IMG/VR virus record: IMGVR_UViG_3300027797_000013
Coordinates: 57,643-121,642 of that record
Reading direction: 5' to 3' (one strand)
Source of the DNA: a virus
Length of the DNA stretch: 64,000 nucleotides
Notes under the pieces: generated by a model
Seen by the model: only the letters and a program-made list of their open reading frames with translations
Database searches by the model: none
Told to the model about the DNA's origin: nothing
Made by a program: the position numbers and the translations under genes
In this document: positions 1-64,000 of the stretch, piece by piece
Layout of the letters: each line of letters starts with the position of its first letter
How positions within the stretch are numbered: position 1 is the stretch's first letter

Positions 1-1
1 T

Positions 2-700
2 AGACATTCAGCAGGTAAATTTACGCAAAATGTATTAACAGGTGCTGCGATAGCACTTCCAGCAATGGCTTTAGCTGCTCCTGTAGCTACAGCAATGGGA
101 TTAACCGGTGCGGCTGCAGCTGCTACTGCAGCAGGTTTGACTGGAGGTTCTGTATCTTTCTTAAAAGATTTAATAAATGGTCAAAAACCAGATAAGAAGA
201 GAATGGCTGTAACAGCACTTGCATCCGCTGCTGCAGCCGGATTGTTCCAGGTAGCTATGGATAAATATTCTTCATCACCAGAAGCACCTACAGGTACTTC
301 TCAATCGCCTGAAACATCTCAATCGCCTGAAACATCTCAATCGCCTGAAGTTCGTGATGCCTTGCCTGTATTAGATCAAGGAGACACGTTTGAAACAATG
401 CATGGTACGTCATATGATCCTGGCGCGACATTGGATCAAATGAAACAATCTTCTCACGATGTCCTATGGAGTAAAAAGATCATGGGTACTACCGGTGATG
501 GAACTGCAATACCATCGCCTGCTATACAAAATTACATAGATACATTAGCTAAAAGTAATCCTGATAAAGCTCAATATATTATTGATTACATTAAAAATAT
601 GTCAAAGATAGATATTGACAATACATTATCTTCTAGTGCAAGAAAAAGCGGTGCTGCTGTTAACGCTCTTAAGAGTATTGTTAAAAGCAAATTTGGTTAA
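2..700 (+). CDS. hypothetical protein, 5'-truncated by window edge (Ala/Gly-rich)
   Basis: Frame is open from base 2 through the listed ORF 65..700; contains TSQSPE x3. Confidence 0.7.
   Translation, partial: RHSAGKFTQNVLTGAAIALPAMALAAPVATAMGLTGAAAAATAAGLTGGSVSFLKDLINGQKPDKKRMAVTALASAAAAGLFQVAMDKYSSSPEAPTGTSQSPETSQSPETSQSPEVRDALPVLDQGDTFETMHGTSYDPGATLDQMKQSSHDVLWSKKIMGTTGDGTAIPSPAIQNYIDTLAKSNPDKAQYIIDYIKNMSKIDIDNTLSSSARKSGAAVNALKSIVKSKFG
296..349 (+). repeat. 18-bp tandem repeat x3 (ACWTCTCAATCGCCTGAA), encodes TSQSPE
   Basis: Directly visible. Confidence 0.9.
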
Positions 701-727
701 TCAATAACTTTATGAGCTATATAGTAC

Positions 728-1369
728 CTACTTTCGTAGGTACTTCCACGACACAGGAAACAACTCCTGTGTAATATTATCAATTTGCTCAGCTACTAAC
801 CTGGTTTCAAGCTGAGTATCTTTCTTGCATCGTAAGTTACAAACACGAGCAAAAGCAATTAACGAGCCTGACCAATACCACTCAGTAAAGATGTTCTGAG
901 GTAATACCATACGTGCTTGCTCAGCACATACACCAGCAGCTAATAGGTCTTTGTAGTAAGCTATACTAGCATTACATACAGCCTCTGCAGAGCTAGATAA
1001 GTCTTTAACATCAACAAACTGATCTTCATATGAGCCCTGCTTCTTATCCTCATTACGCTTACGCCAGCTATCAGGATAATAAATTTCAGGTACAGAGTCT
1101 ACATACCTCCTCGATACCTCATTCCATACTAGACCAACAGTATGCTTTACTAGCTGACGAGCAACAAAGATTGGAGCTTTAATATGAAAAGATAAAGCAG
1201 CATGACCAAAAGGAGTCCAGTGATTGTGTTCAGCTAAGAACTTAATAAGCCTTTCATCCCCAGCCTTTAACTTATCTCCTTCCCAGGTAGACTTCTTATC
1301 AAATGATACCCGAGCTGCATTTACTACAGATAAGTCAGTACCCATCTTATCAATTAATTCTACAATCAT
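728..1369 (-). CDS. thyX: FAD-dependent thymidylate synthase
   Basis: VNAARVSF, HWTPFGH, FVARQLVKH, NEVSRRY, EQARMVLP motifs. Confidence 0.95.
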   Translation of the reverse strand: MIVELIDKMGTDLSVVNAARVSFDKKSTWEGDKLKAGDERLIKFLAEHNHWTPFGHAALSFHIKAPIFVARQLVKHTVGLVWNEVSRRYVDSVPEIYYPDSWRKRNEDKKQGSYEDQFVDVKDLSSSAEAVCNASIAYYKDLLAAGVCAEQARMVLPQNIFTEWYWSGSLIAFARVCNLRCKKDTQLETRLVAEQIDNITQELFPVSWKYLRK

Positions 1370-1402
1370 ACTCTATGATAGAGTCATTACTGTCTTAATC
1401 AA

Positions 1403-2347
1403 CTATAACAATCTAGCTGTACCGTCTTTCTCTGCTTGTAGAAATGAATCATACGCATGATTTATACCCTCTTCTAGATCTATACTATAGCTCCAACCTA
1501 ACTCTTTTAACTTAGATACATCTAATAGCTTACGAGGAGTACCATCAGGCTTACTAGGGTCAGTAAGTATATTACCTTTAAAGCCAACAGTCTTAGCTAC
1601 TAAGTGAGCTAATTCTAAAATGCTAATATCAGTTCCGGTACCTACATTAACCCAATCAGGAGGATTATCTACCTTAAGGATATGGAAGCACGCTTGAGCT
1701 AAATCATCAACGTGAAGAAACTCTCGTCTCGGTGTACCAGTTCCCCATAGTGTAACATCACTATCTCCTCTTAGAGTAGCTTCATGAAACCTACGAATCA
1801 AAGCAGGTAGTACGTGTGAGTGTTCAGGGTGAAAGTTATCGCCTGGACCATATAGATTGGTAGGCATTACTGAGTGAAAGAGAACGCCATGCTGTCGTCT
1901 ATATGACTGACACATCTTCAATCCTGCTATCTTAGCTATAGCATACGACTCATTAGTAGGCTCAAGAGCAGAGGTTAGTAAGCAATCCTCTGTCATTGGT
2001 TGTGGAGCCTCTTTAGGATAAATGCACGAGCTGCCTAAGAACAATAACCTGTCCACTTTAGTTTTATAAGCTAAGTCAATTAAGTTATGCTGTATTATTA
2101 AGTTATCTGATATAAAGTCTGCAGGTAAGTCTCTATTAGCCACGATACCTCCTACCTTAGCTGCAGCAATTATGACAGCATCAAACCTATGTTCAAACAT
2201 AAAGTCTTCAACTTCATCCTGCATAGTTAAATCTAGTTCATATCTAGATGCAGTAACTACATTCGTCCAACCAGCAGCTGCAGCAGCTCTTAATAGAGCT
2301 GACCCAACCATTCCTTTATGTCCTGCGATAAAAAGCTTCTTATTCAT
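1403..2347 (-). CDS. fcl: GDP-L-fucose synthase
   Basis: [65 protein letters not shown]. Confidence 0.95.
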
Positions 2348-2356
2348 AATGTGTAT

Positions 2357-2959
2357 CTATATTTGATCCTCATGAATATAAACTCTACCACCTACTTTGC
2401 AAACAGATCTTATCTCTTCTTCGGTAAATTTACCAACAGTAGACATAAGGAATAGATCACCACCTATCTCCTCTGGAATGCCTTCTATTGAAACAAGTTC
2501 CGTACTATGACACGTAAAGTTATACTTTACCTTTCTTGGAGCTCCTATAAGATTCTTAAACGGATTATAGGAACAGCTAAAAGAATCGAGTATTTCAGTA
2601 GGGCTGTACTCTAGACTATCAAGCAAATTATTAGAACAAATAAAATTACCTCCCGCATATGAAGGACAATATTGTAATGAGGTTAATTTATTACCACCAC
2701 AGTTAAAGTGTTTATATACATAATCAGGTCCTCCTTCTAATGTTATAAGTTTATTTTCAGAACACTTAAAGGATCCCCCTCCATATGTATATTCTCTTCC
2801 GCCTTTTTGTACTGAAGAAGGAGAGTTAATAAGAGAGGTAAGTTTATTTTTAGAGCAATCAAATCTACCTCTTACTTCTACCCCTTTCATAAAGTCAGGT
2901 AGCTCAGTTATATAGGTGTTATGAAAACTAACATCACCTTCTATGTATCTATTAGACAT
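2357..2959 (-). CDS. leucine-rich repeat protein (22-aa FxCxxNxLxSLxGxP repeats), array member 1
   Basis: Shared N-cap RYIEG..ELPDF, repeats, C-cap FTEEEIRSVCKVGGRV. Confidence 0.85.
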   Translation of the reverse strand: MSNRYIEGDVSFHNTYITELPDFMKGVEVRGRFDCSKNKLTSLINSPSSVQKGGREYTYGGGSFKCSENKLITLEGGPDYVYKHFNCGGNKLTSLQYCPSYAGGNFICSNNLLDSLEYSPTEILDSFSCSYNPFKNLIGAPRKVKYNFTCHSTELVSIEGIPEEIGGDLFLMSTVGKFTEEEIRSVCKVGGRVYIHEDQI

Positions 2960-3575
2960 ATACTCTACCTCCTACCTTACAAACTGCTCTTACTTGTTCT
3001 TCTGTAAATATGACAGGGTCATAGCCAGGACGAGCTCGTTGATTACTGCATATAAAGTCATTTCTAACTTCCTTTGGAGCTTCTGTTAAATCACTAAGTA
3101 AATTATTCGAGCAGTTAAAACTTCCTCCAACCGTTTTTGGAGAGCCTCTAAGGGTTGTGAGATTGTTATACCCGCATAGATAATGACCATCTTTGTCTGA
3201 GAGATACCCCCATCCATCGGCGGATGGAGACGCTTCAATAATAGTAGGCCCGAAATCAAGATTTTTAAGCATATTGTACCTACAATCGAAATCCCCGATA
3301 ACTCTGGATGGTGAATGATTAAGTGAGGATATTTTATTGTATCGTATATCTACAGAACCGCCTATAATACTAGGTATACCTTCTAAAGAGATTAGCTTAT
3401 TATCCTTACAGCTAAATGAACCAGTCACTTCAGCAGGAGCATTCTTGAGAGTTCTAAGTTGGTTTTCACTAGCAAAGAACCCTCCTTTAACTATTAAGCC
3501 ATTAAGAAACTCAGGTAGCTCCGTAATATAGAAACCTGATATATCAACCATACGCTCAATATATCTCTTAGACAT
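2952..3575 (-). CDS. LRR protein, array member 2 (start revised to MSKRYIE)
   Basis: N-terminus aligns with paralogs at 3575; same caps and repeats. Confidence 0.85.
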   Translation of the reverse strand: MSKRYIERMVDISGFYITELPEFLNGLIVKGGFFASENQLRTLKNAPAEVTGSFSCKDNKLISLEGIPSIIGGSVDIRYNKISSLNHSPSRVIGDFDCRYNMLKNLDFGPTIIEASPSADGWGYLSDKDGHYLCGYNNLTTLRGSPKTVGGSFNCSNNLLSDLTEAPKEVRNDFICSNQRARPGYDPVIFTEEQVRAVCKVGGRVYV

Positions 3576-4545
3576 ATCTAAAGCCTTTCTGAAGATTGGA
3601 TAGATAGGATTCAACTAAGCTATAACCCTCTCCAGCAACCGTCACAATACGCTTCTTAATCTCTTCAAAGACTCTCTGCTGCATAGGTACAATCTTTTCA
3701 TTATAAATCGCCTCCCATTTAGGGTCATCAGTGAAATAATAATTACTCTCATATTCAGCCATACCTATGTTATCACCATCTCCGGTAACTTTATACCCTT
3801 TCTTTAACAAGCTTTTTACGAAAGCTATGGTAGGCTCTTGATATCTTTCAGCAGGAGCCTGGTTAGAATTACCTTTAATTTGTAAAATATCTTTCTTTTT
3901 TATCTCAAAAGTAACGTGAGGTCGGTTCTCTGCATCCCAGAGAGAAATAATGTCCTGGTTTGGAGTTTTAGGATCATAACTTCCAACACAGTGACCCATT
4001 TCATCTCCTTCACACTTATATGCTTTCTTAGAAAGTAACTTAACCCATGTCATCTCTCTACCACGGCCATCTTTAGTCTTATAGATAGGCTCATAATCGA
4101 CTCCTTCCTTAAACTTATTGGCAGGAGCTGATGCAGCTTGTCTTGATCTAGCAGTCATAGCTGCATCCCAAGAAGCAATCTTCTGTACAATAGTGCTATA
4201 TGGTTCTTTATTAATTTTTGCTAAATCAATATCTTCTAGAGTATTAAAATAGTCAATCATGTGATTAAGATACTCAATATCATCTGGCTCAAAGCCTGTA
4301 AAGTCAACAATACCTTCTCCAGACATCCACGAAGGCTCATCTTGAGTATATGTATGAGGACGAACTGGTTTCTTATCATCATCTTGGTTAGACTTAAACC
4401 ATTTAATAAACTGAGTACTAAACCACTGACGTATAGGTGCTTTATTAACCCCTTTAGCATCTAATACTTTATCAATAGAGAGCTGTAGAGGTTCAATCTG
4501 AGCTAAATTAGCCTCTTTAAGATAGAACTGAGTATAGGAAATCAT
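3568..4545 (-). CDS. PcfJ-like domain protein
   Basis: WVKL...EGDEMGHCVGSY...IISLWD..NRPHVTFE...QIKGNSNQAP pattern; TAAATA late promoter upstream. Confidence 0.75.
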   Translation of the reverse strand: MISYTQFYLKEANLAQIEPLQLSIDKVLDAKGVNKAPIRQWFSTQFIKWFKSNQDDDKKPVRPHTYTQDEPSWMSGEGIVDFTGFEPDDIEYLNHMIDYFNTLEDIDLAKINKEPYSTIVQKIASWDAAMTARSRQAASAPANKFKEGVDYEPIYKTKDGRGREMTWVKLLSKKAYKCEGDEMGHCVGSYDPKTPNQDIISLWDAENRPHVTFEIKKKDILQIKGNSNQAPAERYQEPTIAFVKSLLKKGYKVTGDGDNIGMAEYESNYYFTDDPKWEAIYNEKIVPMQQRVFEEIKKRIVTVAGEGYSLVESYLSNLQKGFRYV

Positions 4546-4608
4546 AATAATATTTAATTAAAACTAAAAAGTATACAGTGAATTCTATAGAAAAATACAT
4601 CTCATCCT

Positions 4609-5541
4609 CTATACTTCAACTCTACCTCCTACCTTACAAACAGCTCTTACCTCTTCTTCAGTAAAACTAACAGCGTTTTGGGAGCAGCAAAAATGACCTT
4701 CTACAACTCGAGGAGCTCCTTCAAGAGTGGTTAATTTATTAATAAAGCAGTTAAAATTACCTCCTACATATTCAGGAGCTCCAATTAAACTAGTAAGCTT
4801 ATTACTATAACAACTAAAATCACCTCCAACCCTTTTTGGACCACCTTCAAGAGTGGTTAAGTTACTCTGACTGCAACTAAAATCTCTTTCTATAATTTCC
4901 GGAGCTCCTTTTAAAGAAACTAAAGACTTACCTCCACAATGATATCTTCTAACTGTTTTAGGTCCTCCTTCGAGAGATTTTATATTATTACCCCAGCATA
5001 TAAAAGTGTCTCCTACTGTGTGTGGAGAGCCAGCAAGAGAGGTTAATTGGTTTTTTTGACATTGGAAGGATTCACCTACTTCACTAGGAGCTCCAGCTAA
5101 ACTAGTGAGCTGATTTTCAAAACATGCAAAGTGACCCCCAACACTTTCCGGAGAACCTTCAAGAGTTCTTATGCTACTATTATAACAATAAAAATTACCC
5201 CCCACTCTTAAGGGTGAACCTTTTAATGAAACTAAAGATTCACTTGAACAAATAAAATCACCTACTACTTCTTTTGGAGCTCCATCAAGAGTTCTTAGTC
5301 TATTAGTATGACAATAAAAACTACCTAATACTCGTTCAGGAGCTCCTTCAAGAGATTTTAATTTATTTTCAGAACAATCAAAACTTCCCTCAACTTCATA
5401 AGGTGCATTAACCAGATTGGATAAGTGGTTAACACTGCAAATGAAATCACCTTGTATCTTGACATCAGACAAGAAATCAGGGAGTTGCATTAAGTTTATT
5501 CCAGATAGTTTTACCTCACCTTCTATATACTTCTTAGGCAT
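4609..5541 (-). CDS. LRR protein, array member 3
   Basis: About 11 tandem 22-aa repeats with shared caps. Confidence 0.88.
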   Translation of the reverse strand: MPKKYIEGEVKLSGINLMQLPDFLSDVKIQGDFICSVNHLSNLVNAPYEVEGSFDCSENKLKSLEGAPERVLGSFYCHTNRLRTLDGAPKEVVGDFICSSESLVSLKGSPLRVGGNFYCYNSSIRTLEGSPESVGGHFACFENQLTSLAGAPSEVGESFQCQKNQLTSLAGSPHTVGDTFICWGNNIKSLEGGPKTVRRYHCGGKSLVSLKGAPEIIERDFSCSQSNLTTLEGGPKRVGGDFSCYSNKLTSLIGAPEYVGGNFNCFINKLTTLEGAPRVVEGHFCCSQNAVSFTEEEVRAVCKVGGRVEV

Positions 5542-5549
5542 AATGTTAT

Positions 5550-6212
5550 TTAGGTATATACCCTATCTCCAACCTGACACACCGCTCTTATTTCATCCCT
5601 AGTAAACGTTTTACCTTTGTTACCACTTATATCGAAGTTACCATTCACGACTTTAGGTATACCTTCGAGTGAAGTAATCCTATTCTGCGAGCAGTCAAAG
5701 TCACCATACACGAGACTAGGCGCTCCTAAGAGTGACTTAAGATTACTAAACTCGCAATAGAAACTACAATCATCATTAATATCATCGCCTATTTGTTTAG
5801 GTGCTCCTTCAAGTGTTTCAAGTTGATTATAACTACAAATATAATTGAGTCTTACGTCACTAGGGCCTCCTTTTAGTGTTTTGAGCATATTGTTACTACA
5901 ATCAAAATGACCTCCTACTCTTGTAGGTCCATTTTCAAGAGAAGTAATACTACAGGTATTACATAATAGACTACCTCTTATCTCCCCGGGTACACCTTTA
6001 AGTGAAGTAAGATATTTATTTTCGTAACAATATATGCTCATGTTCCTTATATGGTAAGGTACCCATTTAAATTTAGGCATACCATTAAGAGAAGTAAGAA
6101 GGTTATTACTACAATCAAACTCTCCTGCACACTCTACATCGGCTAAGAAATCAGGTATACTCTGCAAATATAACTTAGATATATCAACATTACCTTCTAT
6201 ATACTTTCTCAT
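5550..6212 (-). CDS. LRR protein, array member 4
   Basis: Shared caps and repeats. Confidence 0.88.
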   Translation of the reverse strand: MRKYIEGNVDISKLYLQSIPDFLADVECAGEFDCSNNLLTSLNGMPKFKWVPYHIRNMSIYCYENKYLTSLKGVPGEIRGSLLCNTCSITSLENGPTRVGGHFDCSNNMLKTLKGGPSDVRLNYICSYNQLETLEGAPKQIGDDINDDCSFYCEFSNLKSLLGAPSLVYGDFDCSQNRITSLEGIPKVVNGNFDISGNKGKTFTRDEIRAVCQVGDRVYT

Positions 6213-6222
6213 TATATTATAT

Positions 6223-6921
6223 TTAATCTAGATAAATTTGGCCTTTGATATTAGACACTGCTCTAATCTCTGCTTCAGTAAACACTCTTTCTTTTCCTTT
6301 TGAATAAAAAAAGTCACCACTTATAAATTTAGGTATACCTTCAAGTGACTCTAAATTATTGTTAAGACAGTTAAATGTTCCATTAGGTAAAGATTTAGGA
6401 GCTCCCTTAAGTGACTTAAGTTTATTGTGACTACAATCATACACACCTCCAACCTCAGTAGGTCCTCCTACAAGGTCAGAGAGTAGATTACCTCTACAGT
6501 AGAAATGTGTTCCTACCTCAGTAGGCGCTCCTTCAATAGTAGTGAGTATATTTTTATCGCAATTAAAAGAACCTTTTACATTGGTAGGGGCAAATTTAAG
6601 ATTACTAAGCAGATTGTGTTTGCAAACAAAATCTTTAAATATAGTAGTAGGAGCTCCTTCAAGAGTGGTAAGTTTATTGTCACTACAATAATAATGACCT
6701 TCTACTTCACTAGGCCCATCTACAAGCTTATCAAGTCTATTAGTACTGCAATCAAATTTACGTCTTACAATACTAGGTGCATTCTTAAGAGAGGTAAGGA
6801 GGTTTCGGAAACAAGCGAAATCGCCCTTAACCTCTATATCATCTAAGAAATCTGGTAGTTCTACTAGATATAAAAAACCTACAGAAACATTGTAATTACC
6901 TTCTATATACTTCCTGGGCAT
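6223..6921 (-). CDS. LRR protein, array member 5
   Basis: Shared caps and repeats. Confidence 0.88.
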   Translation of the reverse strand: MPRKYIEGNYNVSVGFLYLVELPDFLDDIEVKGDFACFRNLLTSLKNAPSIVRRKFDCSTNRLDKLVDGPSEVEGHYYCSDNKLTTLEGAPTTIFKDFVCKHNLLSNLKFAPTNVKGSFNCDKNILTTIEGAPTEVGTHFYCRGNLLSDLVGGPTEVGGVYDCSHNKLKSLKGAPKSLPNGTFNCLNNNLESLEGIPKFISGDFFYSKGKERVFTEAEIRAVSNIKGQIYLD

Positions 6922-6983
6922 TATATTATTTAATATAGAAATAAATTGCTGTACGAGAAGTTATTAATTCTACCAGTCAAAAT

Positions 6984-7625
6984 CTAGGATTCTCTCTTAT
7001 ATAACCTAACACTACCTTCTATCTCACTTAATGCTCTAACATCACGTTCGGTAATCGGTAGCTTTTCATCGACCAAACATACAAAATCACCTATTATGAG
7101 TTTAGGTATACCCTCTAAGGAAGTAAGCTTATTACCCGTACAATCAAAATTGCCCCCAACTCGGTCAGGAGCACCTATAAGATTAGATAATTTATTGAGA
7201 GAACAATCATAACTACCATCTACAACAAGAGGACCATTTAAAAGAGATTTAAGACCATTGCCACTGCAAACAAACATACCTCCTACAAAGGCAGGAGCAA
7301 AATCAAGAGTTTTAAGCTGATTGGTTCCACAATCAAACATACCTTCAGCACGTGTAGGAGCGCCTTTAAGGGACTCTAAGCCACAGTCATTGCACTCATA
7401 ATTAGTATCTACATAGGTAGGCCCTCCTTCAAGAGTTTTAAGTTGCTTATTAAAACTACAAGCAAACTCTCCTATTATAGAAGAGGGACAATTTTTAAGA
7501 GAAGTAAGTTGATTCTTATTACAATCAAAATAACCTCTAATCTCAACACCAGAAAGAAAGTCAGGTAATTCAGTTAGGTAGAGCTTACGTAAATTTAAAT
7601 CACCTTCTATATACTTCTTAGGCAT
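6984..7625 (-). CDS. LRR protein, array member 6
   Basis: Shared caps and repeats. Confidence 0.88.
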   Translation of the reverse strand: MPKKYIEGDLNLRKLYLTELPDFLSGVEIRGYFDCNKNQLTSLKNCPSSIIGEFACSFNKQLKTLEGGPTYVDTNYECNDCGLESLKGAPTRAEGMFDCGTNQLKTLDFAPAFVGGMFVCSGNGLKSLLNGPLVVDGSYDCSLNKLSNLIGAPDRVGGNFDCTGNKLTSLEGIPKLIIGDFVCLVDEKLPITERDVRALSEIEGSVRLYKRES

Positions 7626-7661
7626 TATAGTATTTAATATAGATATAACCAGAAGAGCCAG

Positions 7662-8564
7662 TTATAAAAAGAAATGAACCCCATCAATAACTTTAACTTT
7701 ACTGTCCGCTGTACTCTCAAATAACTCTACATTACCTTTAACCTCACACACTGCTCTAATTTGTTCTTCAGTAAATGGTATACCTCTATTAGATCTCATT
7801 GAAAAATTACCTTCTACATATTTAGGTATACCTTTAAGAGACATAATCTGATTTAAACCACACACAAAATCTCCACGTACAATAGTCGGAGCAAATTCTA
7901 AAGATTCCAACTGATTGTCCCTACAATTAAACAAGCCATTCACAGTAGTAGGAGCTCCCTTAAGAGAGGTGAGTTGATTAGATTGACAATAATATGAACC
8001 GTTTACTGTTGTGGGTCCATATTCTAAAGAATTGAGCTTATTATTGTAGCAACTAAATGGACCTCTAAGTATCTCGCCTACACTTGTAGGAGCTCCCTTA
8101 AGAGAGGTAAGCTCATTATCATCGCAATTGTAAGAATTTCCTACACTAGTAGGTCCGCCTTCAAGAGATTTAAGTTTATTACCGTTACAATTGAACGAGT
8201 GTCTTAGTGTTGATGGAGCACCTTTAAGATTAGATCTAATTCGATTGTAGCTACAATAAAATGATTGGGTTACTGTAGTAGGAGCAAATTCAAGACTCTC
8301 GAGATTATTAAACCTGCAGTCGAATATACCAAACTTACTATTAGGTCCACCTATTACTGTAGTAGCTCCTTCAAGAGATTTAAGTTTACTGTGTGTGCAA
8401 TTATATGTACCTCTTACTATGTTAGGAGATCCTATAAGATTAGATAGTTGGTTGAAAGAACAAATAAAGTCGCCTTTAACATCGAGACCATCCAAGAAGT
8501 CAGGTAGAGTTTTTAACCTTATATTCTGTAGTATTACATCTCCTTCTATATACTTACTGGGCAT
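7662..8564 (-). CDS. LRR protein, array member 7
   Basis: Shared caps and repeats. Confidence 0.88.
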   Translation of the reverse strand: MPSKYIEGDVILQNIRLKTLPDFLDGLDVKGDFICSFNQLSNLIGSPNIVRGTYNCTHSKLKSLEGATTVIGGPNSKFGIFDCRFNNLESLEFAPTTVTQSFYCSYNRIRSNLKGAPSTLRHSFNCNGNKLKSLEGGPTSVGNSYNCDDNELTSLKGAPTSVGEILRGPFSCYNNKLNSLEYGPTTVNGSYYCQSNQLTSLKGAPTTVNGLFNCRDNQLESLEFAPTIVRGDFVCGLNQIMSLKGIPKYVEGNFSMRSNRGIPFTEEQIRAVCEVKGNVELFESTADSKVKVIDGVHFFL

Positions 8565-8615
8565 TATATTATTTAATAGAGAATAAAAACTTAACTAGCT
8601 AATAGAAGTAACTTG

Positions 8616-9275
8616 CTATAATAAAACTTTCCCTTTAACATTACACACAGCTCTTATATCTTCTTCGGTAACATTTAGTGTAGAGTAACCCTCTTTATCA
8701 AGTTGTTCTTGACACACAAAATCACCTCCTACACTTTTAGGGCACCCTTCAAGAGATTCAAGACGGTTTTGCGAGCAATTAAACTCTCCTACAATATGAG
8801 TAGGAGCACCAACAAGAGAAGTGAGTTTATTAAATGTACAATAAAAATCACCTCCTACAGATGATGGAGCGTGTCTAAGATCAGGAAGCTGATTACCACA
8901 ACAAAAAAAGCCCGAACCTATAATACAATCTGCAGCTCCTTCTAAAGTAGTAAGTAGACTATCAGTACATAAAAACTTGCCTCGTATATCTATAGGAGCA
9001 CCGATGAGATTAGTAAGCCGACTAACAGAGCAATTAAAATTACCTTTTACAATAGTAGTGCTTATTTCTAGCTTAGTAAGACGATTAACAGCGCCATTAT
9101 AATTGCCGTCTATGATATGAGGTGAACCTTTAAGAGTAGTAAGCTTATTATTATGGCACCAAAAATGACCCTGAGTCCGACCATCTCTTATTTCTATCCC
9201 ATCCAAGAAGTCAGGAAGAATATGTAAGTGAAGAAACCCCATATCAACTCTACCTTCTATGTAATTCCTGGGCAT
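8616..9275 (-). CDS. LRR protein, array member 8
   Basis: Shared caps and repeats. Confidence 0.88.
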   Translation of the reverse strand: MPRNYIEGRVDMGFLHLHILPDFLDGIEIRDGRTQGHFWCHNNKLTTLKGSPHIIDGNYNGAVNRLTKLEISTTIVKGNFNCSVSRLTNLIGAPIDIRGKFLCTDSLLTTLEGAADCIIGSGFFCCGNQLPDLRHAPSSVGGDFYCTFNKLTSLVGAPTHIVGEFNCSQNRLESLEGCPKSVGGDFVCQEQLDKEGYSTLNVTEEDIRAVCNVKGKVLL

Positions 9276-9290
9276 TATAGTATTTAATAT
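9276..9290 (-). promoter_or_regulatory. T4-like late promoter TAAATA, 5-6 nt upstream of start codon (representative copy)
   Basis: The same TAA(A/G)TA-N5/6-ATG/GTG layout precedes starts at 4545, 5541, 6921, 7625, 8564, 9275, 16119, 18268, 18798, 19651, 21291, 23383, 41120, 42923, 45323, 46353, 48092, 48707, 51183, 51739, 54050, 59809, 62515. Confidence 0.8.
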
Positions 9291-9299
9291 AGATATAAA

Positions 9300-9650
9300 A
9301 TGTATATAAAAAGAAGAAAAATATAATGTTTTTAAAGAAAAATAATTAAATTAAAAAAATAAAGGGAGCTTGCTAATAGAAGTAGGTCAAGATAATAGGC
9401 TTGTCTTGCTAATAGACGCGTGTATGTGTATATAAGAGGAAATATAATGTAACTATATGTAAAGCATAAAAGAGTGTAGAGAGACCATGAGAGAACCAAA
9501 AGAACACATAAGAGAAGATATCGAGCATATAGAAGAGAGAAGGATATAAGGAGAAGGATGATAAGAGTGTATTGTGGAGTATGGAGTAGTTCGTATTTAT
9601 AGCAAAGAGATAAAATATACGAAATAGAGAAATACAAGAGAAATATATTA
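9300..9650. other. non-coding purine-rich (A/G) tract between divergent gene blocks
   Basis: Strong A/G skew on + strand, very few C; no credible ORF. Confidence 0.7.
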
Positions 9651-9676
9651 AATAACGAACTACGATAAAATAAAAT

Positions 9677-9970
9677 ATGAGCTTAGATAAAGCAATTGAA
9701 TTTGGAAAGGAGAAAAGAAAGCAATATAGAAAGAGCAAAGCTTTCGATCGCACTTGCCGCAATCACGGATCCTGTCCCTGGTGCGAAGGAAATAGAACAT
9801 ATCAAGCTCGCAAAGAGCATAAGAGAATTCAGAGTTCAGAGAAAGAAGAAGAGTATGAAGAGATTACAGAACCTAAAAAGTCTAGAAATTACGAGATTCC
9901 CCCATTATGGAAATTATTGAGACCTGAAGAGTCTGATGGCTCCGAGTATGGACCTTTTCAGACATACTAG
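9677..9970 (+). CDS. hypothetical basic protein with C/H cluster (CRNHGSCPWC)
   Basis: ORF directly behind a promoter motif copy. Confidence 0.75.
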   Translation: MSLDKAIEFGKEKRKQYRKSKAFDRTCRNHGSCPWCEGNRTYQARKEHKRIQSSEKEEEYEEITEPKKSRNYEIPPLWKLLRPEESDGSEYGPFQTY

Positions 9971-10005
9971 AAACCTGGAAAATTTCCATACACAGACAGT
10001 CTCGA

Positions 10006-10094
10006 AATTACTAGAATGGAGTCAACCTGAAAATTATCAGACCCGCGTCATTATGGTAATTACTAGAATGGAGTCAACCTGAAAATTATCAGAC
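10006..10094 (+). repeat. 37-bp perfect direct repeat x2 (AATTACTAGAATGGAGTCAACCTGAAAATTATCAGAC)
   Basis: Copies at 10006-10042 and 10058-10094. Confidence 0.9.
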
Positions 10095-10149
10095 AGAAGG
10101 TAATAACGAACTCCGATATAATGATGGAGTAGAGAGTAACAAATAATTT

Positions 10150-10224
10150 AGCAGAGTGGAGCAGTGGTAGCTCGTTAGGCTCATAACCTAAAGGTCGTTG
10201 GTTCGAACCCAACCTCTGCAACCA
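10150..10224 (+). tRNA. tRNA-Met(CAT), initiator-like
   Basis: Cloverleaf, loop CTCATAA, 1:72 mismatch, A11:T24, encoded CCA. Confidence 0.9.
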
Positions 10225-10278
10225 ATCTTTTAACGAACTCCGATATAATAAGTTGTCGGCAATAACCTTATCTTCTAT

Positions 10279-10530
10279 ATGACCAACTCTACTATCATCG
10301 CTGCTCTCAATGCTACCGAAGATCCTGCACTTGACAATATCATTATAGGTATGGCAGATATTGAATGTGGGTTCGGTTCTTACGAAAAGGCGGTACGGTA
10401 TGCTGCTTCTAGAAGCACGTATGAAGAGGTAATGAAGCTTCGAGATGCGTACGAGAAGCTAGCAGAGACGATGCAGCACGTAGCTACTGTTAAGCAGATA
10501 CTATTCCGAGATGGTAATAACGAACTCTGA
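10279..10530 (+). CDS. hypothetical early protein
   Basis: Behind a motif copy; stop lies within the next motif copy. Confidence 0.7.
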   Translation: MTNSTIIAALNATEDPALDNIIIGMADIECGFGSYEKAVRYAASRSTYEEVMKLRDAYEKLAETMQHVATVKQILFRDGNNEL

Positions 10531-10565
10531 TATAATAATGGAGTAGAGAGTAACCAAAACCTAAT

Positions 10566-10940
10566 ATGCGAACATTCGAAGAAATCAAAGCTAGCATGAA
10601 GAATCGTAAGCCTACGATCTTTAGTGAGATCGCTGAAAACGAACTCCGATATAATAAGGGAGTAAAGAGTAAAACTACTATGCGAACCTTCGAAGAAATT
10701 CTTGATAGTATCAAAGACATCGATCTAATGTTCGATGACGAATTGATCAATAAGTTCATTAACGAAAGAGATGATCATTCGACGGCGAATCTATATAATC
10801 TACTCAAAGCGGGATCGTTGAATGAGGATGATATTTGTGACTTAGATGAAAATGATGTTCGGAATATCGTTGATTATGTTAACGTTCGATATGATATTGA
10901 TTTGAAAGTAGTCGGTTGTAAAGTGATATGGAATAGTTAA
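10566..10940 (+). CDS. hypothetical early protein; second in-frame start at 10680 behind an internal promoter copy
   Basis: MRTFEEI occurs twice, each time behind a motif copy. Confidence 0.7.
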   Translation: MRTFEEIKASMKNRKPTIFSEIAENELRYNKGVKSKTTMRTFEEILDSIKDIDLMFDDELINKFINERDDHSTANLYNLLKAGSLNEDDICDLDENDVRNIVDYVNVRYDIDLKVVGCKVIWNS

Positions 10941-10988
10941 CGAACTCCGATATAATAATGGAGTAGAGAGTATTAAAACTAATATATA

Positions 10989-11222
10989 ATGAAACAACTT
11001 AAGAAACAACTGGTTAGCTTTATTATGGAAAGTGAGAGCGCGCTCGTTCTATATAATGGAGTTGGTGGTGTAGTGGACGAACTGTCTCGAGAAGAGGTAG
11101 AGTCGATGGTCGAGAGTTGTAAGACAAAGTCAGAATTAAGTCGACTCATTATGGGTAAGTGGATGTATAGTGATGTGTATGGGAGCTTCGAAGAGCTGTT
11201 AGAGGATATTGAGACTGAATAA
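10989..11222 (+). CDS. hypothetical early protein
   Basis: Behind a motif copy. Confidence 0.7.
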   Translation: MKQLKKQLVSFIMESESALVLYNGVGGVVDELSREEVESMVESCKTKSELSRLIMGKWMYSDVYGSFEELLEDIETE

Positions 11223-11225
11223 GTT

Positions 11226-11396
11226 ATGACACTATCAATTGTACCGAAAGAGCGCCGCGTATGTCAGTACTGTGGCTCGGGGCATCTGATAGTCGCTACT
11301 ACGCACGATCCGGTCCGGACCGATTGGTGTATGCTGTGTGGTCGCAAGCTAGATGAAGAGCTCAATGAGCTTCTGGAAGATATTGATATTGAATAA
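11226..11396 (+). CDS. small Zn-ribbon protein (CQYC...CMLC), 56 aa
   Basis: Translated by hand; below ORF-track cutoff. Confidence 0.6.
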   Translation: MTLSIVPKERRVCQYCGSGHLIVATTHDPVRTDWCMLCGRKLDEELNELLEDIDIE

Positions 11397-11419
11397 GCTC
11401 TCAGGTTAACCTGAGAGCT
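11396..11419. repeat. perfect 24-bp palindrome AGCTCTCAGGTTAACCTGAGAGCT
   Basis: Directly visible. Confidence 0.9.
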
Positions 11420-11449
11420 GAGGCAAAAGGAACTCCGATATAATAAGGT

Positions 11450-11629
11450 ATGACGATTACAGAACTAATTAACAAACTGCAGCAATTGAAAATGGAAAGC
11501 GGCGACATTAACGTACTTACTTATGATGAAAGTGAAGGTGCTTTTAATGTCGTTCAAAGTGCCTTTCTTTCATATCCTGATTCAGATGACGATGAAGGGA
11601 TCGTGCCAACTGGAGTAATTCTTCAATAA
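11450..11629 (+). CDS. hypothetical early protein, 59 aa (MTITELINKLQQL...), paralog of 15560..15739
   Basis: Fills the space between two motif copies exactly. Confidence 0.75.
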   Translation: MTITELINKLQQLKMESGDINVLTYDESEGAFNVVQSAFLSYPDSDDDEGIVPTGVILQ

Positions 11630-11690
11630 GGAACTTCAATATAATAATAGAGTAGAGACTAACAAACAAACAATTAATCTAATCAATCAT

Positions 11691-12074
11691 ATGGCTTATC
11701 AATCTAAATACAAAGGCGTCCTCGTTCATCCTTCTGATAAAGACACACTGAACACTCTCCGTGCGCTAGCCCCTAGCCTTACTGAGGCAGATATGATGCA
11801 GTTCTTTATCAATAGTGTTGATAAAGAATCATTTACCGCTTTCCTCGTTGAAGAGGAGACTCGTAACTTCCTCAAGAAGAACGATAAGAAAGAGGCTTCC
11901 GCTAAGCCTGCTAAGAAAGCAGCTAAGGCCGAGACGGTTGATAAGCCGGTCAAAGAGAAGAAGGTAAAGAAGGTCAAAGAGCCTGTGTTCGTAGCGACAG
12001 AAGAAGAGACTGATAAGGTTCGCGAACTGCACGATAAAGACGAGCCTGCTATTCGCGTAGTGGTAGGCTGCTAG
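11691..12074 (+). CDS. hypothetical protein with Lys/Ala-rich (histone-like) tail
   Basis: AKPAKKAAKA...KEKKVKKVK; behind a motif copy. Confidence 0.75.
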   Translation: MAYQSKYKGVLVHPSDKDTLNTLRALAPSLTEADMMQFFINSVDKESFTAFLVEEETRNFLKKNDKKEASAKPAKKAAKAETVDKPVKEKKVKKVKEPVFVATEEETDKVRELHDKDEPAIRVVVGC

Positions 12075-12100
12075 CATAAGGAACTCCGATATAATAAGGT

Positions 12101-12265
12101 ATGAATACGACCCCAACTGAAGACGCAGTTAAGATCGCGCTGTTGCGCAAGACGCTAGAAGACTTGATCGGTGAGTGGGGCGGTCAAGTTGTCGATCCTA
12201 ACTGCGACTGTGAGGACTGCAATCATCTGCGCCCTCTGTATAGAGCGCTTGAAGCGACAAAGTAA
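12101..12265 (+). CDS. hypothetical early protein, 54 aa (CDCEDC)
   Basis: Between two motif copies. Confidence 0.7.
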   Translation: MNTTPTEDAVKIALLRKTLEDLIGEWGGQVVDPNCDCEDCNHLRPLYRALEATK

Positions 12266-12287
12266 AGGAACTCCGATATAATAAGGT

Positions 12288-12494
12288 ATGAAGACACAAC
12301 AAGAGATCAAGGAGACTAGAGAGTACATCAAAGATACAGTGCAGTTCAAGATTAAGGTTGCTAAGGCTAATGAGTGGTTCGAACGCAACTTCAAATTGTC
12401 TGATGACGCTGACGAAGGTCGACACATCTGCGAGCGGTACTGCGAAGAGATCAAAGCCCTTCACGAGCTCTACCGTTACGAAAAAGGTCTATAA
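12288..12494 (+). CDS. hypothetical early protein
   Basis: Behind a motif copy; paralog of the next gene's N-terminus (EWFERNFK/EWFEKNFK). Confidence 0.75.
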   Translation: MKTQQEIKETREYIKDTVQFKIKVAKANEWFERNFKLSDDADEGRHICERYCEEIKALHELYRYEKGL

Positions 12495-12507
12495 TTATAT
12501 TACTACA

Positions 12508-12951
12508 ATGTCCTATATCGACAATGCAATCGATCTCTCTGCCGACGTCACGAGAGCTACTGAGTGGTTCGAGAAGAACTTCAAGCAGTCAGAAAGCGCT
12601 GAAGAAGGTACGCGAGTATGTGAACGGTACCTCGCTGAGATGAAAGCTCTTCACGATCACTATGTTACAAAGGTTGAAACATATAAAAACAATTGTGAAT
12701 ACTATACCGACAAGCCACGCATTACCGTTGACAATGTCAACTACGATTGGGACGGTTGGGCTGACGCCTATCTAGGTCCAACTACTCCATCTGGTATATA
12801 TGGTGCACGAGAAGAGGAAGATGGTAAATGGCGACCAGCGGTATACCGTCCAACCGAATACGATGCCGAATTATCATTTGAATCATTCGACACACCTCAC
12901 TCTGCTATTAAAAGATCACTCGCTTACTTCGCAAAAGGAACTTCGATATAA
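12508..12951 (+). CDS. hypothetical early protein (start revised to MSYIDN)
   Basis: Homology to the preceding gene begins here; stop lies inside the next motif copy. Confidence 0.7.
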   Translation: MSYIDNAIDLSADVTRATEWFEKNFKQSESAEEGTRVCERYLAEMKALHDHYVTKVETYKNNCEYYTDKPRITVDNVNYDWDGWADAYLGPTTPSGIYGAREEEDGKWRPAVYRPTEYDAELSFESFDTPHSAIKRSLAYFAKGTSI

Positions 12952-12955
12952 TAAT

Positions 12956-13135
12956 GTTGTCAGAGATTGAAAGATACGTTTGACATAAAAACAAACGGCT
13001 CGTTAGCTTAATGGCAAAAGCGTCTTAGATGGTGACATCTAAGGAGATGAAGGTTCGATTCCTTCCCGACCCTGCTTTCAACGTAGGATGAACATCCGAA
13101 CAACGAGGCGTCAGAATACGCCTACAAGACACAAC
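12956..13135 (+). ncRNA. candidate structured RNA with anticodon-less tRNA-like domain (12997-13073)
   Basis: D arm GCTT/AAGC, T arm GAAGG-TTCGATT-CCTTC, 9-bp GTGA-capped stem in place of the anticodon arm; own promoter copy; no ORF. Confidence 0.7.
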
Positions 13136-13161
13136 TTTAGGAACTCCGGTATAATAATAGT

Positions 13162-13506
13162 ATGACCAACGACGAATTCATCAAAGACACCATCGAGTAC
13201 TACTGCACAGACTCTGACCGCATCGCATATCCAGGTCCAATGTACAAGTGTGGTGGTCGCTTCTGCGCCGTTGGTCGGTGGATTAAGCCTGAGAAGTACT
13301 GTAACGCAATGGAGTGCAGTCCTAACGTAGAGGAGCTGCTCCAAATATATCCTGACTGCTTGATGGATGAAGTGAGTAGTGTTGATGTAGAGGTACTCTC
13401 TGTGATGCAGCAGATGCACGATGTAGTGTTGTCCAGTATTTATTCAACTGAGCAGAATCGACAAAAGGCAAAGGTGTTCCTCGAACGCCGCGGCATCACA
13501 ATCTAA
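13162..13506 (+). CDS. hypothetical early protein
   Basis: Between motif copies. Confidence 0.75.
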   Translation: MTNDEFIKDTIEYYCTDSDRIAYPGPMYKCGGRFCAVGRWIKPEKYCNAMECSPNVEELLQIYPDCLMDEVSSVDVEVLSVMQQMHDVVLSSIYSTEQNRQKAKVFLERRGITI

Positions 13507-13528
13507 AGGAACTCCGATATAATAAGGT

Positions 13529-13894
13529 ATGAACATTAACGATCTAACAGATGCAGAGCTGATTGAAGTCAAAGAGGCTTGGGAAGGAGTAAACAAAGGA
13601 CAGTACCATGCATGGACCCATACACGCGCTGATGGCTGGGATGACTTCGATGTAGCGAGAGCTTATCCTGAGTGGTGCTTCGCTGATAATCCCGAGCGGA
13701 TGCTCAATACATACCCACACTGGGTAGCAATCAATCAACCTGAATTCGCGTTCGAACGTGAGCCAAAGACAGTAGCTGTAGACAATAACCGTTGGGTAAA
13801 AGAGAACAGGCCCGAGTACTACGCAGAGTATAGGAAGGCGATGCGCTTAGCAGGTTATGTACCACATAACGGAATGGGCATCGAAGAGCTGTAA
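13529..13894 (+). CDS. hypothetical early protein (short PxW repeats)
   Basis: Behind a motif copy. Confidence 0.75.
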   Translation: MNINDLTDAELIEVKEAWEGVNKGQYHAWTHTRADGWDDFDVARAYPEWCFADNPERMLNTYPHWVAINQPEFAFEREPKTVAVDNNRWVKENRPEYYAEYRKAMRLAGYVPHNGMGIEEL

Positions 13895-13937
13895 CCAAGG
13901 CGGGTCGTTTGTTTAAGGAACTCCGATATAATAAGGT

Positions 13938-14126
13938 ATGACCGAAACTGAATACAACGAAATTGCTGCTGAAATCTTTGAATCTGCTATGTGGACTATT
14001 AAGTTTACATTAGATGCTAAGAAGTCATCAGATGAAGAAAAGCTAAGTCAAATTAAAACAATCGTCAGCGGAGCCTTCAAACGCATCGCAGAAGAAGAAC
14101 TCAATATGCTGTGCGACGAAGAATAA
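13938..14126 (+). CDS. hypothetical early protein
   Basis: Between motif copies. Confidence 0.7.
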   Translation: MTETEYNEIAAEIFESAMWTIKFTLDAKKSSDEEKLSQIKTIVSGAFKRIAEEELNMLCDEE

Positions 14127-14149
14127 ACGAACTCCGATATAATAATAAT

Positions 14150-14362
14150 ATGCACAATGTATCTGTTGGTGACATCTTTATGGATTCAAATGAAGTCTTT
14201 CGTGTGATAGAAGTTCTAGAAAACGAGAAGTTTCCTGAAGATCCACTCATCGAAGTTGAAGTGTGTATGAGTGGTCCCGGGCGCGAGGGCTTGGGCGACT
14301 GGAGCTTCACTCTCGAACAAGCAGAAAAGTACAACCTGCAGCACTACAAAGCTGCCAAGTAA
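14150..14362 (+). CDS. hypothetical early protein (MHNVSVGD...), paralog of 26102..26272
   Basis: Start revised to the ATG behind the motif. Confidence 0.75.
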   Translation: MHNVSVGDIFMDSNEVFRVIEVLENEKFPEDPLIEVEVCMSGPGREGLGDWSFTLEQAEKYNLQHYKAAK

Positions 14363-14385
14363 ACGAACTCCAATATAATAATAAT

Positions 14386-14637
14386 ATGACACAATCAATC
14401 AACTCCTTCGACCTTACTCCAAACGAGCACATCGCTCTTGACAATATTACTGCAAAGCTGCTCGATGATGTCAATGTCGATATCAAAGAAGCCTTCGAAG
14501 TAGTCCAGGCCATTACTCAATCAGAAGGACTGACTGTAGAAGAGGTAATCAAGTTCCTCACAGAGAGCCTATTCATGGACCTCGAAGTAAGCCCTGATGG
14601 TATGACGTTTAAGGCTAACGATGTGCATGATGTATAG
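14386..14637 (+). CDS. hypothetical early protein (MTQSINSF...)
   Basis: Start revised to the ATG behind the motif. Confidence 0.7.
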   Translation: MTQSINSFDLTPNEHIALDNITAKLLDDVNVDIKEAFEVVQAITQSEGLTVEEVIKFLTESLFMDLEVSPDGMTFKANDVHDV

Positions 14638-14783
14638 TTCTATTCACGTAAAGGTTCTTCCTAAGAAAATAGATTATAGCTCTTCGACAATAGAGTGTGA
14701 AGCACGCCGTCTTCTATACATTGACGATAGAACTATAGAGTACTGTCAAAAGACCACGACCACCCACCCACTACCTCCGGTAT

Positions 14784-15026
14784 ATGACTACTGCAGAGAA
14801 GATAGCGATCTTGGATAAGGAGTATGCCGATGCCAAGATCGTTGTCAATAAGACCATAGAGACCTTCTGTGGTCTGAATTCAGCTGAATCGTTGGCAGTG
14901 CGCAGGCTGTTCCAGACAGAGAGAGCACTAGATGGTCTGCTAAAGGCTCTCAGAGAGCGTCACATTAGTAATCCGGACATAGAATGGATCATTGGTGTAG
15001 CAGAAGACATCCGCTACCTAGAGTAA
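14784..15026 (+). CDS. hypothetical protein
   Basis: ORF whose stop abuts a motif copy. Confidence 0.65.
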   Translation: MTTAEKIAILDKEYADAKIVVNKTIETFCGLNSAESLAVRRLFQTERALDGLLKALRERHISNPDIEWIIGVAEDIRYLE

Positions 15027-15047
15027 GGAACTCCGATACAATAAGGT

Positions 15048-15332
15048 ATGACCGACGAACTCAAAACAAACCAAACGTGGGCCGAAATTTCAGCTCTGCG
15101 TACAGAAGCCAATATCAAGTCCGCTGCTGCGCACAGAGCTTGGCTTCGGTCTACTGTAGACCTCAACACTCTCGGACAAAACGAGCAGGTGGTGAAGGAA
15201 GTAAATGATAAGCGAGCTGCTGCCTATGCTGAGTATAAGCGCTGTCACGATGAGGCCTTTAGAATCTCGCAGATAGCCAACTCCTTGTATAGAGATATGG
15301 CAGGTTCAGATGATCATCTGTTTAACAAATAG
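15048..15332 (+). CDS. hypothetical early protein
   Basis: Behind a motif copy. Confidence 0.7.
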   Translation: MTDELKTNQTWAEISALRTEANIKSAAAHRAWLRSTVDLNTLGQNEQVVKEVNDKRAAAYAEYKRCHDEAFRISQIANSLYRDMAGSDDHLFNK

Positions 15333-15362
15333 ACCAGTAAGGAACTCCGATATAATAATAGT

Positions 15363-15533
15363 ATGACCGACATTACTAAATTCACTGCTGCAGAGCTGGC
15401 TCGTATCGAAGCATACGACGCTGACCTTCTTATGCTCAAAGGTTGGGCATCTAATCTCGAAGAGGCTACACAGATGGCCCGAGCCACTCTCTGTAAACGC
15501 TTTGGTGTTAAACAAATGCCTAACCAAGACTAG
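15363..15533 (+). CDS. hypothetical early protein, 56 aa
   Basis: Between motif copies; translated by hand. Confidence 0.7.
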   Translation: MTDITKFTAAELARIEAYDADLLMLKGWASNLEEATQMARATLCKRFGVKQMPNQD

Positions 15534-15559
15534 TAAAGGAACTCCGATATAATAATAGT

Positions 15560-15739
15560 ATGACGATTACAGAACTCATCAACAAACTACAGCAATTGCA
15601 AACGCAAGACGGTAATGTAAATGTAAACATTGTCGATGAAAGCGAAGGTGCTTTTAAGTATTACAAAGTGTTGTACTACAACAATCCGAACCAGGATACA
15701 AATATGAGCGCTGGTCGCCCTGGTGAAGTACTTCAGTAA
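15560..15739 (+). CDS. hypothetical early protein, 59 aa, paralog of 11450..11629
   Basis: Identical N-terminal 13 aa, shared DESEGAF, same length. Confidence 0.75.
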   Translation: MTITELINKLQQLQTQDGNVNVNIVDESEGAFKYYKVLYYNNPNQDTNMSAGRPGEVLQ

Positions 15740-15755
15740 AGGTACTCCGATACAA

Positions 15756-16030
15756 GCTCTCTATATAGCTAATATAGAGAGCAGGCGCTAGCGATAGCTA
15801 CGCCTCTAGACTATCAGCTCTCTAGACCGTCAGCGCTCCAGATTGTGTATAGAGAGCGAGAGAAAAAAAAGGTGTGAGCCGCCATGGCCCAATTTTTTTT
15901 TTGCAAATTTCCGAAGACCTCCCATATAGGAATTTTTGCAAATTTCCGTATAGCCCTCTTCTCCCAATCCCCCCACGCCTATAAGATATTCGGAGTCGAT
16001 ACGGAAAATTTTTTTTTCGGAAATTCTCAG
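15756..16030. other. structured non-coding region: hairpins, 16-bp tandem repeats, A/T tracts, TTTTTGCAAATTTCCG x2
   Basis: Hairpins at 15756-15782 and 15783-15805; repeats at 15898 and 15933; inverted related CGGAAA(A)TT copies near 16002-16026. Confidence 0.7.
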
Positions 16031-16118
16031 AGTTTTCCTAATAGCCGATTTGTAGATAATACCTTATAAGGTGACTCTAAATTACGGATGAGAGGCGGAT
16101 TGAAATATAAATAACTAT

Positions 16119-16607
16119 ATGAAGAAAACAGATATCGAGCAGCTTGGTGCACTCTATGAACAAATAAGCTTCGGAGAGCCTGGTGGTGGTGACAAGTATG
16201 GTCCTACTATGGGCCGAGGCGGTTACGGTGTCAGAGTTGCTCCTAAGGAAAAGCGTGATCCAGATGAGTATAATGATGGATACGATGACGATGAAGATGG
16301 GCCTGATGACTATTTCGACTATGGTTCCTGTATGTTTAAGAAGAACACTTTTCAAAGAAATCCTTCTTCAATTAAAGCTCATACTACTTTAATTGATGAG
16401 GTAGATAATAATAAATCTATTTCTTTCGACAGATTTTGGGAGCTCTTTAGTGTAATGTATAGCCTTACAGAGAAGGATACACCTCATTCTAACTTCTTTA
16501 AAGTGGCTATTCGTTGCGCTGTTTATAAAGTAAACCAGGACTTCCCTGACATGTCGCTAGAAGCATCTTTACCTGGAGAAGGCTCAGTATACAAAAAGGA
16601 AAGTTAA
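16119..16607 (+). CDS. hypothetical late protein
   Basis: TATAAATA-N5-ATG. Confidence 0.75.
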   Translation: MKKTDIEQLGALYEQISFGEPGGGDKYGPTMGRGGYGVRVAPKEKRDPDEYNDGYDDDEDGPDDYFDYGSCMFKKNTFQRNPSSIKAHTTLIDEVDNNKSISFDRFWELFSVMYSLTEKDTPHSNFFKVAIRCAVYKVNQDFPDMSLEASLPGEGSVYKKES

Positions 16608-16627
16608 TTACTAAACTAAATAGTAAT

Positions 16628-17251
16628 ATGACTCTAAATCACAATGTTGGTAACATTAAATGTTTAGTAAGAGTCTCTCACTTGACCCATAATCCAGAAG
16701 ATCATGACAAGTACCATAATGCTTACATATTTGGTATTCAATCTATATCTATGAAGATCTTAACATTCCATATCATGACTGATTATGGAATGATGAGAAG
16801 TAGGGTTCCTATTAGTGAGATATTTTTGTCTGAGCCTACTAATGATATTCCTTTCCACTTTAAACAGCTGTGGGATTGCTTTAGCGAGAATGTATCGGTA
16901 ATTACTTATGAGTATCTAAAGGAAAAGAGATGCGAAGTATTACTGAAGGACGGATCAAAGATTTGGGCGAGCTATCTCTTTACCGTAGATTGGTACAACA
17001 ATGCTTATTCAGATGAGCCTTCTGATTATAAGTGTGGACACGTCTTAGTAGCAGATGATGGTTATCTATTATGCCAGCCTAATAATAGAATATACTGGAG
17101 AGACTCTAACTGGGTCACTAAGCCTTTTCCCTTTAAGACAACAAAGACTATAAAGGTTGATAATAAATTACCTTCGGTAGAGGTCGTTTCAGACAAATGG
17201 GTTACCGAAGATACTGATTCTTATTATTACGATATATCTAAAAAGGCATAG
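16628..17251 (+). CDS. conserved hypothetical phage protein
   Basis: 207-aa ORF; QLWDCFS, YLFTVDW and QPNNRI motifs. Confidence 0.75.
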   Translation: MTLNHNVGNIKCLVRVSHLTHNPEDHDKYHNAYIFGIQSISMKILTFHIMTDYGMMRSRVPISEIFLSEPTNDIPFHFKQLWDCFSENVSVITYEYLKEKRCEVLLKDGSKIWASYLFTVDWYNNAYSDEPSDYKCGHVLVADDGYLLCQPNNRIYWRDSNWVTKPFPFKTTKTIKVDNKLPSVEVVSDKWVTEDTDSYYYDISKKA

Positions 17252-17272
17252 GCTAGATTAGGATCTTAGCTA

Positions 17273-18268
17273 TTAAGAACTTGCTAATTTGTCAGCAGGT
17301 TCTTCAGCTGCTATAATTCTAGCGTTTCTTTTCATACGCTTTATGACCCCATCACCTTTGGGCTTCTTCTTAAGACGTTTCTTATACTCTTTGTGATCTA
17401 AGTACTTCTTAGAGGCCTCTTTATACTTCCCAGCTTTGAGGAGCTCTACCCATTCAAACTCTCCTTCTCCTTTTGATTGTAAGTCGCCTCTAAACTCTAT
17501 ATCTACGAGTGCGGCCTTTAGCCCAGTGCTCATGTTAGGCCAGAGCTCTATAAATATATCTTCTACGGTTGGTATACGTTTACTGACGTCTTTGGTGAAG
17601 CGCTCTAGAGCTTCTTCAGGTGTAAAGGCTGATTTGAGGCCTTTCTTTGCACGAGCCTTATCATGAGCTATCTTAGCTTTTAAACTACCATCTCCTATCA
17701 AGTGCCCTACTCCTATTGTCCATTTGCCTACATCGTCCTTATAAGGTGTTAAGAATCGACTATTTGCTTTAGACTTTATATCGCTTCCTATGATCTCACT
17801 AGGTAGAATATAGTTAGCGATGGTATCGTATAGATTGCCCATGTCCTTTACGGTGATAGGCGGCTCTTCTTTCTCTTTCTTAGCTTCCTTAGTATCAGGC
17901 TTGTTAACAGGTTTCTCTTTGCTCTGAACTTGTTGATCTGGCTGAGCGGCTGGCTGGGCGGCTTGTGGCTTTGGTTGTTCTGAGGGCTCGTTAACTATAC
18001 GGCTGATAGCGTCGTTTGCTATCTGATGGAATTTGTCGTTGTTGATCTTATCGGCTGCTAGCTTCATAGCCTCTATCTTCTGAGGTTTAGACTCAGGACG
18101 TTTCCAGAGCTCTTTATTAATCGCATTAACATTATAGAGCAGACCGACAGCACCTAGACCTATTACAGCAGCAAGGACTTCTCTTACGCCTTCGTTATAC
18201 TGTTCGAGCTGATTTCCCTCAGCTATACCTTCGTTAAGGACTCTGTAGAAGACACTATCAAAACTCAT
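17273..18268 (-). CDS. lysozyme-domain (GH24/T4-like) protein with N-terminal extension
   Basis: PYKDDVGKWTIGVGHLI motif; ALVDIEF; late promoter. Confidence 0.75.
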   Translation of the reverse strand: MSFDSVFYRVLNEGIAEGNQLEQYNEGVREVLAAVIGLGAVGLLYNVNAINKELWKRPESKPQKIEAMKLAADKINNDKFHQIANDAISRIVNEPSEQPKPQAAQPAAQPDQQVQSKEKPVNKPDTKEAKKEKEEPPITVKDMGNLYDTIANYILPSEIIGSDIKSKANSRFLTPYKDDVGKWTIGVGHLIGDGSLKAKIAHDKARAKKGLKSAFTPEEALERFTKDVSKRIPTVEDIFIELWPNMSTGLKAALVDIEFRGDLQSKGEGEFEWVELLKAGKYKEASKKYLDHKEYKKRLKKKPKGDGVIKRMKRNARIIAAEEPADKLASS

Positions 18269-18294
18269 ATAGATACTTAATCATTTAAGCTGTC

Positions 18295-18798
18295 TTATTC
18301 AGGACTGATCATATAAGTCGACCATACTTGTCCAGTAGCTGCGTCTCTATGCACAGGTCCGCTATTGGCTACAGATAGTGTGATACCTTGACGCTCTGCC
18401 TTCTTTAAGATTTGTTTTAACAGTGGCTCTGATAGGGTGTTTGGAGATGTAGTAAGTGACTTACCGTCTTTTAGTTTAGAAATCAATTGATCTATCCAGC
18501 TGAATAGATCTTTCATATAATTAGTTTTCTCTACACCAGGCACTGCTACAATACCTAACACAGCTACTAGCTCGTCAGAATCGATATAGCGCACAATCAT
18601 GCTACCATCTTCAGTCTTATAGGTTTCAATAGGCGCTCCAAAATATTGAGACGCCATCTTGTCCTGAGATCTAATTGTATTTACTAGCTTCGCATCATAG
18701 TGTTGACCTACTGCATTATAGTATTCCTCATCATTTGATGAAACAGCTTCATTCAACATCCGCTCATATATTAAAGTCAAAGGGTCTTTCTTGGTCAT
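18295..18798 (-). CDS. hypothetical late protein
   Basis: TAAATA-N5-ATG. Confidence 0.7.
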   Translation of the reverse strand: MTKKDPLTLIYERMLNEAVSSNDEEYYNAVGQHYDAKLVNTIRSQDKMASQYFGAPIETYKTEDGSMIVRYIDSDELVAVLGIVAVPGVEKTNYMKDLFSWIDQLISKLKDGKSLTTSPNTLSEPLLKQILKKAERQGITLSVANSGPVHRDAATGQVWSTYMISPE

Positions 18799-18841
18799 AT
18801 GAGTATTTAATTGTCCTAGTATACTAAGACTATACTACTCT

Positions 18842-19651
18842 TTAGAATTCTGCTGCAGTAGGTCCAATTCCTTCTGCTTCTTCGAAGCTATAGGTCTCAC
18901 CATCCGAAAGTACAACCGACTTTAAGTACCCTGTTAGTGGGTAGAACTCGTACTGCTCTACTTTACCGTCTGGTAAGCGTTTTGTAAAGCTAGTTTGCTT
19001 AGGAGCGTTAGTATGCACCAGCCTATTTTTTTCAAGAAAACTTTTAGCTTTATAATAGTCAGGTAGAACATGATCTAGATGTAGTTTATTTATACTAATA
19101 TCAAATGAAGTCCATTTAACATCCTTTAAATTAGTTATACCTTCATCATGTTGAAACCCAGGATATCTGGCTAAGGTGTTTATTCTTTCGTTAGAAGCCC
19201 AGTTAGCTCTTTTTTCCTTTTTATCCGACGAGGTCTCAGCATTTATCGGGTACCATTCATGCAAATTAGATGTATACCCTCTTAGTAGGAAAAAGGTATG
19301 ATCATCTGACATAGTTTGGCTCCAAGATCTAATTACAGAAACAGAAATTTCTTCATCTGCTTTACTAAAAAGATATTTTAAAGCAGTTACCATATCACCC
19401 CCAGTCTCAGCGAGCCTACCAGAAAAAATATTATGCATTATTGGTACCTTATTTGAATATCTTTTTTCTAATCTATTTGCTCTTTCTTGTGCTTGCTTAT
19501 ATCTGCTATACGCATCTTTAGTCACAAAATAAGATCTATTGTGCTCGCTGCCCACCTCTGGATCTTTAGTATCACCTACTACTTGACGGTAGGCTCTACC
19601 AACATCATCTCGTTCTTTAAGTATTTGATCAACTTCCTTATTAAAATCCAT
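18842..19651 (-). CDS. hypothetical late protein
   Basis: TAAGTA-N5-ATG; 269 aa. Confidence 0.7.
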   Translation of the reverse strand: MDFNKEVDQILKERDDVGRAYRQVVGDTKDPEVGSEHNRSYFVTKDAYSRYKQAQERANRLEKRYSNKVPIMHNIFSGRLAETGGDMVTALKYLFSKADEEISVSVIRSWSQTMSDDHTFFLLRGYTSNLHEWYPINAETSSDKKEKRANWASNERINTLARYPGFQHDEGITNLKDVKWTSFDISINKLHLDHVLPDYYKAKSFLEKNRLVHTNAPKQTSFTKRLPDGKVEQYEFYPLTGYLKSVVLSDGETYSFEEAEGIGPTAAEF

Positions 19652-19659
19652 ACATATAC

Positions 19660-19824
19660 TTAATCAATCAGAGTCACACCTTCTGGTGGAGGAGACATTT
19701 TGTAGATTTCCTTCCAGCGATTAGCGCCCGGACCAGAGAAGGAGATGGTTCCAGGCTTAACTTTATCGGCCTCTACAATCTCACTAGCTTGAATCTCTGC
19801 AGACATATCGTTGTAATCACTCAT
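19660..19824 (-). CDS. hypothetical early protein, 54 aa
   Basis: ATG 5 nt behind motif copy 19830-19847. Confidence 0.65.
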   Translation of the reverse strand: MSDYNDMSAEIQASEIVEADKVKPGTISFSGPGANRWKEIYKMSPPPEGVTLID

Positions 19825-19845
19825 ACCTTATTATATCGGAGTTCG

Positions 19846-20085
19846 TTATGGGTACAGTTTCTGTACCAGTTCTTTGTGTTTGCAAAGTATTTCGTCCATC
19901 TCTTCACGACTAAACGTTCGTGTCGACGTCCAGACTTGTAGATCTAATCCTTCAACTTCTTTCTCGCAAATTCCGCATCGCGCTTTTTTGATCGGGTTTT
20001 GCTCGGACGCGAGGATTTGGTATCCGAATCCACAGTACTTACAGACGTGTGTAATGCGGTGGTAGGTCTCAATAGTAGTTTCCAT
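19846..20085 (-). CDS. small Zn-finger protein (CKYC...CGIC)
   Basis: Two CxxC motifs. Confidence 0.65.
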   Translation of the reverse strand: METTIETYHRITHVCKYCGFGYQILASEQNPIKKARCGICEKEVEGLDLQVWTSTRTFSREEMDEILCKHKELVQKLYP

Positions 20086-20088
20086 GCT

Positions 20089-20433
20089 TTATTTTATCAA
20101 ACTGATACGAGCTGCACCATGCTGGATAGTAGCAGGTTCAATCGACACAATTTTAGAGTAGTACATCGCAGTCAACGCATCATAAGATTCATACGTATGC
20201 AGTACACCATCTGTAGTACGCTTGATACGTTCGATGAGAGCCTTTAATGCTACAGCAGAGCTGAAGTGAGGACGATTCTTACTATTAGCTTTGATGTAAT
20301 CGTAGCAGTGCAATGCCTGTTCAGTAGTTGCTTTAGGTCTATCTGCTATGAGCTGAGCGGAGGCTCGGCGTACGGTAGTCTTAGGAGCTGGCACCGTAAT
20401 GTTGTATAGAGGGTTAGATGGGTCGTACGGCAT
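20089..20433 (-). CDS. hypothetical protein
   Basis: ORF in operon context. Confidence 0.65.
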   Translation of the reverse strand: MPYDPSNPLYNITVPAPKTTVRRASAQLIADRPKATTEQALHCYDYIKANSKNRPHFSSAVALKALIERIKRTTDGVLHTYESYDALTAMYYSKIVSIEPATIQHGAARISLIK

Positions 20434-20437
20434 ATGA

Positions 20438-20659
20438 TTACTTAGAGTAGTTGATCCAACGCAGGAATGAACGGAAGTTTTTGAAGCCTACTATGCTGCC
20501 ATCAGGATTGATCTCTGCTTGTAGGTTATTATTATTCCTGGTACGTTGCATCAGTACAGAGCTGTCATCGTACATGCACATGACTCTGAAGCCTAGATGG
20601 ATCAGCGACATCAACGTTATTTGACGTTCAAAGGAAGGTAGAGTGAGTGTATCGGTCAT
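20438..20659 (-). CDS. hypothetical early protein (start revised to MTDTLTLP)
   Basis: ATG behind motif copy 20666-20683. Confidence 0.7.
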   Translation of the reverse strand: MTDTLTLPSFERQITLMSLIHLGFRVMCMYDDSSVLMQRTRNNNNLQAEINPDGSIVGFKNFRSFLRWINYSK

Positions 20660-20685
20660 ACTATTATTATATCGGAGTTCGTTAA

Positions 20686-20795
20686 CAAAAAAAAGACCCG
20701 CCTTGGTGCGCATCGTAGAGAGGCGTGGCGGGTACAGATCACCTAACGAAGTGTGCTTCACTCTTTTCAGGAGGAGAGGCCCGTTAAGTCTACTG
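20686..20795 (-). ncRNA. candidate ~110-nt small RNA with late promoter and terminal stem + U-tract
   Basis: ATAAATA at ~20800-20806; GAAG/CTTC hairpin; ACCCGCC/GGCGGGT stem followed by T8. Confidence 0.45.
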
Positions 20796-20802
20796 AAATT
20801 AT

Positions 20803-21291
20803 TTATGCATCCTTAAAACTTTTAGGTTTATACCCCATGGAGCGCTCCTCAGGTTCATCGCCCATATCTAAATGATAAATTAAATTCTCAAGCTCATCGT
20901 ACTGGAGCTGAGTGCCGAACAAATAATCTACAGCAGCTATAATTTTCTCAACTTCAAAAGCTGTTAAGTTTCCTACTTCGGATTCATCGCCGCCGAAGTC
21001 ACCCTCTTGACTATTATTGTCTCCGATAGGCACACCTACTGCTTTGAGAAAGTCTGTCGCAGATTCGTTTTCTTGTTTAAGAAATGGCATTAGTGCATTC
21101 TTATCGAAGCGTAGATTCAAGGTACCAGCATACTCGGTTCCCATCTTCATGGTTTTAACAGCTGTAGGCCACTTTGATTCATCTGGAGTATACTTTTGAT
21201 CTTTTGCATGCATGCTTGCAAAAGGTTCGTTTTGATTACCTTCCATAGCTTCGTATATTAAGCCTATTCTCTTAAAGTCGTTATTTCTCAT
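20803..21291 (-). CDS. hypothetical late protein (start revised to MRNNDF)
   Basis: ATAAATA-N5-ATG at 21291. Confidence 0.65.
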   Translation of the reverse strand: MRNNDFKRIGLIYEAMEGNQNEPFASMHAKDQKYTPDESKWPTAVKTMKMGTEYAGTLNLRFDKNALMPFLKQENESATDFLKAVGVPIGDNNSQEGDFGGDESEVGNLTAFEVEKIIAAVDYLFGTQLQYDELENLIYHLDMGDEPEERSMGYKPKSFKDA

Positions 21292-21335
21292 TCCTTTATT
21301 TATGGCTCGTAATATATTTTCTTTAGGTTCGTCTT

Positions 21336-21536
21336 TCATACTTCAGGAAAGGGAGGAAGATCCATCCATCCAATGATGGTCCAATCCATATACGGATAAG
21401 CATTATCGTCTCTACTAATCCACCTGTGGCCAAGTTGTCTTACGATGGCGTGTCCTTGTGGACCGTCCTTTACAGTACCATACGCAATGAGGACTTCACG
21501 ATCACTAGGAATGGTCTTAAATGACTTCCATTTCAT
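21336..21536 (-). CDS. DUF551-like small protein
   Basis: MKW...P...EVLI...IIGWMDLPPFPE pattern. Confidence 0.55.
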   Translation of the reverse strand: MKWKSFKTIPSDREVLIAYGTVKDGPQGHAIVRQLGHRWISRDDNAYPYMDWTIIGWMDLPPFPEV

Positions 21537-21538
21537 AA

Positions 21539-21661
21539 TTACTTAACAATAATGAACCAGATAGCAGCGACAAGAGCAATGTCGAGTACTGCGCAGATAT
21601 AACCAGTGACGAATGTGCTATAGGATGAGCGGAAAGCGTAGTAGCGAATATTATTGAGCAT
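21539..21661 (-). CDS. small membrane peptide, 40 aa
   Basis: Behind a motif copy; one hydrophobic helix. Confidence 0.55.
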   Translation of the reverse strand: MLNNIRYYAFRSSYSTFVTGYICAVLDIALVAAIWFIIVK

Positions 21662-21704
21662 ACTTTATTATATCGAAGTTCGTTTAGATCTATATGAAAA
21701 AATA

Positions 21705-21789
21705 TGGTGGGTAGGGATGGATTCGAACCATCGAAGGCTAAGCCAGCAGATTTACAGTCTGCCCCATTTGGCCACTCTGGTACCTACCC
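21705..21789 (-). tRNA. tRNA-Tyr(GTA)
   Basis: Cloverleaf, loop CTGTAAA, long variable arm, CCA. Confidence 0.93.
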
Positions 21790-21795
21790 GTATTA

Positions 21796-22290
21796 CTATT
21801 TATCTAAATCTTCAACTTCATCAAGCTCTTTCTCTATCTCTCTACAAGTCTTATTAGCTAGTGTCTGCAGCTCTTCTGTAAAGTTTCCATAGATTCTAAA
21901 CGTATCATACTTCCATTTTGTATCAGTTACTCTAATACCTTTAGTGAGTAGATAAAAGATCTTTGATAGAAAGAGATTTCGACATCTGACCAATGAACCA
22001 TCGTTGCCGAATAGATCAAGTAAGCGTAGTACGAATCTTGGACACCACCACGGGCGCGCTACCTTATCAACCTCTTTAAAGAACTCGCGTAGGAGTGCTT
22101 CTTCAGGGTATAGAAATTTGCTACCTACAGTATAGGTATAGATAGCGTAACCTAGATAACTGTACTCGTTTCCTATTTTAGGAAAGAAGCATTCAATTAC
22201 ATCTCCAACCTTTATGCTATTTAACATAACTTTAAAGGCTGTCGAATCTTTTACTCTCGGTTTAACAAGTACAATGTCTCTAAAATTCAT
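21796..22290 (-). CDS. hypothetical protein
   Basis: 164-aa ORF. Confidence 0.65.
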   Translation of the reverse strand: MNFRDIVLVKPRVKDSTAFKVMLNSIKVGDVIECFFPKIGNEYSYLGYAIYTYTVGSKFLYPEEALLREFFKEVDKVARPWWCPRFVLRLLDLFGNDGSLVRCRNLFLSKIFYLLTKGIRVTDTKWKYDTFRIYGNFTEELQTLANKTCREIEKELDEVEDLDK

Positions 22291-22294
22291 ATAG

Positions 22295-22699
22295 TTAGTC
22301 TACTCTCGTATCTTCAGGTATATCTTTCTTAGGCACGATATATACATCTATTGTTTTCTTATCTTCGATAGATATAGCTCTCTTTAATCTATTCAGACCG
22401 TCCGCTACAGATAGCCCATAAGAGCTATCTTTAATAACTAACAAAGGGTATGATGTGTCAGCTTTCTGCACACGTTCATTAGAATGCTTAGGATCTTCCT
22501 TATTCTGTTTGTTCCACCATTTTAGTTCATGTTTAAGTTTAGAAATAGGAAAATCTTTTTTAAAGTACTTTTCCTTATTCTTCTCAGCAAACTTTACTAT
22601 TTTTGGAACAGACCACTTTTCACCTTTCTCATTCTGCATTATATTGCTTGCATCATGAAAGTGCTCTAGAAGATTTTCTATTTCTTTATTAAAATTCAT
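22295..22699 (-). CDS. ParB/Srx-like domain protein
   Basis: YPLLV...VADGLNRL pattern. Confidence 0.5.
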   Translation of the reverse strand: MNFNKEIENLLEHFHDASNIMQNEKGEKWSVPKIVKFAEKNKEKYFKKDFPISKLKHELKWWNKQNKEDPKHSNERVQKADTSYPLLVIKDSSYGLSVADGLNRLKRAISIEDKKTIDVYIVPKKDIPEDTRVD

Positions 22700-22703
22700 A
22701 TAG

Positions 22704-23192
22704 TTAGTTCTGAGATGTGCCGGGAATCTCCTTTACCATAGCCTGTAGTAGGGCTCTTGCAACTACTCTATCCTTCTCTTTATCAACTTCCTTTAAATCC
22801 TTATAGTCAAGGCCCTTTAGATACTCTCGCTGAGCATACTTAGTATCAAACTTGCCGTCATCACGTAGCTTTTGAGTGTCGTCGAATTGATCAGGATCTT
22901 GAACGAAGCGCTCTGCAGTTTCATTCCAACCTTTATGAATTTCATCACTGATACGCTCGATGTCTGTCTCGCCACTATTAATAGATTTTGCAGCGTACTC
23001 TGCACTCTTAAGGTTGGATTGCCAGCCGAATGTATTGCTGTTTGGAATACTCGTTGGCCAGCCATATTCTTGCTTCAATGCTTCGTCACTTATCGCAGCG
23101 AGTTTAGCAATATCGCTTGAATCAGTGTTGGTATTTTCTAGAATGCAGCTATAAGCAGTCGCAATAAGTTCAGCGTCTTGTTTGTGTTTCAT
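22704..23192 (-). CDS. RyR-repeat-like domain protein
   Basis: IHKGW...DYKDLKEVDKEKDRVVA pattern. Confidence 0.55.
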   Translation of the reverse strand: MKHKQDAELIATAYSCILENTNTDSSDIAKLAAISDEALKQEYGWPTSIPNSNTFGWQSNLKSAEYAAKSINSGETDIERISDEIHKGWNETAERFVQDPDQFDDTQKLRDDGKFDTKYAQREYLKGLDYKDLKEVDKEKDRVVARALLQAMVKEIPGTSQN

Positions 23193-23725
23193 TTTAAATT
23201 TTGTCCATTGAGAGATACATTAGGTACCTCACTTGCTTGAATATTAAACTTACAAGGTCCTGCAGTAAAGAAAACTTTGACACCTTCTCTTCTAGTAATT
23301 GTTATAAAGTCATTCCTACCGCAGCCTAGGTTCGCAAGCTCATCACTAAACTCTTCAGTAATGTACAATATTTCGTCTTCCATACACTTACTTATAGTCT
23401 AGCTAAGATTCTACTAGCTTGTTTTATTTACGTAAAGTTTGTGTCTCTCCTATTGCTCTGTTTCTCTAACACCCATACTACCTTTTACGGTAGCATTGGA
23501 GAGACAAAGGATATACCTAAGAGACGACCTATCAGGTAAAGCTTTCGTAGAAGTTCTGACGCGATTCCCAGATATCTACCTCTTCTTCGAAGTTTGCGTC
23601 AGGAGAAAGAATATCCCAGCCCCCTGCCTTTAACTCTTCTTTCATATGCATTTTGAATTTAATTGGCTCATTGTCGATAGGAGACAAGGCAATGAAGAAT
23701 TCTTCGTTGATCATATTTGTGTTGG

Positions 23726-23941
23726 TTAGTTGAAGGCCGTAACGTAGACAGTATTGTTGCTTTCGTCGATACTGAGATGGCAACTGAATAGAAAGGAGGC
23801 GTAGTTGACAATCTCTTCTAGTTCGGTATAGCTGAATCCATACCAGATTTGTAGAGGATCTAGAGCTGATAGAAGAGCCGCAATAGTCACACTTCCCTTC
23901 TCTTGCAACTCTTCGATGATTCCGTATTCTTCAGTAAGCAT
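23726..23941 (-). CDS. hypothetical early protein
   Basis: ATG behind a motif copy. Confidence 0.65.
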   Translation of the reverse strand: MLTEEYGIIEELQEKGSVTIAALLSALDPLQIWYGFSYTELEEIVNYASFLFSCHLSIDESNNTVYVTAFN

Positions 23942-23947
23942 ACCTTA

Positions 23948-24184
23948 TTATATCGGAGTTCGTTTTAACTTTCGATTCAAAATACTTTCAACAATAGTCT
24001 TTTTCTCAGCTTTCAACTCTTTTAAAAGAGCAATATAATCAGCAGAACTACAGATGCAAGTAATCTGTAAAGAAGGATCATCCATAGCTCCGCAGTCGCA
24101 GCTATCGCGATGCTCATCGATACTCTTACTGAGCTCAATAATGCGCTCCATAGTACGAGTTTCTTCTGCCGTTAGTTTTTTCAT
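23948..24184 (-). CDS. hypothetical protein
   Basis: ORF; stop lies inside a motif copy. Confidence 0.6.
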   Translation of the reverse strand: MKKLTAEETRTMERIIELSKSIDEHRDSCDCGAMDDPSLQITCICSSADYIALLKELKAEKKTIVESILNRKLKRTPI

Positions 24185-24399
24185 TTAAAAGGAATTTAAA
24201 GCCTCTGGTAGATGTAGAATGATTTTACTCAAGTATACCAGCATTATAACTCCCATAGAGCAGAGAGCTCCTGTCGTTATAAAATCAAATATACTACGCT
24301 GACTACTCCTATACTTTTGTCTTTCAATCTGTATTAGTTTCTCTACACTATTGTCTAGATAATATTTTTTCATATATAAGGGAGGTATTAGTATACTTA

Positions 24400-25320
24400 T
24401 TAAGCTTCTACCTTCTCTTCAACTAGTACTTTCTTGAAGCAAGCGTTATCGCCTCGTCCAATCTTTACTAGCTTATTAGTATCGCAGAGCTCTTTCAGAA
24501 TCAGGTAAGCTTGAGAACCAGAAAGATTAAGAGAAGTCATAATAGTGCTCTTAGTAATCAAAGGAGGGTCGAGCTTGAGAATACTATCGATAAGAGTTTT
24601 CTTACGAGCGTTCTTAGAAGGAGTTACTTCTTGCTCAACTACTTTACCCGTAAACGTAAACCCTTTACTAGTCATACTAGCGCGATAGTCGAGAGTAGCT
24701 CCAAAACGATTCTTAATAAAGCTAACAACACGAGCAGTAGAGTCGTCTTCTTCATCTAGCTCGATCTGAATATTCACATCGACAGTATGAGGAATAAGAG
24801 TCGAACCTTTCAAGACGCCATTCTTAGTAAAGTGCATAACGATAAACAAAGCACACTCGTTCTCTTTAGCAGCTTTAACAAGACTACTAATAGCGTATCG
24901 CTCGAGCTCTGAGAAATTAAGCTTATTAGCACTAGTCAGAGCTTGAAAAGAATCGACAACAAGAGCGTCAAAGTCTTTAGTCGCATTAACAAGATTATCG
25001 ATATCAGTTTCGCTAGCGATAGACACGTTCGAAACATTTAGACGTTTGCAAGTATAAGCGAGCTGATGCTGATTCTCTTCACCAGAAGCATAACCAACGT
25101 TATACCCGTTATTAGCTAGACCTTCCATAAGCTGTAGAAGGAAACTAGACTTACCAGAACCTGCACGACCCGTTACAGTAAAAGAAGAACCAGGAATAAT
25201 ACCTTCACCAAACATCTCATCAATCTCTTTAACACCAGTCGTTAGACGGTTAAAGAAAGTAGAAGGAATAGCAACATCACAAGCGCGGACAAAGTTGGTA
25301 CGTTCAATATTTAGATTCAT
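24400..25320 (-). CDS. RadA/Sms-like RecA-fold ATPase with C-terminal winged helix
   Basis: Walker A GRAGSGKS, YASGEE, VVDSFQ, H.TK.G...G...I.H.VD, KNRFG; lacks the Zn finger and Lon domain. Confidence 0.85.
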   Translation of the reverse strand: MNLNIERTNFVRACDVAIPSTFFNRLTTGVKEIDEMFGEGIIPGSSFTVTGRAGSGKSSFLLQLMEGLANNGYNVGYASGEENQHQLAYTCKRLNVSNVSIASETDIDNLVNATKDFDALVVDSFQALTSANKLNFSELERYAISSLVKAAKENECALFIVMHFTKNGVLKGSTLIPHTVDVNIQIELDEEDDSTARVVSFIKNRFGATLDYRASMTSKGFTFTGKVVEQEVTPSKNARKKTLIDSILKLDPPLITKSTIMTSLNLSGSQAYLILKELCDTNKLVKIGRGDNACFKKVLVEEKVEA

Positions 25321-25369
25321 ATTAATTTCTGATTACTCCTTATTATACTGTAGTTCGTTAAAAGTTCAA

Positions 25370-25558
25370 TTAAGCACAAGCTAGTCCCTTAAAAGCTACA
25401 GCAGCGATCGCTTCAGGACCAGTGCAAAGAATCTTTGCATGCGGATAACGAACTCGAAGGGTTGAAGGCCGACCGCTCCAGAAAAACTCACGACTTTTAT
25501 TCTTGATATAGTAGCAGGCATACACATTGGCTTTTACTAGTTGTTCGTCTGTTGTCAT
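25370..25558 (-). CDS. hypothetical early protein
   Basis: Behind a motif copy. Confidence 0.6.
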   Translation of the reverse strand: MTTDEQLVKANVYACYYIKNKSREFFWSGRPSTLRVRYPHAKILCTGPEAIAAVAFKGLACA

Positions 25559-25696
25559 ACTATTATTATATTGAAGTTCGTTAAGGTTAATATTACAGAA
25601 TGTACCAAATAGTGCAGATAATAAGGAACCCTAATCCTACACAAACAAGAGCAGTACTTAGCAGTTCATTATCGTTATCATCGTTATAGTTCATAA

Positions 25697-26077
25697 TTAG
25701 TAGCTTTCCCAGAGTCCGAATTGATTGGTGAAGTAGACTTTTTTAAAGTTCAATACTTTGATTAGATGAGCGCAATGAAAGCAAGGCTTGCTATGGTTAA
25801 GCTTACCGTTGCGGTCAATCCGAAGTACACCGATGCTATACTTGCGGCAGTCCTCTTCGCCCAGTTTAATACAAGCTGACAGTTCCGCGTGAAGTCTCGA
25901 GTGATCTTCGTAACCATATTGTTTAATTTTTGGATGTGTTTTGTTTGAGTTAGTGCCAACAGAAAGAATATTATTACCTCTAAAGATAAAAGCGACATGA
26001 AAGCATCTGCTTTCTCTTGAGAGATTCTCCCAAGCGATATTTTCTAATCTCTTAAGCAGCTTAATATTGTTTAGCAT
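25697..26077 (-). CDS. cytidine/dCMP deaminase-fold protein
   Basis: LHAE...SKPCFHC zinc motifs. Confidence 0.8.
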   Translation of the reverse strand: MLNNIKLLKRLENIAWENLSRESRCFHVAFIFRGNNILSVGTNSNKTHPKIKQYGYEDHSRLHAELSACIKLGEEDCRKYSIGVLRIDRNGKLNHSKPCFHCAHLIKVLNFKKVYFTNQFGLWESY

Positions 26078-26101
26078 TAACAATATTATATCGAAGTTCG
26101 T

Positions 26102-26272
26102 TTACTCAGTTAACCAAGAAAGCAAAGTAAACTTTCCCCAGCGATTTGTTTTTTTAATCGACTCAATATGGAGAATTGGATCATTGGGATTCTCTGCGTT
26201 GTTTATAACTTCAATTACGCGCATTTTATCGTTTGAAACTGTAAAGACATCATTAACAGATATATTGTGCAT
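26102..26272 (-). CDS. hypothetical early protein (MHNISVND...), paralog of 14150..14362
   Basis: ATG behind a motif copy; protein similarity. Confidence 0.7.
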   Translation of the reverse strand: MHNISVNDVFTVSNDKMRVIEVINNAENPNDPILHIESIKKTNRWGKFTLLSWLTE

Positions 26273-26294
26273 ATTATTATTATATCGAAGTTCG

Positions 26295-27308
26295 TTACGC
26301 CAATCCTGCATCAACAAGAGATCTTTCATGCTTAGCTAATTTTAAATCTGCATCGACCATAATACCACAAAGCTCTTTAAACCTCACTTTAGGCTCCCAA
26401 CCTAGAGCGTTTTTAGCTTTACTAGGATCGCCAATTAACAAATCTACTTCCGCGGGTCGATCGTATCTAGTATCGTACTTGACATACTGTCGCCAATCGA
26501 GATCGAGAGCACTAAACGTCTCTTCGACAAATTCCTGAACGCTATGAGTCTCATTTGTAGCAGCTACATAGTCGTCTGGCTTATCTTGCTGAAGCATTAG
26601 CCACATCATATGTACATATTCCTTTGCATATCCCCAGTCACGCTTTGCGTCTAGATTTCCTAAAACTAATTCAGATTGCAGACCCATTTTAATACGAGTA
26701 GCTGCTCTAGTAATTTTACGCGTGACAAAGGTCTCACCTCTACGAGGCGACTCATGATTGAAAAGTATACCGCAACTTGCATGCATCCCATACGACTCAC
26801 GATAGTTGACAGTCAACCAGTGACCATACAATTTAGCGCAAGCATATGGAGAGCGTGGATAGAATGGAGTAGTTTCAGTCTGCGGTACTGCTTGCACCTT
26901 ACCATACATTTCTGACGATGATGCTTGATAGTATCGAGTATACTCGATCAAGCCTGTTTGCTTGATCGCATCAAGCAGTCGTAGAGTTCCGAGACCGACA
27001 ATGTCACCTGTTGACTGAGGAATGTCGAAAGAGACTCGCACATGGCTTTGCGCGCCGAGATTATAAATTTCGTCTGGCTCAATTTGTGTAAGTAGCTGGC
27101 TTAAACATGCAGCATCAGTTAAGTCACCGAAGTGTAACTTAAGACGATCGCCGAGCTCTGGATTACTATAGATATGCTCTATACGACCAGTATTAAAGCT
27201 AGAAGAGCGCCGTATTATACCATGAACCTCGTAACCCTTATCTAGGAGTAACTCAGCTAAATAAGAACCGTCTTGACCAGTAATACCAGTTATAAGCGCT
27301 TTTTTCAT
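26295..27308 (-). CDS. gmd: GDP-mannose 4,6-dehydratase
   Basis: [55 protein letters not shown]. Confidence 0.97.
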
Positions 27309-27369
27309 ACCTCAATATACAGTAGCTTTAATTTATGTCAACAACTTTTACCAGTTTTAATAACTCCAA

Positions 27370-27588
27370 CTACAATAAATGCTTTTGTAATAAAGTAGAC
27401 TTATCTATACAAACAAGTATAGAAGATAGAGCATGGACTTCTGTTCCGTAAGTCTCAGTTACGATTTGAGAATTATTCTCAATGTTCTTAGCTTCGAGTT
27501 TCCAGCAACTGTCTCCATAGTCCATTCGCTGTTCGAAGTCCACGCTATATCCTTTATAATTGATAATACTATACTTAAACTTACCCAT
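27370..27588 (-). CDS. hypothetical protein
   Basis: ORF in operon context. Confidence 0.5.
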   Translation of the reverse strand: MGKFKYSIINYKGYSVDFEQRMDYGDSCWKLEAKNIENNSQIVTETYGTEVHALSSILVCIDKSTLLQKHLL

Positions 27589-27592
27589 AGTA

Positions 27593-28897
27593 TTATTCAG
27601 CTCCGTGCTTTTCCTCGTCTAGCATTTTAGTTTCAAGTCCAAGGAATTCAAGATCTTTTAATTTTAAAGCATTCCACTTTAAAGGTACTTCTTTGTTAAC
27701 AACGATACCTTCCATAGGAACATCTTTAGTGCATAATGGATCTCTCTTACCTAGAAACTCCTCGGATAGACTCTTAACAAAATTACTACTCCATTCACTA
27801 TCTTGAGGAATATCATACAGATCTTTAGCTAGCCCGTGGTAGTAACCGTAAACCGTTTTCAATCCTTTCATCTTGCAGTACTCTACCACTTGCGGAAACG
27901 TAAACGTAAAGCTCTCGCCATCGACATTAACATAGTCAATCTTGAAAATTAAGAACTCATTGTTACCTGGAGTTAAACCATAGTCGTAGTCTGGCTGAAT
28001 CAACTTCATACCATCATAGCCAATGATCTCTCCAGTCACTCGAATACCTTTATCCAGGAGGGGATAGATTCGCTCTGCAACATCACTCCAAGCATTTTTC
28101 TGTTCGCTTGAGTTAAAGTTGACACCATCTTTAGAATGACCCTCAGCATTTCGTACAACAGTTCTACTAGAGTAGATCATACCATATTCTTTTTCTACTA
28201 CTTTAACTTTAAAGAATTTGGCAATCTTTTCTACCCAGGAAAGCGGACGATTAACGAGAATATTTGCGACAATGCAATTACAGCCATGAAACTTATTCGT
28301 AATAGAGATGCAATCATTTGGATTTAAATCAAAAGCTCTAGTACGCAAGTTCTCGGTATCGCCATGGAATGCAAACTGATGATCAAGTAGTCTCTTGAAC
28401 TTAGGCTTAGACTCTTTCTGACCTTTCTCTCGCGCTTTCATAACCTTCGGAACGTACTTGCTGATAAAAATATCACCACACACGCTATCGAACTTGCGAC
28501 CAATTACACCATAAGACATATACACACCATACTCTTCTGAAACAAACAATTCAAAAGAACTAAAAGGTACGACGTAACCGTCACTATAAATTCCTCGCAG
28601 CTTAATCATACGAACCCGACCATTAGAGCCGAAGAATCCTTTCTGAGTAATATCCTTATTTAACGCGCAGTCGGAATAAGCGTTCGACCATCGTAGAAAC
28701 TTTTCTGAGAGCTGAGACTCAACAGGAAAGTAGACGTACACTTCACCCTTCTTCGCCTCGAGTCCAACAACAATCTTTGTATTTAGCACTTCAGCTACTT
28801 GTAATTTATCAGCATTAGGGTGCACGTTGACAGATTCTAGCTCCACAATACGAGCCAGATAATTTGGATTTGCATTCTCAGAGATTGAAAGACACAT
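27593..28897 (-). CDS. RNA ligase (DRB0094/Rnl5-like) with N-terminal OB-fold
   Basis: HPNADKL OB motif; motif I TNKFHG; GEIIG; EGIVV; K.K. Confidence 0.8.
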   Translation of the reverse strand: MCLSISENANPNYLARIVELESVNVHPNADKLQVAEVLNTKIVVGLEAKKGEVYVYFPVESQLSEKFLRWSNAYSDCALNKDITQKGFFGSNGRVRMIKLRGIYSDGYVVPFSSFELFVSEEYGVYMSYGVIGRKFDSVCGDIFISKYVPKVMKAREKGQKESKPKFKRLLDHQFAFHGDTENLRTRAFDLNPNDCISITNKFHGCNCIVANILVNRPLSWVEKIAKFFKVKVVEKEYGMIYSSRTVVRNAEGHSKDGVNFNSSEQKNAWSDVAERIYPLLDKGIRVTGEIIGYDGMKLIQPDYDYGLTPGNNEFLIFKIDYVNVDGESFTFTFPQVVEYCKMKGLKTVYGYYHGLAKDLYDIPQDSEWSSNFVKSLSEEFLGKRDPLCTKDVPMEGIVVNKEVPLKWNALKLKDLEFLGLETKMLDEEKHGAE

Positions 28898-28962
28898 ATA
28901 TATAAAGTTTTTAGATTGTTACAAAAGAAAGATCTCTTTGCAGAGGTCTGGGTTACAAACGA

Positions 28963-29235
28963 CTACTTACTTGGAGTTACCTGCTTAGATACCTCTTTCG
29001 GCTCTTCTTCTTTCGCTACGACATTATAGCCGATCGCAAAAGCAATATAAGGCTTTACACCTGCTACAGTAGTACTAGCGTAAGTATTGAATTCATGACC
29101 GCCTTCGGTTTTGGCGAGCTCAGATCCAAACTGCTTATTAGTCTTAGCTTCAGCGACTAGGCTTGAAGTCTGAGTCTTAACAGTAGTACAGCTAGAGAAG
29201 AGAAGAGCGAGTAGAGCAATATAGATTAGTTTCAT
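28963..29235 (-). CDS. lipoprotein
   Basis: Signal peptide with lipobox LFSSC. Confidence 0.7.
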   Translation of the reverse strand: MKLIYIALLALLFSSCTTVKTQTSSLVAEAKTNKQFGSELAKTEGGHEFNTYASTTVAGVKPYIAFAIGYNVVAKEEEPKEVSKQVTPSK

Positions 29236-29270
29236 ACGTTATTTTATACTAGAAATTAGTTTAATCAAGA

Positions 29271-30296
29271 TTAGTTATTGTAAATATCGAGTAACTTAAA
29301 TTGAAGATGAGGTCCTTTAGAGAAGATTTTTGAAGCAGCCATATTAAGCGCATTCGATTTGTACAAACCAATTTCGTCCTTTTTATGAGTAGCGAGATAG
29401 GTTGCGCGATTAAACATATCGTATAGGTTTTCGTTAGTATACGTATATCGTGCTTTCGAAGCGTTCATATCTTTAATAGGATATCCTGCTAGCTCTAGAT
29501 CGTTAACAGTACTAGTATATTCAGGAATATAGAGATCACGTTCATCACTACTTAGAACTTTTGCAATATCACTCAGCTCTGCAAATGATGCGCGTGAGTT
29601 CTTAAGCTTATTGACTTTAATGACAATCATATCAGAGCTATCCTGTTTCGAGAATTTGTTATACTGACGCTCAACATCTTCGTCAGATTTGAAGACTCGA
29701 TTAAAAAGTACTTCTTGAACCATTAGTCCGTTCGCGCAAGCGAGACGAAGATAATAGCTTTTGAAAGTATTACTAGTCAGACCTAGATTAGTAGAAGTTC
29801 CAGCTTTATAGCTATCGTTAGGACCGCAAGAAATTTCTTTCTCTTTAGTAGAGTTAATAACTAGCTTTCCAGTTTCAGGAAGATAGAAGATCTCAGTTAG
29901 AGTATCATTACTATCGTTGATAGCATTCATAACGCTATCGATTCGATTATCGAAATTTAGTTGAGTAGGTTCTACAAAAGAAGTTCCAGTAAAGATCTCA
30001 ACTTCAGAGTTATCGTTGACAACACAATTGAAGAGACGATTCTTATCGACTTTATTGATTGCTGATCGCACTTCAGCCCAGTTGAGATTAGTCACGTCGT
30101 CAGTCTCGTTAAAGATCTCTTTTGTTAGAGATTCTTTAATTCCGAGAGTATTCATAGTTTTACGAGTACTATTAAACTTATAACGATTATTAATATAAAG
30201 ATCATTTCCTTGGTTAGTAATATCTCGCACTGTAAAAGGGAGAATGGTTTTAGTTTTGATTTGATTTTTGACTTCTTCGATAGTAGCAGCGTTCAT
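29271..30296 (-). CDS. DUF932-like protein
   Basis: LRLACANGLM and LYDMFNRATY patterns. Confidence 0.55.
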   Translation of the reverse strand: MNAATIEEVKNQIKTKTILPFTVRDITNQGNDLYINNRYKFNSTRKTMNTLGIKESLTKEIFNETDDVTNLNWAEVRSAINKVDKNRLFNCVVNDNSEVEIFTGTSFVEPTQLNFDNRIDSVMNAINDSNDTLTEIFYLPETGKLVINSTKEKEISCGPNDSYKAGTSTNLGLTSNTFKSYYLRLACANGLMVQEVLFNRVFKSDEDVERQYNKFSKQDSSDMIVIKVNKLKNSRASFAELSDIAKVLSSDERDLYIPEYTSTVNDLELAGYPIKDMNASKARYTYTNENLYDMFNRATYLATHKKDEIGLYKSNALNMAASKIFSKGPHLQFKLLDIYNN

Positions 30297-30308
30297 ATTA
30301 TTATTATA

Positions 30309-30953
30309 TTAGAGTTCGTTAACGGTATTGTAAAACTTTTTGGCTACGATTTTTGGGAGACCGAATTGTTTAAACATTGGCAGGATCTCATTTCGAACCC
30401 AGTTACGTCTATACGTGTTGTCCTTATTGGTCTCATCCTCTACAATATATGAGGTGAGTTTGTTGTGCACGGTATAATTTACAAAATCTTCCTTTTTAGT
30501 TCTCATAAAAGGTCTAATGAGCATTTTTGGCTTAATTAGTTTACAGTTGTCTAAAGGAGTAAGAGTAGGTACAGGTACATACTCAGGACATCCTCTTAGC
30601 ATATTCATTACGTAGCCTTCAACCGCATCTCCGTTATGATGACAACATACTACATCACTGTATAGAGATTTAAAAAAATCCATTCTTTCCTCTCTTAAGG
30701 CATCTTCGCTCTTGGTCCAAAAAGCACCACGCGTACCAACTACGCATTCAGTAGAAAAATGATGACAAAACACTTCTACCATCTCTTGCATAGTATGATT
30801 TTGTTGTCTCAAATTATGATTAAAGTGAGCTACTTTGACTCGATCTCCGTAAAGTCTAATTAAGAGATGAGCTGCTGCGATACTGTCCACTCCACCAGAT
30901 ACAGCGACGTAGAACTCGCCGCTAGGAATCAATGAACGATCTAATTTAATCAT
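30309..30953 (-). CDS. tilS: tRNA(Ile)-lysidine synthetase (catalytic domain only)
   Basis: VAVSGGVDS PP-loop, HFNHNLR, HHNGDAVE, LIRPF, DETN...YRRNWVRNEILP. Confidence 0.9.
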   Translation of the reverse strand: MIKLDRSLIPSGEFYVAVSGGVDSIAAAHLLIRLYGDRVKVAHFNHNLRQQNHTMQEMVEVFCHHFSTECVVGTRGAFWTKSEDALREERMDFFKSLYSDVVCCHHNGDAVEGYVMNMLRGCPEYVPVPTLTPLDNCKLIKPKMLIRPFMRTKKEDFVNYTVHNKLTSYIVEDETNKDNTYRRNWVRNEILPMFKQFGLPKIVAKKFYNTVNEL

Positions 30954-30975
30954 ACCTTATTATATACAAGTTCAT

Positions 30976-31009
30976 AAAAAAGGCTCTCGCCAATTTGGCG
31001 AGAGCCTTT
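30976..31009 (-). terminator. rho-independent terminator after the porin gene
   Basis: AAAGGCTCTCGCCA/TGGCGAGAGCCTTT inverted repeat with T-run. Confidence 0.8.
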
Positions 31010-31024
31010 ACCGATTGCTTCTTC

Positions 31025-31768
31025 TTAGAATCGGAACGAGGCTTTCACACCCCAGTACTCTCCGTCTTCCTGTTGATTATAATCATCCTGTACAAAATTA
31101 TATTCAACGAATGGCGATACCGTCAACGCTTTGGTTACACTGTAATTATAAGCTAGAGAAAGGGTAGTATGAACAGCCTCTCCATCCTCTAGATACAATC
31201 CCTGTGTAGCCTTGCCGACGAGCGATTGAGTAGGTTGACCTTCTTTATCAACCGCAAGTACCCAAGGAGCACTAACTGACACTTCTGTATAATCTTTAAC
31301 ATCATCTTCGAGGCTGAAATTATAGACAGCTCCTAAGACAATATTAAAAGGCAAAGCATACTCGACACCACCGTATAGTTCTTGCTGAGTACCACCTAAG
31401 GCATCAGGAAAATCAAATACAGAGTAGCCTCCGAGCACGGATAGCTTGCCAAACTTTTGACGAACACCGACACGTCCATCAACTTGATCTTCATCAAATG
31501 AGTCAAACGTTCCATAAAAACCTTGAAACTCAAGAGTAGTGCTTTCTGTAACGTCATAGGATAGACTGAGTTGACCGAAGACGAGATCATCTCCAAGAGA
31601 TACTCCACGCCATAGATTCTCACTTGCATATCCAGACGATACTTCGCCATACAATCGAGTTTCAGAAGCAGTAACAACTACTGGTGGTGCTTTAACTGAT
31701 TCACCCGCGAAGGCTGGTGCACTAGCTAGTAGTAACGACGCAATGATATTTGTTAGTTTGTTTTTCAT
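31025..31768 (-). CDS. outer-membrane beta-barrel porin-like protein (start revised to MKNKL)
   Basis: Signal peptide ending AFA, amphipathic beta strands, C-terminal Phe. Confidence 0.75.
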   Translation of the reverse strand: MKNKLTNIIASLLLASAPAFAGESVKAPPVVVTASETRLYGEVSSGYASENLWRGVSLGDDLVFGQLSLSYDVTESTTLEFQGFYGTFDSFDEDQVDGRVGVRQKFGKLSVLGGYSVFDFPDALGGTQQELYGGVEYALPFNIVLGAVYNFSLEDDVKDYTEVSVSAPWVLAVDKEGQPTQSLVGKATQGLYLEDGEAVHTTLSLAYNYSVTKALTVSPFVEYNFVQDDYNQQEDGEYWGVKASFRF

Positions 31769-31785
31769 AGAATGTTTAAAATTGT

Positions 31786-31861
31786 TGGTAGGCCGTATTG
31801 GATTCGAACCAATGACCAAGGGATTATGAGTCCCCTGCTCTTACCGCTGAGCTAACAGCCT
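31786..31861 (-). tRNA. tRNA-Ile2 (CAT, lysidine type), copy 1
   Basis: Cloverleaf; GGGGA-CTCATAA-TCCCT arm resembling bacterial Ile2; tilS nearby. Confidence 0.85.
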
Positions 31862-32056
31862 GTATATAGTATTTTATACTATTAGTTTAAATTTGCAAGA
31901 TTAATTTTTAATTCTTCTAAAATTTCAGAATAAACTCTTATCATGAGTTTTGATTGATTACTTTTTGTCTCATCGAAAATCTTCTGATGTTCTTTGAGCG
32001 ACTGATCTATAACTTTAATATCCTCAGTTATAAACAAAAGATTCTCTTTGTCTTTC

Positions 32057-32281
32057 TTAGAGATTTTTGCCATATTTAACTTCAAGTGGATTCAAAAGAT
32101 ACTTAAATGTCGTCTTCTTTTTAAGAACGTTATGCTTAGTACGAACTAGTTCACCTTTCGTATTATAAGATTTAGAGAAACTATTATCTGCACCTGATTC
32201 TAAAATATTCATCATATAACCAACACGCTCAAGACGAGCTTTATCGTAAGATTTAAATTTAAATAGTTTAAGTAGATTCAT
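32057..32281 (-). CDS. hypothetical protein
   Basis: ORF. Confidence 0.5.
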   Translation of the reverse strand: MNLLKLFKFKSYDKARLERVGYMMNILESGADNSFSKSYNTKGELVRTKHNVLKKKTTFKYLLNPLEVKYGKNL

Positions 32282-32308
32282 ATATAATAGCTTTACTGTA
32301 TAACCTTA

Positions 32309-32674
32309 TTATAAGGTAGTTCCATTTGACTGTAAGCAATCCATAGAGAACATTTCTACATTTTCAGTCATGTCAAATTGCTGATTCATGATACCTAGTA
32401 GAGCATTTTTGCTATGCGAAGTATAGATAGCTACCTCTTTTTCGTCAATACTGCCAAAGTAATACTCAGTATAAGTCTCTTCCTCGAAACCAGTATAAGA
32501 CTCTGCCTCGAAACCTTCGCAATATTCTATAATATCTACAGGAGACTTATCCATAAAAGTGATAAACTGAGTCTCATCTATCTCTTCTAGCTTATAACCA
32601 ACTCGTGATGCATTATACGTACCAAATATATTTTCTGGATTACAAGTCGCGTAAGTCAAAGTAAGTTTGTGCAT
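32309..32674 (-). CDS. hypothetical early protein
   Basis: Behind a motif copy. Confidence 0.7.
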   Translation of the reverse strand: MHKLTLTYATCNPENIFGTYNASRVGYKLEEIDETQFITFMDKSPVDIIEYCEGFEAESYTGFEEETYTEYYFGSIDEKEVAIYTSHSKNALLGIMNQQFDMTENVEMFSMDCLQSNGTTL

Positions 32675-32698
32675 ATTATTATTATATTGTAGTTCGTT

Positions 32699-33163
32699 TT
32701 AAAATTCTCCAACAAATTGCCGACGATTATATTCTTCCTTGGTAAGACACTCTCCGTTAATCCACCAGGCCGTTACTGAACCTTTTGTATCTTCAACTGC
32801 AGGACCGTTATCGCGATGCAAGTAGCCATTGCGATACCAGACCTCGATATCGCTATCTTTATAAATCATTGCAGGACCGTCTTCACGATGACGCACACCG
32901 TTGCAGTACCACGCTACTGTACCGTTCTTATAGAGACGAGCAGGTCCTCCTTCACGGTGCAGTTTACCTTTATAATACCAGTCTTCAGAACCATCGACGT
33001 TCTTTAGAGCAGGTCCGTCTAATCGATGCATGAGACCATCGAGATACCAAGCTTCATCACCGTTCTCAAATACAATAGCTGGTCCATCTTCGCGATGCAG
33101 ATACATGTATTCCGGATCTTTGAAGTACATAGTTGTACCGTTGTAGCTAGTCTTTGTATACAT
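32699..33163 (-). CDS. LHRxDGPA-repeat protein (start revised to MYTKT)
   Basis: Five HR(E/L/D)xGPA...WY repeats. Confidence 0.8.
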   Translation of the reverse strand: MYTKTSYNGTTMYFKDPEYMYLHREDGPAIVFENGDEAWYLDGLMHRLDGPALKNVDGSEDWYYKGKLHREGGPARLYKNGTVAWYCNGVRHREDGPAMIYKDSDIEVWYRNGYLHRDNGPAVEDTKGSVTAWWINGECLTKEEYNRRQFVGEF

Positions 33164-33165
33164 AA

Positions 33166-33630
33166 TTATAGAATAAAGAAATAGTAAATTACGATTAGGA
33201 CCCATCCAATCAATCCTAATAAACATCCAACAGCAACGCCTTTTGCTGGGTCACTATTATCAGCTCTATACAATTCTTCAAGAGTCACCGCATTCGGAAC
33301 GACTACTGGCTCTACTAAAACAGGTTCCGCTGATAGAGTTTCAGTAACGGTTTGTTCGCGTTCTACTTTTACTTTTAGTACATGGTCAAGATTACAGTAA
33401 TGAATTACTGTAACAATCTTATTAGTATCTCCTTGCAACTTTACTACACTATCTGAGACCGAGATAGTATAATGTGGATACAAGCTAGATAGTTGTTGCT
33501 CTAGATAATTCTCTTGCTCTTTTGAGAGATTAATATCTAGTTTAATTCGGCCGCCGCCAGCTCGACTATCGTGACGCGCTTTGACGTAAAATCCTAAAAT
33601 ATTCCTAATTTGTTTAATTGAAGGTCTCAT
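33166..33630 (-). CDS. hypothetical protein with C-terminal TM helix
   Basis: Behind a motif copy. Confidence 0.7.
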   Translation of the reverse strand: MRPSIKQIRNILGFYVKARHDSRAGGGRIKLDINLSKEQENYLEQQLSSLYPHYTISVSDSVVKLQGDTNKIVTVIHYCNLDHVLKVKVEREQTVTETLSAEPVLVEPVVVPNAVTLEELYRADNSDPAKGVAVGCLLGLIGWVLIVIYYFFIL

Positions 33631-33705
33631 TGTGCTTATTATATATAAGTTCGTTAACTAAAATATTAAAGAAAAACCCATAAATTAAATTATGGGTTAA
33701 GAAAT

Positions 33706-33780
33706 TGGCTCCCAGGGCAGGGTTCGAACCTGCGACCTAGTGGTTAACAGCCACCCGCTCTGCCACTGAGCTACCTGGGA
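33706..33780 (-). tRNA. tRNA-Asn(GTT)
   Basis: Cloverleaf, loop CTGTTAA, GCCA end. Confidence 0.93.
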
Positions 33781-33813
33781 TTATAAAAATAATTATGGGA
33801 GGGTTAATTGAAA

Positions 33814-34023
33814 TCAAGCTACTGCTGCGGCTTTCGCTGCTTTACGCTCGTTCTTTTCGTCTGTAATTTGCTTGCGGCAAATCTTAACATTAGCGATTAC
33901 TTCTTGCAACGCTTTACGTGCTCGAGTACTAGCTGAACCATTACCTGATTGGAATTTAGTGTATTCACTCTGGGCTGAGGTTAGATGATGGGCTGCTTGC
34001 ATTAGTGCTGTGTCTGTTGTCAT
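33814..34023 (-). CDS. Hc1-like (histone H1-like) protein
   Basis: KF..GN.SA.TRARKALQE...RK.I..EKN pattern. Confidence 0.7.
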   Translation of the reverse strand: MTTDTALMQAAHHLTSAQSEYTKFQSGNGSASTRARKALQEVIANVKICRKQITDEKNERKAAKAAAVA

Positions 34024-34107
34024 ATTGTTTGTATTTAAAATATATGTCTTTAAAATTAAAATCTACAAAAACTTTCGTTATTCGTATAATGATTATATCG
34101 TAGTTCG

Positions 34108-34353
34108 TTAATAAACTGCAGCGCCGAATCCATCACCATATCCACCACCATTACCAGACCCGGAACCAGAACCAGCTCCAGACCTAGCTCCTTCTCCAAA
34201 CCCGTCTCCATATCCGCATCCACTACCATTACCCTTACCGAATCCCGACCCCGTAGCATTTCCAAAACCGTATCCAAGCCCAGTAGTATCTTCTAAACCA
34301 GATCCCCATTCTAGATCTGGTGAATATGTACTGTGTATATAACTTAGTTTCAT
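34108..34353 (-). CDS. Gly-rich (GxG)n mini-protein 1 (start revised to MKLSYIH)
   Basis: Leader aligns with paralogs. Confidence 0.75.
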   Translation of the reverse strand: MKLSYIHSTYSPDLEWGSGLEDTTGLGYGFGNATGSGFGKGNGSGCGYGDGFGEGARSGAGSGSGSGNGGGYGDGFGAAVY

Positions 34354-34357
34354 AAAA

Positions 34358-34630
34358 TTAATCTTCATCATAATAAGAATGATCGTACCCGTAATCAATA
34401 CTATAACCAGATCCTTCACCTAACCCCTCGCCTTCTCCGTCACCTTCTCCTCCACCATCTCCATGTCCAAACCCCATCCCTTCACCTTCCTTACAACCTG
34501 ACCCCTCTCCAGACGCATAGCAGGTGCCGCAGCAATCACCATAACCAAATGTAGTACCATGACCAGACCCACATTGATAAATGTAATCTCTTTTTTCAAA
34601 CATATGGTTACCTATTAGTAAATTATTCAT
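34358..34630 (-). CDS. Gly-rich mini-protein 2
   Basis: GxG repeats. Confidence 0.75.
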   Translation of the reverse strand: MNNLLIGNHMFEKRDYIYQCGSGHGTTFGYGDCCGTCYASGEGSGCKEGEGMGFGHGDGGGEGDGEGEGLGEGSGYSIDYGYDHSYYDED

Positions 34631-34648
34631 ACTTTCTTTATATTTAAT

Positions 34649-34936
34649 TTATAAATGATCTTGAAAATAATAAACATATTCATATTCAGTCATATCTTCT
34701 GCTCCATCTCCTGTACCATTACCATATCCATATCCCGTCCCAAATCCTGCTCCATCTCCTGTTTCAAATCCAGATCCAGAACCTTCACCATCTCCTGATC
34801 CATCTCCCGAGTTGTACCCACTACCATAGCCATCGCTATGACCGAAACCAAGGCCTGAGCCATCCTCTTTACCGTGACCTCCTCCAAATTCATCAACCTG
34901 TATAAATGTGTGATGTGTTTCTACTAAAGTTTTCAT
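34649..34936 (-). CDS. Gly-rich mini-protein 3
   Basis: GxG repeats. Confidence 0.75.
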   Translation of the reverse strand: MKTLVETHHTFIQVDEFGGGHGKEDGSGLGFGHSDGYGSGYNSGDGSGDGEGSGSGFETGDGAGFGTGYGYGNGTGDGAEDMTEYEYVYYFQDHL

Positions 34937-34945
34937 AAATTAAAT

Positions 34946-35227
34946 TTATCCTTTTCCTGACCCCTCTCCATCACCTTGACCAGTTACTGCTCCATTACCC
35001 CAGCCACACGCCCACCATGATACCTGGCCTCCTCCTACTGGCTCTTCACCATTTCCATCACCATTTCCGTCACCATCTCCATCACCCTCGCCGTAACCAA
35101 AACCTTCTCCATTACCATATCCATGACCATTGGTATAGCCTTGAGCCGCATTGAACTTTTGCATAAGTTCGCCTGCACCCATATCTTCAAAATTATTAAT
35201 TAGAAAAGCTTCAATAAGAGAATTCAT
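34946..35227 (-). CDS. Gly-rich mini-protein 4
   Basis: GxG repeats. Confidence 0.75.
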   Translation of the reverse strand: MNSLIEAFLINNFEDMGAGELMQKFNAAQGYTNGHGYGNGEGFGYGEGDGDGDGNGDGNGEEPVGGGQVSWWACGWGNGAVTGQGDGEGSGKG

Positions 35228-35256
35228 AAAATTTACTTTTTTTTATTCTTAAACCC

Positions 35257-35508
35257 CTATCCACTACCATCACCATATCCCTCTCCGTCACCAAATCCAA
35301 GTATATAATTTCCTTTTTTACATTCGTCAGTACATCTGAATCTATATCCTCCTCTATATCCAATCCCTTCACCATCACCAATCCCTTTACCATCTCCAAG
35401 TCCAGCACCGTTTCCTTTTCCAGTTTCAGCTCCGTCTCCGAATCCAGTCCAGGAAGAAATTAATTCAATATATTCTTCTGTGTGAGAATGATGTGCTAAT
35501 TTTATCAT
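35257..35508 (-). CDS. Gly-rich mini-protein 5
   Basis: MIKLAHHSH leader plus GxG repeats. Confidence 0.75.
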   Translation of the reverse strand: MIKLAHHSHTEEYIELISSWTGFGDGAETGKGNGAGLGDGKGIGDGEGIGYRGGYRFRCTDECKKGNYILGFGDGEGYGDGSG

Positions 35509-35774
35509 ATATTTAATTTATTGTCTGTGACTATTCCTGCCCCATTTCCATCACCAAACCCACTTCCTCTTCCATTACCATATCCATAACCATCTCCCCA
35601 ACCGTAGCCCTCACCATCACCATCTCCTTCACCAATCCCATCCCCAAATTGGGATGATCTTAGCCAGTCTCTTCCATATCCAGATCCATCTCCAAATCCA
35701 GCTCCACATCCAAAACCAGCAGAAATAGCTTTAATGAATAAATTAGAATGTGAATGATGTGCTAATTTTAGCAT
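35505..35774 (-). CDS. Gly-rich mini-protein 6
   Basis: MLKLAHHSH leader plus GxG repeats. Confidence 0.75.
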   Translation of the reverse strand: MLKLAHHSHSNLFIKAISAGFGCGAGFGDGSGYGRDWLRSSQFGDGIGEGDGDGEGYGWGDGYGYGNGRGSGFGDGNGAGIVTDNKLNI

Positions 35775-35787
35775 AACTTTAAATTAT

Positions 35788-36027
35788 TCAGTTAATTGTA
35801 TACCCTGTTCCGTCACCTGTACCATCCCCTTTCCCTTTTCCTGATCTTTCATTATACCCACATGAAAATCCAGACCCATCACCAGACCCAGCTCCATCAA
35901 TAAACCCACAGCCAAACCCATAACCAAGACCAGAGCCATCACCTAAACCACAGCCAGATCCAGTTCCATCACCAGATCTACAGACCAAATCAGCAAAATC
36001 ACCATGGTGTCTATAAAGTAAATTCAT
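35788..36027 (-). CDS. Gly-rich mini-protein 7
   Basis: GxG repeats. Confidence 0.75.
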   Translation of the reverse strand: MNLLYRHHGDFADLVCRSGDGTGSGCGLGDGSGLGYGFGCGFIDGAGSGDGSGFSCGYNERSGKGKGDGTGDGTGYTIN

Positions 36028-36038
36028 AAAATTATCTA

Positions 36039-36233
36039 TTAAGACTCATCTCCAGCTCCATCGCCGAATCCATCACCGAATCCAGATCCTTCTCCATAGG
36101 CATCATTGTATCCACTCTCATGCCCTTGACCTGATCCCGTCCCATGACCGTATTCAATGCCAGATGAATCTCCATTCCCAGATCCACAGATCAAATCAGG
36201 AGAATAAAGATTATGTATAGAAAGTAGATTCAT
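36039..36233 (-). CDS. Gly-rich mini-protein 8 (start revised to MNLLSIH)
   Basis: Leader H..YSPDL shared with mini-protein 1. Confidence 0.75.
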   Translation of the reverse strand: MNLLSIHNLYSPDLICGSGNGDSSGIEYGHGTGSGQGHESGYNDAYGEGSGFGDGFGDGAGDES

Positions 36234-36248
36234 AAAATAAAAAAGAAA

Positions 36249-36365
36249 GAGCAGGGTAGGATTTGAACCTACACGGGCTAGCCTCATACCACCAAGGATT
36301 AATGATAGAATCGAACTACCTGCGCTAGCCCTGTTTCTGACCGTATACCTAATCGGACTCTGCTC
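36249..36365 (-). ncRNA. candidate tRNA-like RNA with two T-arm/D-arm pairs and no anticodon arm
   Basis: GAGCAG/CTGCTC acceptor-like stem, T arm GTAGG-TTCAAAT-CCTAC, inner GGGCTAG/CTAGCCC stem enclosing a second T arm GGTAG-TTCGATT-CTATC. Confidence 0.72.
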
Positions 36366-36376
36366 GTCTATTAAAC

Positions 36377-36745
36377 TTACTCGATAAACTTAATATAAGT
36401 AGCTTCCGCTTGCGAGGTTGTCGGAATATACTCAATAGCATTGGTTAGATAGACCTCACCAGTTGCATTCAAGCGACCACCTTTGATACCGTCATTAGCT
36501 ACAGCAGAGAGACTTAGACCGCCGCCTTCCCATTTCCATAGTCGCAAAGCGTTATCCAGCTTCACTTCCATAGAGTTATTAGGGTTAATATAGGTGACAT
36601 CTCCGATGTGAACACCTGCTGAATAGGTTCGAATAATACAGCGACGTCCAAGCATTGGATGGCTAGTTGCAGCTGGAGCGGAATTAAGGTTCGAGAACAT
36701 TGAAGCAATTTGTTTAGCTTCACGAATTGTCATATCTTCAATCAT
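36377..36745 (-). CDS. DUF6948-like protein, possible Sm/LSm-like fold (start revised to MIEDMT)
   Basis: IIRTYSAGVHIG...EVKLDNALRLWKW...LSLSAVANDG; the longer ORF start overlaps a tRNA. Confidence 0.7.
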   Translation of the reverse strand: MIEDMTIREAKQIASMFSNLNSAPAATSHPMLGRRCIIRTYSAGVHIGDVTYINPNNSMEVKLDNALRLWKWEGGGLSLSAVANDGIKGGRLNATGEVYLTNAIEYIPTTSQAEATYIKFIE

Positions 36746-36775
36746 ATTATTTGGTTTGTTTATTGGTTTGGAAAT

Positions 36776-36851
36776 TGGTAGGCCGTGTTGGATTCGAACC
36801 AACGACCAAGGGATTATGAGTCCCCTGCTCTTACCGCTGAGCTAACGGCCT
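36776..36851 (-). tRNA. tRNA-Ile2 (CAT, lysidine type), copy 2
   Basis: 3 differences from copy 1; C4:G69 and C5:G68. Confidence 0.87.
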
Positions 36852-36863
36852 ATTTTGAAAATT

Positions 36864-36940
36864 TGGTGCACCTAGTTGGATTCGAACCAACGACCGACGG
36901 ATTCATTTGTCCGCTGCTCTATCCGCCGAGCTACAGGTAC
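36864..36940 (-). tRNA. atypical tRNA with 8-nt anticodon loop CAAATGAA (identity undetermined)
   Basis: Intact acceptor, D and T arms and ACCA; loop lacks U33. Confidence 0.75.
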
Positions 36941-36983
36941 TTTTTTGTCTATACATTTTTATATAAGAGTTCGTTAAAGTGAG

Positions 36984-37056
36984 TAGGTACTGAGGGATTC
37001 GAACCCTCACTGGAAAGATTTTAAGTCTTGTGTCTCTGCCGTTGGACTAAGCACCC
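36984..37056 (-). tRNA. tRNA-Leu(TAA), short variable loop
   Basis: Loop CTTAAAA; T arm GAGGG-TTCGAAT-CCCTC; no encoded CCA. Confidence 0.82.
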
Positions 37057-37071
37057 GTGTTTGAAAATTGT

Positions 37072-37146
37072 TGGTGACCCTACCAAGAATCGAACTTGGA
37101 CTTTCTGATTAGAAGTCAGATGCTCTATCCGTTGAGCTATAGGGTC
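37072..37146 (-). tRNA. tRNA-Arg(TCT)
   Basis: Cloverleaf, loop CTTCTAA, D loop GGATA, ACCA. Confidence 0.93.
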
Positions 37147-37198
37147 AATTTGTTGTTGTACAGTTATTATACGGTAGTTCGTTTTTAAATCTACTATA

Positions 37199-37396
37199 TT
37201 ATAAAGAATTTATATACTGCTCTAATTCAATATAGTCAAGTATATCAAGAGCTTCTTCTTTATTAGCAGGGTTAAAATCTGAATCTTTTAACCCGTGATT
37301 GTTTCTAACTGAGTTGCAGCTTACAAATGAAAATAGAACTACAAGTGCAAAGGTCACTAGAGAGATAAAGTTTATTTCTGATATAGAAGTTTTCAT
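37199..37396 (-). CDS. small membrane/lipoprotein
   Basis: Hydrophobic N-terminus ending FVSC. Confidence 0.55.
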   Translation of the reverse strand: MKTSISEINFISLVTFALVVLFSFVSCNSVRNNHGLKDSDFNPANKEEALDILDYIELEQYINSL

Positions 37397-37429
37397 TAAT
37401 AATTTTCTATGTCATACTTTATTTAATCT

Positions 37430-37654
37430 CTACTCTGGTGAAAGCTCTCTTTCTGGAACCACCTTTGGTCTACGAGCTTTCTTTGCTTTGTTTAGGAAGA
37501 TTGTAAATTCCTTCTTAGTAAGAACGCCATCACCATTAGCATCTGCTACTAAAAAAGCCTTTTCAATAAGAGTATCAGGTAGGGGGTCAGGTTCTACGCC
37601 TTGACCATATAAAGATTGAGTTGCGAGGAGTAATAGGATATATAACTTTTTCAT
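37430..37654 (-). CDS. secreted EF-hand-like protein
   Basis: Signal peptide; DANGDGVLTKKEF loop. Confidence 0.65.
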   Translation of the reverse strand: MKKLYILLLLATQSLYGQGVEPDPLPDTLIEKAFLVADANGDGVLTKKEFTIFLNKAKKARRPKVVPERELSPE

Positions 37655-37659
37655 AAAAT

Positions 37660-37842
37660 TTATTCGTTGTCAAGTGGAGTCGTCCAGGACTTGATCATTG
37701 CATACACATGCACTTCATAGTATGCTACACTTGGGTCATTACGTAACTGCTCTTCTAGAGCTTGTACCTCTTTAAAGTCCTCGCATAGGAAGAACTCTTG
37801 CTTTTGGTCATTCTTAAAACAAAGTATAGTATAGGAACTCAT
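37660..37842 (-). CDS. hypothetical protein
   Basis: Behind a motif copy. Confidence 0.55.
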   Translation of the reverse strand: MSSYTILCFKNDQKQEFFLCEDFKEVQALEEQLRNDPSVAYYEVHVYAMIKSWTTPLDNE

Positions 37843-37880
37843 AGATACTTAAGACAAATTTATTATAAAGCAGTTCGTTA

Positions 37881-38279
37881 TTACATTTGAATCAGTTCAA
37901 TATCATACCGCTTCGCTATCTCTAAAACTTGAAAATAGTCATTGTAATCATCTTGAAAGATTACCTTTTTTATTCCGAACATTGCAATGTCTATAATACA
38001 ATGCTGACATGGAGACAGAGTAACAGCTATTAGTTTCGCTTCACCAGGCTTGCAGTAGCGAAGAGCTGATCTCTCTGCATGAGATACAAACGGACGCCGA
38101 GCGTCTCTATCTGTCCAATCTATATTATACCCTGGTGGAGACCCATTATATCCTAACCCTGCTACACTATTGTCGTGTCTCAAGACGCAAGCGCCGCATT
38201 TAATATATGGATCCTCTGATCTTAGGCTAGCTGTATTAGCTAGTAGCAGAGCGTATTCTTCCCAGGATGGTCTAGTCAT
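37881..38279 (-). CDS. dCMP deaminase
   Basis: RPSWEEY, RSED, GYNGSP, HAE, TLSPCQHC. Confidence 0.9.
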   Translation of the reverse strand: MTRPSWEEYALLLANTASLRSEDPYIKCGACVLRHDNSVAGLGYNGSPPGYNIDWTDRDARRPFVSHAERSALRYCKPGEAKLIAVTLSPCQHCIIDIAMFGIKKVIFQDDYNDYFQVLEIAKRYDIELIQM

Positions 38280-38329
38280 ATATTATAAAATTAATTATAC
38301 TATATATTCTGTAATTAGCAAAATTTTAT

Positions 38330-38371
38330 AAAAAAAATCCCGCTAACCGTATATAGTAACGGTTAGCGGGA
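38330..38371 (-). terminator. rho-independent terminator
   Basis: CCCGCTAACCGT/ACGGTTAGCGGG stem with T-run. Confidence 0.75.
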
Positions 38372-38390
38372 AATATCTAACAACTAAAGA

Positions 38391-38606
38391 TTAGAGAAAA
38401 CTAACACCTTGTTTATTAAGCAAACGTCCGAATGCACGAGTATTGATCGGCTCCCATACATCTTTGTTATTATGTCGATTACATACTAGGGTCTGATTTC
38501 CAAGTAGCTGCAGTTTACCAGTCTCGTCACGGTGTACAGTTACGTTGAAGATCTTAGGGTTTTTGATTTGATTGCGGTTATTTAGCCAGTTTGTATCGCG
38601 TTTCAT
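38391..38606 (-). CDS. hypothetical protein
   Basis: ORF followed by a terminator. Confidence 0.6.
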   Translation of the reverse strand: MKRDTNWLNNRNQIKNPKIFNVTVHRDETGKLQLLGNQTLVCNRHNNKDVWEPINTRAFGRLLNKQGVSFL

Positions 38607-38637
38607 ATGTTTTTTATTGGTTTTGGTTTTTTGATTG

Positions 38638-39075
38638 TTAATTGAAAACTAAATTATAAATCTCTTCTTGTTTATTATATGCCTCTATCTCCCATGGCAA
38701 CTTGTAATATTCAGAAGTTTTACTAGATGCTTCGGGCCATTTTTTGCCTTTCCAGTAAAAATATTTCTCATCGCTGTACAGAGTACCGATATAGTATTGT
38801 TCTGCGTGTACAAGTTCATGACAAATAGTTAGTAGACCGTCGTCTATAGTTCCTTTACGTATATCAATCTCTGCAATATTAGCATCGCCATTATACCTAC
38901 CTACGATGTGAGGTGATCTAATAGGTTTTAGAGCTATGCTAATATCTGTTGGTAATTCTAATACTTCACTAAATCTATGTTTAATCTTTTCTAATTTTTT
39001 CTCGTATATACGAGCTACATTTAAGTAATTTTTAAGATATCCATACTTTATAGAAGTTGATAAATTAATAACCAT
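38638..39075 (-). CDS. zincin-like metallopeptidase
   Basis: TICHELVHAEQY...PWEIEAY. Confidence 0.75.
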   Translation of the reverse strand: MVINLSTSIKYGYLKNYLNVARIYEKKLEKIKHRFSEVLELPTDISIALKPIRSPHIVGRYNGDANIAEIDIRKGTIDDGLLTICHELVHAEQYYIGTLYSDEKYFYWKGKKWPEASSKTSEYYKLPWEIEAYNKQEEIYNLVFN

Positions 39076-39082
39076 TAAAGAA

Positions 39083-39241
39083 TTATTTTGTAAAAATGTG
39101 TTCTCTGTTCTGAATTTTATACCAGTCTCTCAAGACTTCTTCTTCTTTTACTGTTTCTTGCTTGTATAAGAACATCTCATAATCTGTCATCTTATACTTT
39201 CTAGCAAACGCTTTGTCGCTTTCTGAAAGGATTAACTTCAT
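39083..39241 (-). CDS. hypothetical early protein, 52 aa
   Basis: ATG behind motif copy 39247. Confidence 0.55.
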   Translation of the reverse strand: MKLILSESDKAFARKYKMTDYEMFLYKQETVKEEEVLRDWYKIQNREHIFTK

Positions 39242-39285
39242 ACCTTATTATATGAAAGTTCGTTTATTAATCTACTGTTAACTTT

Positions 39286-39660
39286 TTAAAAATTATTTAT
39301 TCTGTACTGTTTAGGTTCTCCTGTACGTGGACAAGTAGTTTTGGAAATTTCTTCTGCACTACTAATTATTTCATTAATTTGAGATATCCCTTGCTGTATT
39401 TTGGAGCCTCTTTGTCCCGGTTCAAAGTCAACATAGCATCTTAGAGAATCCCACTTCTCTTTAATTTGTTCTACTTTGACTTCTATGCCTGTCTCATTAA
39501 CTATATTTTGAATTTTTTCTAGCATCTCTTGCACTATATAAAACCAGCCGTTTCCATGATCGAAACCAAAAGCGAAGCAGGTTTTATCTACATCTCCTCT
39601 ATACCTAGAAAGTATCTCCGGGTGTTTTTCTACTAATTTTAATTCTAGGTCGCTTGTCAT
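39286..39660 (-). CDS. conserved hypothetical phage protein
   Basis: GW...QIKEKW..LR.Y pattern. Confidence 0.7.
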   Translation of the reverse strand: MTSDLELKLVEKHPEILSRYRGDVDKTCFAFGFDHGNGWFYIVQEMLEKIQNIVNETGIEVKVEQIKEKWDSLRCYVDFEPGQRGSKIQQGISQINEIISSAEEISKTTCPRTGEPKQYRINNF

Positions 39661-39676
39661 ATATTTTACTTAGTCT

Positions 39677-40213
39677 TTAGATTATACTTAGAATCTCACT
39701 AGACTTATTAATAGCTAATTCGTCACTAGTATTGTATGCAATAAGTTTATCTTCTTCGAGAATATCAATAATATTAGCAGTTCCTTGCTTGTTTAAACTA
39801 TGAACTGCATACTTAGGAAGATCCCTACCTTCATTTATACACTTAGCCTTTAGGTAAATCGCACAATCACGTCCGGTCCTTTCCTTTACTTTACTATAAT
39901 TGTACTCTGTTTTATTGCTAAGACTTAGGACACATTCATAGGAAGCAGACCTATCAAGGTCATGATCAAACGAGATAAAATCATATGTTTTTTCGTCTAA
40001 TGCTTTTGTGAATTGTTCAAAATCTCTCACAATTTCCCATTCGTAAGATGTATAATCAATATTCATCCAGCATACATCACGTGGCCACCTTTGATCATCA
40101 AGAAATAGATTCTTTTGATTCTTTTTAAAGATTACATCGTAGTTGGAATTGTACTTATTAGTGTCCACTTTACGTGGAAAAGATCCTTTACCACCGCTCC
40201 ATTCGCCTTTCAT
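39677..40213 (-). CDS. cyclic-phosphate-processing receiver-like domain protein
   Basis: LFLDDQR...ISFDHDL...TG.DC...VHSLN..G. Confidence 0.7.
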   Translation of the reverse strand: MKGEWSGGKGSFPRKVDTNKYNSNYDVIFKKNQKNLFLDDQRWPRDVCWMNIDYTSYEWEIVRDFEQFTKALDEKTYDFISFDHDLDRSASYECVLSLSNKTEYNYSKVKERTGRDCAIYLKAKCINEGRDLPKYAVHSLNKQGTANIIDILEEDKLIAYNTSDELAINKSSEILSII

Positions 40214-40218
40214 ATGTA

Positions 40219-40458
40219 TTATTTTAGTTCTTCGTTTAATTCTCGTTCTATACGGTTGTCATAGTCGCTACACGATCCATCATATGGAAATCGACGATTA
40301 AAGAGGTAATCAAAAAGTACATCTTGACCTACATCTGATTCTGGCTCTTTGAGAAGAGCTTTACACTTCTCAAAGAGTTCATCATCCTCTTTTGCGTGTC
40401 TTGAGATGATTTCTCTTGCTTCATCTAGAATTTTTCTTGATACTTCGTTTTCAATCAT
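40219..40458 (-). CDS. hypothetical protein
   Basis: ORF. Confidence 0.55.
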   Translation of the reverse strand: MIENEVSRKILDEAREIISRHAKEDDELFEKCKALLKEPESDVGQDVLFDYLFNRRFPYDGSCSDYDNRIERELNEELK

Positions 40459-40484
40459 AATTTATTATAACGGTTAAATTACTA

Positions 40485-40727
40485 CTATCCAGATATATTT
40501 TTCGAAAAGTTTTTAACTACAGAGCGCGCTCCGTTAGGAGTAAAGTACTTTTTATTTTCATTCCAAGAATCAGCGGTATGAATTTCAATCATAGAAGTAC
40601 ATTTATCCAAGTAAACCATTCTAGCTTTTAAGGGTCGATATGGAATATTTTTAGCACAAGATAAGCACTTAGTTAATCCAAACTCGATGCGAGCTGGCTC
40701 GACAGGTTTTCCACAGTAACAAATCAT
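40485..40727 (-). CDS. DksA/TraR-like C4 zinc-finger protein
   Basis: CYCGKPVEPARI......CLSC. Confidence 0.6.
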   Translation of the reverse strand: MICYCGKPVEPARIEFGLTKCLSCAKNIPYRPLKARMVYLDKCTSMIEIHTADSWNENKKYFTPNGARSVVKNFSKNISG

Positions 40728-40784
40728 AGTAGTAAATACTTTACACCTTATGATATAGTAGTTCGTTATTTGTTGTTTTTAAAT

Positions 40785-41120
40785 TTATAATATTTTTTTA
40801 ATCTGATCTATTGCTTCTGTAGGTTTTTTCTCAAAATATTTGCCTAATTTAACAAGACCTCCTATAACCTCAGGAGATATTACACCAATTATACCATATG
40901 ACATTGCTTTGTATATACTAGATATATCAGTCTGCTCAAGTATAAACCACGCAATAGTAGAAGATAGAGCAGCAGCAATAATTTTTTTAATCTGATCGAT
41001 TAAAGTATGCTTGTTTGCAGAAGCAAACAAGCGCGCTGTCATAGCCAAAGATCCTAACAAAGTAACAAGCCAACCACCGTTGATAAATTCTCTTATTAAT
41101 GTTCTTTCATCTTCGATCAT
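40785..41120 (-). CDS. holin-like membrane protein
   Basis: Three hydrophobic segments, basic C-terminus, late promoter. Confidence 0.5.
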   Translation of the reverse strand: MIEDERTLIREFINGGWLVTLLGSLAMTARLFASANKHTLIDQIKKIIAAALSSTIAWFILEQTDISSIYKAMSYGIIGVISPEVIGGLVKLGKYFEKKPTEAIDQIKKIL

Positions 41121-41410
41121 GTTAGTATTTATATCTCAAGCGATTATAAGTTAAATTTTTAACTCTCGCTTGATATAAACAACTTAGCTATTCTGCAACG
41201 ACCAATCCATAATCTCGTAATGAAAGTTCTTCTCACTTAAGTCTTCATTTACACTAATATAAGCGACAGGATCTACATCACCTTTTTGAAAGACTGTGAT
41301 CTTATTGCTATCTTTGTCGTATACAAACCAATTATTTCCAATTTGTCCTTCTAGCATTTTATTTATTTATGTTTATTCAGTTTTTTTATTCACGAGTTGT
41401 TACTCATATA

Positions 41411-41848
41411 CTATATGAGTTCGTTAAAGTTTGCAAGTTTTAATTCCAATATTTTTTTATCTATATTTTTATAGCTTTTGTATATTTGACATACCTCTTT
41501 TGCTAATTTTTCATACGTCCGAGCGTCTTTCTCTTCAGCAGAATTATAATAAACATAATACTTATTATCATACTCTTCAAACTCTATTTTAAAGTGTTTG
41601 GTCTGTATATAGTGTCTGAGCTCGTGTAAAAGCGTCTTTACTGTCTGTAATAGTGTTTTATTTGACTTTAAATCTAAACCAATCATGCCGTCATCAGAAC
41701 AAAAGTAAGAATAATCAAACCTTGTCTTATGAACTTTTAGTACAACTCTTTTATTAGGGAGGAAGAATCTACTAATTATAAAGGATAGAAGATCGAAATC
41801 TAATTTAGTATCCTTTATAATACCTGCTGAAGGTATTAGCTTTATCAT
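41411..41848 (-). CDS. zincin-like metallopeptidase
   Basis: TLLHELRHYIQ...EEKDAR. Confidence 0.7.
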   Translation of the reverse strand: MIKLIPSAGIIKDTKLDFDLLSFIISRFFLPNKRVVLKVHKTRFDYSYFCSDDGMIGLDLKSNKTLLQTVKTLLHELRHYIQTKHFKIEFEEYDNKYYVYYNSAEEKDARTYEKLAKEVCQIYKSYKNIDKKILELKLANFNELI

Positions 41849-41860
41849 TTATTTTAAACA

Positions 41861-42718
41861 TTACTCTTTACTTAGTAAATATTTTAATGATTCTAGTTCT
41901 GTGTTTACTTTATAATCAGGTAAGAGTCTCTCTAATTTATCTGAAGAAAGTATACAATTGGATCTTGGTGCCTTTTGACCTAATTCTCTAGTAATTTGTA
42001 CCAAACTAGAATCCCTACCTTCTGGTAATTTACCATAATCTTCTATAAGGCTAATAATTTGTGTAGGTAGGAGAGGCTCCTTACTAGTAAAGTTTAATAT
42101 ACCAAAGTAATTAGGTCTAAAACTATTGTCAATAAAGTAGTATAAGAAGCTACTAAGATCATGAAGTGATGTTCTAGAATTTACTATGTCTAAAAGTTTA
42201 TTAAATTTTAAAATCTTATTTAGATAGCTACGTTCATTAGTTAACGAGCAGTAGGGCATACGAATTCGAACTGTCATTCCATAGTCGCCAGCTAGGGTCT
42301 CATAAGCGTGCTTTGATTTAGAGTAGAAAGAAGACTCATTAAAGAGTCCAAAATTTGGAGTATCCTCCTCAGTAAACCGTTTACTATACCCACTGTATAT
42401 GCAGCCAGATGATAAGTGAATATAATTAACGCGTTTAGACCTACAAGCTCTATTTGTGTTAACAGGTCCTTGAGTGTTAAAGAACCAACACTGATCTTTC
42501 AATTCTTCTGCTTGGTCAATATTAGGTATTCCAGTAAATCCTGAACAGTTAATTACATAGGCCGGCTTTTCAAATAAAAGATAGTTACTAAAGATATAAT
42601 AATCATTATAATTAATATCTGTCTTACTTAGTTGTTTAACCTTTAGTCCTTTGCCTTTTAAGTAGTTATATAAAAACGTTCCTATATAACCTTTACCTAA
42701 TATTAATATGTTATTCAT
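41861..42718 (-). CDS. RmlD-like NAD-dependent sugar epimerase/reductase
   Basis: GKGYIG, NCSGFTGIPNID, HLSSGCIY, SFYSKSK, RIRMP, PRSNCIL. Confidence 0.8.
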   Translation of the reverse strand: MNNILILGKGYIGTFLYNYLKGKGLKVKQLSKTDINYNDYYIFSNYLLFEKPAYVINCSGFTGIPNIDQAEELKDQCWFFNTQGPVNTNRACRSKRVNYIHLSSGCIYSGYSKRFTEEDTPNFGLFNESSFYSKSKHAYETLAGDYGMTVRIRMPYCSLTNERSYLNKILKFNKLLDIVNSRTSLHDLSSFLYYFIDNSFRPNYFGILNFTSKEPLLPTQIISLIEDYGKLPEGRDSSLVQITRELGQKAPRSNCILSSDKLERLLPDYKVNTELESLKYLLSKE

Positions 42719-42725
42719 TGTAATT

Positions 42726-42923
42726 TTATTTGATCTCAGTATGCATACCTTTTAGTTTGGTATAATACTTCGGGTCAATTGATAAGTGCTGCTTAGCAAT
42801 AGTTATTGCAATAGTCTTATATGGTGTGTGCTCTAGTTCTACTTGAATACCTAATTGTAGTTCTTCTGGATCATATTCTATAGTAGGATCAATAGGTTTA
42901 AAGAAGGATTTAAAAGCTTTCAT
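42726..42923 (-). CDS. DUF5661-like protein
   Basis: GIQVELEH...IAKQHL..DPKYYTKL. Confidence 0.65.
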   Translation of the reverse strand: MKAFKSFFKPIDPTIEYDPEELQLGIQVELEHTPYKTIAITIAKQHLSIDPKYYTKLKGMHTEIK

Positions 42924-42931
42924 ACACCTAT

Positions 42932-43147
42932 TTAATAATTCTCATTAATATACTCTACAATATCATTATAGCTACTGGTATCATTCTCAGAAATTGCTTC
43001 TTCTACATTCTTTTTAAAGTCCTCTGACATTTCACACAACACTTCGTCCTCTAAATCAATTTCAAGTAATGTAGAAATATTATCTAAATTCTCATAAATT
43101 AAATTAATATGATGGTCTAACTTTTTTAGTATAGCTGATTTTTTCAT
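42932..43147 (-). CDS. hypothetical acidic protein
   Basis: ORF. Confidence 0.55.
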   Translation of the reverse strand: MKKSAILKKLDHHINLIYENLDNISTLLEIDLEDEVLCEMSEDFKKNVEEAISENDTSSYNDIVEYINENY

Positions 43148-43175
43148 TTTATACTAATTATATATTCATTTAATA

Positions 43176-43868
43176 TTAAAATTTAATATTAACTTGAAAA
43201 TGTTTTAAAAGGTTTATTACATCTGCCTTAAGGTAGTTACAATGAATAGGTTTAAAATTAGATTCATCTAGATAGAATACAACTAATTTTGAGCATTTTT
43301 TACCAGTCAGCTCCTCATGCATATATGCATATATAGATAATTGTAGAGCGTATGTATTGAACTCACAATAAGATAAGTGAGCAATAGGGTCTTTATGCAC
43401 CTCGTTGTAGGGGCTCGTAAAGCTAAATCTTTTATTAGTCTTAAAGTCTCCTACCGTAAAGAAATCGCCATGATCAAAAATTAAATCAGCAGTACCTGCT
43501 AATTTATATTCATGATTATAGAGTAGTTTCTCACTACTAAAGTTCTTAAACTTATCAATACTAGTATTGATAACATTATCGTAAGACCTGTATAACCACC
43601 TATAGTCATTTTGAATCTCTCCTACATTGACGTAGTTCTCGAGTAGTTTATGAATGTGACTTCCACGATCTGTAGATTTTTTATTCTCGGCAGCCCAAGC
43701 CTCTAAAACCATTTCCTGTGGAACACCCTCTCTCTTGGCTACCCTAAGAGAGTGATATTCTTTATCAAATGGTTCTTTATATTTAGATAGCAGAGTTGTA
43801 GTAGATATATATCTATCCTTAGTCTCTGTATTAGTATATGTGTGAGAATCGCTATCAAATACAATCAT
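43176..43868 (-). CDS. PD-(D/E)XK exonuclease
   Basis: RGSHIH, SE..L, AGTADL, DFKT, LQLSIY. Confidence 0.85.
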   Translation of the reverse strand: MIVFDSDSHTYTNTETKDRYISTTTLLSKYKEPFDKEYHSLRVAKREGVPQEMVLEAWAAENKKSTDRGSHIHKLLENYVNVGEIQNDYRWLYRSYDNVINTSIDKFKNFSSEKLLYNHEYKLAGTADLIFDHGDFFTVGDFKTNKRFSFTSPYNEVHKDPIAHLSYCEFNTYALQLSIYAYMHEELTGKKCSKLVVFYLDESNFKPIHCNYLKADVINLLKHFQVNIKF

Positions 43869-43902
43869 AAAACAATTGTATTGTAGTTCGTTATAAAGTC
43901 AA

Positions 43903-44982
43903 TTAGTAATATGTGCCGTAGATATCAGTATTATTTGATGACATGTCTAGGATATCTGTCTTAGAGATCTCGTTAATATCACTATCGTAAGATTTATCTT
44001 TAATTACTAGCTGACTTGCAATCTCATGTATAGTGCCTTGAGTTGGATCGTAGTTTAAATCACTATGATTAAGAGGTTCTTCGTATACATTCCACTTATA
44101 ATATTTATTTCCTATTTTAAGTGTAACGTAACTTGTACTATTATAGAGTAGTGTATAATTAGTTGTAGGTACTACGTCTTGACCACTTGGAACAAACTCA
44201 ATAGCAAGCCAAGATAAATTATAATTACCTACTGTGAGATACATTTGGCCATTAGCATAAGTGTATTGGTTATATACACTAGTAACTTCTGTTACAGGTC
44301 CCCAATATATCTTTATACCATTAACTGTAGTTGCAGCTATACTAACAAATTTATTTTCATAAACTTGATCATTAACAGGTTCCTGTGGGGCATTAGGTTC
44401 AAAGGAGAATTCATATCTCTTAGCTTTCAATCTGTATACATAGTGACCCATTAATGGGTTTAATGAGGATACATCTTGATCTACTCTTTCTGTAATCTCA
44501 AATACCTTAGCACCTCTGCCGTTTGGCCTATCACATCCCAAAGATATAACCTCAATTAGATCTCCAGCCTTTGGTTCAATAGATTGATTAAAGCTAGCAT
44601 AATTGACAGCCGGTGATAGAGTATCTGTAAAGGTTGTTATGTGTAAATATCCTGTTAAATCATCTCCTGCTGCATATCCAAATTTAGATAGACTTATAGA
44701 ATTCTCAGATAACTCAATATACATCTGCAAGGCATGAGGACCATTAAATCTACTTAAAGCATCCTGACCATATAGAGTATCTGCATTATCTAAATTAAAG
44801 GTATTGACATAATAGTAAATAGGTATCCCGTAGCTATTAATAAGATCTTTAAATGAGTTATCGTATATTATCTGTTCAGCTTGAAAATTTCCCGGGTTGA
44901 TAAACTGCGAGCACGCTTGCTTAGCGTTAGCAGCAAATATACTGTTTGGATTACAATCTTTTCTTGTTGTGTTACAGCTCAT
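43903..44982 (-). CDS. neck protein (T4 gp14-like)
   Basis: LYGQD....F, LSKFG, PKAGDLI, FEIT, YVYRLKAKRYEFS. Confidence 0.7.
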   Translation of the reverse strand: MSCNTTRKDCNPNSIFAANAKQACSQFINPGNFQAEQIIYDNSFKDLINSYGIPIYYYVNTFNLDNADTLYGQDALSRFNGPHALQMYIELSENSISLSKFGYAAGDDLTGYLHITTFTDTLSPAVNYASFNQSIEPKAGDLIEVISLGCDRPNGRGAKVFEITERVDQDVSSLNPLMGHYVYRLKAKRYEFSFEPNAPQEPVNDQVYENKFVSIAATTVNGIKIYWGPVTEVTSVYNQYTYANGQMYLTVGNYNLSWLAIEFVPSGQDVVPTTNYTLLYNSTSYVTLKIGNKYYKWNVYEEPLNHSDLNYDPTQGTIHEIASQLVIKDKSYDSDINEISKTDILDMSSNNTDIYGTYY

Positions 44983-45323
44983 ATACGTTTACGTTTTCTA
45001 AAAATACCAGCTTGACCAAATTTATTTGATAACATTACAACTTCTACTTTAGAATTGCCTAATGTTTTTGTAGCTCCTGGCTGAAAATCTATTTTATACT
45101 TTCTAAGTAATTTTTGTAAAGATGCACCTACTAGTTTAGTTTGTTTAAGTTGACCACTGCTAATTTTAGCAACTATATTGTCTTTGTATTTATATTTTTT
45201 TCTCTTTGTGTTTTGATGAACTCTACTTAAAACTCTATTCGGATCTTTGCCATTTGTCATCCTTGGATTAACAATTGGGTTACCTTTATAATATTCAATT
45301 ATAAAATCTTTAAAAGCAATCAT
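44979..45323 (-). CDS. basic late hypothetical protein
   Basis: TATAAATA-N6-ATG. Confidence 0.65.
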   Translation of the reverse strand: MIAFKDFIIEYYKGNPIVNPRMTNGKDPNRVLSRVHQNTKRKKYKYKDNIVAKISSGQLKQTKLVGASLQKLLRKYKIDFQPGATKTLGNSKVEVVMLSNKFGQAGIFRKRKRI

Positions 45324-45338
45324 TATTATTATTTATAC

Positions 45339-45371
45339 AAAAAAAGCCTAATGGCTTTCACCATTAGGCTT
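45339..45371 (-). terminator. rho-independent terminator
   Basis: AAGCCTAATGG/CCATTAGGCTT stem with T-run. Confidence 0.8.
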
Positions 45372-45393
45372 GTATTATTTGATTTTATTTAGT

Positions 45394-46353
45394 TTATTGT
45401 TCGAAAGCTGATTTACCAGTTTTAAGGGATCCAACTTTATTGTTTTTACCATCATTGTATTTTTTGGCATTGACACCAGCATGACCTAAGTCACCATCAT
45501 CGCCAGTTTTATCCATATACTTCGATGTTGCAGAACCGGTTGCAGGTTTTAGATTACCAACCTTATTGCTTTTCCCATCGTTGTATTTAGCATTGACACC
45601 AGCGTGACCTAATTCTTCTTCGTCTTCCTCTCCCATCTCCATACCACCTTCTTCACCAAATTCATCTTCACTCATACCACCTTCTTCACCCATGTCATCT
45701 TCACCCATATCACCACCTAATACAGCTCCAAGAACCTCATGGAGTTTTTCAGCAGTTGCACGGTCAAGAGTGAAGGAAACTTCATCTCCCTCTCCTTCAT
45801 CACCTAATTCGTCATCAGGGGTTACTTCATCAAGGCCAAGAGCATCGAGGTCATTACCCTCCTCTGCTTCATCACCATAAGGGTTGCCGGGGCTGCCGCC
45901 AAAAGATTCTTTCATAACATTGGCGTATAGTCTGTCGAATACTGATTTTTGTCTCATAAAATTATTTAGGCTTTTACGGGCTATTTTTCTACTTTCTTTT
46001 AAACTTTCTTCATCTTCTTCTTTGTTTTGATTAGCTCTACACTGTGCACAATCGTCGCAATCACAACCTTCAGCGGCATGCTTACATCCTTCCTCTTCGT
46101 CTTCCTCAGATAGATTATTGATGTTATAAAAATTTTCTAACTCTTTACCTTTACCCTTACCCTTACCCTTACCTTTTAAGTTTCTTCTATCAATTACTTT
46201 ATTACAAAAGCCTGACTTTTCAAGAGGTCCACCAGCTTGTAAAGGAGCATCGCCAATCTCGTTTACACCTTCATTAACCGTCTTCACCTTATTAAGGATG
46301 CTACCATAAACATCACCTAATAAATTAAATTCTTTACTTTTAGATTTCGACAT
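45394..46353 (-). CDS. acidic late protein, possible prohead core/internal protein
   Basis: E/D-rich; GKGKGK; duplicated HAGVNAK.YNDGK.NKVG; late promoter. Confidence 0.7.
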   Translation of the reverse strand: MSKSKSKEFNLLGDVYGSILNKVKTVNEGVNEIGDAPLQAGGPLEKSGFCNKVIDRRNLKGKGKGKGKGKELENFYNINNLSEEDEEEGCKHAAEGCDCDDCAQCRANQNKEEDEESLKESRKIARKSLNNFMRQKSVFDRLYANVMKESFGGSPGNPYGDEAEEGNDLDALGLDEVTPDDELGDEGEGDEVSFTLDRATAEKLHEVLGAVLGGDMGEDDMGEEGGMSEDEFGEEGGMEMGEEDEEELGHAGVNAKYNDGKSNKVGNLKPATGSATSKYMDKTGDDGDLGHAGVNAKKYNDGKNNKVGSLKTGKSAFEQ

Positions 46354-46370
46354 ATAACTATTTATATAAA

Positions 46371-48077
46371 ATGTCCTCTAACAATACAAAAAGTGAATAC
46401 TATTTAGGAAATCCTAACTTACCTAACAAGCACTGGAAAGATGAGTATACAAAAGACATGGTGTACCATCTCAAAAAGAGTAAGGCTAATCTACTGCACT
46501 TTGCAGAGAATTTTTTCTACATTATCGATCCGGATAAAGGTAAGGTTGTAATCGAGCTATTTCCATTCCAGAAAAGAATGCTACGAACCCTGAGAGATAA
46601 TAGAAATGTTATACTTCTAGCTTCTCGACAGGTAGGTAAGACAACTATGTTATCAATTTACGCTCTTTGGGTTGCTTGCTTTAATGACTATCAGAATATT
46701 ATTATTGTAGCAAATAAAGAAGCTACTGCAATTGAAATCTTTCGAAGAGTAAGGTTAGCATATGAAGAGTTACCAAACTGGTTAAAACCTGGTGTTAAAG
46801 AATACGGCAAGACGTCCTGCGAATTTGAAAACGGTTCACGTATCGGCATTAGTACTACTACAGGATCTGCTGCGCGAGGTGCTTCTATTAACTGTCTAAT
46901 CGTCGACGAGATGGGTTTCGTTGAGCCACAGTCTATATTAGAGGATTTTTGGAGATCAGTGTTTCCAACTATTTCACGGTCTACAAAATCAAAAGTATTA
47001 ATAGCATCTACCCCTAATGGTACCGGTAACCTATTTCATAGACTCTATGACGGTGCTGAGAAAGGAGATAATGGGTTCGTTTACGATAGAGTTATATGGT
47101 CAGATGTACCGGGTAGAGATGAGAAATGGAAGCAGGACCAAGTAAGGGCTCTTGGTAGTATGGAGTCTTTTCTTCAAGAGTTTGAGTGTCAATTTTTATC
47201 AACTGGTGACTCATCTATTGACGAAGGACTTTTTTATGACCTATCTCAATCCTGCTGCGACCCTAAGATCATTCTAGACGAAGGTCATTATAGAATATGG
47301 GAAGAACCAGATCCAGATAAATTATATGTTGTAGGTGTTGATATTTCAGAAGGTGTTGGTATTGATGCTAGTGTAATACAGATACTTGATATTACTGATA
47401 TAAAAGCTATTAAGCAAGTAGCTGTCTATCATAATAGAATGATAGCTCCTCTTGAATTTACAAATAAATTACATTCTATTTTAAGAAACTGGGGTAGTCC
47501 TCTAGCTTTAATTGAACGTAATAATTGTGGCGCCCAGGTTGTAGATAGATTAGTTTTTGACATAGGTTATGAGAAGGTGGTTTCTTATGGTGCAAAAGTT
47601 GCTAACAGAGATAAGGTTCAAATGGGTATGATAGCTCATACTAACACCAAATACAAAGGTGTTATGAATATGAGATATTTTGTCAATGAAGTAAGAAGCG
47701 TGGAATTTAGAGATGTAGAAACACTTAAAGAGCTAAAAGACTTTGTTAGACATCCAAATGGGATATGGAAAGCAAGAGGTACAACACATGATGACAGAGT
47801 AATGTCCTTGATATATGCCTTATTCTTACTTGAGAAAGAAATAACTGAAAGATTTTTTGATATATTAGAGTTAGATGCTTATGGTAAGCCATCTGCTATT
47901 GAGCCTATGGACTTTGGTTTGAAGATGTTTGAAGATCCTACCTCAATATATCTTGATAACGAGATTGCAGGTAGTAGTACTGCAGGTCTGGGAGCTGTTG
48001 TATTCGGTATGGAGGATACAGAAGACACAAGTGACTTAGATGATCTTCTATCTTCTGGATGGGTTCAGCTAGGTTAA
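46371..48077 (+). CDS. terminase large subunit (T4 gp17-like)
   Basis: YLGNPNL, SRQVGKT, IVDE, ASTPNG, QEFEC, HDDRVM. Confidence 0.95.
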   Translation: MSSNNTKSEYYLGNPNLPNKHWKDEYTKDMVYHLKKSKANLLHFAENFFYIIDPDKGKVVIELFPFQKRMLRTLRDNRNVILLASRQVGKTTMLSIYALWVACFNDYQNIIIVANKEATAIEIFRRVRLAYEELPNWLKPGVKEYGKTSCEFENGSRIGISTTTGSAARGASINCLIVDEMGFVEPQSILEDFWRSVFPTISRSTKSKVLIASTPNGTGNLFHRLYDGAEKGDNGFVYDRVIWSDVPGRDEKWKQDQVRALGSMESFLQEFECQFLSTGDSSIDEGLFYDLSQSCCDPKIILDEGHYRIWEEPDPDKLYVVGVDISEGVGIDASVIQILDITDIKAIKQVAVYHNRMIAPLEFTNKLHSILRNWGSPLALIERNNCGAQVVDRLVFDIGYEKVVSYGAKVANRDKVQMGMIAHTNTKYKGVMNMRYFVNEVRSVEFRDVETLKELKDFVRHPNGIWKARGTTHDDRVMSLIYALFLLEKEITERFFDILELDAYGKPSAIEPMDFGLKMFEDPTSIYLDNEIAGSSTAGLGAVVFGMEDTEDTSDLDDLLSSGWVQLG

Positions 48078-48091
48078 TTCTAAATATAAAT

Positions 48092-48670
48092 ATGTCAGCC
48101 AATTTCTATCAGCAGTCAACACTTAACAAATCTCGTGCAGATAAATTTCGTATGGTATTCACCATACCCGCTGCTTTACGTAAGATAAATAGAAAACAAG
48201 AAAGATCAAATTTTACTATTAAAGAAGATTCAATTCAGTTATCTATCTATGGTACCGTTGTTCCAGAAATAGTTGTACCTGCTTTAGAAATTAGATATAC
48301 TGGTAGTACACTCTATAATTCAACTCACTCTAAAAATCCATACCCACCAGTAACTGTAAATTTTACGATAGATAACGAATATAATAACTACTGGGTTATA
48401 TACAAGTGGTTAAATTTATTACACGATGAAAAAACTGGTACCTTCGACAAGACTAATCTAATTAGTGATGATGTATTTCTTGACTATCAAACCAATATAT
48501 CGATTTACGGTCTAGATGAATACGAGAATAATAGAATTAAGTTCACTTACACAAAAGCCTTTCCAACAGGTATCGGTGGTATAACATATGACTATCGGAA
48601 TGGAGCAGAGATACAGTCAACATTTACATTCGTGTACTCACAGCTACACACAGAACTTTTAAGTACATAA
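48092..48670 (+). CDS. tail-tube-fold protein (gp3 tail completion-like); start revised
   Basis: VNFTIDNEYNNYWVIYKWL, AFPTGIGGI.YD, FTFVY. Confidence 0.65.
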   Translation: MSANFYQQSTLNKSRADKFRMVFTIPAALRKINRKQERSNFTIKEDSIQLSIYGTVVPEIVVPALEIRYTGSTLYNSTHSKNPYPPVTVNFTIDNEYNNYWVIYKWLNLLHDEKTGTFDKTNLISDDVFLDYQTNISIYGLDEYENNRIKFTYTKAFPTGIGGITYDYRNGAEIQSTFTFVYSQLHTELLST

Positions 48671-48706
48671 AAACGAAAACATGACTGCAAAAACATAAAT
48701 ATTTGT

Positions 48707-51097
48707 ATGTCAAAACGAATGATACAATCACCAGGTGTGGAGATCAATGAGATAGACTTATCTCTTAGACTACCGACACCTGCAGGAACTACCATATATG
48801 CTACAGGATTTAGTGATCAAGGTCCAGCCGATGAAGTTGTCCAAGTCTCAAGTATTAATGAGTTTGAGCAAATTTACGGTTTACCTAAAACTCCTGCTGA
48901 GAGATATTTTTATCACACTGTTAAGGCCTGTGCTAGTTCACAGGCTAGAGTCTTAGTTAATAGATTACCATACGGTGCTGATACAGGTGATGGTTTTGGA
49001 TCTTATGTATCTGTATTAGCTTATCCAGCTGCAGTTACAAGAAAAGATACAGGTCCCACTGCTCCATTCTATACCCCTTTAACAGGAGCAGCAGGTACTT
49101 CAGCCGCTTTATCAGGTATACCTGCAACCTTCACTGACTCTGATACATTATCAAGCGAGTTAACTTATTTCTTAGGTGCACCTCGTCAATTTAATCTAAC
49201 TCAAACTGAATATAGTAGTTTGCTTGCTGGTAGTTTTGTAACATGGAAAAATACAATAAGCTCGTGGAGCGATGCATCTAACCAAGCAGAATATATTGGC
49301 GCCGCCGCCGTTGTGGTTATTAATAAAGGACAATCCACTATTAATAATCAAGGTCACGGATACTACCTTGGTATAGCTGACAACACGGCAATAAATCCAG
49401 CAAGTGCTTATAATTCTATACTAGATGTTTATACTACGTCTATCTCAGCAGGTCAGACAGGTATTAACAAAGCTAACTATACTAAGATACCTACTACAAG
49501 ATTAGACTTCGCTCTCTCTGCAGAGCCTGGATATATTCAAAATAGTGTATCACAGGTAATGGAAGAAGGTATTGTACCTTACGATATTGGTTCTAGGTAC
49601 TATGACGATACCTTAACTGTTGGTGTATTTAAATTGCGTCAATCAGTATTTTCTAATAGTCAAGACAATAATGCATTGACCTATATTCGTGAGGAAGGAT
49701 ACAATGGCTCAATTGGTTATGATCGTACAAAACCTAACCAAGACGGACCAGCTGCTAACTTCTTTATAGAGAATGTTGAAAGTGGTTCACGTAATATTGA
49801 AATTTTAGTTAATCCGTATATATCTAGTGTTAATTCAGCTGCACCTCTTAATGCAGACGGAACTCCAAAGAGAAAGATAAGAGTATTGTCAGAACAACTT
49901 AAAACCATAGCTACTAATGAGGTAACAGTAGGGATTGGAGCCACTAAGAACATGATTACAGAATTTATTAAAACATTAGGTTCGGCAGACGCTCTATTCC
50001 CACTCGGTTCTTATACAGATGGTAGTAATAGTCTTAAAGTTATTGGTGAGATACCAGGTAAAATCGAAAGAGCATTAGAAGGTATTCGTAACTCAGAAAT
50101 TTACGATGTAGATATACTTGTCGAAGGCGGCCTGGGAACTATTTACAACACAACTAAAGCTCTTAATGTAACTTATTTCAACGATACAGCTCACGTACCA
50201 TCTATAGACTCTTTAAGAACATCAGGTGAGCTAACATCAAATGATTCACGTAGTAACTACACAACTGTGTTTAATAAATTTGCTAATTTCGCTGGACCAC
50301 CAAAAGATGGAGGTCGTGGTGATATACTATTCTTAGCGGATCCTTTAAGACAAATCTTAGTTATTGGCAAAGAAACTAAAATATTATCAGACAAGACTAA
50401 GATATTTACTAGAGATGTCTATTGGGCTCTTAGACATCAATTTGAATTAACTAATACATCTTACGCCGCAACATACGCAAATTATCTAAAGGTATTAGAT
50501 GATTCAAGCGGAGTTTATAACTTTATTCCACCTTCAGGCTTCGTAGCCGCTAAGATAGTCGCGACTGATTCTGAAATTGGACCATGGGGTGCACCAGCTG
50601 GTTTTAATAGAGGTATATTAACAAACGTTGTTGACGTAGCCATTACTCCTAATCAACATCAACGTGATAGTTTATATCAAATTAATATTAACCCAATTGC
50701 TACTTTTGCTGATCAAGGAGTTGTAGTATTCGGTCAAAAGACATTGCTTAAAAAGCCAAGTGCGTTCGACCGTATTAACGTTCGTAGAACTTTCCTATAC
50801 TTAGAGAAGGCTACAAAGTCTGTAATGAGGTTCTTCATATTTGAAAACAATACCTTGTTCACACGTGCACGGATTATTAATACACTATCGCCTTTCTTCG
50901 AGAGAGTAAAGGCTGCAGATGGGTTATACGATTACTTGATCGTATGTGATGAAAGAAATAATACACCAGAAGTAATTGATAATAATGAGTTAATAGTAGA
51001 TATATATCTAAAGCCAGTTAGAACTGCAGAATTCATTAGAGTTAACTTCTACGCAACAAGAACCGATGCTAACTTTGAAGAGTTAGCCGGTGGATAA
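48707..51097 (+). CDS. tail sheath protein (gp18-like)
   Basis: SPGVEINEIDL, WGAPAGFNRG, GQKTL, FDRINVRR, DERNNTPEVID. Confidence 0.95.
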   Translation: MSKRMIQSPGVEINEIDLSLRLPTPAGTTIYATGFSDQGPADEVVQVSSINEFEQIYGLPKTPAERYFYHTVKACASSQARVLVNRLPYGADTGDGFGSYVSVLAYPAAVTRKDTGPTAPFYTPLTGAAGTSAALSGIPATFTDSDTLSSELTYFLGAPRQFNLTQTEYSSLLAGSFVTWKNTISSWSDASNQAEYIGAAAVVVINKGQSTINNQGHGYYLGIADNTAINPASAYNSILDVYTTSISAGQTGINKANYTKIPTTRLDFALSAEPGYIQNSVSQVMEEGIVPYDIGSRYYDDTLTVGVFKLRQSVFSNSQDNNALTYIREEGYNGSIGYDRTKPNQDGPAANFFIENVESGSRNIEILVNPYISSVNSAAPLNADGTPKRKIRVLSEQLKTIATNEVTVGIGATKNMITEFIKTLGSADALFPLGSYTDGSNSLKVIGEIPGKIERALEGIRNSEIYDVDILVEGGLGTIYNTTKALNVTYFNDTAHVPSIDSLRTSGELTSNDSRSNYTTVFNKFANFAGPPKDGGRGDILFLADPLRQILVIGKETKILSDKTKIFTRDVYWALRHQFELTNTSYAATYANYLKVLDDSSGVYNFIPPSGFVAAKIVATDSEIGPWGAPAGFNRGILTNVVDVAITPNQHQRDSLYQININPIATFADQGVVVFGQKTLLKKPSAFDRINVRRTFLYLEKATKSVMRFFIFENNTLFTRARIINTLSPFFERVKAADGLYDYLIVCDERNNTPEVIDNNELIVDIYLKPVRTAEFIRVNFYATRTDANFEELAGG

Positions 51098-51120
51098 GAA
51101 CTAATTACATAAACTAAAGA

Positions 51121-51149
51121 ATAGCAGCAGTAATGCTGCTATTTTTTTT
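51121..51149 (+). terminator. rho-independent terminator after the sheath gene
   Basis: ATAGCAGCA/TGCTGCTAT followed by T-run. Confidence 0.85.
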
Positions 51150-51182
51150 GTAATAATCCTCTGTAAAGATATAAATAATAAT

Positions 51183-51719
51183 ATGCCTGTAAATCAAAAC
51201 ATTCAAAATTTTTATAGAGTTGCTGCTTCACGAGACTTCTCTCGCGACTTTCTATTCCGTGTAACAGATCTAAAGCTAGATGGTTTACCTGCTATGAACG
51301 AAGAGCAGTTAATTTATGCTAAAGCTGCCTCTTTACCAGGTAGAACTATTACCAACGTAGCTGTCCCATATATGGGGTTACCTTTAAATGTTCCTGGTAA
51401 CGCTACTTACCCAGGTTCTGAAGGATATACACTTAATTTCTTCCTTGACGCAGATAGCTCTTTAAGAAATTACTTTGAAGTTGCTTCACGTAATTTATTT
51501 AATGATCAAAGTTCTACAGGTGCTTATGGTACACCAGATGAAAGCTCTTACATTACTTTAGCTCAGCTTGACAAGAACTTAGAAATAATTTCTAACTATA
51601 AATTAATAGGTGCTTCTTTAAGAGCTATTAACAATATTGAATACACTATGTCTGCTGGTACAGGTCAGACAGTTGATATAGGGGTTACAATATCTTATCA
51701 CTTTTACGTCAATCTTTAG
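51183..51719 (+). CDS. tail tube protein (gp19-like)
   Basis: Follows the sheath gene; AASLPG....V.VPYMG....VPG. Confidence 0.8.
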   Translation: MPVNQNIQNFYRVAASRDFSRDFLFRVTDLKLDGLPAMNEEQLIYAKAASLPGRTITNVAVPYMGLPLNVPGNATYPGSEGYTLNFFLDADSSLRNYFEVASRNLFNDQSSTGAYGTPDESSYITLAQLDKNLEIISNYKLIGASLRAINNIEYTMSAGTGQTVDIGVTISYHFYVNL

Positions 51720-51738
51720 ATTAGACTTAAATATATAA

Positions 51739-52473
51739 GTGGCTACATCACCTATACGTTCTAGATTAGCACTGCATCAGGCTTGGATAAGCGATTTACC
51801 GTTAAAGTTTCTTTGGACGGTAAATTTTTCTACTCGCTCAGGTAATAGTACGACTGAGCTCGGAAACAACATTAGTAGAGTGCTTTCAAAATATGAAAGA
51901 CGAGAGTCGAGATTTTGGAAAATTAACTCAAATCAATTATCAGATCAATCGGACCCGTCAGGAAGCTTTGGATTACTTGTAGCGCAAACTATAGGTTTTC
52001 CAAACGAATCATTTAGGATATCTACACAAGGTGTAGAGGAAATGGGTGGATTTATTAAGGGTTATGTTGGTAGTGAGAGAGGTGAATACGGAAGTAGTAA
52101 CAGGATTGATATAACCTTTCTAGAGACTAATGTTGATATAGTTGATAATTTTATTAAGCCTTGGATTATAGCATGCTCACATAGAGGTTTAATAGAAGAT
52201 GGAAATAGTCAGGAGGACATAAAGTGTAATATAACAGTAGATCTGTTCACACGTGACAAAAGATCATACTCTAATCCAAATATAAGCTATAAACCATACC
52301 CTAGTAAATTAGAACCTCGTAAACGCATTGAATTTTACAATGCGGTACCGTATAATGTGGAAGGAGACTCAATAAGTTACGGTGAGCTAACAGAAAGTGA
52401 TTGGAAAAAAACTGTAGCATTTGCATTTTCACACTATAGTGTAGTTACTCCAGACGATTGGTTGTCTGATTAA
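51739..52473 (+). CDS. tube-fold baseplate protein (gp54-like)
   Basis: Synteny; ITFLETN, FYNAVP. Confidence 0.55.
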   Translation: MATSPIRSRLALHQAWISDLPLKFLWTVNFSTRSGNSTTELGNNISRVLSKYERRESRFWKINSNQLSDQSDPSGSFGLLVAQTIGFPNESFRISTQGVEEMGGFIKGYVGSERGEYGSSNRIDITFLETNVDIVDNFIKPWIIACSHRGLIEDGNSQEDIKCNITVDLFTRDKRSYSNPNISYKPYPSKLEPRKRIEFYNAVPYNVEGDSISYGELTESDWKKTVAFAFSHYSVVTPDDWLSD

Positions 52474-52475
52474 TT

Positions 52476-53294
52476 ATGTTGCAGTTTTCTATACTAGTTA
52501 AGCTACCAAGTGGTCGATCTATAAGAGTTGCAGAATTGCCTAATAAGCTATATCTTAATCTCATTAAGTATAGTGAGAATAGAGACCTTGAAGGATTGAA
52601 TAGATTCTTTATAGAACTACTTAATATACCTTATGACTTAGATATAATAGATAGATTATATCTTCTTATATACTATCGAATGGTATTTATTAGTGATAAT
52701 ATTATATTTACTAATAAGGAAAATAAGTCTCTTGAATTTAGCATAGATTTAATATTAGAAAAATTAGAAAAGTATAATCAAGATTATAGCTGTGTAATAG
52801 AGGATAAGGATATAAAAATTAGTCTAGGCTTACCTACTGTTATTTATTTTGATGAAAGTTATAATATATTTAATAGTGTAATTCGTACCATACACATTAA
52901 AGACACGTTTATAGATTTTAATAAACTCTCTATAAAGGAAAGAGATAACATCTTAACACTACTACCATCACGTATTGCAAATAAAATAAATAATTATATA
53001 GATAGTATTAGAAGAGATATTGGTGATATAATATTAATTGATAGTAAAGAGGAGTTTGATATACAACAGTATAGTGTAGATATACTGTCTAATAGAACTA
53101 TGTTATTTGTGTGTTCTCTTTACTCTCACAACTTGATCGACTACTTTGAGACATTGTACGGGTATGTTACAAAGATAAGCGCAGACTCAGAATTCTACAA
53201 AAATCTATCCCCAGTAGAAACAAGAATCATTCTTAACATACATAACAAAGCAGTTGAAAAAGAAAATAAAGAGTTGAAAAAACAGCAACATTAA
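52476..53294 (+). CDS. baseplate hub assembly protein (gp26/gp51-like)
   Basis: Synteny; KLPSG, LSPVETRI. Confidence 0.55.
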   Translation: MLQFSILVKLPSGRSIRVAELPNKLYLNLIKYSENRDLEGLNRFFIELLNIPYDLDIIDRLYLLIYYRMVFISDNIIFTNKENKSLEFSIDLILEKLEKYNQDYSCVIEDKDIKISLGLPTVIYFDESYNIFNSVIRTIHIKDTFIDFNKLSIKERDNILTLLPSRIANKINNYIDSIRRDIGDIILIDSKEEFDIQQYSVDILSNRTMLFVCSLYSHNLIDYFETLYGYVTKISADSEFYKNLSPVETRIILNIHNKAVEKENKELKKQQH

Positions 53295-53306
53295 CTATAA
53301 TAGCGT

Positions 53307-54041
53307 ATGAGTGAAATTTCTAATATTTTAAAAGAATTGCAGTCAGTAGAAGATGATTCTGTAATAGATGTATTTGTACCATCGGTAAATAGATTAGTTA
53401 AATTTAAGCCACTGTCTGTAAAACAGCATCATGAAATTTTAAAATGTGGTATTGATGGAGTATTAGGTAGTATTAAATTATCGACTATTTTTAATAAAAT
53501 TATTATCGATAACAGTTTAGAATCTATCGATTTTACAGTATATGATACTGAATGGATTTTATTAAAATTAAGAATGGCTAATGTAGGTGATAGTGTAACT
53601 ATAAAAGAACAGACTTACAATTTAAATGATTTAGTCAGAAGTAAAAAAATATTTGATTATACAGATGAAATATCTTACAAAGATATTATCGTTCAGTTAG
53701 CAGTACCAAATATTAAACGTGATATAGAGATATCTGAAGCTTGCCACAAGGATTTTAGTAAAGGTAATATAGAGGATAGGTTAGTATCTGAAACTATTAG
53801 CTCTATGCTTTCATACGAAGTTATAAAGTTTATAAAAACTGTAACTGTTAATGATTTAACAGTTAATTTCGATAGTGTTACTACAGCAGATAAAAGAAAA
53901 ATACTTGAAAATTTACCATTATCTATTAATAATATGATTACTAATTTTATTACAAACTATCGTGATCATGAACAGGTATCATATACCTTTGAAGATGGTA
54001 TAGCTTTAGCAATTGATGGTGACTTTTTGACTAGAGCTTAA
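53307..54041 (+). CDS. baseplate hub protein (gp26-like)
   Basis: VPS....VKFKPLSVK, D.EWILLKLR...VG. Confidence 0.65.
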   Translation: MSEISNILKELQSVEDDSVIDVFVPSVNRLVKFKPLSVKQHHEILKCGIDGVLGSIKLSTIFNKIIIDNSLESIDFTVYDTEWILLKLRMANVGDSVTIKEQTYNLNDLVRSKKIFDYTDEISYKDIIVQLAVPNIKRDIEISEACHKDFSKGNIEDRLVSETISSMLSYEVIKFIKTVTVNDLTVNFDSVTTADKRKILENLPLSINNMITNFITNYRDHEQVSYTFEDGIALAIDGDFLTRA

Positions 54042-54049
54042 ATATATGT

Positions 54050-55768
54050 GTGGATAACTTAGTACAGCCTCTCGTAGAGGGTTTACAAAAAATAAACGAG
54101 TCTGAAAAAAACGCTTCAGACTCTTCTAAATTTATTGTTAGTAATGAGAAGCTAGTTGAAGAGACACCTATACATTTAAAAAATATAAGTAAATCTCTTG
54201 ATAATTTAATAACGTTATTAGGAGAAAAGAATCAAGTTTCACAGTCAAGTGCTAAGGAGGTTAACGGTAACACTCAACCAGTACCAGGTGAAACTATTAA
54301 TGTTAATGAGCAGTCGCCAGCTAAGTTAAGTAGTAAATTAAGCCAACCCGAGAAGGAAAGATATAAAGAAATTTTTACTATCTTAGGTGATACTATAGAT
54401 ATAGGAAAGTTTGCAGAGGGTCCAGAAGCTAATAGATTACTAACACCTTCATCTATTGATAACCGCGAGGATATCAAGCAGATACTACCACAGACTAGTA
54501 GAAATGTTAATGAAAATGAGCCTGCCTCTCTGCTAGCAACTCTTGCTGCGTTAGCTTTAGCTTATGATGTTTTATCAGGTAACATATCAGGTGCTATACA
54601 GTCTATTTTTAGATCGGTAAAGCAGTCTTTTGATACCCTTATTGACGATATAATGCGGGTGACTGGTAAAGTAAAAAAAATCTTTACAAATCTTGTCGAC
54701 GATATAGATGGAATGTTTAAAGGTATTAAGGACATTATTAAGCCATATATAGATGAAATCGTAAAGTTTCTTGGTAACTTATTACCTGGTTGGATGAAAA
54801 ATTTGCTGCCAGCTGCTTTAAGACCAGGTAATGTGCCGACGAGACCACCTACTTCATCTACAATCCCTGGACCTGCAAGAGTACCAACAACCTCACCTAC
54901 AGTACCAGGACCAGTTAATGCATCTCCAGCCCCTAGTCCAGCTAATACATCTTGGTATAAAAGACTACCCGGCGCAAACAAGGTAGCTCAATTAGCAGGT
55001 AGCGTCAAATCCGCAGCTATAGACCCAGTTATAAAAATTATAAAAGGTGCAGCTGCTGTTGTAGGTGGACCTAGAGGTGTACTAAAAGGTATGGGGAAGG
55101 TATTACGAGGTGTACCGCTAGTAGGACCTGTAATTGAATTATTTTTCGGAAAAGGTGATATAGAAAAGCTAAAAGAGCAGCGTGCTAACAATGAAATAAC
55201 TACTGATGAAGAGTTATATAGACTTGCTGGTCAGAGAGTTATTAAAGGTATCGGAGGACTATTAGGAGGTGCTAGTGGCGCTTTAGCGCTAAGCTGGATA
55301 CCTGGTATCGGGACACTTGCTGGTGGGTTAATTGGTGATATATTAGGTAGAATTGGTGCTGAGACTGTAGCTAACTATCTTCTACCAAAAGAGACCACCA
55401 TGGATATAGGTAGGCTTGTTGTTAAAAGCCCTATCAAAGAAGAGGAGTTACAAGACTTTCTTGTCAAAGGAGATAGAGTGTATAAATTTAACAATAAGGA
55501 CGAGGTTTTAGGTATGAAGGAAGGTGGAGCAGTTAATAGTTTAATATCTAGCATCACTAATACAAATGAAAAACAATTCAGTATATCTACTCGTCAGGTA
55601 AAAATATTAGAGGAGATTCGTGATGGTATAAAAGAGGCCTTAACCTTAAGAAGCTCTAGTAATACAAATAACTATAATGGAGGCAGAGAGAGTCAAACAA
55701 GACCATCTCTTACACCGTTTAACCTTAGGTCAGAGTTCGACTCTATGAACAATATAGCAACTATTTAA
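54050..55768 (+). CDS. baseplate hub/tape-measure-like protein (gp29-like)
   Basis: Synteny; Gly/hydrophobic helices; Pro/Thr-rich linker. Confidence 0.55.
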   Translation: MDNLVQPLVEGLQKINESEKNASDSSKFIVSNEKLVEETPIHLKNISKSLDNLITLLGEKNQVSQSSAKEVNGNTQPVPGETINVNEQSPAKLSSKLSQPEKERYKEIFTILGDTIDIGKFAEGPEANRLLTPSSIDNREDIKQILPQTSRNVNENEPASLLATLAALALAYDVLSGNISGAIQSIFRSVKQSFDTLIDDIMRVTGKVKKIFTNLVDDIDGMFKGIKDIIKPYIDEIVKFLGNLLPGWMKNLLPAALRPGNVPTRPPTSSTIPGPARVPTTSPTVPGPVNASPAPSPANTSWYKRLPGANKVAQLAGSVKSAAIDPVIKIIKGAAAVVGGPRGVLKGMGKVLRGVPLVGPVIELFFGKGDIEKLKEQRANNEITTDEELYRLAGQRVIKGIGGLLGGASGALALSWIPGIGTLAGGLIGDILGRIGAETVANYLLPKETTMDIGRLVVKSPIKEEELQDFLVKGDRVYKFNNKDEVLGMKEGGAVNSLISSITNTNEKQFSISTRQVKILEEIRDGIKEALTLRSSSNTNNYNGGRESQTRPSLTPFNLRSEFDSMNNIATI

Positions 55769-55770
55769 AA

Positions 55771-57354
55771 ATGGCTGGAACATACTACGCAACTACTGAA
55801 GAAGAAAAAGAGACAACAGTGTTAAACTTTACGGTTCAAAACACTGACCCTCATGTTAAGCTTTCTCCGAAGTCAGAAGGCAAAATCATAGACGTGATAA
55901 ATGATTTCTCTTGGACAGCTTCTCCTAAATTACAATCGTCAACGAAAGTACCTGTAATGTATTTGCAGGAGAGAGAACAAGTTCAGAACTCCTTAATATC
56001 TTCAGCTATTTATTATTTAAATGCCGCGTCACAGTTTGATATAGGTGATAGAGACGGTGACACAGCAGCAGGCTTTAATGAGGGAGTTGTATCTTTTTTA
56101 ACAAAAGCAGACGAGCTAATTAGCACTGGTATTATAGGTAGTTTAGTACCAGATTTCGCTAGTAATTTTTTAAAAAGAGCAAGAGACTACATAGCAACTC
56201 TAAGTGTAGGTAATGATACCGCTCTATTGCAAGATAGACTAAAATCATACATAGGCATATATTTAACAAAACCTACAGGCTTCAATTACGTATTTCCTTT
56301 TTATAATCAGACACCTCTAGGTATTAATAGTAGCTGGAGTTCTGAATCACAATTATTAACCAATCCTATAGGTGGCGCTGTCAATGCTGCACAAGGTGCT
56401 ATGGAACGCACAGCATATATGCTTAATATAATGCAGCCTGGTACGTTCATTGAAAAGCCAAAATTCTATCAATATGAAACTGCAGGAGACACTGTCACTG
56501 TTAGCTTTCCTCTTTTTAATACTATAAAAAGGTCAGATAAGATACCATATCAGCAGAACTATGAACTACTATGGATTCTCGCTTTCCAAAACAAACCATA
56601 TAGAACATCGTTCTCTCGTATATCTCCGCCAAAACTCTATACACTAACAGTACCTGGTCAGAAATACATGCCTTACTGTTATATAAGTGATATGAAAATT
56701 GATTTTGGAGGCACAAGAAGAAATTTACCAGTCTCTATACCAGCGCCAGGTTCTGATGCTAATTTTAATACCGTTCAGATATCTATACCTGATGTATATA
56801 TGGTAAGTATTACCTTTACAAGCTTACTAGCAGATGTTGCAAATAGAATGGTAGATAGTGGATTCAGTAGTAAAAAGATTTCTGTAGGTACTGTATCTAG
56901 ACCGACACCCGCTGCGCCAACTATTCCAGGTGCTCCAGCCGGTCCAGCTTCTACAGCTGCGACTGTCGGAGGCGTCGCTCCAGCTTTCGCTACAGCTACA
57001 CCAACAATAAACGCAGCAACGATACCAGTACCTAACCCAGGTCCAGTTAATACCTCTCAGACACCCGTAATAGATAGATATGCTACAGTACGATCAGTGA
57101 GTAATAAATCTATTGTAAAGGATTATAATGATATAGTAAATGATGTACTGGGTAATGACGCTGTTGCTAAAGCATCTAGTCCTCGATCTGAACTTAACTC
57201 AGCTCTTACTAGGACTGATAGGTTTCAACCTATACCAGCCGACATTCAATCCGTTGCCACGACACCTAAACTACCTCCTCCACCAGCCCCTGCTCAAAGT
57301 GTTGATCTTAATGATCTTTTTAGTAGAGTTAGACCTAACCCCCCTAGTAACTAG
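55771..57354 (+). CDS. baseplate tube-cap-like protein (gp48-like) with Pro/Thr/Ala tail
   Basis: Synteny; PPKLY...PG...PYCYISDM.IDF.G. Confidence 0.5.
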   Translation: MAGTYYATTEEEKETTVLNFTVQNTDPHVKLSPKSEGKIIDVINDFSWTASPKLQSSTKVPVMYLQEREQVQNSLISSAIYYLNAASQFDIGDRDGDTAAGFNEGVVSFLTKADELISTGIIGSLVPDFASNFLKRARDYIATLSVGNDTALLQDRLKSYIGIYLTKPTGFNYVFPFYNQTPLGINSSWSSESQLLTNPIGGAVNAAQGAMERTAYMLNIMQPGTFIEKPKFYQYETAGDTVTVSFPLFNTIKRSDKIPYQQNYELLWILAFQNKPYRTSFSRISPPKLYTLTVPGQKYMPYCYISDMKIDFGGTRRNLPVSIPAPGSDANFNTVQISIPDVYMVSITFTSLLADVANRMVDSGFSSKKISVGTVSRPTPAAPTIPGAPAGPASTAATVGGVAPAFATATPTINAATIPVPNPGPVNTSQTPVIDRYATVRSVSNKSIVKDYNDIVNDVLGNDAVAKASSPRSELNSALTRTDRFQPIPADIQSVATTPKLPPPPAPAQSVDLNDLFSRVRPNPPSN

Positions 57355-57368
57355 TAACTTTTTAAAAA

Positions 57369-57749
57369 ATGAACCCAATAGGACTATCTCAAAATCTTGT
57401 AAATGCTCTACCAAGTTTAGCTAGAACTAGGTATGAAAATATCTTCAAGGTTTTTAAAGTATTAAAGGATAAAGATAATAGTTATTATCTCTATAACATA
57501 AACAATAAAGTCATAATACCAGATAATCTTGATAACAATGTTTACAGTACCATCACAATTTCACGTAACACAGCTTGGACTACACTCTCTTATAAGTTAT
57601 ATGGTACTATAGATCTATGGTGGTTAATATTTCTTATTAACAAGCCTAAGGATATATTTTTAGCGCGAAGCGGTGAATCATATAAGTATATTAAACCAAT
57701 ATTTATAGACAGTGTGTTAACTAACATAGAGCAACAGATAAATGCATGA
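57369..57749 (+). CDS. baseplate wedge protein (gp53-like, LysM-like)
   Basis: LSYKLYGTIDLWWLIFLIN. Confidence 0.75.
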   Translation: MNPIGLSQNLVNALPSLARTRYENIFKVFKVLKDKDNSYYLYNINNKVIIPDNLDNNVYSTITISRNTAWTTLSYKLYGTIDLWWLIFLINKPKDIFLARSGESYKYIKPIFIDSVLTNIEQQINA

Positions 57750-59740
57750 ATGGTAATATATCAAATATTAAGAATAGCATTTATAAGTTTAGCTTCTCCT
57801 TAGCTAAGATTGGAGTTGATACTAAATCACATGTATTTATACCTATTCCGAAAGGTATGATAAGATATCTAGAAATAGAAGATAATTTAGCAAACATAGG
57901 TTATACAGGAACAGTTATCTTTAATAATTTTTACGGCATACTAGATAAGCTTGGACTAGGCTCAGGTATCAGTGATAGCACTACATTATTTGATATTAAC
58001 ATTGAAAATTTAGAATTTAGAGGAACCAACTTACAGGATAACTCTATTCAAACAATCGCTATCCTGCAAAATAATACAGACCCATCTAATAACTCTATAG
58101 ATAAAAGCATTATCTATAACTTCGAAGAATACTCTGTTAATTTATTAAAGCAAAAGAAATCAGAACCTTCAAATGTCAGCGGTAAAATAGTCGGGTCGAT
58201 TTATACTATATTAGAAAATTGCTTTATAGGAGGTAAAGTTATTGACAAAAATAGCTTTGACGAATTAAACAGTAGTAGTAATGAAATGAGTATCGAAAGA
58301 ACAATTTTAAAAACTAGTAGCTACTACGATTACATAAAAATACTCTATAAATATCTTCTGCTTACCGGCAAAAATAATAGTCCAGGCATTCTACAATTAG
58401 AAAACTATGTTGAACCTTATACTAATCAATCTGGTGGATCAAGTGAAAGAGTCATAAGGAAATTTACTATAAGACCTCTTTTTGATAAGATACGTAGTCT
58501 TACAGGAAAGTTAAAATTAAACGAAAAAAAGAAAGATCTTAGAGAAGAAGTTCTAGAGCAATTTACTATAGGTGGTGAATCAGATAAGCCAACATATAGG
58601 GAGAACAGTATTGAATCCGTAACCGTACTAAGACCAGACTTTAAGACATTGTATGAAGATAAGTGGGTTAACTACACTGGAGTTACAACATTACAGAACT
58701 TGACTGATGTTATATCACTTAATTTGACATACGATAATTTAAGAACAACATTTGAGCAAAATGCTCTAGATGGAGATGTAAGTAATTTACCTATTCGGTC
58801 AGATATTAAATCAGATAGCACATTAGAAAAGGTTATAGCTTTTGATTACCCTATTGTAAATGATAATAATCTTCTAGAGCAAGGTATAACCTCGATGATT
58901 TACAAAAGTTTTATATATGATAATACCGCAGTTGTTTTTACAACTCTAGGTAATCCATATCGAAAGCCTGGTAGATTTATCATGTTAAATGGTAGTGTAG
59001 ATAATCAAGAAGATACAACATCCTCAGTAACTGGTTATTGGTTTATAATAGGGGTAAAACATATTTTCGAGAATGACATCTACACTAACGAGATAACAGC
59101 TGTTAAAATTTTCATAGAAGGTGCAAAAAGATCTACTAATACAAGTAGCCCAGCAAATACACCTACCACAAATACAGTTACACCTCCTACAAGAACTAAT
59201 ACATCAGATTTTGGTGAACCTAATGGTAACAATAATACCAGCCCTTCTTCAACTCTAAATGACGCTCAGCTGCCTACACCATCAGCTAGTGGTAATGACG
59301 GTCCAAATCTGTTACCAGAAATTCCTCCTGGTGATCCAGTAGTCGATTCTGCACCTACATCGAGCCCTACAGCGAGAACACCTACATCTAATACATCAGA
59401 TTTTTCTAGCCCAAACAGCACTGGCGTTTCTTCAAATCTGAATGACGGTCAGCTACCTACTCCTTCACCTGAAGGCTACGATGGACCCGAAGACAGTCTC
59501 TTCCTTAACCTTGATCAAAAATTACCTGAAGGAGCACCTTTTGCACCTGACGCTGATCAATCTAGTGGCGGCTCTGCTACAGACCCAACAATACCAGTTA
59601 GTCCAGGAATAGCACGCATAGAGCAAATGCGTAAAGAGTCACTATTTAATATAGTCAAGGTAGGCGGTGTCGATCCAGCTGCGTCAGCTCGAATCGCTGA
59701 GCAGCGCGCGCGCCGCGCTGCAATACTTGGAAGGTCGTAG
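57746..59740 (+). CDS. baseplate hub protein (gp27-like) with P/S/T-rich duplicated tail
   Basis: GN..RKPGRFI...GYWFIIGVKHIF....YTNEI.AVK. Confidence 0.6.
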   Translation: MNGNISNIKNSIYKFSFSLAKIGVDTKSHVFIPIPKGMIRYLEIEDNLANIGYTGTVIFNNFYGILDKLGLGSGISDSTTLFDINIENLEFRGTNLQDNSIQTIAILQNNTDPSNNSIDKSIIYNFEEYSVNLLKQKKSEPSNVSGKIVGSIYTILENCFIGGKVIDKNSFDELNSSSNEMSIERTILKTSSYYDYIKILYKYLLLTGKNNSPGILQLENYVEPYTNQSGGSSERVIRKFTIRPLFDKIRSLTGKLKLNEKKKDLREEVLEQFTIGGESDKPTYRENSIESVTVLRPDFKTLYEDKWVNYTGVTTLQNLTDVISLNLTYDNLRTTFEQNALDGDVSNLPIRSDIKSDSTLEKVIAFDYPIVNDNNLLEQGITSMIYKSFIYDNTAVVFTTLGNPYRKPGRFIMLNGSVDNQEDTTSSVTGYWFIIGVKHIFENDIYTNEITAVKIFIEGAKRSTNTSSPANTPTTNTVTPPTRTNTSDFGEPNGNNNTSPSSTLNDAQLPTPSASGNDGPNLLPEIPPGDPVVDSAPTSSPTARTPTSNTSDFSSPNSTGVSSNLNDGQLPTPSPEGYDGPEDSLFLNLDQKLPEGAPFAPDADQSSGGSATDPTIPVSPGIARIEQMRKESLFNIVKVGGVDPAASARIAEQRARRAAILGRS

Positions 59741-59808
59741 AAAGGCATTTTGATAACTTATATATGCTCTCCTTTATCTCAATTAACTTTGTAGTCTAAA
59801 TAATTAAC

Positions 59809-61986
59809 ATGATAATATATAGAGCTAACTTAGCTGAGAAGCTGTTCGGATACGCTTTAAGTAGAGAGTTTATAAAGTTTGATACAACTCTATGTGATTT
59901 ATTAGATAATCCTGACTTAGAATTAGACTTTGAATTAGCTATAAATTTCAATAAAGCGATAAATGGTAATTTAAAGGCTAGAGAGACCTTTACTAACACC
60001 TTTGTGTTGTGTAGTGGTTACATTGACCCAGCTACTATAAATTTCTATACTCGTAAGATGAATAATTATCCTATTTTCAAGGATGAGATTAAGAGAATAA
60101 ATTATATTTTTGCTAATATAGATAGACTACCAACAGTATCAGAAGGTAACGAGACGGGTGATTTCGATAATTTTTCAGTCAATGAATCATCTCCTAGTAA
60201 TGTAGATTTTTACAAGAAATTAAAAGATGCATTAAAGGATTGTTTGAATGCACCTTGTAATGTTTTTAGTGAAGTATCACCTAGCGTAGGCAAGATAGCT
60301 CAGGTAATTCCATCAGCTAATAGTACCTCTTTACTTTCTATAGGACCTCTCAAAGATTCTATGGTTAGCATTACTAATGGCATGGATATGTTAGTGTTTA
60401 ATAGTATACCTAAGGCTTTCCAAGACGGTATAACTGAAGTATCTAAGGCATGTAGTGATGCTTGGGGGAATATTCAAAGCACTCTAATAGATAAGGCTGA
60501 CTTACCTGATTTTATATCTAAAGCTGCTAGTGGCCAGTCTTTAAGGTCTGAGATTAATAACTATCCATATACACCAGATTTAAAATCTTACTTTGACATT
60601 AGTACTATAGCATCAAATATTTTAGGTGAAATTGCATCTACACTAGGAGGATGCTTTTCAAGGTATGAGCATGCTGTAAGGTACAATGGGTATGATCCAG
60701 AACAAAACTTAAGTCAGGTTAATAAGTCTCCTACAATAGGAAGTGTTAACGGTGTACCAACTGCATTTAACTCAGTTGGTCAGTCTGATAGAGTAGCACC
60801 TCAAACTAATGAGAATCTTAATTTAAACTATGTTACATCAACTCTACCATCACCTACTGGTCAACCTCAAACTATAGGAGTTTCTAATCCAAATGTAATA
60901 ACTCCTAAAGCCGTACCTTATACTGATCAGGTGTTCGTAAGCGAACCTGTAATAGCACGTAGTACATTCAGAGGCAATGATTTTAAATATACTATTTTCG
61001 CTGGCTGGAAAGATGATAATAATAAGACTGTATGGACTGACTCTTATGCTGCAACAGCTGCTGACGTAGATACAAGAAGAGGTATTGCAAATATAGGTAT
61101 GGTTCTAACGCCTAGTATACCTGGATCAAGAGATCAGGTTCTTATTGATCAGTATTTAAATGGTGGTGGAGGTACATCAGGCTACACACGTGCTACTGAA
61201 AACAATTTAAATCTAACACAATTTAAACTTAATGCATTTAATCAAGGCATGGCTATTAGTGAAGCAACACTCACTAATGCTGGTCTTAAGATGACACTAG
61301 CTACTTTTGCTAGATTAGCGCGAAGGAATCAAATATTTGCTGCTGTGTCTCATAATGGTAAGCCATATGAGTTAATACAACTTATTGATCGTAAAGGTAC
61401 TCTAAATGGCGGTACAAAAATTATTGATTTTACACCTTATGCTTTCTACAAGATAACTAATGCTTTACCTATTGGTGGTAAAACGTTAAAGTTTGTACCT
61501 GATGGGTGGAAAGAGGTTACTGTACGAGGAGTACCTGATGTTGGAGAAATGAGAATAAGATTCTGTGTAGGTACTAAAGAGCAGGTTACTGCTGAGTTAG
61601 CTAAAGTAGAGAATGTTACAAATACTCCTGCTACCCCCGCAACCCCTGCTACCCCCGCAACCCCTGCTACACCTGACATTGCTGCAAAGGAGGCGCAGCT
61701 CGCATCTATAAAAGCGGAACTAGATGTAGCAAATGCTAGGAACGAAGCTTGGATTAAAGATAATCTTACTGAGGCTAAGGCCATGTTAGCTGTAGAAACA
61801 GACCCTGCTGTAAGAGCAGGGCTTATATATGGAATTGATAAAATAGAGAAAGTAGAGAGCGGTACAGAAGGTGAAAGCTCATATAAGGGTATAGATGCTG
61901 AATTAAAAATTATACAAGATGGTACTCAACAATTGAAAGAGATAAGAGCTCGTAATGCAGCACGCCGCGCAGCGGAGCGAGCATAG
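59809..61986 (+). CDS. large hypothetical virion protein with (TPA)n linker
   Basis: 725 aa; late promoter; 9-bp repeats at ~61624-61674. Confidence 0.7.
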   Translation: MIIYRANLAEKLFGYALSREFIKFDTTLCDLLDNPDLELDFELAINFNKAINGNLKARETFTNTFVLCSGYIDPATINFYTRKMNNYPIFKDEIKRINYIFANIDRLPTVSEGNETGDFDNFSVNESSPSNVDFYKKLKDALKDCLNAPCNVFSEVSPSVGKIAQVIPSANSTSLLSIGPLKDSMVSITNGMDMLVFNSIPKAFQDGITEVSKACSDAWGNIQSTLIDKADLPDFISKAASGQSLRSEINNYPYTPDLKSYFDISTIASNILGEIASTLGGCFSRYEHAVRYNGYDPEQNLSQVNKSPTIGSVNGVPTAFNSVGQSDRVAPQTNENLNLNYVTSTLPSPTGQPQTIGVSNPNVITPKAVPYTDQVFVSEPVIARSTFRGNDFKYTIFAGWKDDNNKTVWTDSYAATAADVDTRRGIANIGMVLTPSIPGSRDQVLIDQYLNGGGGTSGYTRATENNLNLTQFKLNAFNQGMAISEATLTNAGLKMTLATFARLARRNQIFAAVSHNGKPYELIQLIDRKGTLNGGTKIIDFTPYAFYKITNALPIGGKTLKFVPDGWKEVTVRGVPDVGEMRIRFCVGTKEQVTAELAKVENVTNTPATPATPATPATPATPDIAAKEAQLASIKAELDVANARNEAWIKDNLTEAKAMLAVETDPAVRAGLIYGIDKIEKVESGTEGESSYKGIDAELKIIQDGTQQLKEIRARNAARRAAERA

Positions 61987-62080
61987 AGTTTAATAACTTT
62001 CAACGAGCAGCCGATGACTTAAAAACGTCAACAGCCAATCTCAGATCTCGTTTGTAAAATAATGAAAGCAACTTAAGTTT

Positions 62081-62515
62081 TTAAATATCTATAACCTCTT
62101 TATCTATAATAGCTTTCATTATATCTTCTCTAGAAAGAAGTACTTTGGTTTGATTGTCCATTATACTTAATTTTTCTTTAGATTCTATATCCATAGTTTT
62201 TATCTTGACTTGATTCTTATTTCTCTCGTCAGATATGTAGATCTTATTAAGAGTGTCTACTGCAGAAGAAGCAGCTTTAATTAATTCTGCAAGTGCTGAT
62301 ATAGACTCAGGATCTGCATCTGCAGTTCCTACAAAGTCTCTCATATCATCTATTAAATTAATAGAGTCTGTAACTAACTTACCAGAGTTCTTAATAATAA
62401 ACTCTTCTAACTTCTCCTTAGTTAGAGTATCAGTTACCGGCGTCTGTTTAATTACTTTGGTGTTTTTTAGCTGTGACAAAATATCATTGACAGCTTCATC
62501 TAACTCTTCATTCAT
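62081..62515 (-). CDS. probable terminase small subunit (gp16-like)
   Basis: DPESISALAELIKAA...LNKI helix pattern; late promoter. Confidence 0.55.
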   Translation of the reverse strand: MNEELDEAVNDILSQLKNTKVIKQTPVTDTLTKEKLEEFIIKNSGKLVTDSINLIDDMRDFVGTADADPESISALAELIKAASSAVDTLNKIYISDERNKNQVKIKTMDIESKEKLSIMDNQTKVLLSREDIMKAIIDKEVIDI

Positions 62516-62569
62516 TAAAACTATTTAGGCTTGATTAGTTTGATTCAACTACTATAATGATAGTATAGT

Positions 62570-63025
62570 ATGAATACAGAAACACAACCATTAGTACAGT
62601 TTGTAAAAACCCATGAGAGCGCTCAGTTACCTAAGTTTAATATTAGTGACCCTTTGACCGGAGATATTGGTGCTGATCTTTATAGTGTAGCAGAGCTGGT
62701 TATCCCTGCCAAAGGATCAGCGGTAGTTGCTGTAGGTCTAACTGTAGGTTATATCGAACCAGGATATTATTTTAATATATCACCTAGGTCAGGCTTAGGA
62801 TTTAAACATCAAATTCAACCTCATCTTGGTAGAATTGATAATCAATATCGTGGCGATCTAGGTGTATTACTCTATAATTTTAGTGATAAAGATTACCAAG
62901 TTAGTGTTGGAGATAGGATCGCGCAAATCGAATTTCATAAACTAATACAACCAAAATTTGAATGGACTTTTACTGTAGTTGATAGCGAAAGAGGCGCAAA
63001 CGGTCAAGGTTCATCAGGCAAATAA
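62570..63025 (+). CDS. dut: dUTPase
   Basis: GADLY, PRSGLG, GRIDNQYRG, GDRIAQ, RGANGQGSSG. Confidence 0.93.
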   Translation: MNTETQPLVQFVKTHESAQLPKFNISDPLTGDIGADLYSVAELVIPAKGSAVVAVGLTVGYIEPGYYFNISPRSGLGFKHQIQPHLGRIDNQYRGDLGVLLYNFSDKDYQVSVGDRIAQIEFHKLIQPKFEWTFTVVDSERGANGQGSSGK

Positions 63026-63031
63026 TATATC

Positions 63032-63991
63032 ATGGATAGCAATTCAATAACAGAATCAATCAAGGGATTATGGGTCGAGCGGTATAGGCCGAAGACACTA
63101 GAAGATATTATTCTTCCTGCCAGGACAAGAGAGATTATAGAAGGTTTCAAAGACGAGATACCTAATTTACTCTTCGCTAATACTCCTGGTACTGGTAAGA
63201 GTTCACTAGCTAAGATTATTGTTAATGATATTCTTAAGTGTAGTTATCTTTACATTAACGCTTCAGATGAATCTGGTATTGATACTATCAGACATAAGGT
63301 ATCTACGTTTGCTCAGACGAAGTCATTTGATGGTAAGATTAAAATGGTAGTACTAGATGAGTGTGACTTCCTCTCTATTAGTGCGCAAGCTGCTTTGCGT
63401 AATACAATGGAGTCATACTCTCAGTATACACGATTTATTCTTACAGCTAATTATAAGCATAAGATTATTCCTGCTCTACAGTCTAGATGTCAAGCACTTG
63501 ATATTACTCCTACTATCGAAGAGGCAGTACGTAGGTGCTATAATATTCTTAAGCTAGAAAAAGTTAATGTTAGCGATGAACAGAAGAAGAAATTTGTAGA
63601 TGTAGTTAAGGCTAACTTTCCTGACCTTCGAAAGACTATTAATGAGTTGCAGAAAAACACTATTAACGGTAATCTATCAATCGTTAATACTAAGTTAGAT
63701 AGTGAGTTACTTGAGTCTATCTTTAATCATATTAAGAATAAGAAGACTATTGAGTTACGTAAGTTTCTCATTGAAAATGAGAGTAGATTCAATGGAGATT
63801 ATGATAACTTACTCATTGAATATCTTAACTTTATCTATGATAAAGATATAGGCGTCTGGGATAAAGATCTAGGCGATTTGAGTAAGAAGAGTATGATTGC
63901 CACTATTGCAAAGCATTTATACGAGAGTAGCTTTGTAATTGATAAAGAGATTAACTTCTTCGCTTGTACAATTCATCTAGAGCATTGCTAA
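63032..63991 (+). CDS. clamp loader subunit (T4 gp44/RFC-like)
   Basis: WVERYRP, PGTGKS, INASDE, LDECD, LQSRC, PDLR. Confidence 0.93.
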   Translation: MDSNSITESIKGLWVERYRPKTLEDIILPARTREIIEGFKDEIPNLLFANTPGTGKSSLAKIIVNDILKCSYLYINASDESGIDTIRHKVSTFAQTKSFDGKIKMVVLDECDFLSISAQAALRNTMESYSQYTRFILTANYKHKIIPALQSRCQALDITPTIEEAVRRCYNILKLEKVNVSDEQKKKFVDVVKANFPDLRKTINELQKNTINGNLSIVNTKLDSELLESIFNHIKNKKTIELRKFLIENESRFNGDYDNLLIEYLNFIYDKDIGVWDKDLGDLSKKSMIATIAKHLYESSFVIDKEINFFACTIHLEHC

Positions 63992-64000
63992 GATGTTAAC

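Follow-up and report, generated by a model that had tools for sequence, protein, structure and literature searches.

An 18-bp GAACT-TATAAT repeat in a freshwater T4-type myovirus, best read as a pre-late promoter class heading mini-gene cassettes

For E. coli RNA polymerase, a -10 element without a -35 or TGn is weak. Middle promoters of phage T4 lack a -35 and rely on an activator box together with the -10, and the known PeSL (promoter-early stem-loop) elements carry stem-loops. In Deinococcus-Thermus, a -10 motif adjoining ORFs yields leaderless mRNA, as one report states (PMC12340547). The window analysed here is the final 64 kb of a 121.6-kb record from an uncultured freshwater T4-type myovirus (121,642 bp, about 58% complete). 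Judged from sequence, its 18-bp repeat is best read as a pre-late (early or middle) promoter class. The repeat is a variant of the PeSL elements that lacks the -35, the stem-loop and the SD; PeSL-like stem-loops are few here (for example, 11396-11419). Our whole reading, in which this pre-late promoter drives leaderless one-gene units and its repeats mediate cassette recombination, is rather probable.

Allowing up to three mismatches, AASGAACTCCGATATAAT matched 38 times in the window, 15 of them exactly (consensus AA(C/G)GAACT-N4-TATAAT), whereas 100 dinucleotide shuffles gave 0.21 matches on average and never more than 1. The first-pass annotation had described about 40 copies, roughly 20 head-to-tail on the plus strand and 20 on the minus strand; we recovered 20 (9654-15756; start-to-start spacing 119-670 bp, computed from match coordinates) and 18 (19830-43892), respectively, together with the degenerate copy that it had placed at the array end. 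All 38 are oriented toward the downstream gene. Between successive plus-strand copies lie one or two small ORFs, a tRNA-Met or a tRNA-like RNA, and upstream stop codons, read from the sequence, adjoin or fall within the motif, also as described before. The plus-strand features are as follows, with the distance from the -10 to the ATG in brackets.

9654-9671, plus: copy 1, two mismatches, -10 TAAAAT; ATG 9677 (5 nt); ORF 9677-9970, 97 aa
10105-10122, plus: copy 2, exact; conserved leader GATGGAGTAGAGAGTAAC, then tRNA-Met 10150-10224
10232-10249, plus: copy 3, exact; 29-nt leader; ORF 10279-10530, 83 aa, stop within copy 4
10519-10536, plus: copy 4, one mismatch; conserved leader; ATG 10566; short duplicated N-terminus, open through copy 5
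10638-10655, plus: copy 5, exact; 24-nt leader; in-frame ATG giving 86 aa, end 10940
10939-10956, plus: copy 6, exact; 32-nt conserved leader; ORFs 10989-11222 (77 aa) and 11226-11396 (56 aa, CxxC...CxxC)
11396-11419, plus: perfect 10-bp hairpin, AGCTCTCAGG-TTAA-CCTGAGAGCT, directly 5' of copy 7
11427-11444, plus: copy 7, exact; ATG 11450 (5 nt); ORF 59 aa, paralogue of the ORF at 15560
11628-11645, plus: copy 8, two mismatches; 45-nt A-rich leader; ORF 11691-12074, 127 aa
12078-12095, plus: copy 9, exact; ATG 12101 (5 nt); ORF 54 aa
12265-12282, plus: copy 10, exact; ATG 12288 (5 nt); ORF 68 aa, then ORF 12508-12951 (147 aa), stop within copy 11
12935-12952, plus: copy 11, one mismatch; ahead of tRNA-like RNA 12997-13073 (Rfam tRNA, 38.1 bits)
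13138-13155, plus: copy 12, two mismatches; ATG 13162 (6 nt); ORF 114 aa
13506-13523, plus: copy 13, exact; ATG 13529 (5 nt); ORF 121 aa
13915-13932, plus: copy 14, exact; ATG 13938 (5 nt); ORF 62 aa
14126-14143, plus: copy 15, exact; ATG 14150 (6 nt); ORF 70 aa; cassette lost in a natural variant
14362-14379, plus: copy 16, one mismatch; ATG 14386 (6 nt); ORF 83 aa, then ORF 14784-15026, 80 aa
15025-15042, plus: copy 17, one mismatch, -10 TACAAT; ATG 15048 (5 nt); ORF 94 aa
15339-15356, plus: copy 18, exact; ATG 15363 (6 nt); ORF 56 aa
15536-15553, plus: copy 19, exact; ATG 15560 (6 nt); ORF 59 aa
15739-15756, plus: degenerate terminal copy, three mismatches, TACAAG in place of the -10; perfect 11-bp hairpin directly after it (15756-15782)

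The minus-strand copies, including two found only by a looser pattern, are the following.

19830-19847, minus: exact; ATG 5 nt past -10; ORF 54 aa
20666-20683, minus: exact; ATG 6 nt past -10; ORF 73 aa
21667-21684, minus: one mismatch; ATG 5 nt past -10; immediately downstream of tRNA-Tyr
23947-23964, minus: exact; ATG 5 nt past -10; ORF 71 aa
25342-25359, minus: three mismatches; 21-nt leader; KaiC/DnaB-like ATPase gene 24400-25320
25565-25582, minus: two mismatches; ATG 6 nt past -10; ORF 62 aa
26085-26102, minus: one mismatch; ATG 7 nt past -10; deaminase-like ORF 25697-26077
26279-26296, minus: one mismatch; ATG 6 nt past -10; ORF paralogous to the ORF at 14150
30303-30320, minus: two mismatches; ATG 6 nt past -10; ORF 29271-30296, 341 aa
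30959-30976, minus: looser copy, TATGAACT...TATAAT, regex only; ATG 5 nt past -10; PP-loop ATPase gene 30309-30953
32308-32325, minus: looser copy, ATGGAACT...TATAAT, regex only; 26-nt leader
32681-32698, minus: two mismatches; ATG 6 nt past -10; ORF 121 aa
33638-33655, minus: three mismatches; ATG 7 nt past -10; ORF 154 aa
34092-34109, minus: one mismatch; 68-nt leader; Hc1-like histone ORF 33814-34023
36958-36975, minus: three mismatches, -10 TATAAA; within a tRNA cluster, upstream of tRNA 36864-36940
37166-37183, minus: three mismatches; 19 nt ahead of tRNA-Arg, first of a four-tRNA cluster
37862-37879, minus: three mismatches; 19-nt leader; ORF 60 aa
39247-39264, minus: three mismatches; ATG 5 nt past -10; ORF 52 aa
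40750-40767, minus: weak, uncertain copy, three mismatches, -10 TATCAT
43875-43892, minus: three mismatches, TACAAT; ATG 6 nt past -10; PD-(D/E)XK exonuclease gene 43176-43868

In the whole 121,642-bp record, the 15-mer core with at most one mismatch occurred 24 times, always inside the window, and the reversed core, used as a control, 0 times. The looser GAACT-N4-TAnAAT had 39 sites in the record (20 plus, 19 minus), just 2 of them outside the window. The exact 17-mer was found again in 54 viral-contig stretches, and the motif is conserved across diverged relatives. Its invariant parts are AA(C/G)GAACT, at about -24 to -17, and TATAAT, a perfect -10 of the sigma-70 type; the intervening four bases are not fixed. 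The 12 conserved bases previously described before the -10 therefore hold for the AA(C/G)GAACT part but not for the last four, as CCGA is confined to a subclass of the plus-strand array and the spacer varies in minus-strand copies. The reported lack of a -35 was borne out: information content upstream of -26 was about 0 across the 39 copies and absent from 207 unique copies pooled with relatives, only 4 of which had TTGA[CT] in the -35 window. A generic -35/-10 scan returned 19 pairs, compared with 16.2 ± 5.0 expected.

With the 8-bp box taking the place of the -35, the repeat may work on the same principle as T4 middle promoters. Downstream of the GAACT copies lie tRNA genes, ORFans and genes of nucleotide metabolism. 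The portal, protease, sheath and tube genes follow a second class, TAAATA-N5-ATG, which is similar to the late promoter of T4. TAAATA lies 4-7 nt before the ATG of 33 genes (24 at 5 nt, 7 at 6 nt and 2 at 7 nt), with a background of 19 in 1,758 ATGs; in a T4 control region, 0 of 53 starts had it at that distance. The promoter class proposed by the first-pass annotation is thus supported by anatomy (gene orientation, a perfect -10, a position ahead of ORFs and tRNA genes, conservation and a separate late-type class) but not by transcript ends. The weakness of a lone -10 for E. coli RNA polymerase counts against it. The array region is present in one metatranscriptome as contigs, which reveal neither transcript starts nor strand and may include DNA.

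Counting ATGs of ORFs of at least 40 codons, 27 of the 39 copies have the start codon 5-7 nt past the -10 (12 at 5, 12 at 6 and 3 at 7). The remainder stand ahead of tRNA-type genes (3) or have 19-68-nt leaders (9), and among the pooled unique copies the same spacing recurs in 134 of 207. The first-pass annotation had overlooked this key regularity. With the A of the ATG at positions 6-8 past the -10, transcription would start at or beside the start codon, which implies leaderless mRNAs from most copies. SD-like 4-mers at -20 to -5 precede only 14 of 172 genes, compared with 39 of 53 in the T4 control region, which lacks this leaderless, SD-poor layout. Among 90 genes with a same-strand upstream neighbour and no promoter-like hexamer, 38 lie within 5 nt of the upstream gene. 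Translation of each gene would then begin at an AUG at the very 5' end of its own mRNA or depend on tight coupling with the preceding gene. We propose that it is because SD sites are almost absent that nearly every mini-gene has its own promoter and that the stop codon of one gene extends into the promoter of the gene that follows.

The box could be read either by a phage-supplied adaptor or by a component of the host's RNA polymerase holoenzyme, and by a slight margin we favour the former. A sister phage with a 100% complete genome, G001, shares the leaderless layout (TTGAC-N17-TATAAT-N6-ATG), but it has canonical TTGAC -35 boxes and 0 GAACT copies, which leans toward a phage-specific reader. 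So does the host side: the sole pointer to a host, the nearest homologues of gmd (GDP-mannose 4,6-dehydratase; 70-78% amino acid identity), hints at Verrucomicrobiota as the candidate phylum, and the motif was not enriched in 151 genomes of that phylum. Against a phage adaptor, a search of the 121 kb, from which about 40% of the genome is missing, turned up no gene for a sigma, an anti-sigma or an activator. The dedicated activator or sigma factor suggested by the first-pass annotation remains a candidate. G001 encodes a gp55-like late sigma; none was found in this record or in four related fragments.

In comparisons with a close relative (relA) and with natural populations, cassettes were seen to be lost, gained, moved or inverted, the junctions lying within the motif or next to it. 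Twelve cassettes are common to the window and relA but differently ordered; 6 occur only in the window, including those of copies 6 and 7, and about 9 only in relA, where the homologue of the copy 18 ORF occupies another array position. Of 19 homology-block ends, 9 fell within 5 nt of a motif copy (null mean 1.7; 0 of 10,000 permutations reached 9). Among the population joints listed, 12 of 26 ends lay within 6 nt of a copy (null mean 1.1, maximum 6). One joint, 14123 to 14360, precisely removes a single cassette of 236 bp, equal to the motif period, and 12 nt are shared at the junction. Others fuse plus-strand copy 10 to the minus-strand copy at 20666 (12265 to 20664, run X8) or omit the copy 19 cassette (15547 to 15756, runs X2 and X3), at which X8 also has a 203-bp joint that goes back. 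A population deletion of gmd (26299 to 27358) has one end adjoining copy 26279-26296.

The earlier proposal that the motif is a crossover site thus stands as far as coincidence goes. However, 5 of the 13 listed joints have both ends more than 25 nt from any copy, and an indel relative to relA (16026-17272) has no flanking motif. The motif also takes up almost all intergenic space in the array, where any whole-gene indel would break, so that selection for intact genes accounts for part of the pattern. Near-identical 18-36-bp copies may serve as short homologies, between which recombination or replication slippage would delete, duplicate, move or invert promoter-plus-gene units. Shuffling would then be a by-product of the repeats, not the work of a dedicated recombination system. 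The earlier comparison to an integron without an integrase is loose: the array has neither integrase nor attC-like palindrome, and each cassette has its own promoter.

Two traces of another element lie next to motif copies. An abiF-type hairpin plus T-run (20696-20732) precedes the minus-strand copy at 20666-20683, and a 3' remnant of such a hairpin element (13894-13914) lies before copy 14.

The 18-bp repeat AA(C/G)GAACT-N4-TATAAT most likely constitutes a clade-specific, leaderless promoter class without a -35 element, the repeats of which also shape gene content. Allowing up to three mismatches, we found 38 matches compared with 0.21 expected, 20 on the + strand (9654-15756) and 18 on the - strand (19830-43892), confirming the claim of the first-pass annotation that the motif array is real and strongly non-random. 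Each copy was oriented toward the downstream gene on the same strand. Across the whole record there were 39 copies of GAACT-N4-TAnAAT, only two of them outside the window, and the exact 17-mer occurred in 54 viral-contig stretches, with many copies on several of these. The fixed positions were the box AA(C/G)GAACT, at -24 to -17, and TATAAT, which was exact in 35 of the 39 sites (all of which are TAnAAT by construction). The four bases between them read CCGA in the + array and are variable in the copies on the - strand; thus, the conserved spacer that had been described beside the -10 holds for the box but not for these four positions.

The earlier claim that most copies lack a -35 was also borne out. 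Information content was approximately zero upstream of -26, both in the 39 copies of this record and in 207 unique copies pooled with related contigs, and TTGA[CT] was present in the -35 window of only 4 of the 207. A generic scan of the array for -35/-10 pairs returned 19 compared with 16.2 expected, as by chance. Nor did the array scan table contain the TG of an extended -10 (TGn), positions -15/-14 being CG or variable. Between 9300 and 16300 we counted five terminator-like hairpins (4.3 expected), only one of them on the + strand; upstream hairpins were found only at 11396-11419, 20696-20732 (-) and, as a remnant, 13894-13914.

The record spans 121,642 bp and is approximately 58% complete (CheckV). 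Pfam and PHROG scans of 171 of the 172 called ORFs (the one skipped runs across the window edge) matched the T4-type core, namely the Gp23 major capsid protein, Gp20 portal, gp15, S77 prohead protease and gp44 clamp loader, as well as a T4-type large terminase and sheath, tube and baseplate proteins. The major capsid protein was approximately 32% identical to the best-ranked records, which are cultured cyanophages, and less than 60% identical in all 2578 matching records. At the DNA level, the array matched cultured phages in tRNA-Met genes only, and a megablast search with 24 kb of the window gave no match. Because of this restriction to tRNA genes and the distance of the capsid, no annotated relative was usable. 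Public runs bearing the array were freshwater, lake or sediment metagenomes from 14 studies. T4-type core genes, a distant capsid and freshwater runs therefore identify the source as an uncultured freshwater 'far-T4' myovirus.

The cassette description of the first-pass annotation stood, yet it had missed a regularity in the distance to the start codon. Downstream of TATAAT, 27 of the 39 copies have the ATG of an ORF (40 codons or more) at a distance of 5, 6 or 7 nt (12, 12 and 3 copies, respectively). Three of the other copies precede tRNA-type genes and nine have leaders of 19-68 nt, several of which share the conserved leader GGAGTAGAGAGTAAC. Given the usual -10 to +1 distance, which puts +1 approximately 6-9 nt downstream of the -10, an ATG at this position would supply the start site with its own A, and GAACT-class mRNAs would be leaderless. 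A Shine-Dalgarno (SD)-like 4-mer at -20 to -5 was found in only 14 of the 172 genes.

A second hexamer showed a comparable placement. TAAATA precedes the ATG by 5 nt in 24 genes, by 6 nt in 7 and by 7 nt in 2, giving 33 genes within 4-7 nt, compared with a background of 1.1% of all ATGs. These genes include those for portal, prohead protease, sheath and tube, and a family of repeat proteins, and many of the sites read TATAAATA, the T4 late promoter core, which in T4 is read by gp55/gp33/gp45. As in T4, then, a (T)ATAAATA class precedes structural genes. As a control, we applied the same analysis to a 50-kb late region of T4 with annotated starts (53 genes). Here, 39 of the 53 genes had an SD-like 4-mer and none had TAAATA within 4-7 nt; the motif instead lies 9-46 nt before starts that carry SD sites. 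By contrast, late genes in our phage look leaderless too, judging by a TAAATA mostly 5-6 nt before the ATG (33 genes here, approximately 50 in a complete sister genome, G001). A possible third promoter class is a variant, TAAGTA-N5-ATG, found repeatedly, including in front of 17273-18268, 18842-19651 and 20089-20433.

Among the genes without a promoter-like hexamer and with an upstream neighbour on the same strand, 38 of 90 begin within 5 nt of that neighbour, a spacing compatible with translational coupling. In the simplest model, translation of each gene would start at a 5'-terminal AUG or else depend on coupling. Translation restricted to these two routes would require a promoter for every mini-gene, with stop codons running into the next promoter.

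Three other candidate signals were rejected. A T at -1 before the ATG was dropped as a start-site signature as genes lacking a promoter hexamer have it just as often (70 of 110). The metatranscriptome X2, available as assembled contigs, contains 97% of sampled words, and its contigs end on motif copies at 12264, 15547 and 15756; we did not take these ends as start-site evidence, as assembly breaks are expected at repeats and the template may have been DNA. An ECF-type -35 (GGAAC) and a sigma-54-like -24/-12 arrangement were ruled out by misfitting spacing to the -10 and the ATG.

The direct apposition to start codons would also fit a repeat that acts in RNA, as an intercistronic translation-initiation or processing signal of long polycistronic transcripts rather than as a promoter; with SD sites absent, some other initiation signal would be needed, and terminators are almost absent within the array. 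However, the motif also stands 19-44 nt before tRNA and tRNA-like genes, its 3' half is the exact sigma-70 -10 consensus, and the companion TAAATA is the exact T4 late core at the T4 distance to +1. Moreover, full -35/-10 promoters occupy the same place in G001. We therefore consider a purely RNA-level role very unlikely. We give still less credence to a promoter for a phage-encoded single-subunit, T7-like RNA polymerase, with transcription starting in or just after the TATA and a short leader such as AUAAGGU. A contiguous conserved stretch of 18-23 bp with an AT-rich 3' part does recall the T7 class in form, but the homologues of Gp23, Gp20, gp15 and gp44 mark this phage as T4-type, no RNA polymerase gene was found in the 121-kb record, and a PHROG scan of 150 mid-sized G001 ORFs, all shorter than an RNA polymerase, gave none either. 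In addition, the four bases between the box and the -10 are unconstrained on the - strand, unlike in single-subunit promoters, and the T4-late-like TAAATA class has the same ATG spacing.

The sister genome places the promoter reading in a wider context. G001 (229,717 bp, 100% complete; capsid 68% identical) contains no copy of GAACT-N4-TATAAT. Fifty of its genes do have TAAATA 4-6 nt before the ATG and 22 have TATAAT 6 nt before it, the TATAAT promoters having a canonical TTGAC -35 at approximately 17 bp; the consensus of its ORFan array is TTGACtaaAtCCAAatTTCCCa-TATAAT-N6-ATG. It also encodes a gp55-like late sigma (phrog_234, E 1.8e-24), a further likeness to T4 late transcription. PHROG scans of 150 of its 181 mid-sized ORFs gave no MotA- or AsiA-like match. 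A -10 hexamer 5-8 nt before the start, with no SD, thus recurs in the genome under study, in G001 and in the 207 pooled copies, supporting the notion that the leaderless design is common to the wider lineage and that in one clade the GAACT box has replaced the -35.

Leaderless expression from a -10 next to an ORF is documented in Actinobacteria. The same pattern was reportedly described by Sevostyanova et al. 2007 for the Thermus phage phiYS40. In Deinococcus-Thermus, a -10 motif adjacent to ORFs gives leaderless mRNAs (PMC12340547). Like that pattern, ours has a -10 a few bases before the start and no ribosome-binding site, and there the -10 alone can suffice. It differs in occurring in a T4-type freshwater phage, in combining two classes at once (GAACT/TATAAT and the T4-late-like TAAATA) and in the extra conserved box of the early class.

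T4 middle promoters offer a precedent for such a box. They consist of a Mot box plus a -10, with no -35 (PMC4122927). The GAACT class likewise lacks a -35, is defined as phage-specific by an upstream box and a good -10, and precedes tRNA, nucleotide-metabolism and small genes, as in T4. The Mot box, TGCTT, is centred near -30, whereas GAACT is centred near -20, 4 bp from the -10; no TGCTT near -30 was found here, there being no conserved bases upstream of -26. Neither motA nor asiA had a Pfam or PHROG match in the 121 kb of this approximately 58% complete record.

On this precedent, we lean slightly toward a phage-supplied reader of the box that would follow T4-middle-promoter logic, with reading by the host alone nearly as likely. 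The specific version put forward in the first-pass annotation is that a dedicated activator or sigma factor reads the box. Such a factor would be phage-encoded or delivered with the virion and act in the manner of MotA/AsiA, so that these would not be host-only early promoters. We regard this version as a serious possibility, though short of probable. In its favour, a strictly conserved 8-bp box takes the place of the -35, and the TTGAC boxes of G001 mark the GAACT box as a lineage-specific replacement. Furthermore, GAACT-N4-TATAAT was unenriched in bacterial genomes: the five genomes with the closest gmd (GDP-mannose 4,6-dehydratase) genes had 0-2 matches (control, 0-1) and 151 Verrucomicrobiota genomes had at most 10 (control, 4), although both sets were chosen on a host hint from gmd only. 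The test may thus concern the wrong phylum, and it counts against a host-type promoter only if that hint is right. On the other side, Pfam and PHROG scans identified no sigma, anti-sigma or activator gene as a candidate factor in the 121-kb record, from which approximately 40% of the genome is missing. A separate immediate-early class to express such a factor was not seen either, as 22 of the 23 TATAAT hexamers 5-7 nt ahead of a start carry the box and TTGA[CT]-bearing copies are as rare as 4 in 207. A late sigma of the G001 type was likewise not found in our record or in four GAACT-clade fragments, an absence that is uninformative because all five are incomplete genomes.

Host RNA polymerase with its primary sigma might instead read the whole motif, the box serving as a host proximal element or spacer contact (sigma region 3 or the beta-prime zipper) and the GAACT class being truly early. 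We hold this for possible but tentative. No bacterial group is known to use a GAACT box at -21 to -17, the candidate host phylum showed no enrichment and the sister lineage needs a -35, all of which weigh against it. Yet no non-late class other than GAACT appeared in the 121 kb, and the motif precedes a typical early ORFan array. The early promoters of G001 also have a conserved proximal spacer, AAaTTCCCa-TATAAT, which partly resembles AACTCCGA-TATAAT and suggests a proximal contact shared by the G001 spacer and the GAACT box. An ORF-adjacent -10 is sufficient for transcription in some bacterial phyla (PMC12340547).

The + array comprises 19 units with ORFans. Pfam and PHROG searches returned nothing for 22 of the 24 array ORFs scanned and PHROGs of unknown function for the other two. 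Individual elements of the array, its flank and the - strand region are as follows:

11226-11396 (+): 56-aa CxxC...CxxC zinc-ribbon protein with an acidic tail, absent from a close relative with a syntenic array
12997-13073 (+): tRNA-like RNA with its own motif copy (Rfam tRNA, 38.1 bits; uncalled by ARAGORN)
13894-13914: abiF-type element of which only the 3' half is left
15757-16118: 360-bp non-coding stretch closing the array, partly conserved in relatives (75-87%)
20696-20732 (-): 37-nt hairpin, Rfam abiF motif (RF03085, 51 bits, cut-off 37), followed by a T-run and then a motif copy

The zinc-ribbon ORF had weak, sub-threshold matches to the RbpA sigma-interacting region and the PknG rubredoxin domain (E 0.004-0.007). 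The abiF-type hairpin recurs in the close relative (G005:C1:36587-36623), where the 117-nt element to which it belongs lies inside the array at 92% identity. In bacteria, the abiF RNA motif accompanies abortive-infection abiF genes; the copy in the phage might thus mimic an antitoxin, serve as a decoy or be no more than a terminator. The closing stretch contains a perfect 11-bp hairpin (15756-15782), several inverted repeats, long A/T runs and two exact copies of TTTTTGCAAATTTCCG 35 bp apart, and might serve as an origin or in termination or regulation. The G+C content of 10000-16000, which holds the + array, is 0.40-0.455 compared with mostly 0.31-0.41 in the rest of the window, a difference that suggests cassettes of a different origin or codon regime.

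Comparison with the close relative revealed extensive cassette flux. Its syntenic array occupies the last 11.2 kb of a 42.6-kb contig and has 19 motif copies. The two arrays have 12 cassettes in common, at 34-94% amino acid identity and in a different order; six are specific to the window (tRNA-Met, the tRNA-like RNA and four ORF units) and about nine to the relative, the array of which also contains one promoter-proximal element of the window's - strand region. The proposal that gene-content breakpoints coincide with the motif was supported: of the 19 ends of homology blocks, 9 are no more than 5 nt and 15 no more than 25 nt from a motif copy, compared with 1.7 and 4.1 under random placement, and none of 10,000 permutations reached the observed values. 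These figures must be read against the fact that the motif is practically the only intergenic sequence in the array, so that any surviving whole-gene insertion or deletion ends near it. The difference from the relative at 16026-17272 has no motif at its ends.

We also searched natural populations for joints, that is, contigs linking two distant window positions. Aligning contigs of four runs to 9300-29299 gave at least 15 joints, of which four in the conserved gmd gene were set aside as probably from other organisms; with two further joints added, 13 were analysed. Among the joints listed, 12 of the 26 ends are no more than 6 nt from a motif copy (1.1 under the null, maximum 6), both ends are at a motif in 4 of the 13, and in 5 of the 13 neither end is within 25 nt of one. 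The joint 14123->14360 is a deletion junction of the kind anticipated, in which exactly one cassette is removed: the 236 bp equal the distance between two motif copies, and 12 nt are shared at the junction, inside a near-repeat of 34-36 bp. Loss of the last cassette (15547->15756) was seen in two runs. A further joint, 15734->15532, runs 203 bp backward, as either a circle or a tandem duplication would, and 12265->20664 links a + copy to a - copy.

Such variation resembles that around the promoter-early stem-loop elements (PeSLs) of T4-like phages (Arbiol et al. 2010, PMC2839356; Comeau et al. 2014, PMC4122927). PeSLs are repeated promoter-containing intergenic elements between small ORFs in hyperplastic regions of T4-type genomes; they adjoin insertions, deletions, replacements and displaced ORFs between close relatives, and are thought to work through recombination between copies. 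Their composition is a stem-loop terminator, a -35, N17 and a -10, followed by an SD and the start. A further PeSL trait is the excision of mini-circles bearing one element and an ORF, with which the backward joint 15734->15532 would be compatible. Our motif, by contrast, has the box at -24 to -17 instead of a -35, stem-loops at only 2-3 copies and, in place of an SD, an ATG 5-7 nt after the -10. As it departs from three of the four sequence features that define PeSLs (-35, stem-loop and SD), we did not file it as a member.

The first-pass annotation had likened the array to an integron without an integrase. Tandem single-gene units, a short conserved boundary sequence and content that varies between relatives through cassette gain and loss agree with this picture; the lack of an integrase and of attC and attI sites and the presence of a promoter in each unit set the array apart from integrons. 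A true integron-like platform, in which the motif is the site of dedicated site-specific recombination, might account for cassettes being gained, lost, relocated and inverted, and for the junctions of these events at the motif. We nevertheless give it next to no chance: none of the 171 of 172 ORFs scanned matched an integrase or recombinase family, the motif is non-palindromic and has no attC-like arms, the cassettes bring their own promoters, and the junctions look like short-homology recombination, with plain shared homology as at 14123->14360. In view of the non-palindromic motif and the failure to find an integrase, we read the repeats as short-homology substrates rather than as sites of a dedicated recombinase.

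A broader reading, which we think doubtful as a whole, joins these elements. In a widespread freshwater far-T4 lineage, nearly the whole genome would be leaderless, with +1 at the A of the ATG in both classes, forcing one promoter per gene; one clade would have swapped the -35 for an 8-bp element (-24 to -17) read by a phage-supplied factor, a new form of sigma appropriation; and the dense repeats would drive cassette exchange. Should start sites confirm it, leaderless expression would be the organizing principle of a T4-type phage lineage, a case not described in the papers examined on leaderless genes and T4-like late promoters. It would also explain mechanistically why tiny genes form arrays with one promoter each. 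The TTGAC -35 clade and the GAACT-box clade would make up a natural sister pair in which to find the reader of the -24 to -17 element, and the metagenomes (runs of 14 studies, of which four runs were examined) would offer a large-scale system in which to watch promoter repeats create gene-content variation. For annotation, SD-based gene callers will assign wrong starts in these phages; two hexamer rules yield exact start codons.

Outside the array, several further features were observed in the window:

2357-9275 (-): tandem family of paralogues, approximately 200-325 aa, with leucine-rich-repeat-like units FxCxxNxLTSLxGxP and weak matches to LRR_4 and phrog_7816
26295-27308 (-): gmd, closest homologues in Verrucomicrobiota (70-78% amino acid identity)
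33814-34023 (-): 69-aa protein with a match to PF07432 (Hc1, chlamydial histone H1-like; E 7.9e-10), its gene preceded by a motif copy and a 68-nt leader
34108-36287 (-): eight small paralogous ORFs in a row, 79-95 aa, with weak keratin-associated and TrAA12-like matches
36864-36940 (-): ARAGORN tRNA with a four-base anticodon (aatg), within a tRNA cluster (Rfam tRNA, 46.2 bits)

The similarity of gmd hints at Verrucomicrobiota as the host. Parts of this gene were matched at 90% or more by contigs of other organisms from the same lakes, and one population variant has it deleted (26299->27358). Several of the repeat-protein genes at 2357-9275 are preceded by a near-identical CTATATTAAATA(A/C)TATA-ATG. 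GC skew reaches an extreme -0.51 in the 34-36 kb bin, where the run of small paralogues lies, and the tRNA with the four-base anticodon could be of the frameshift-suppressor type or have an odd anticodon loop. Elsewhere in the record, locus L010 (record positions 29816-32762) contains a QueF-like gene in an operon headed by a GAACT-type copy, AATGAACT. G001 carries QueC-, QueD- and QueE-like genes plus a GTP cyclohydrolase (L153, L154), and these 7-deazaguanine pathway genes are hints of modified DNA in the lineage.
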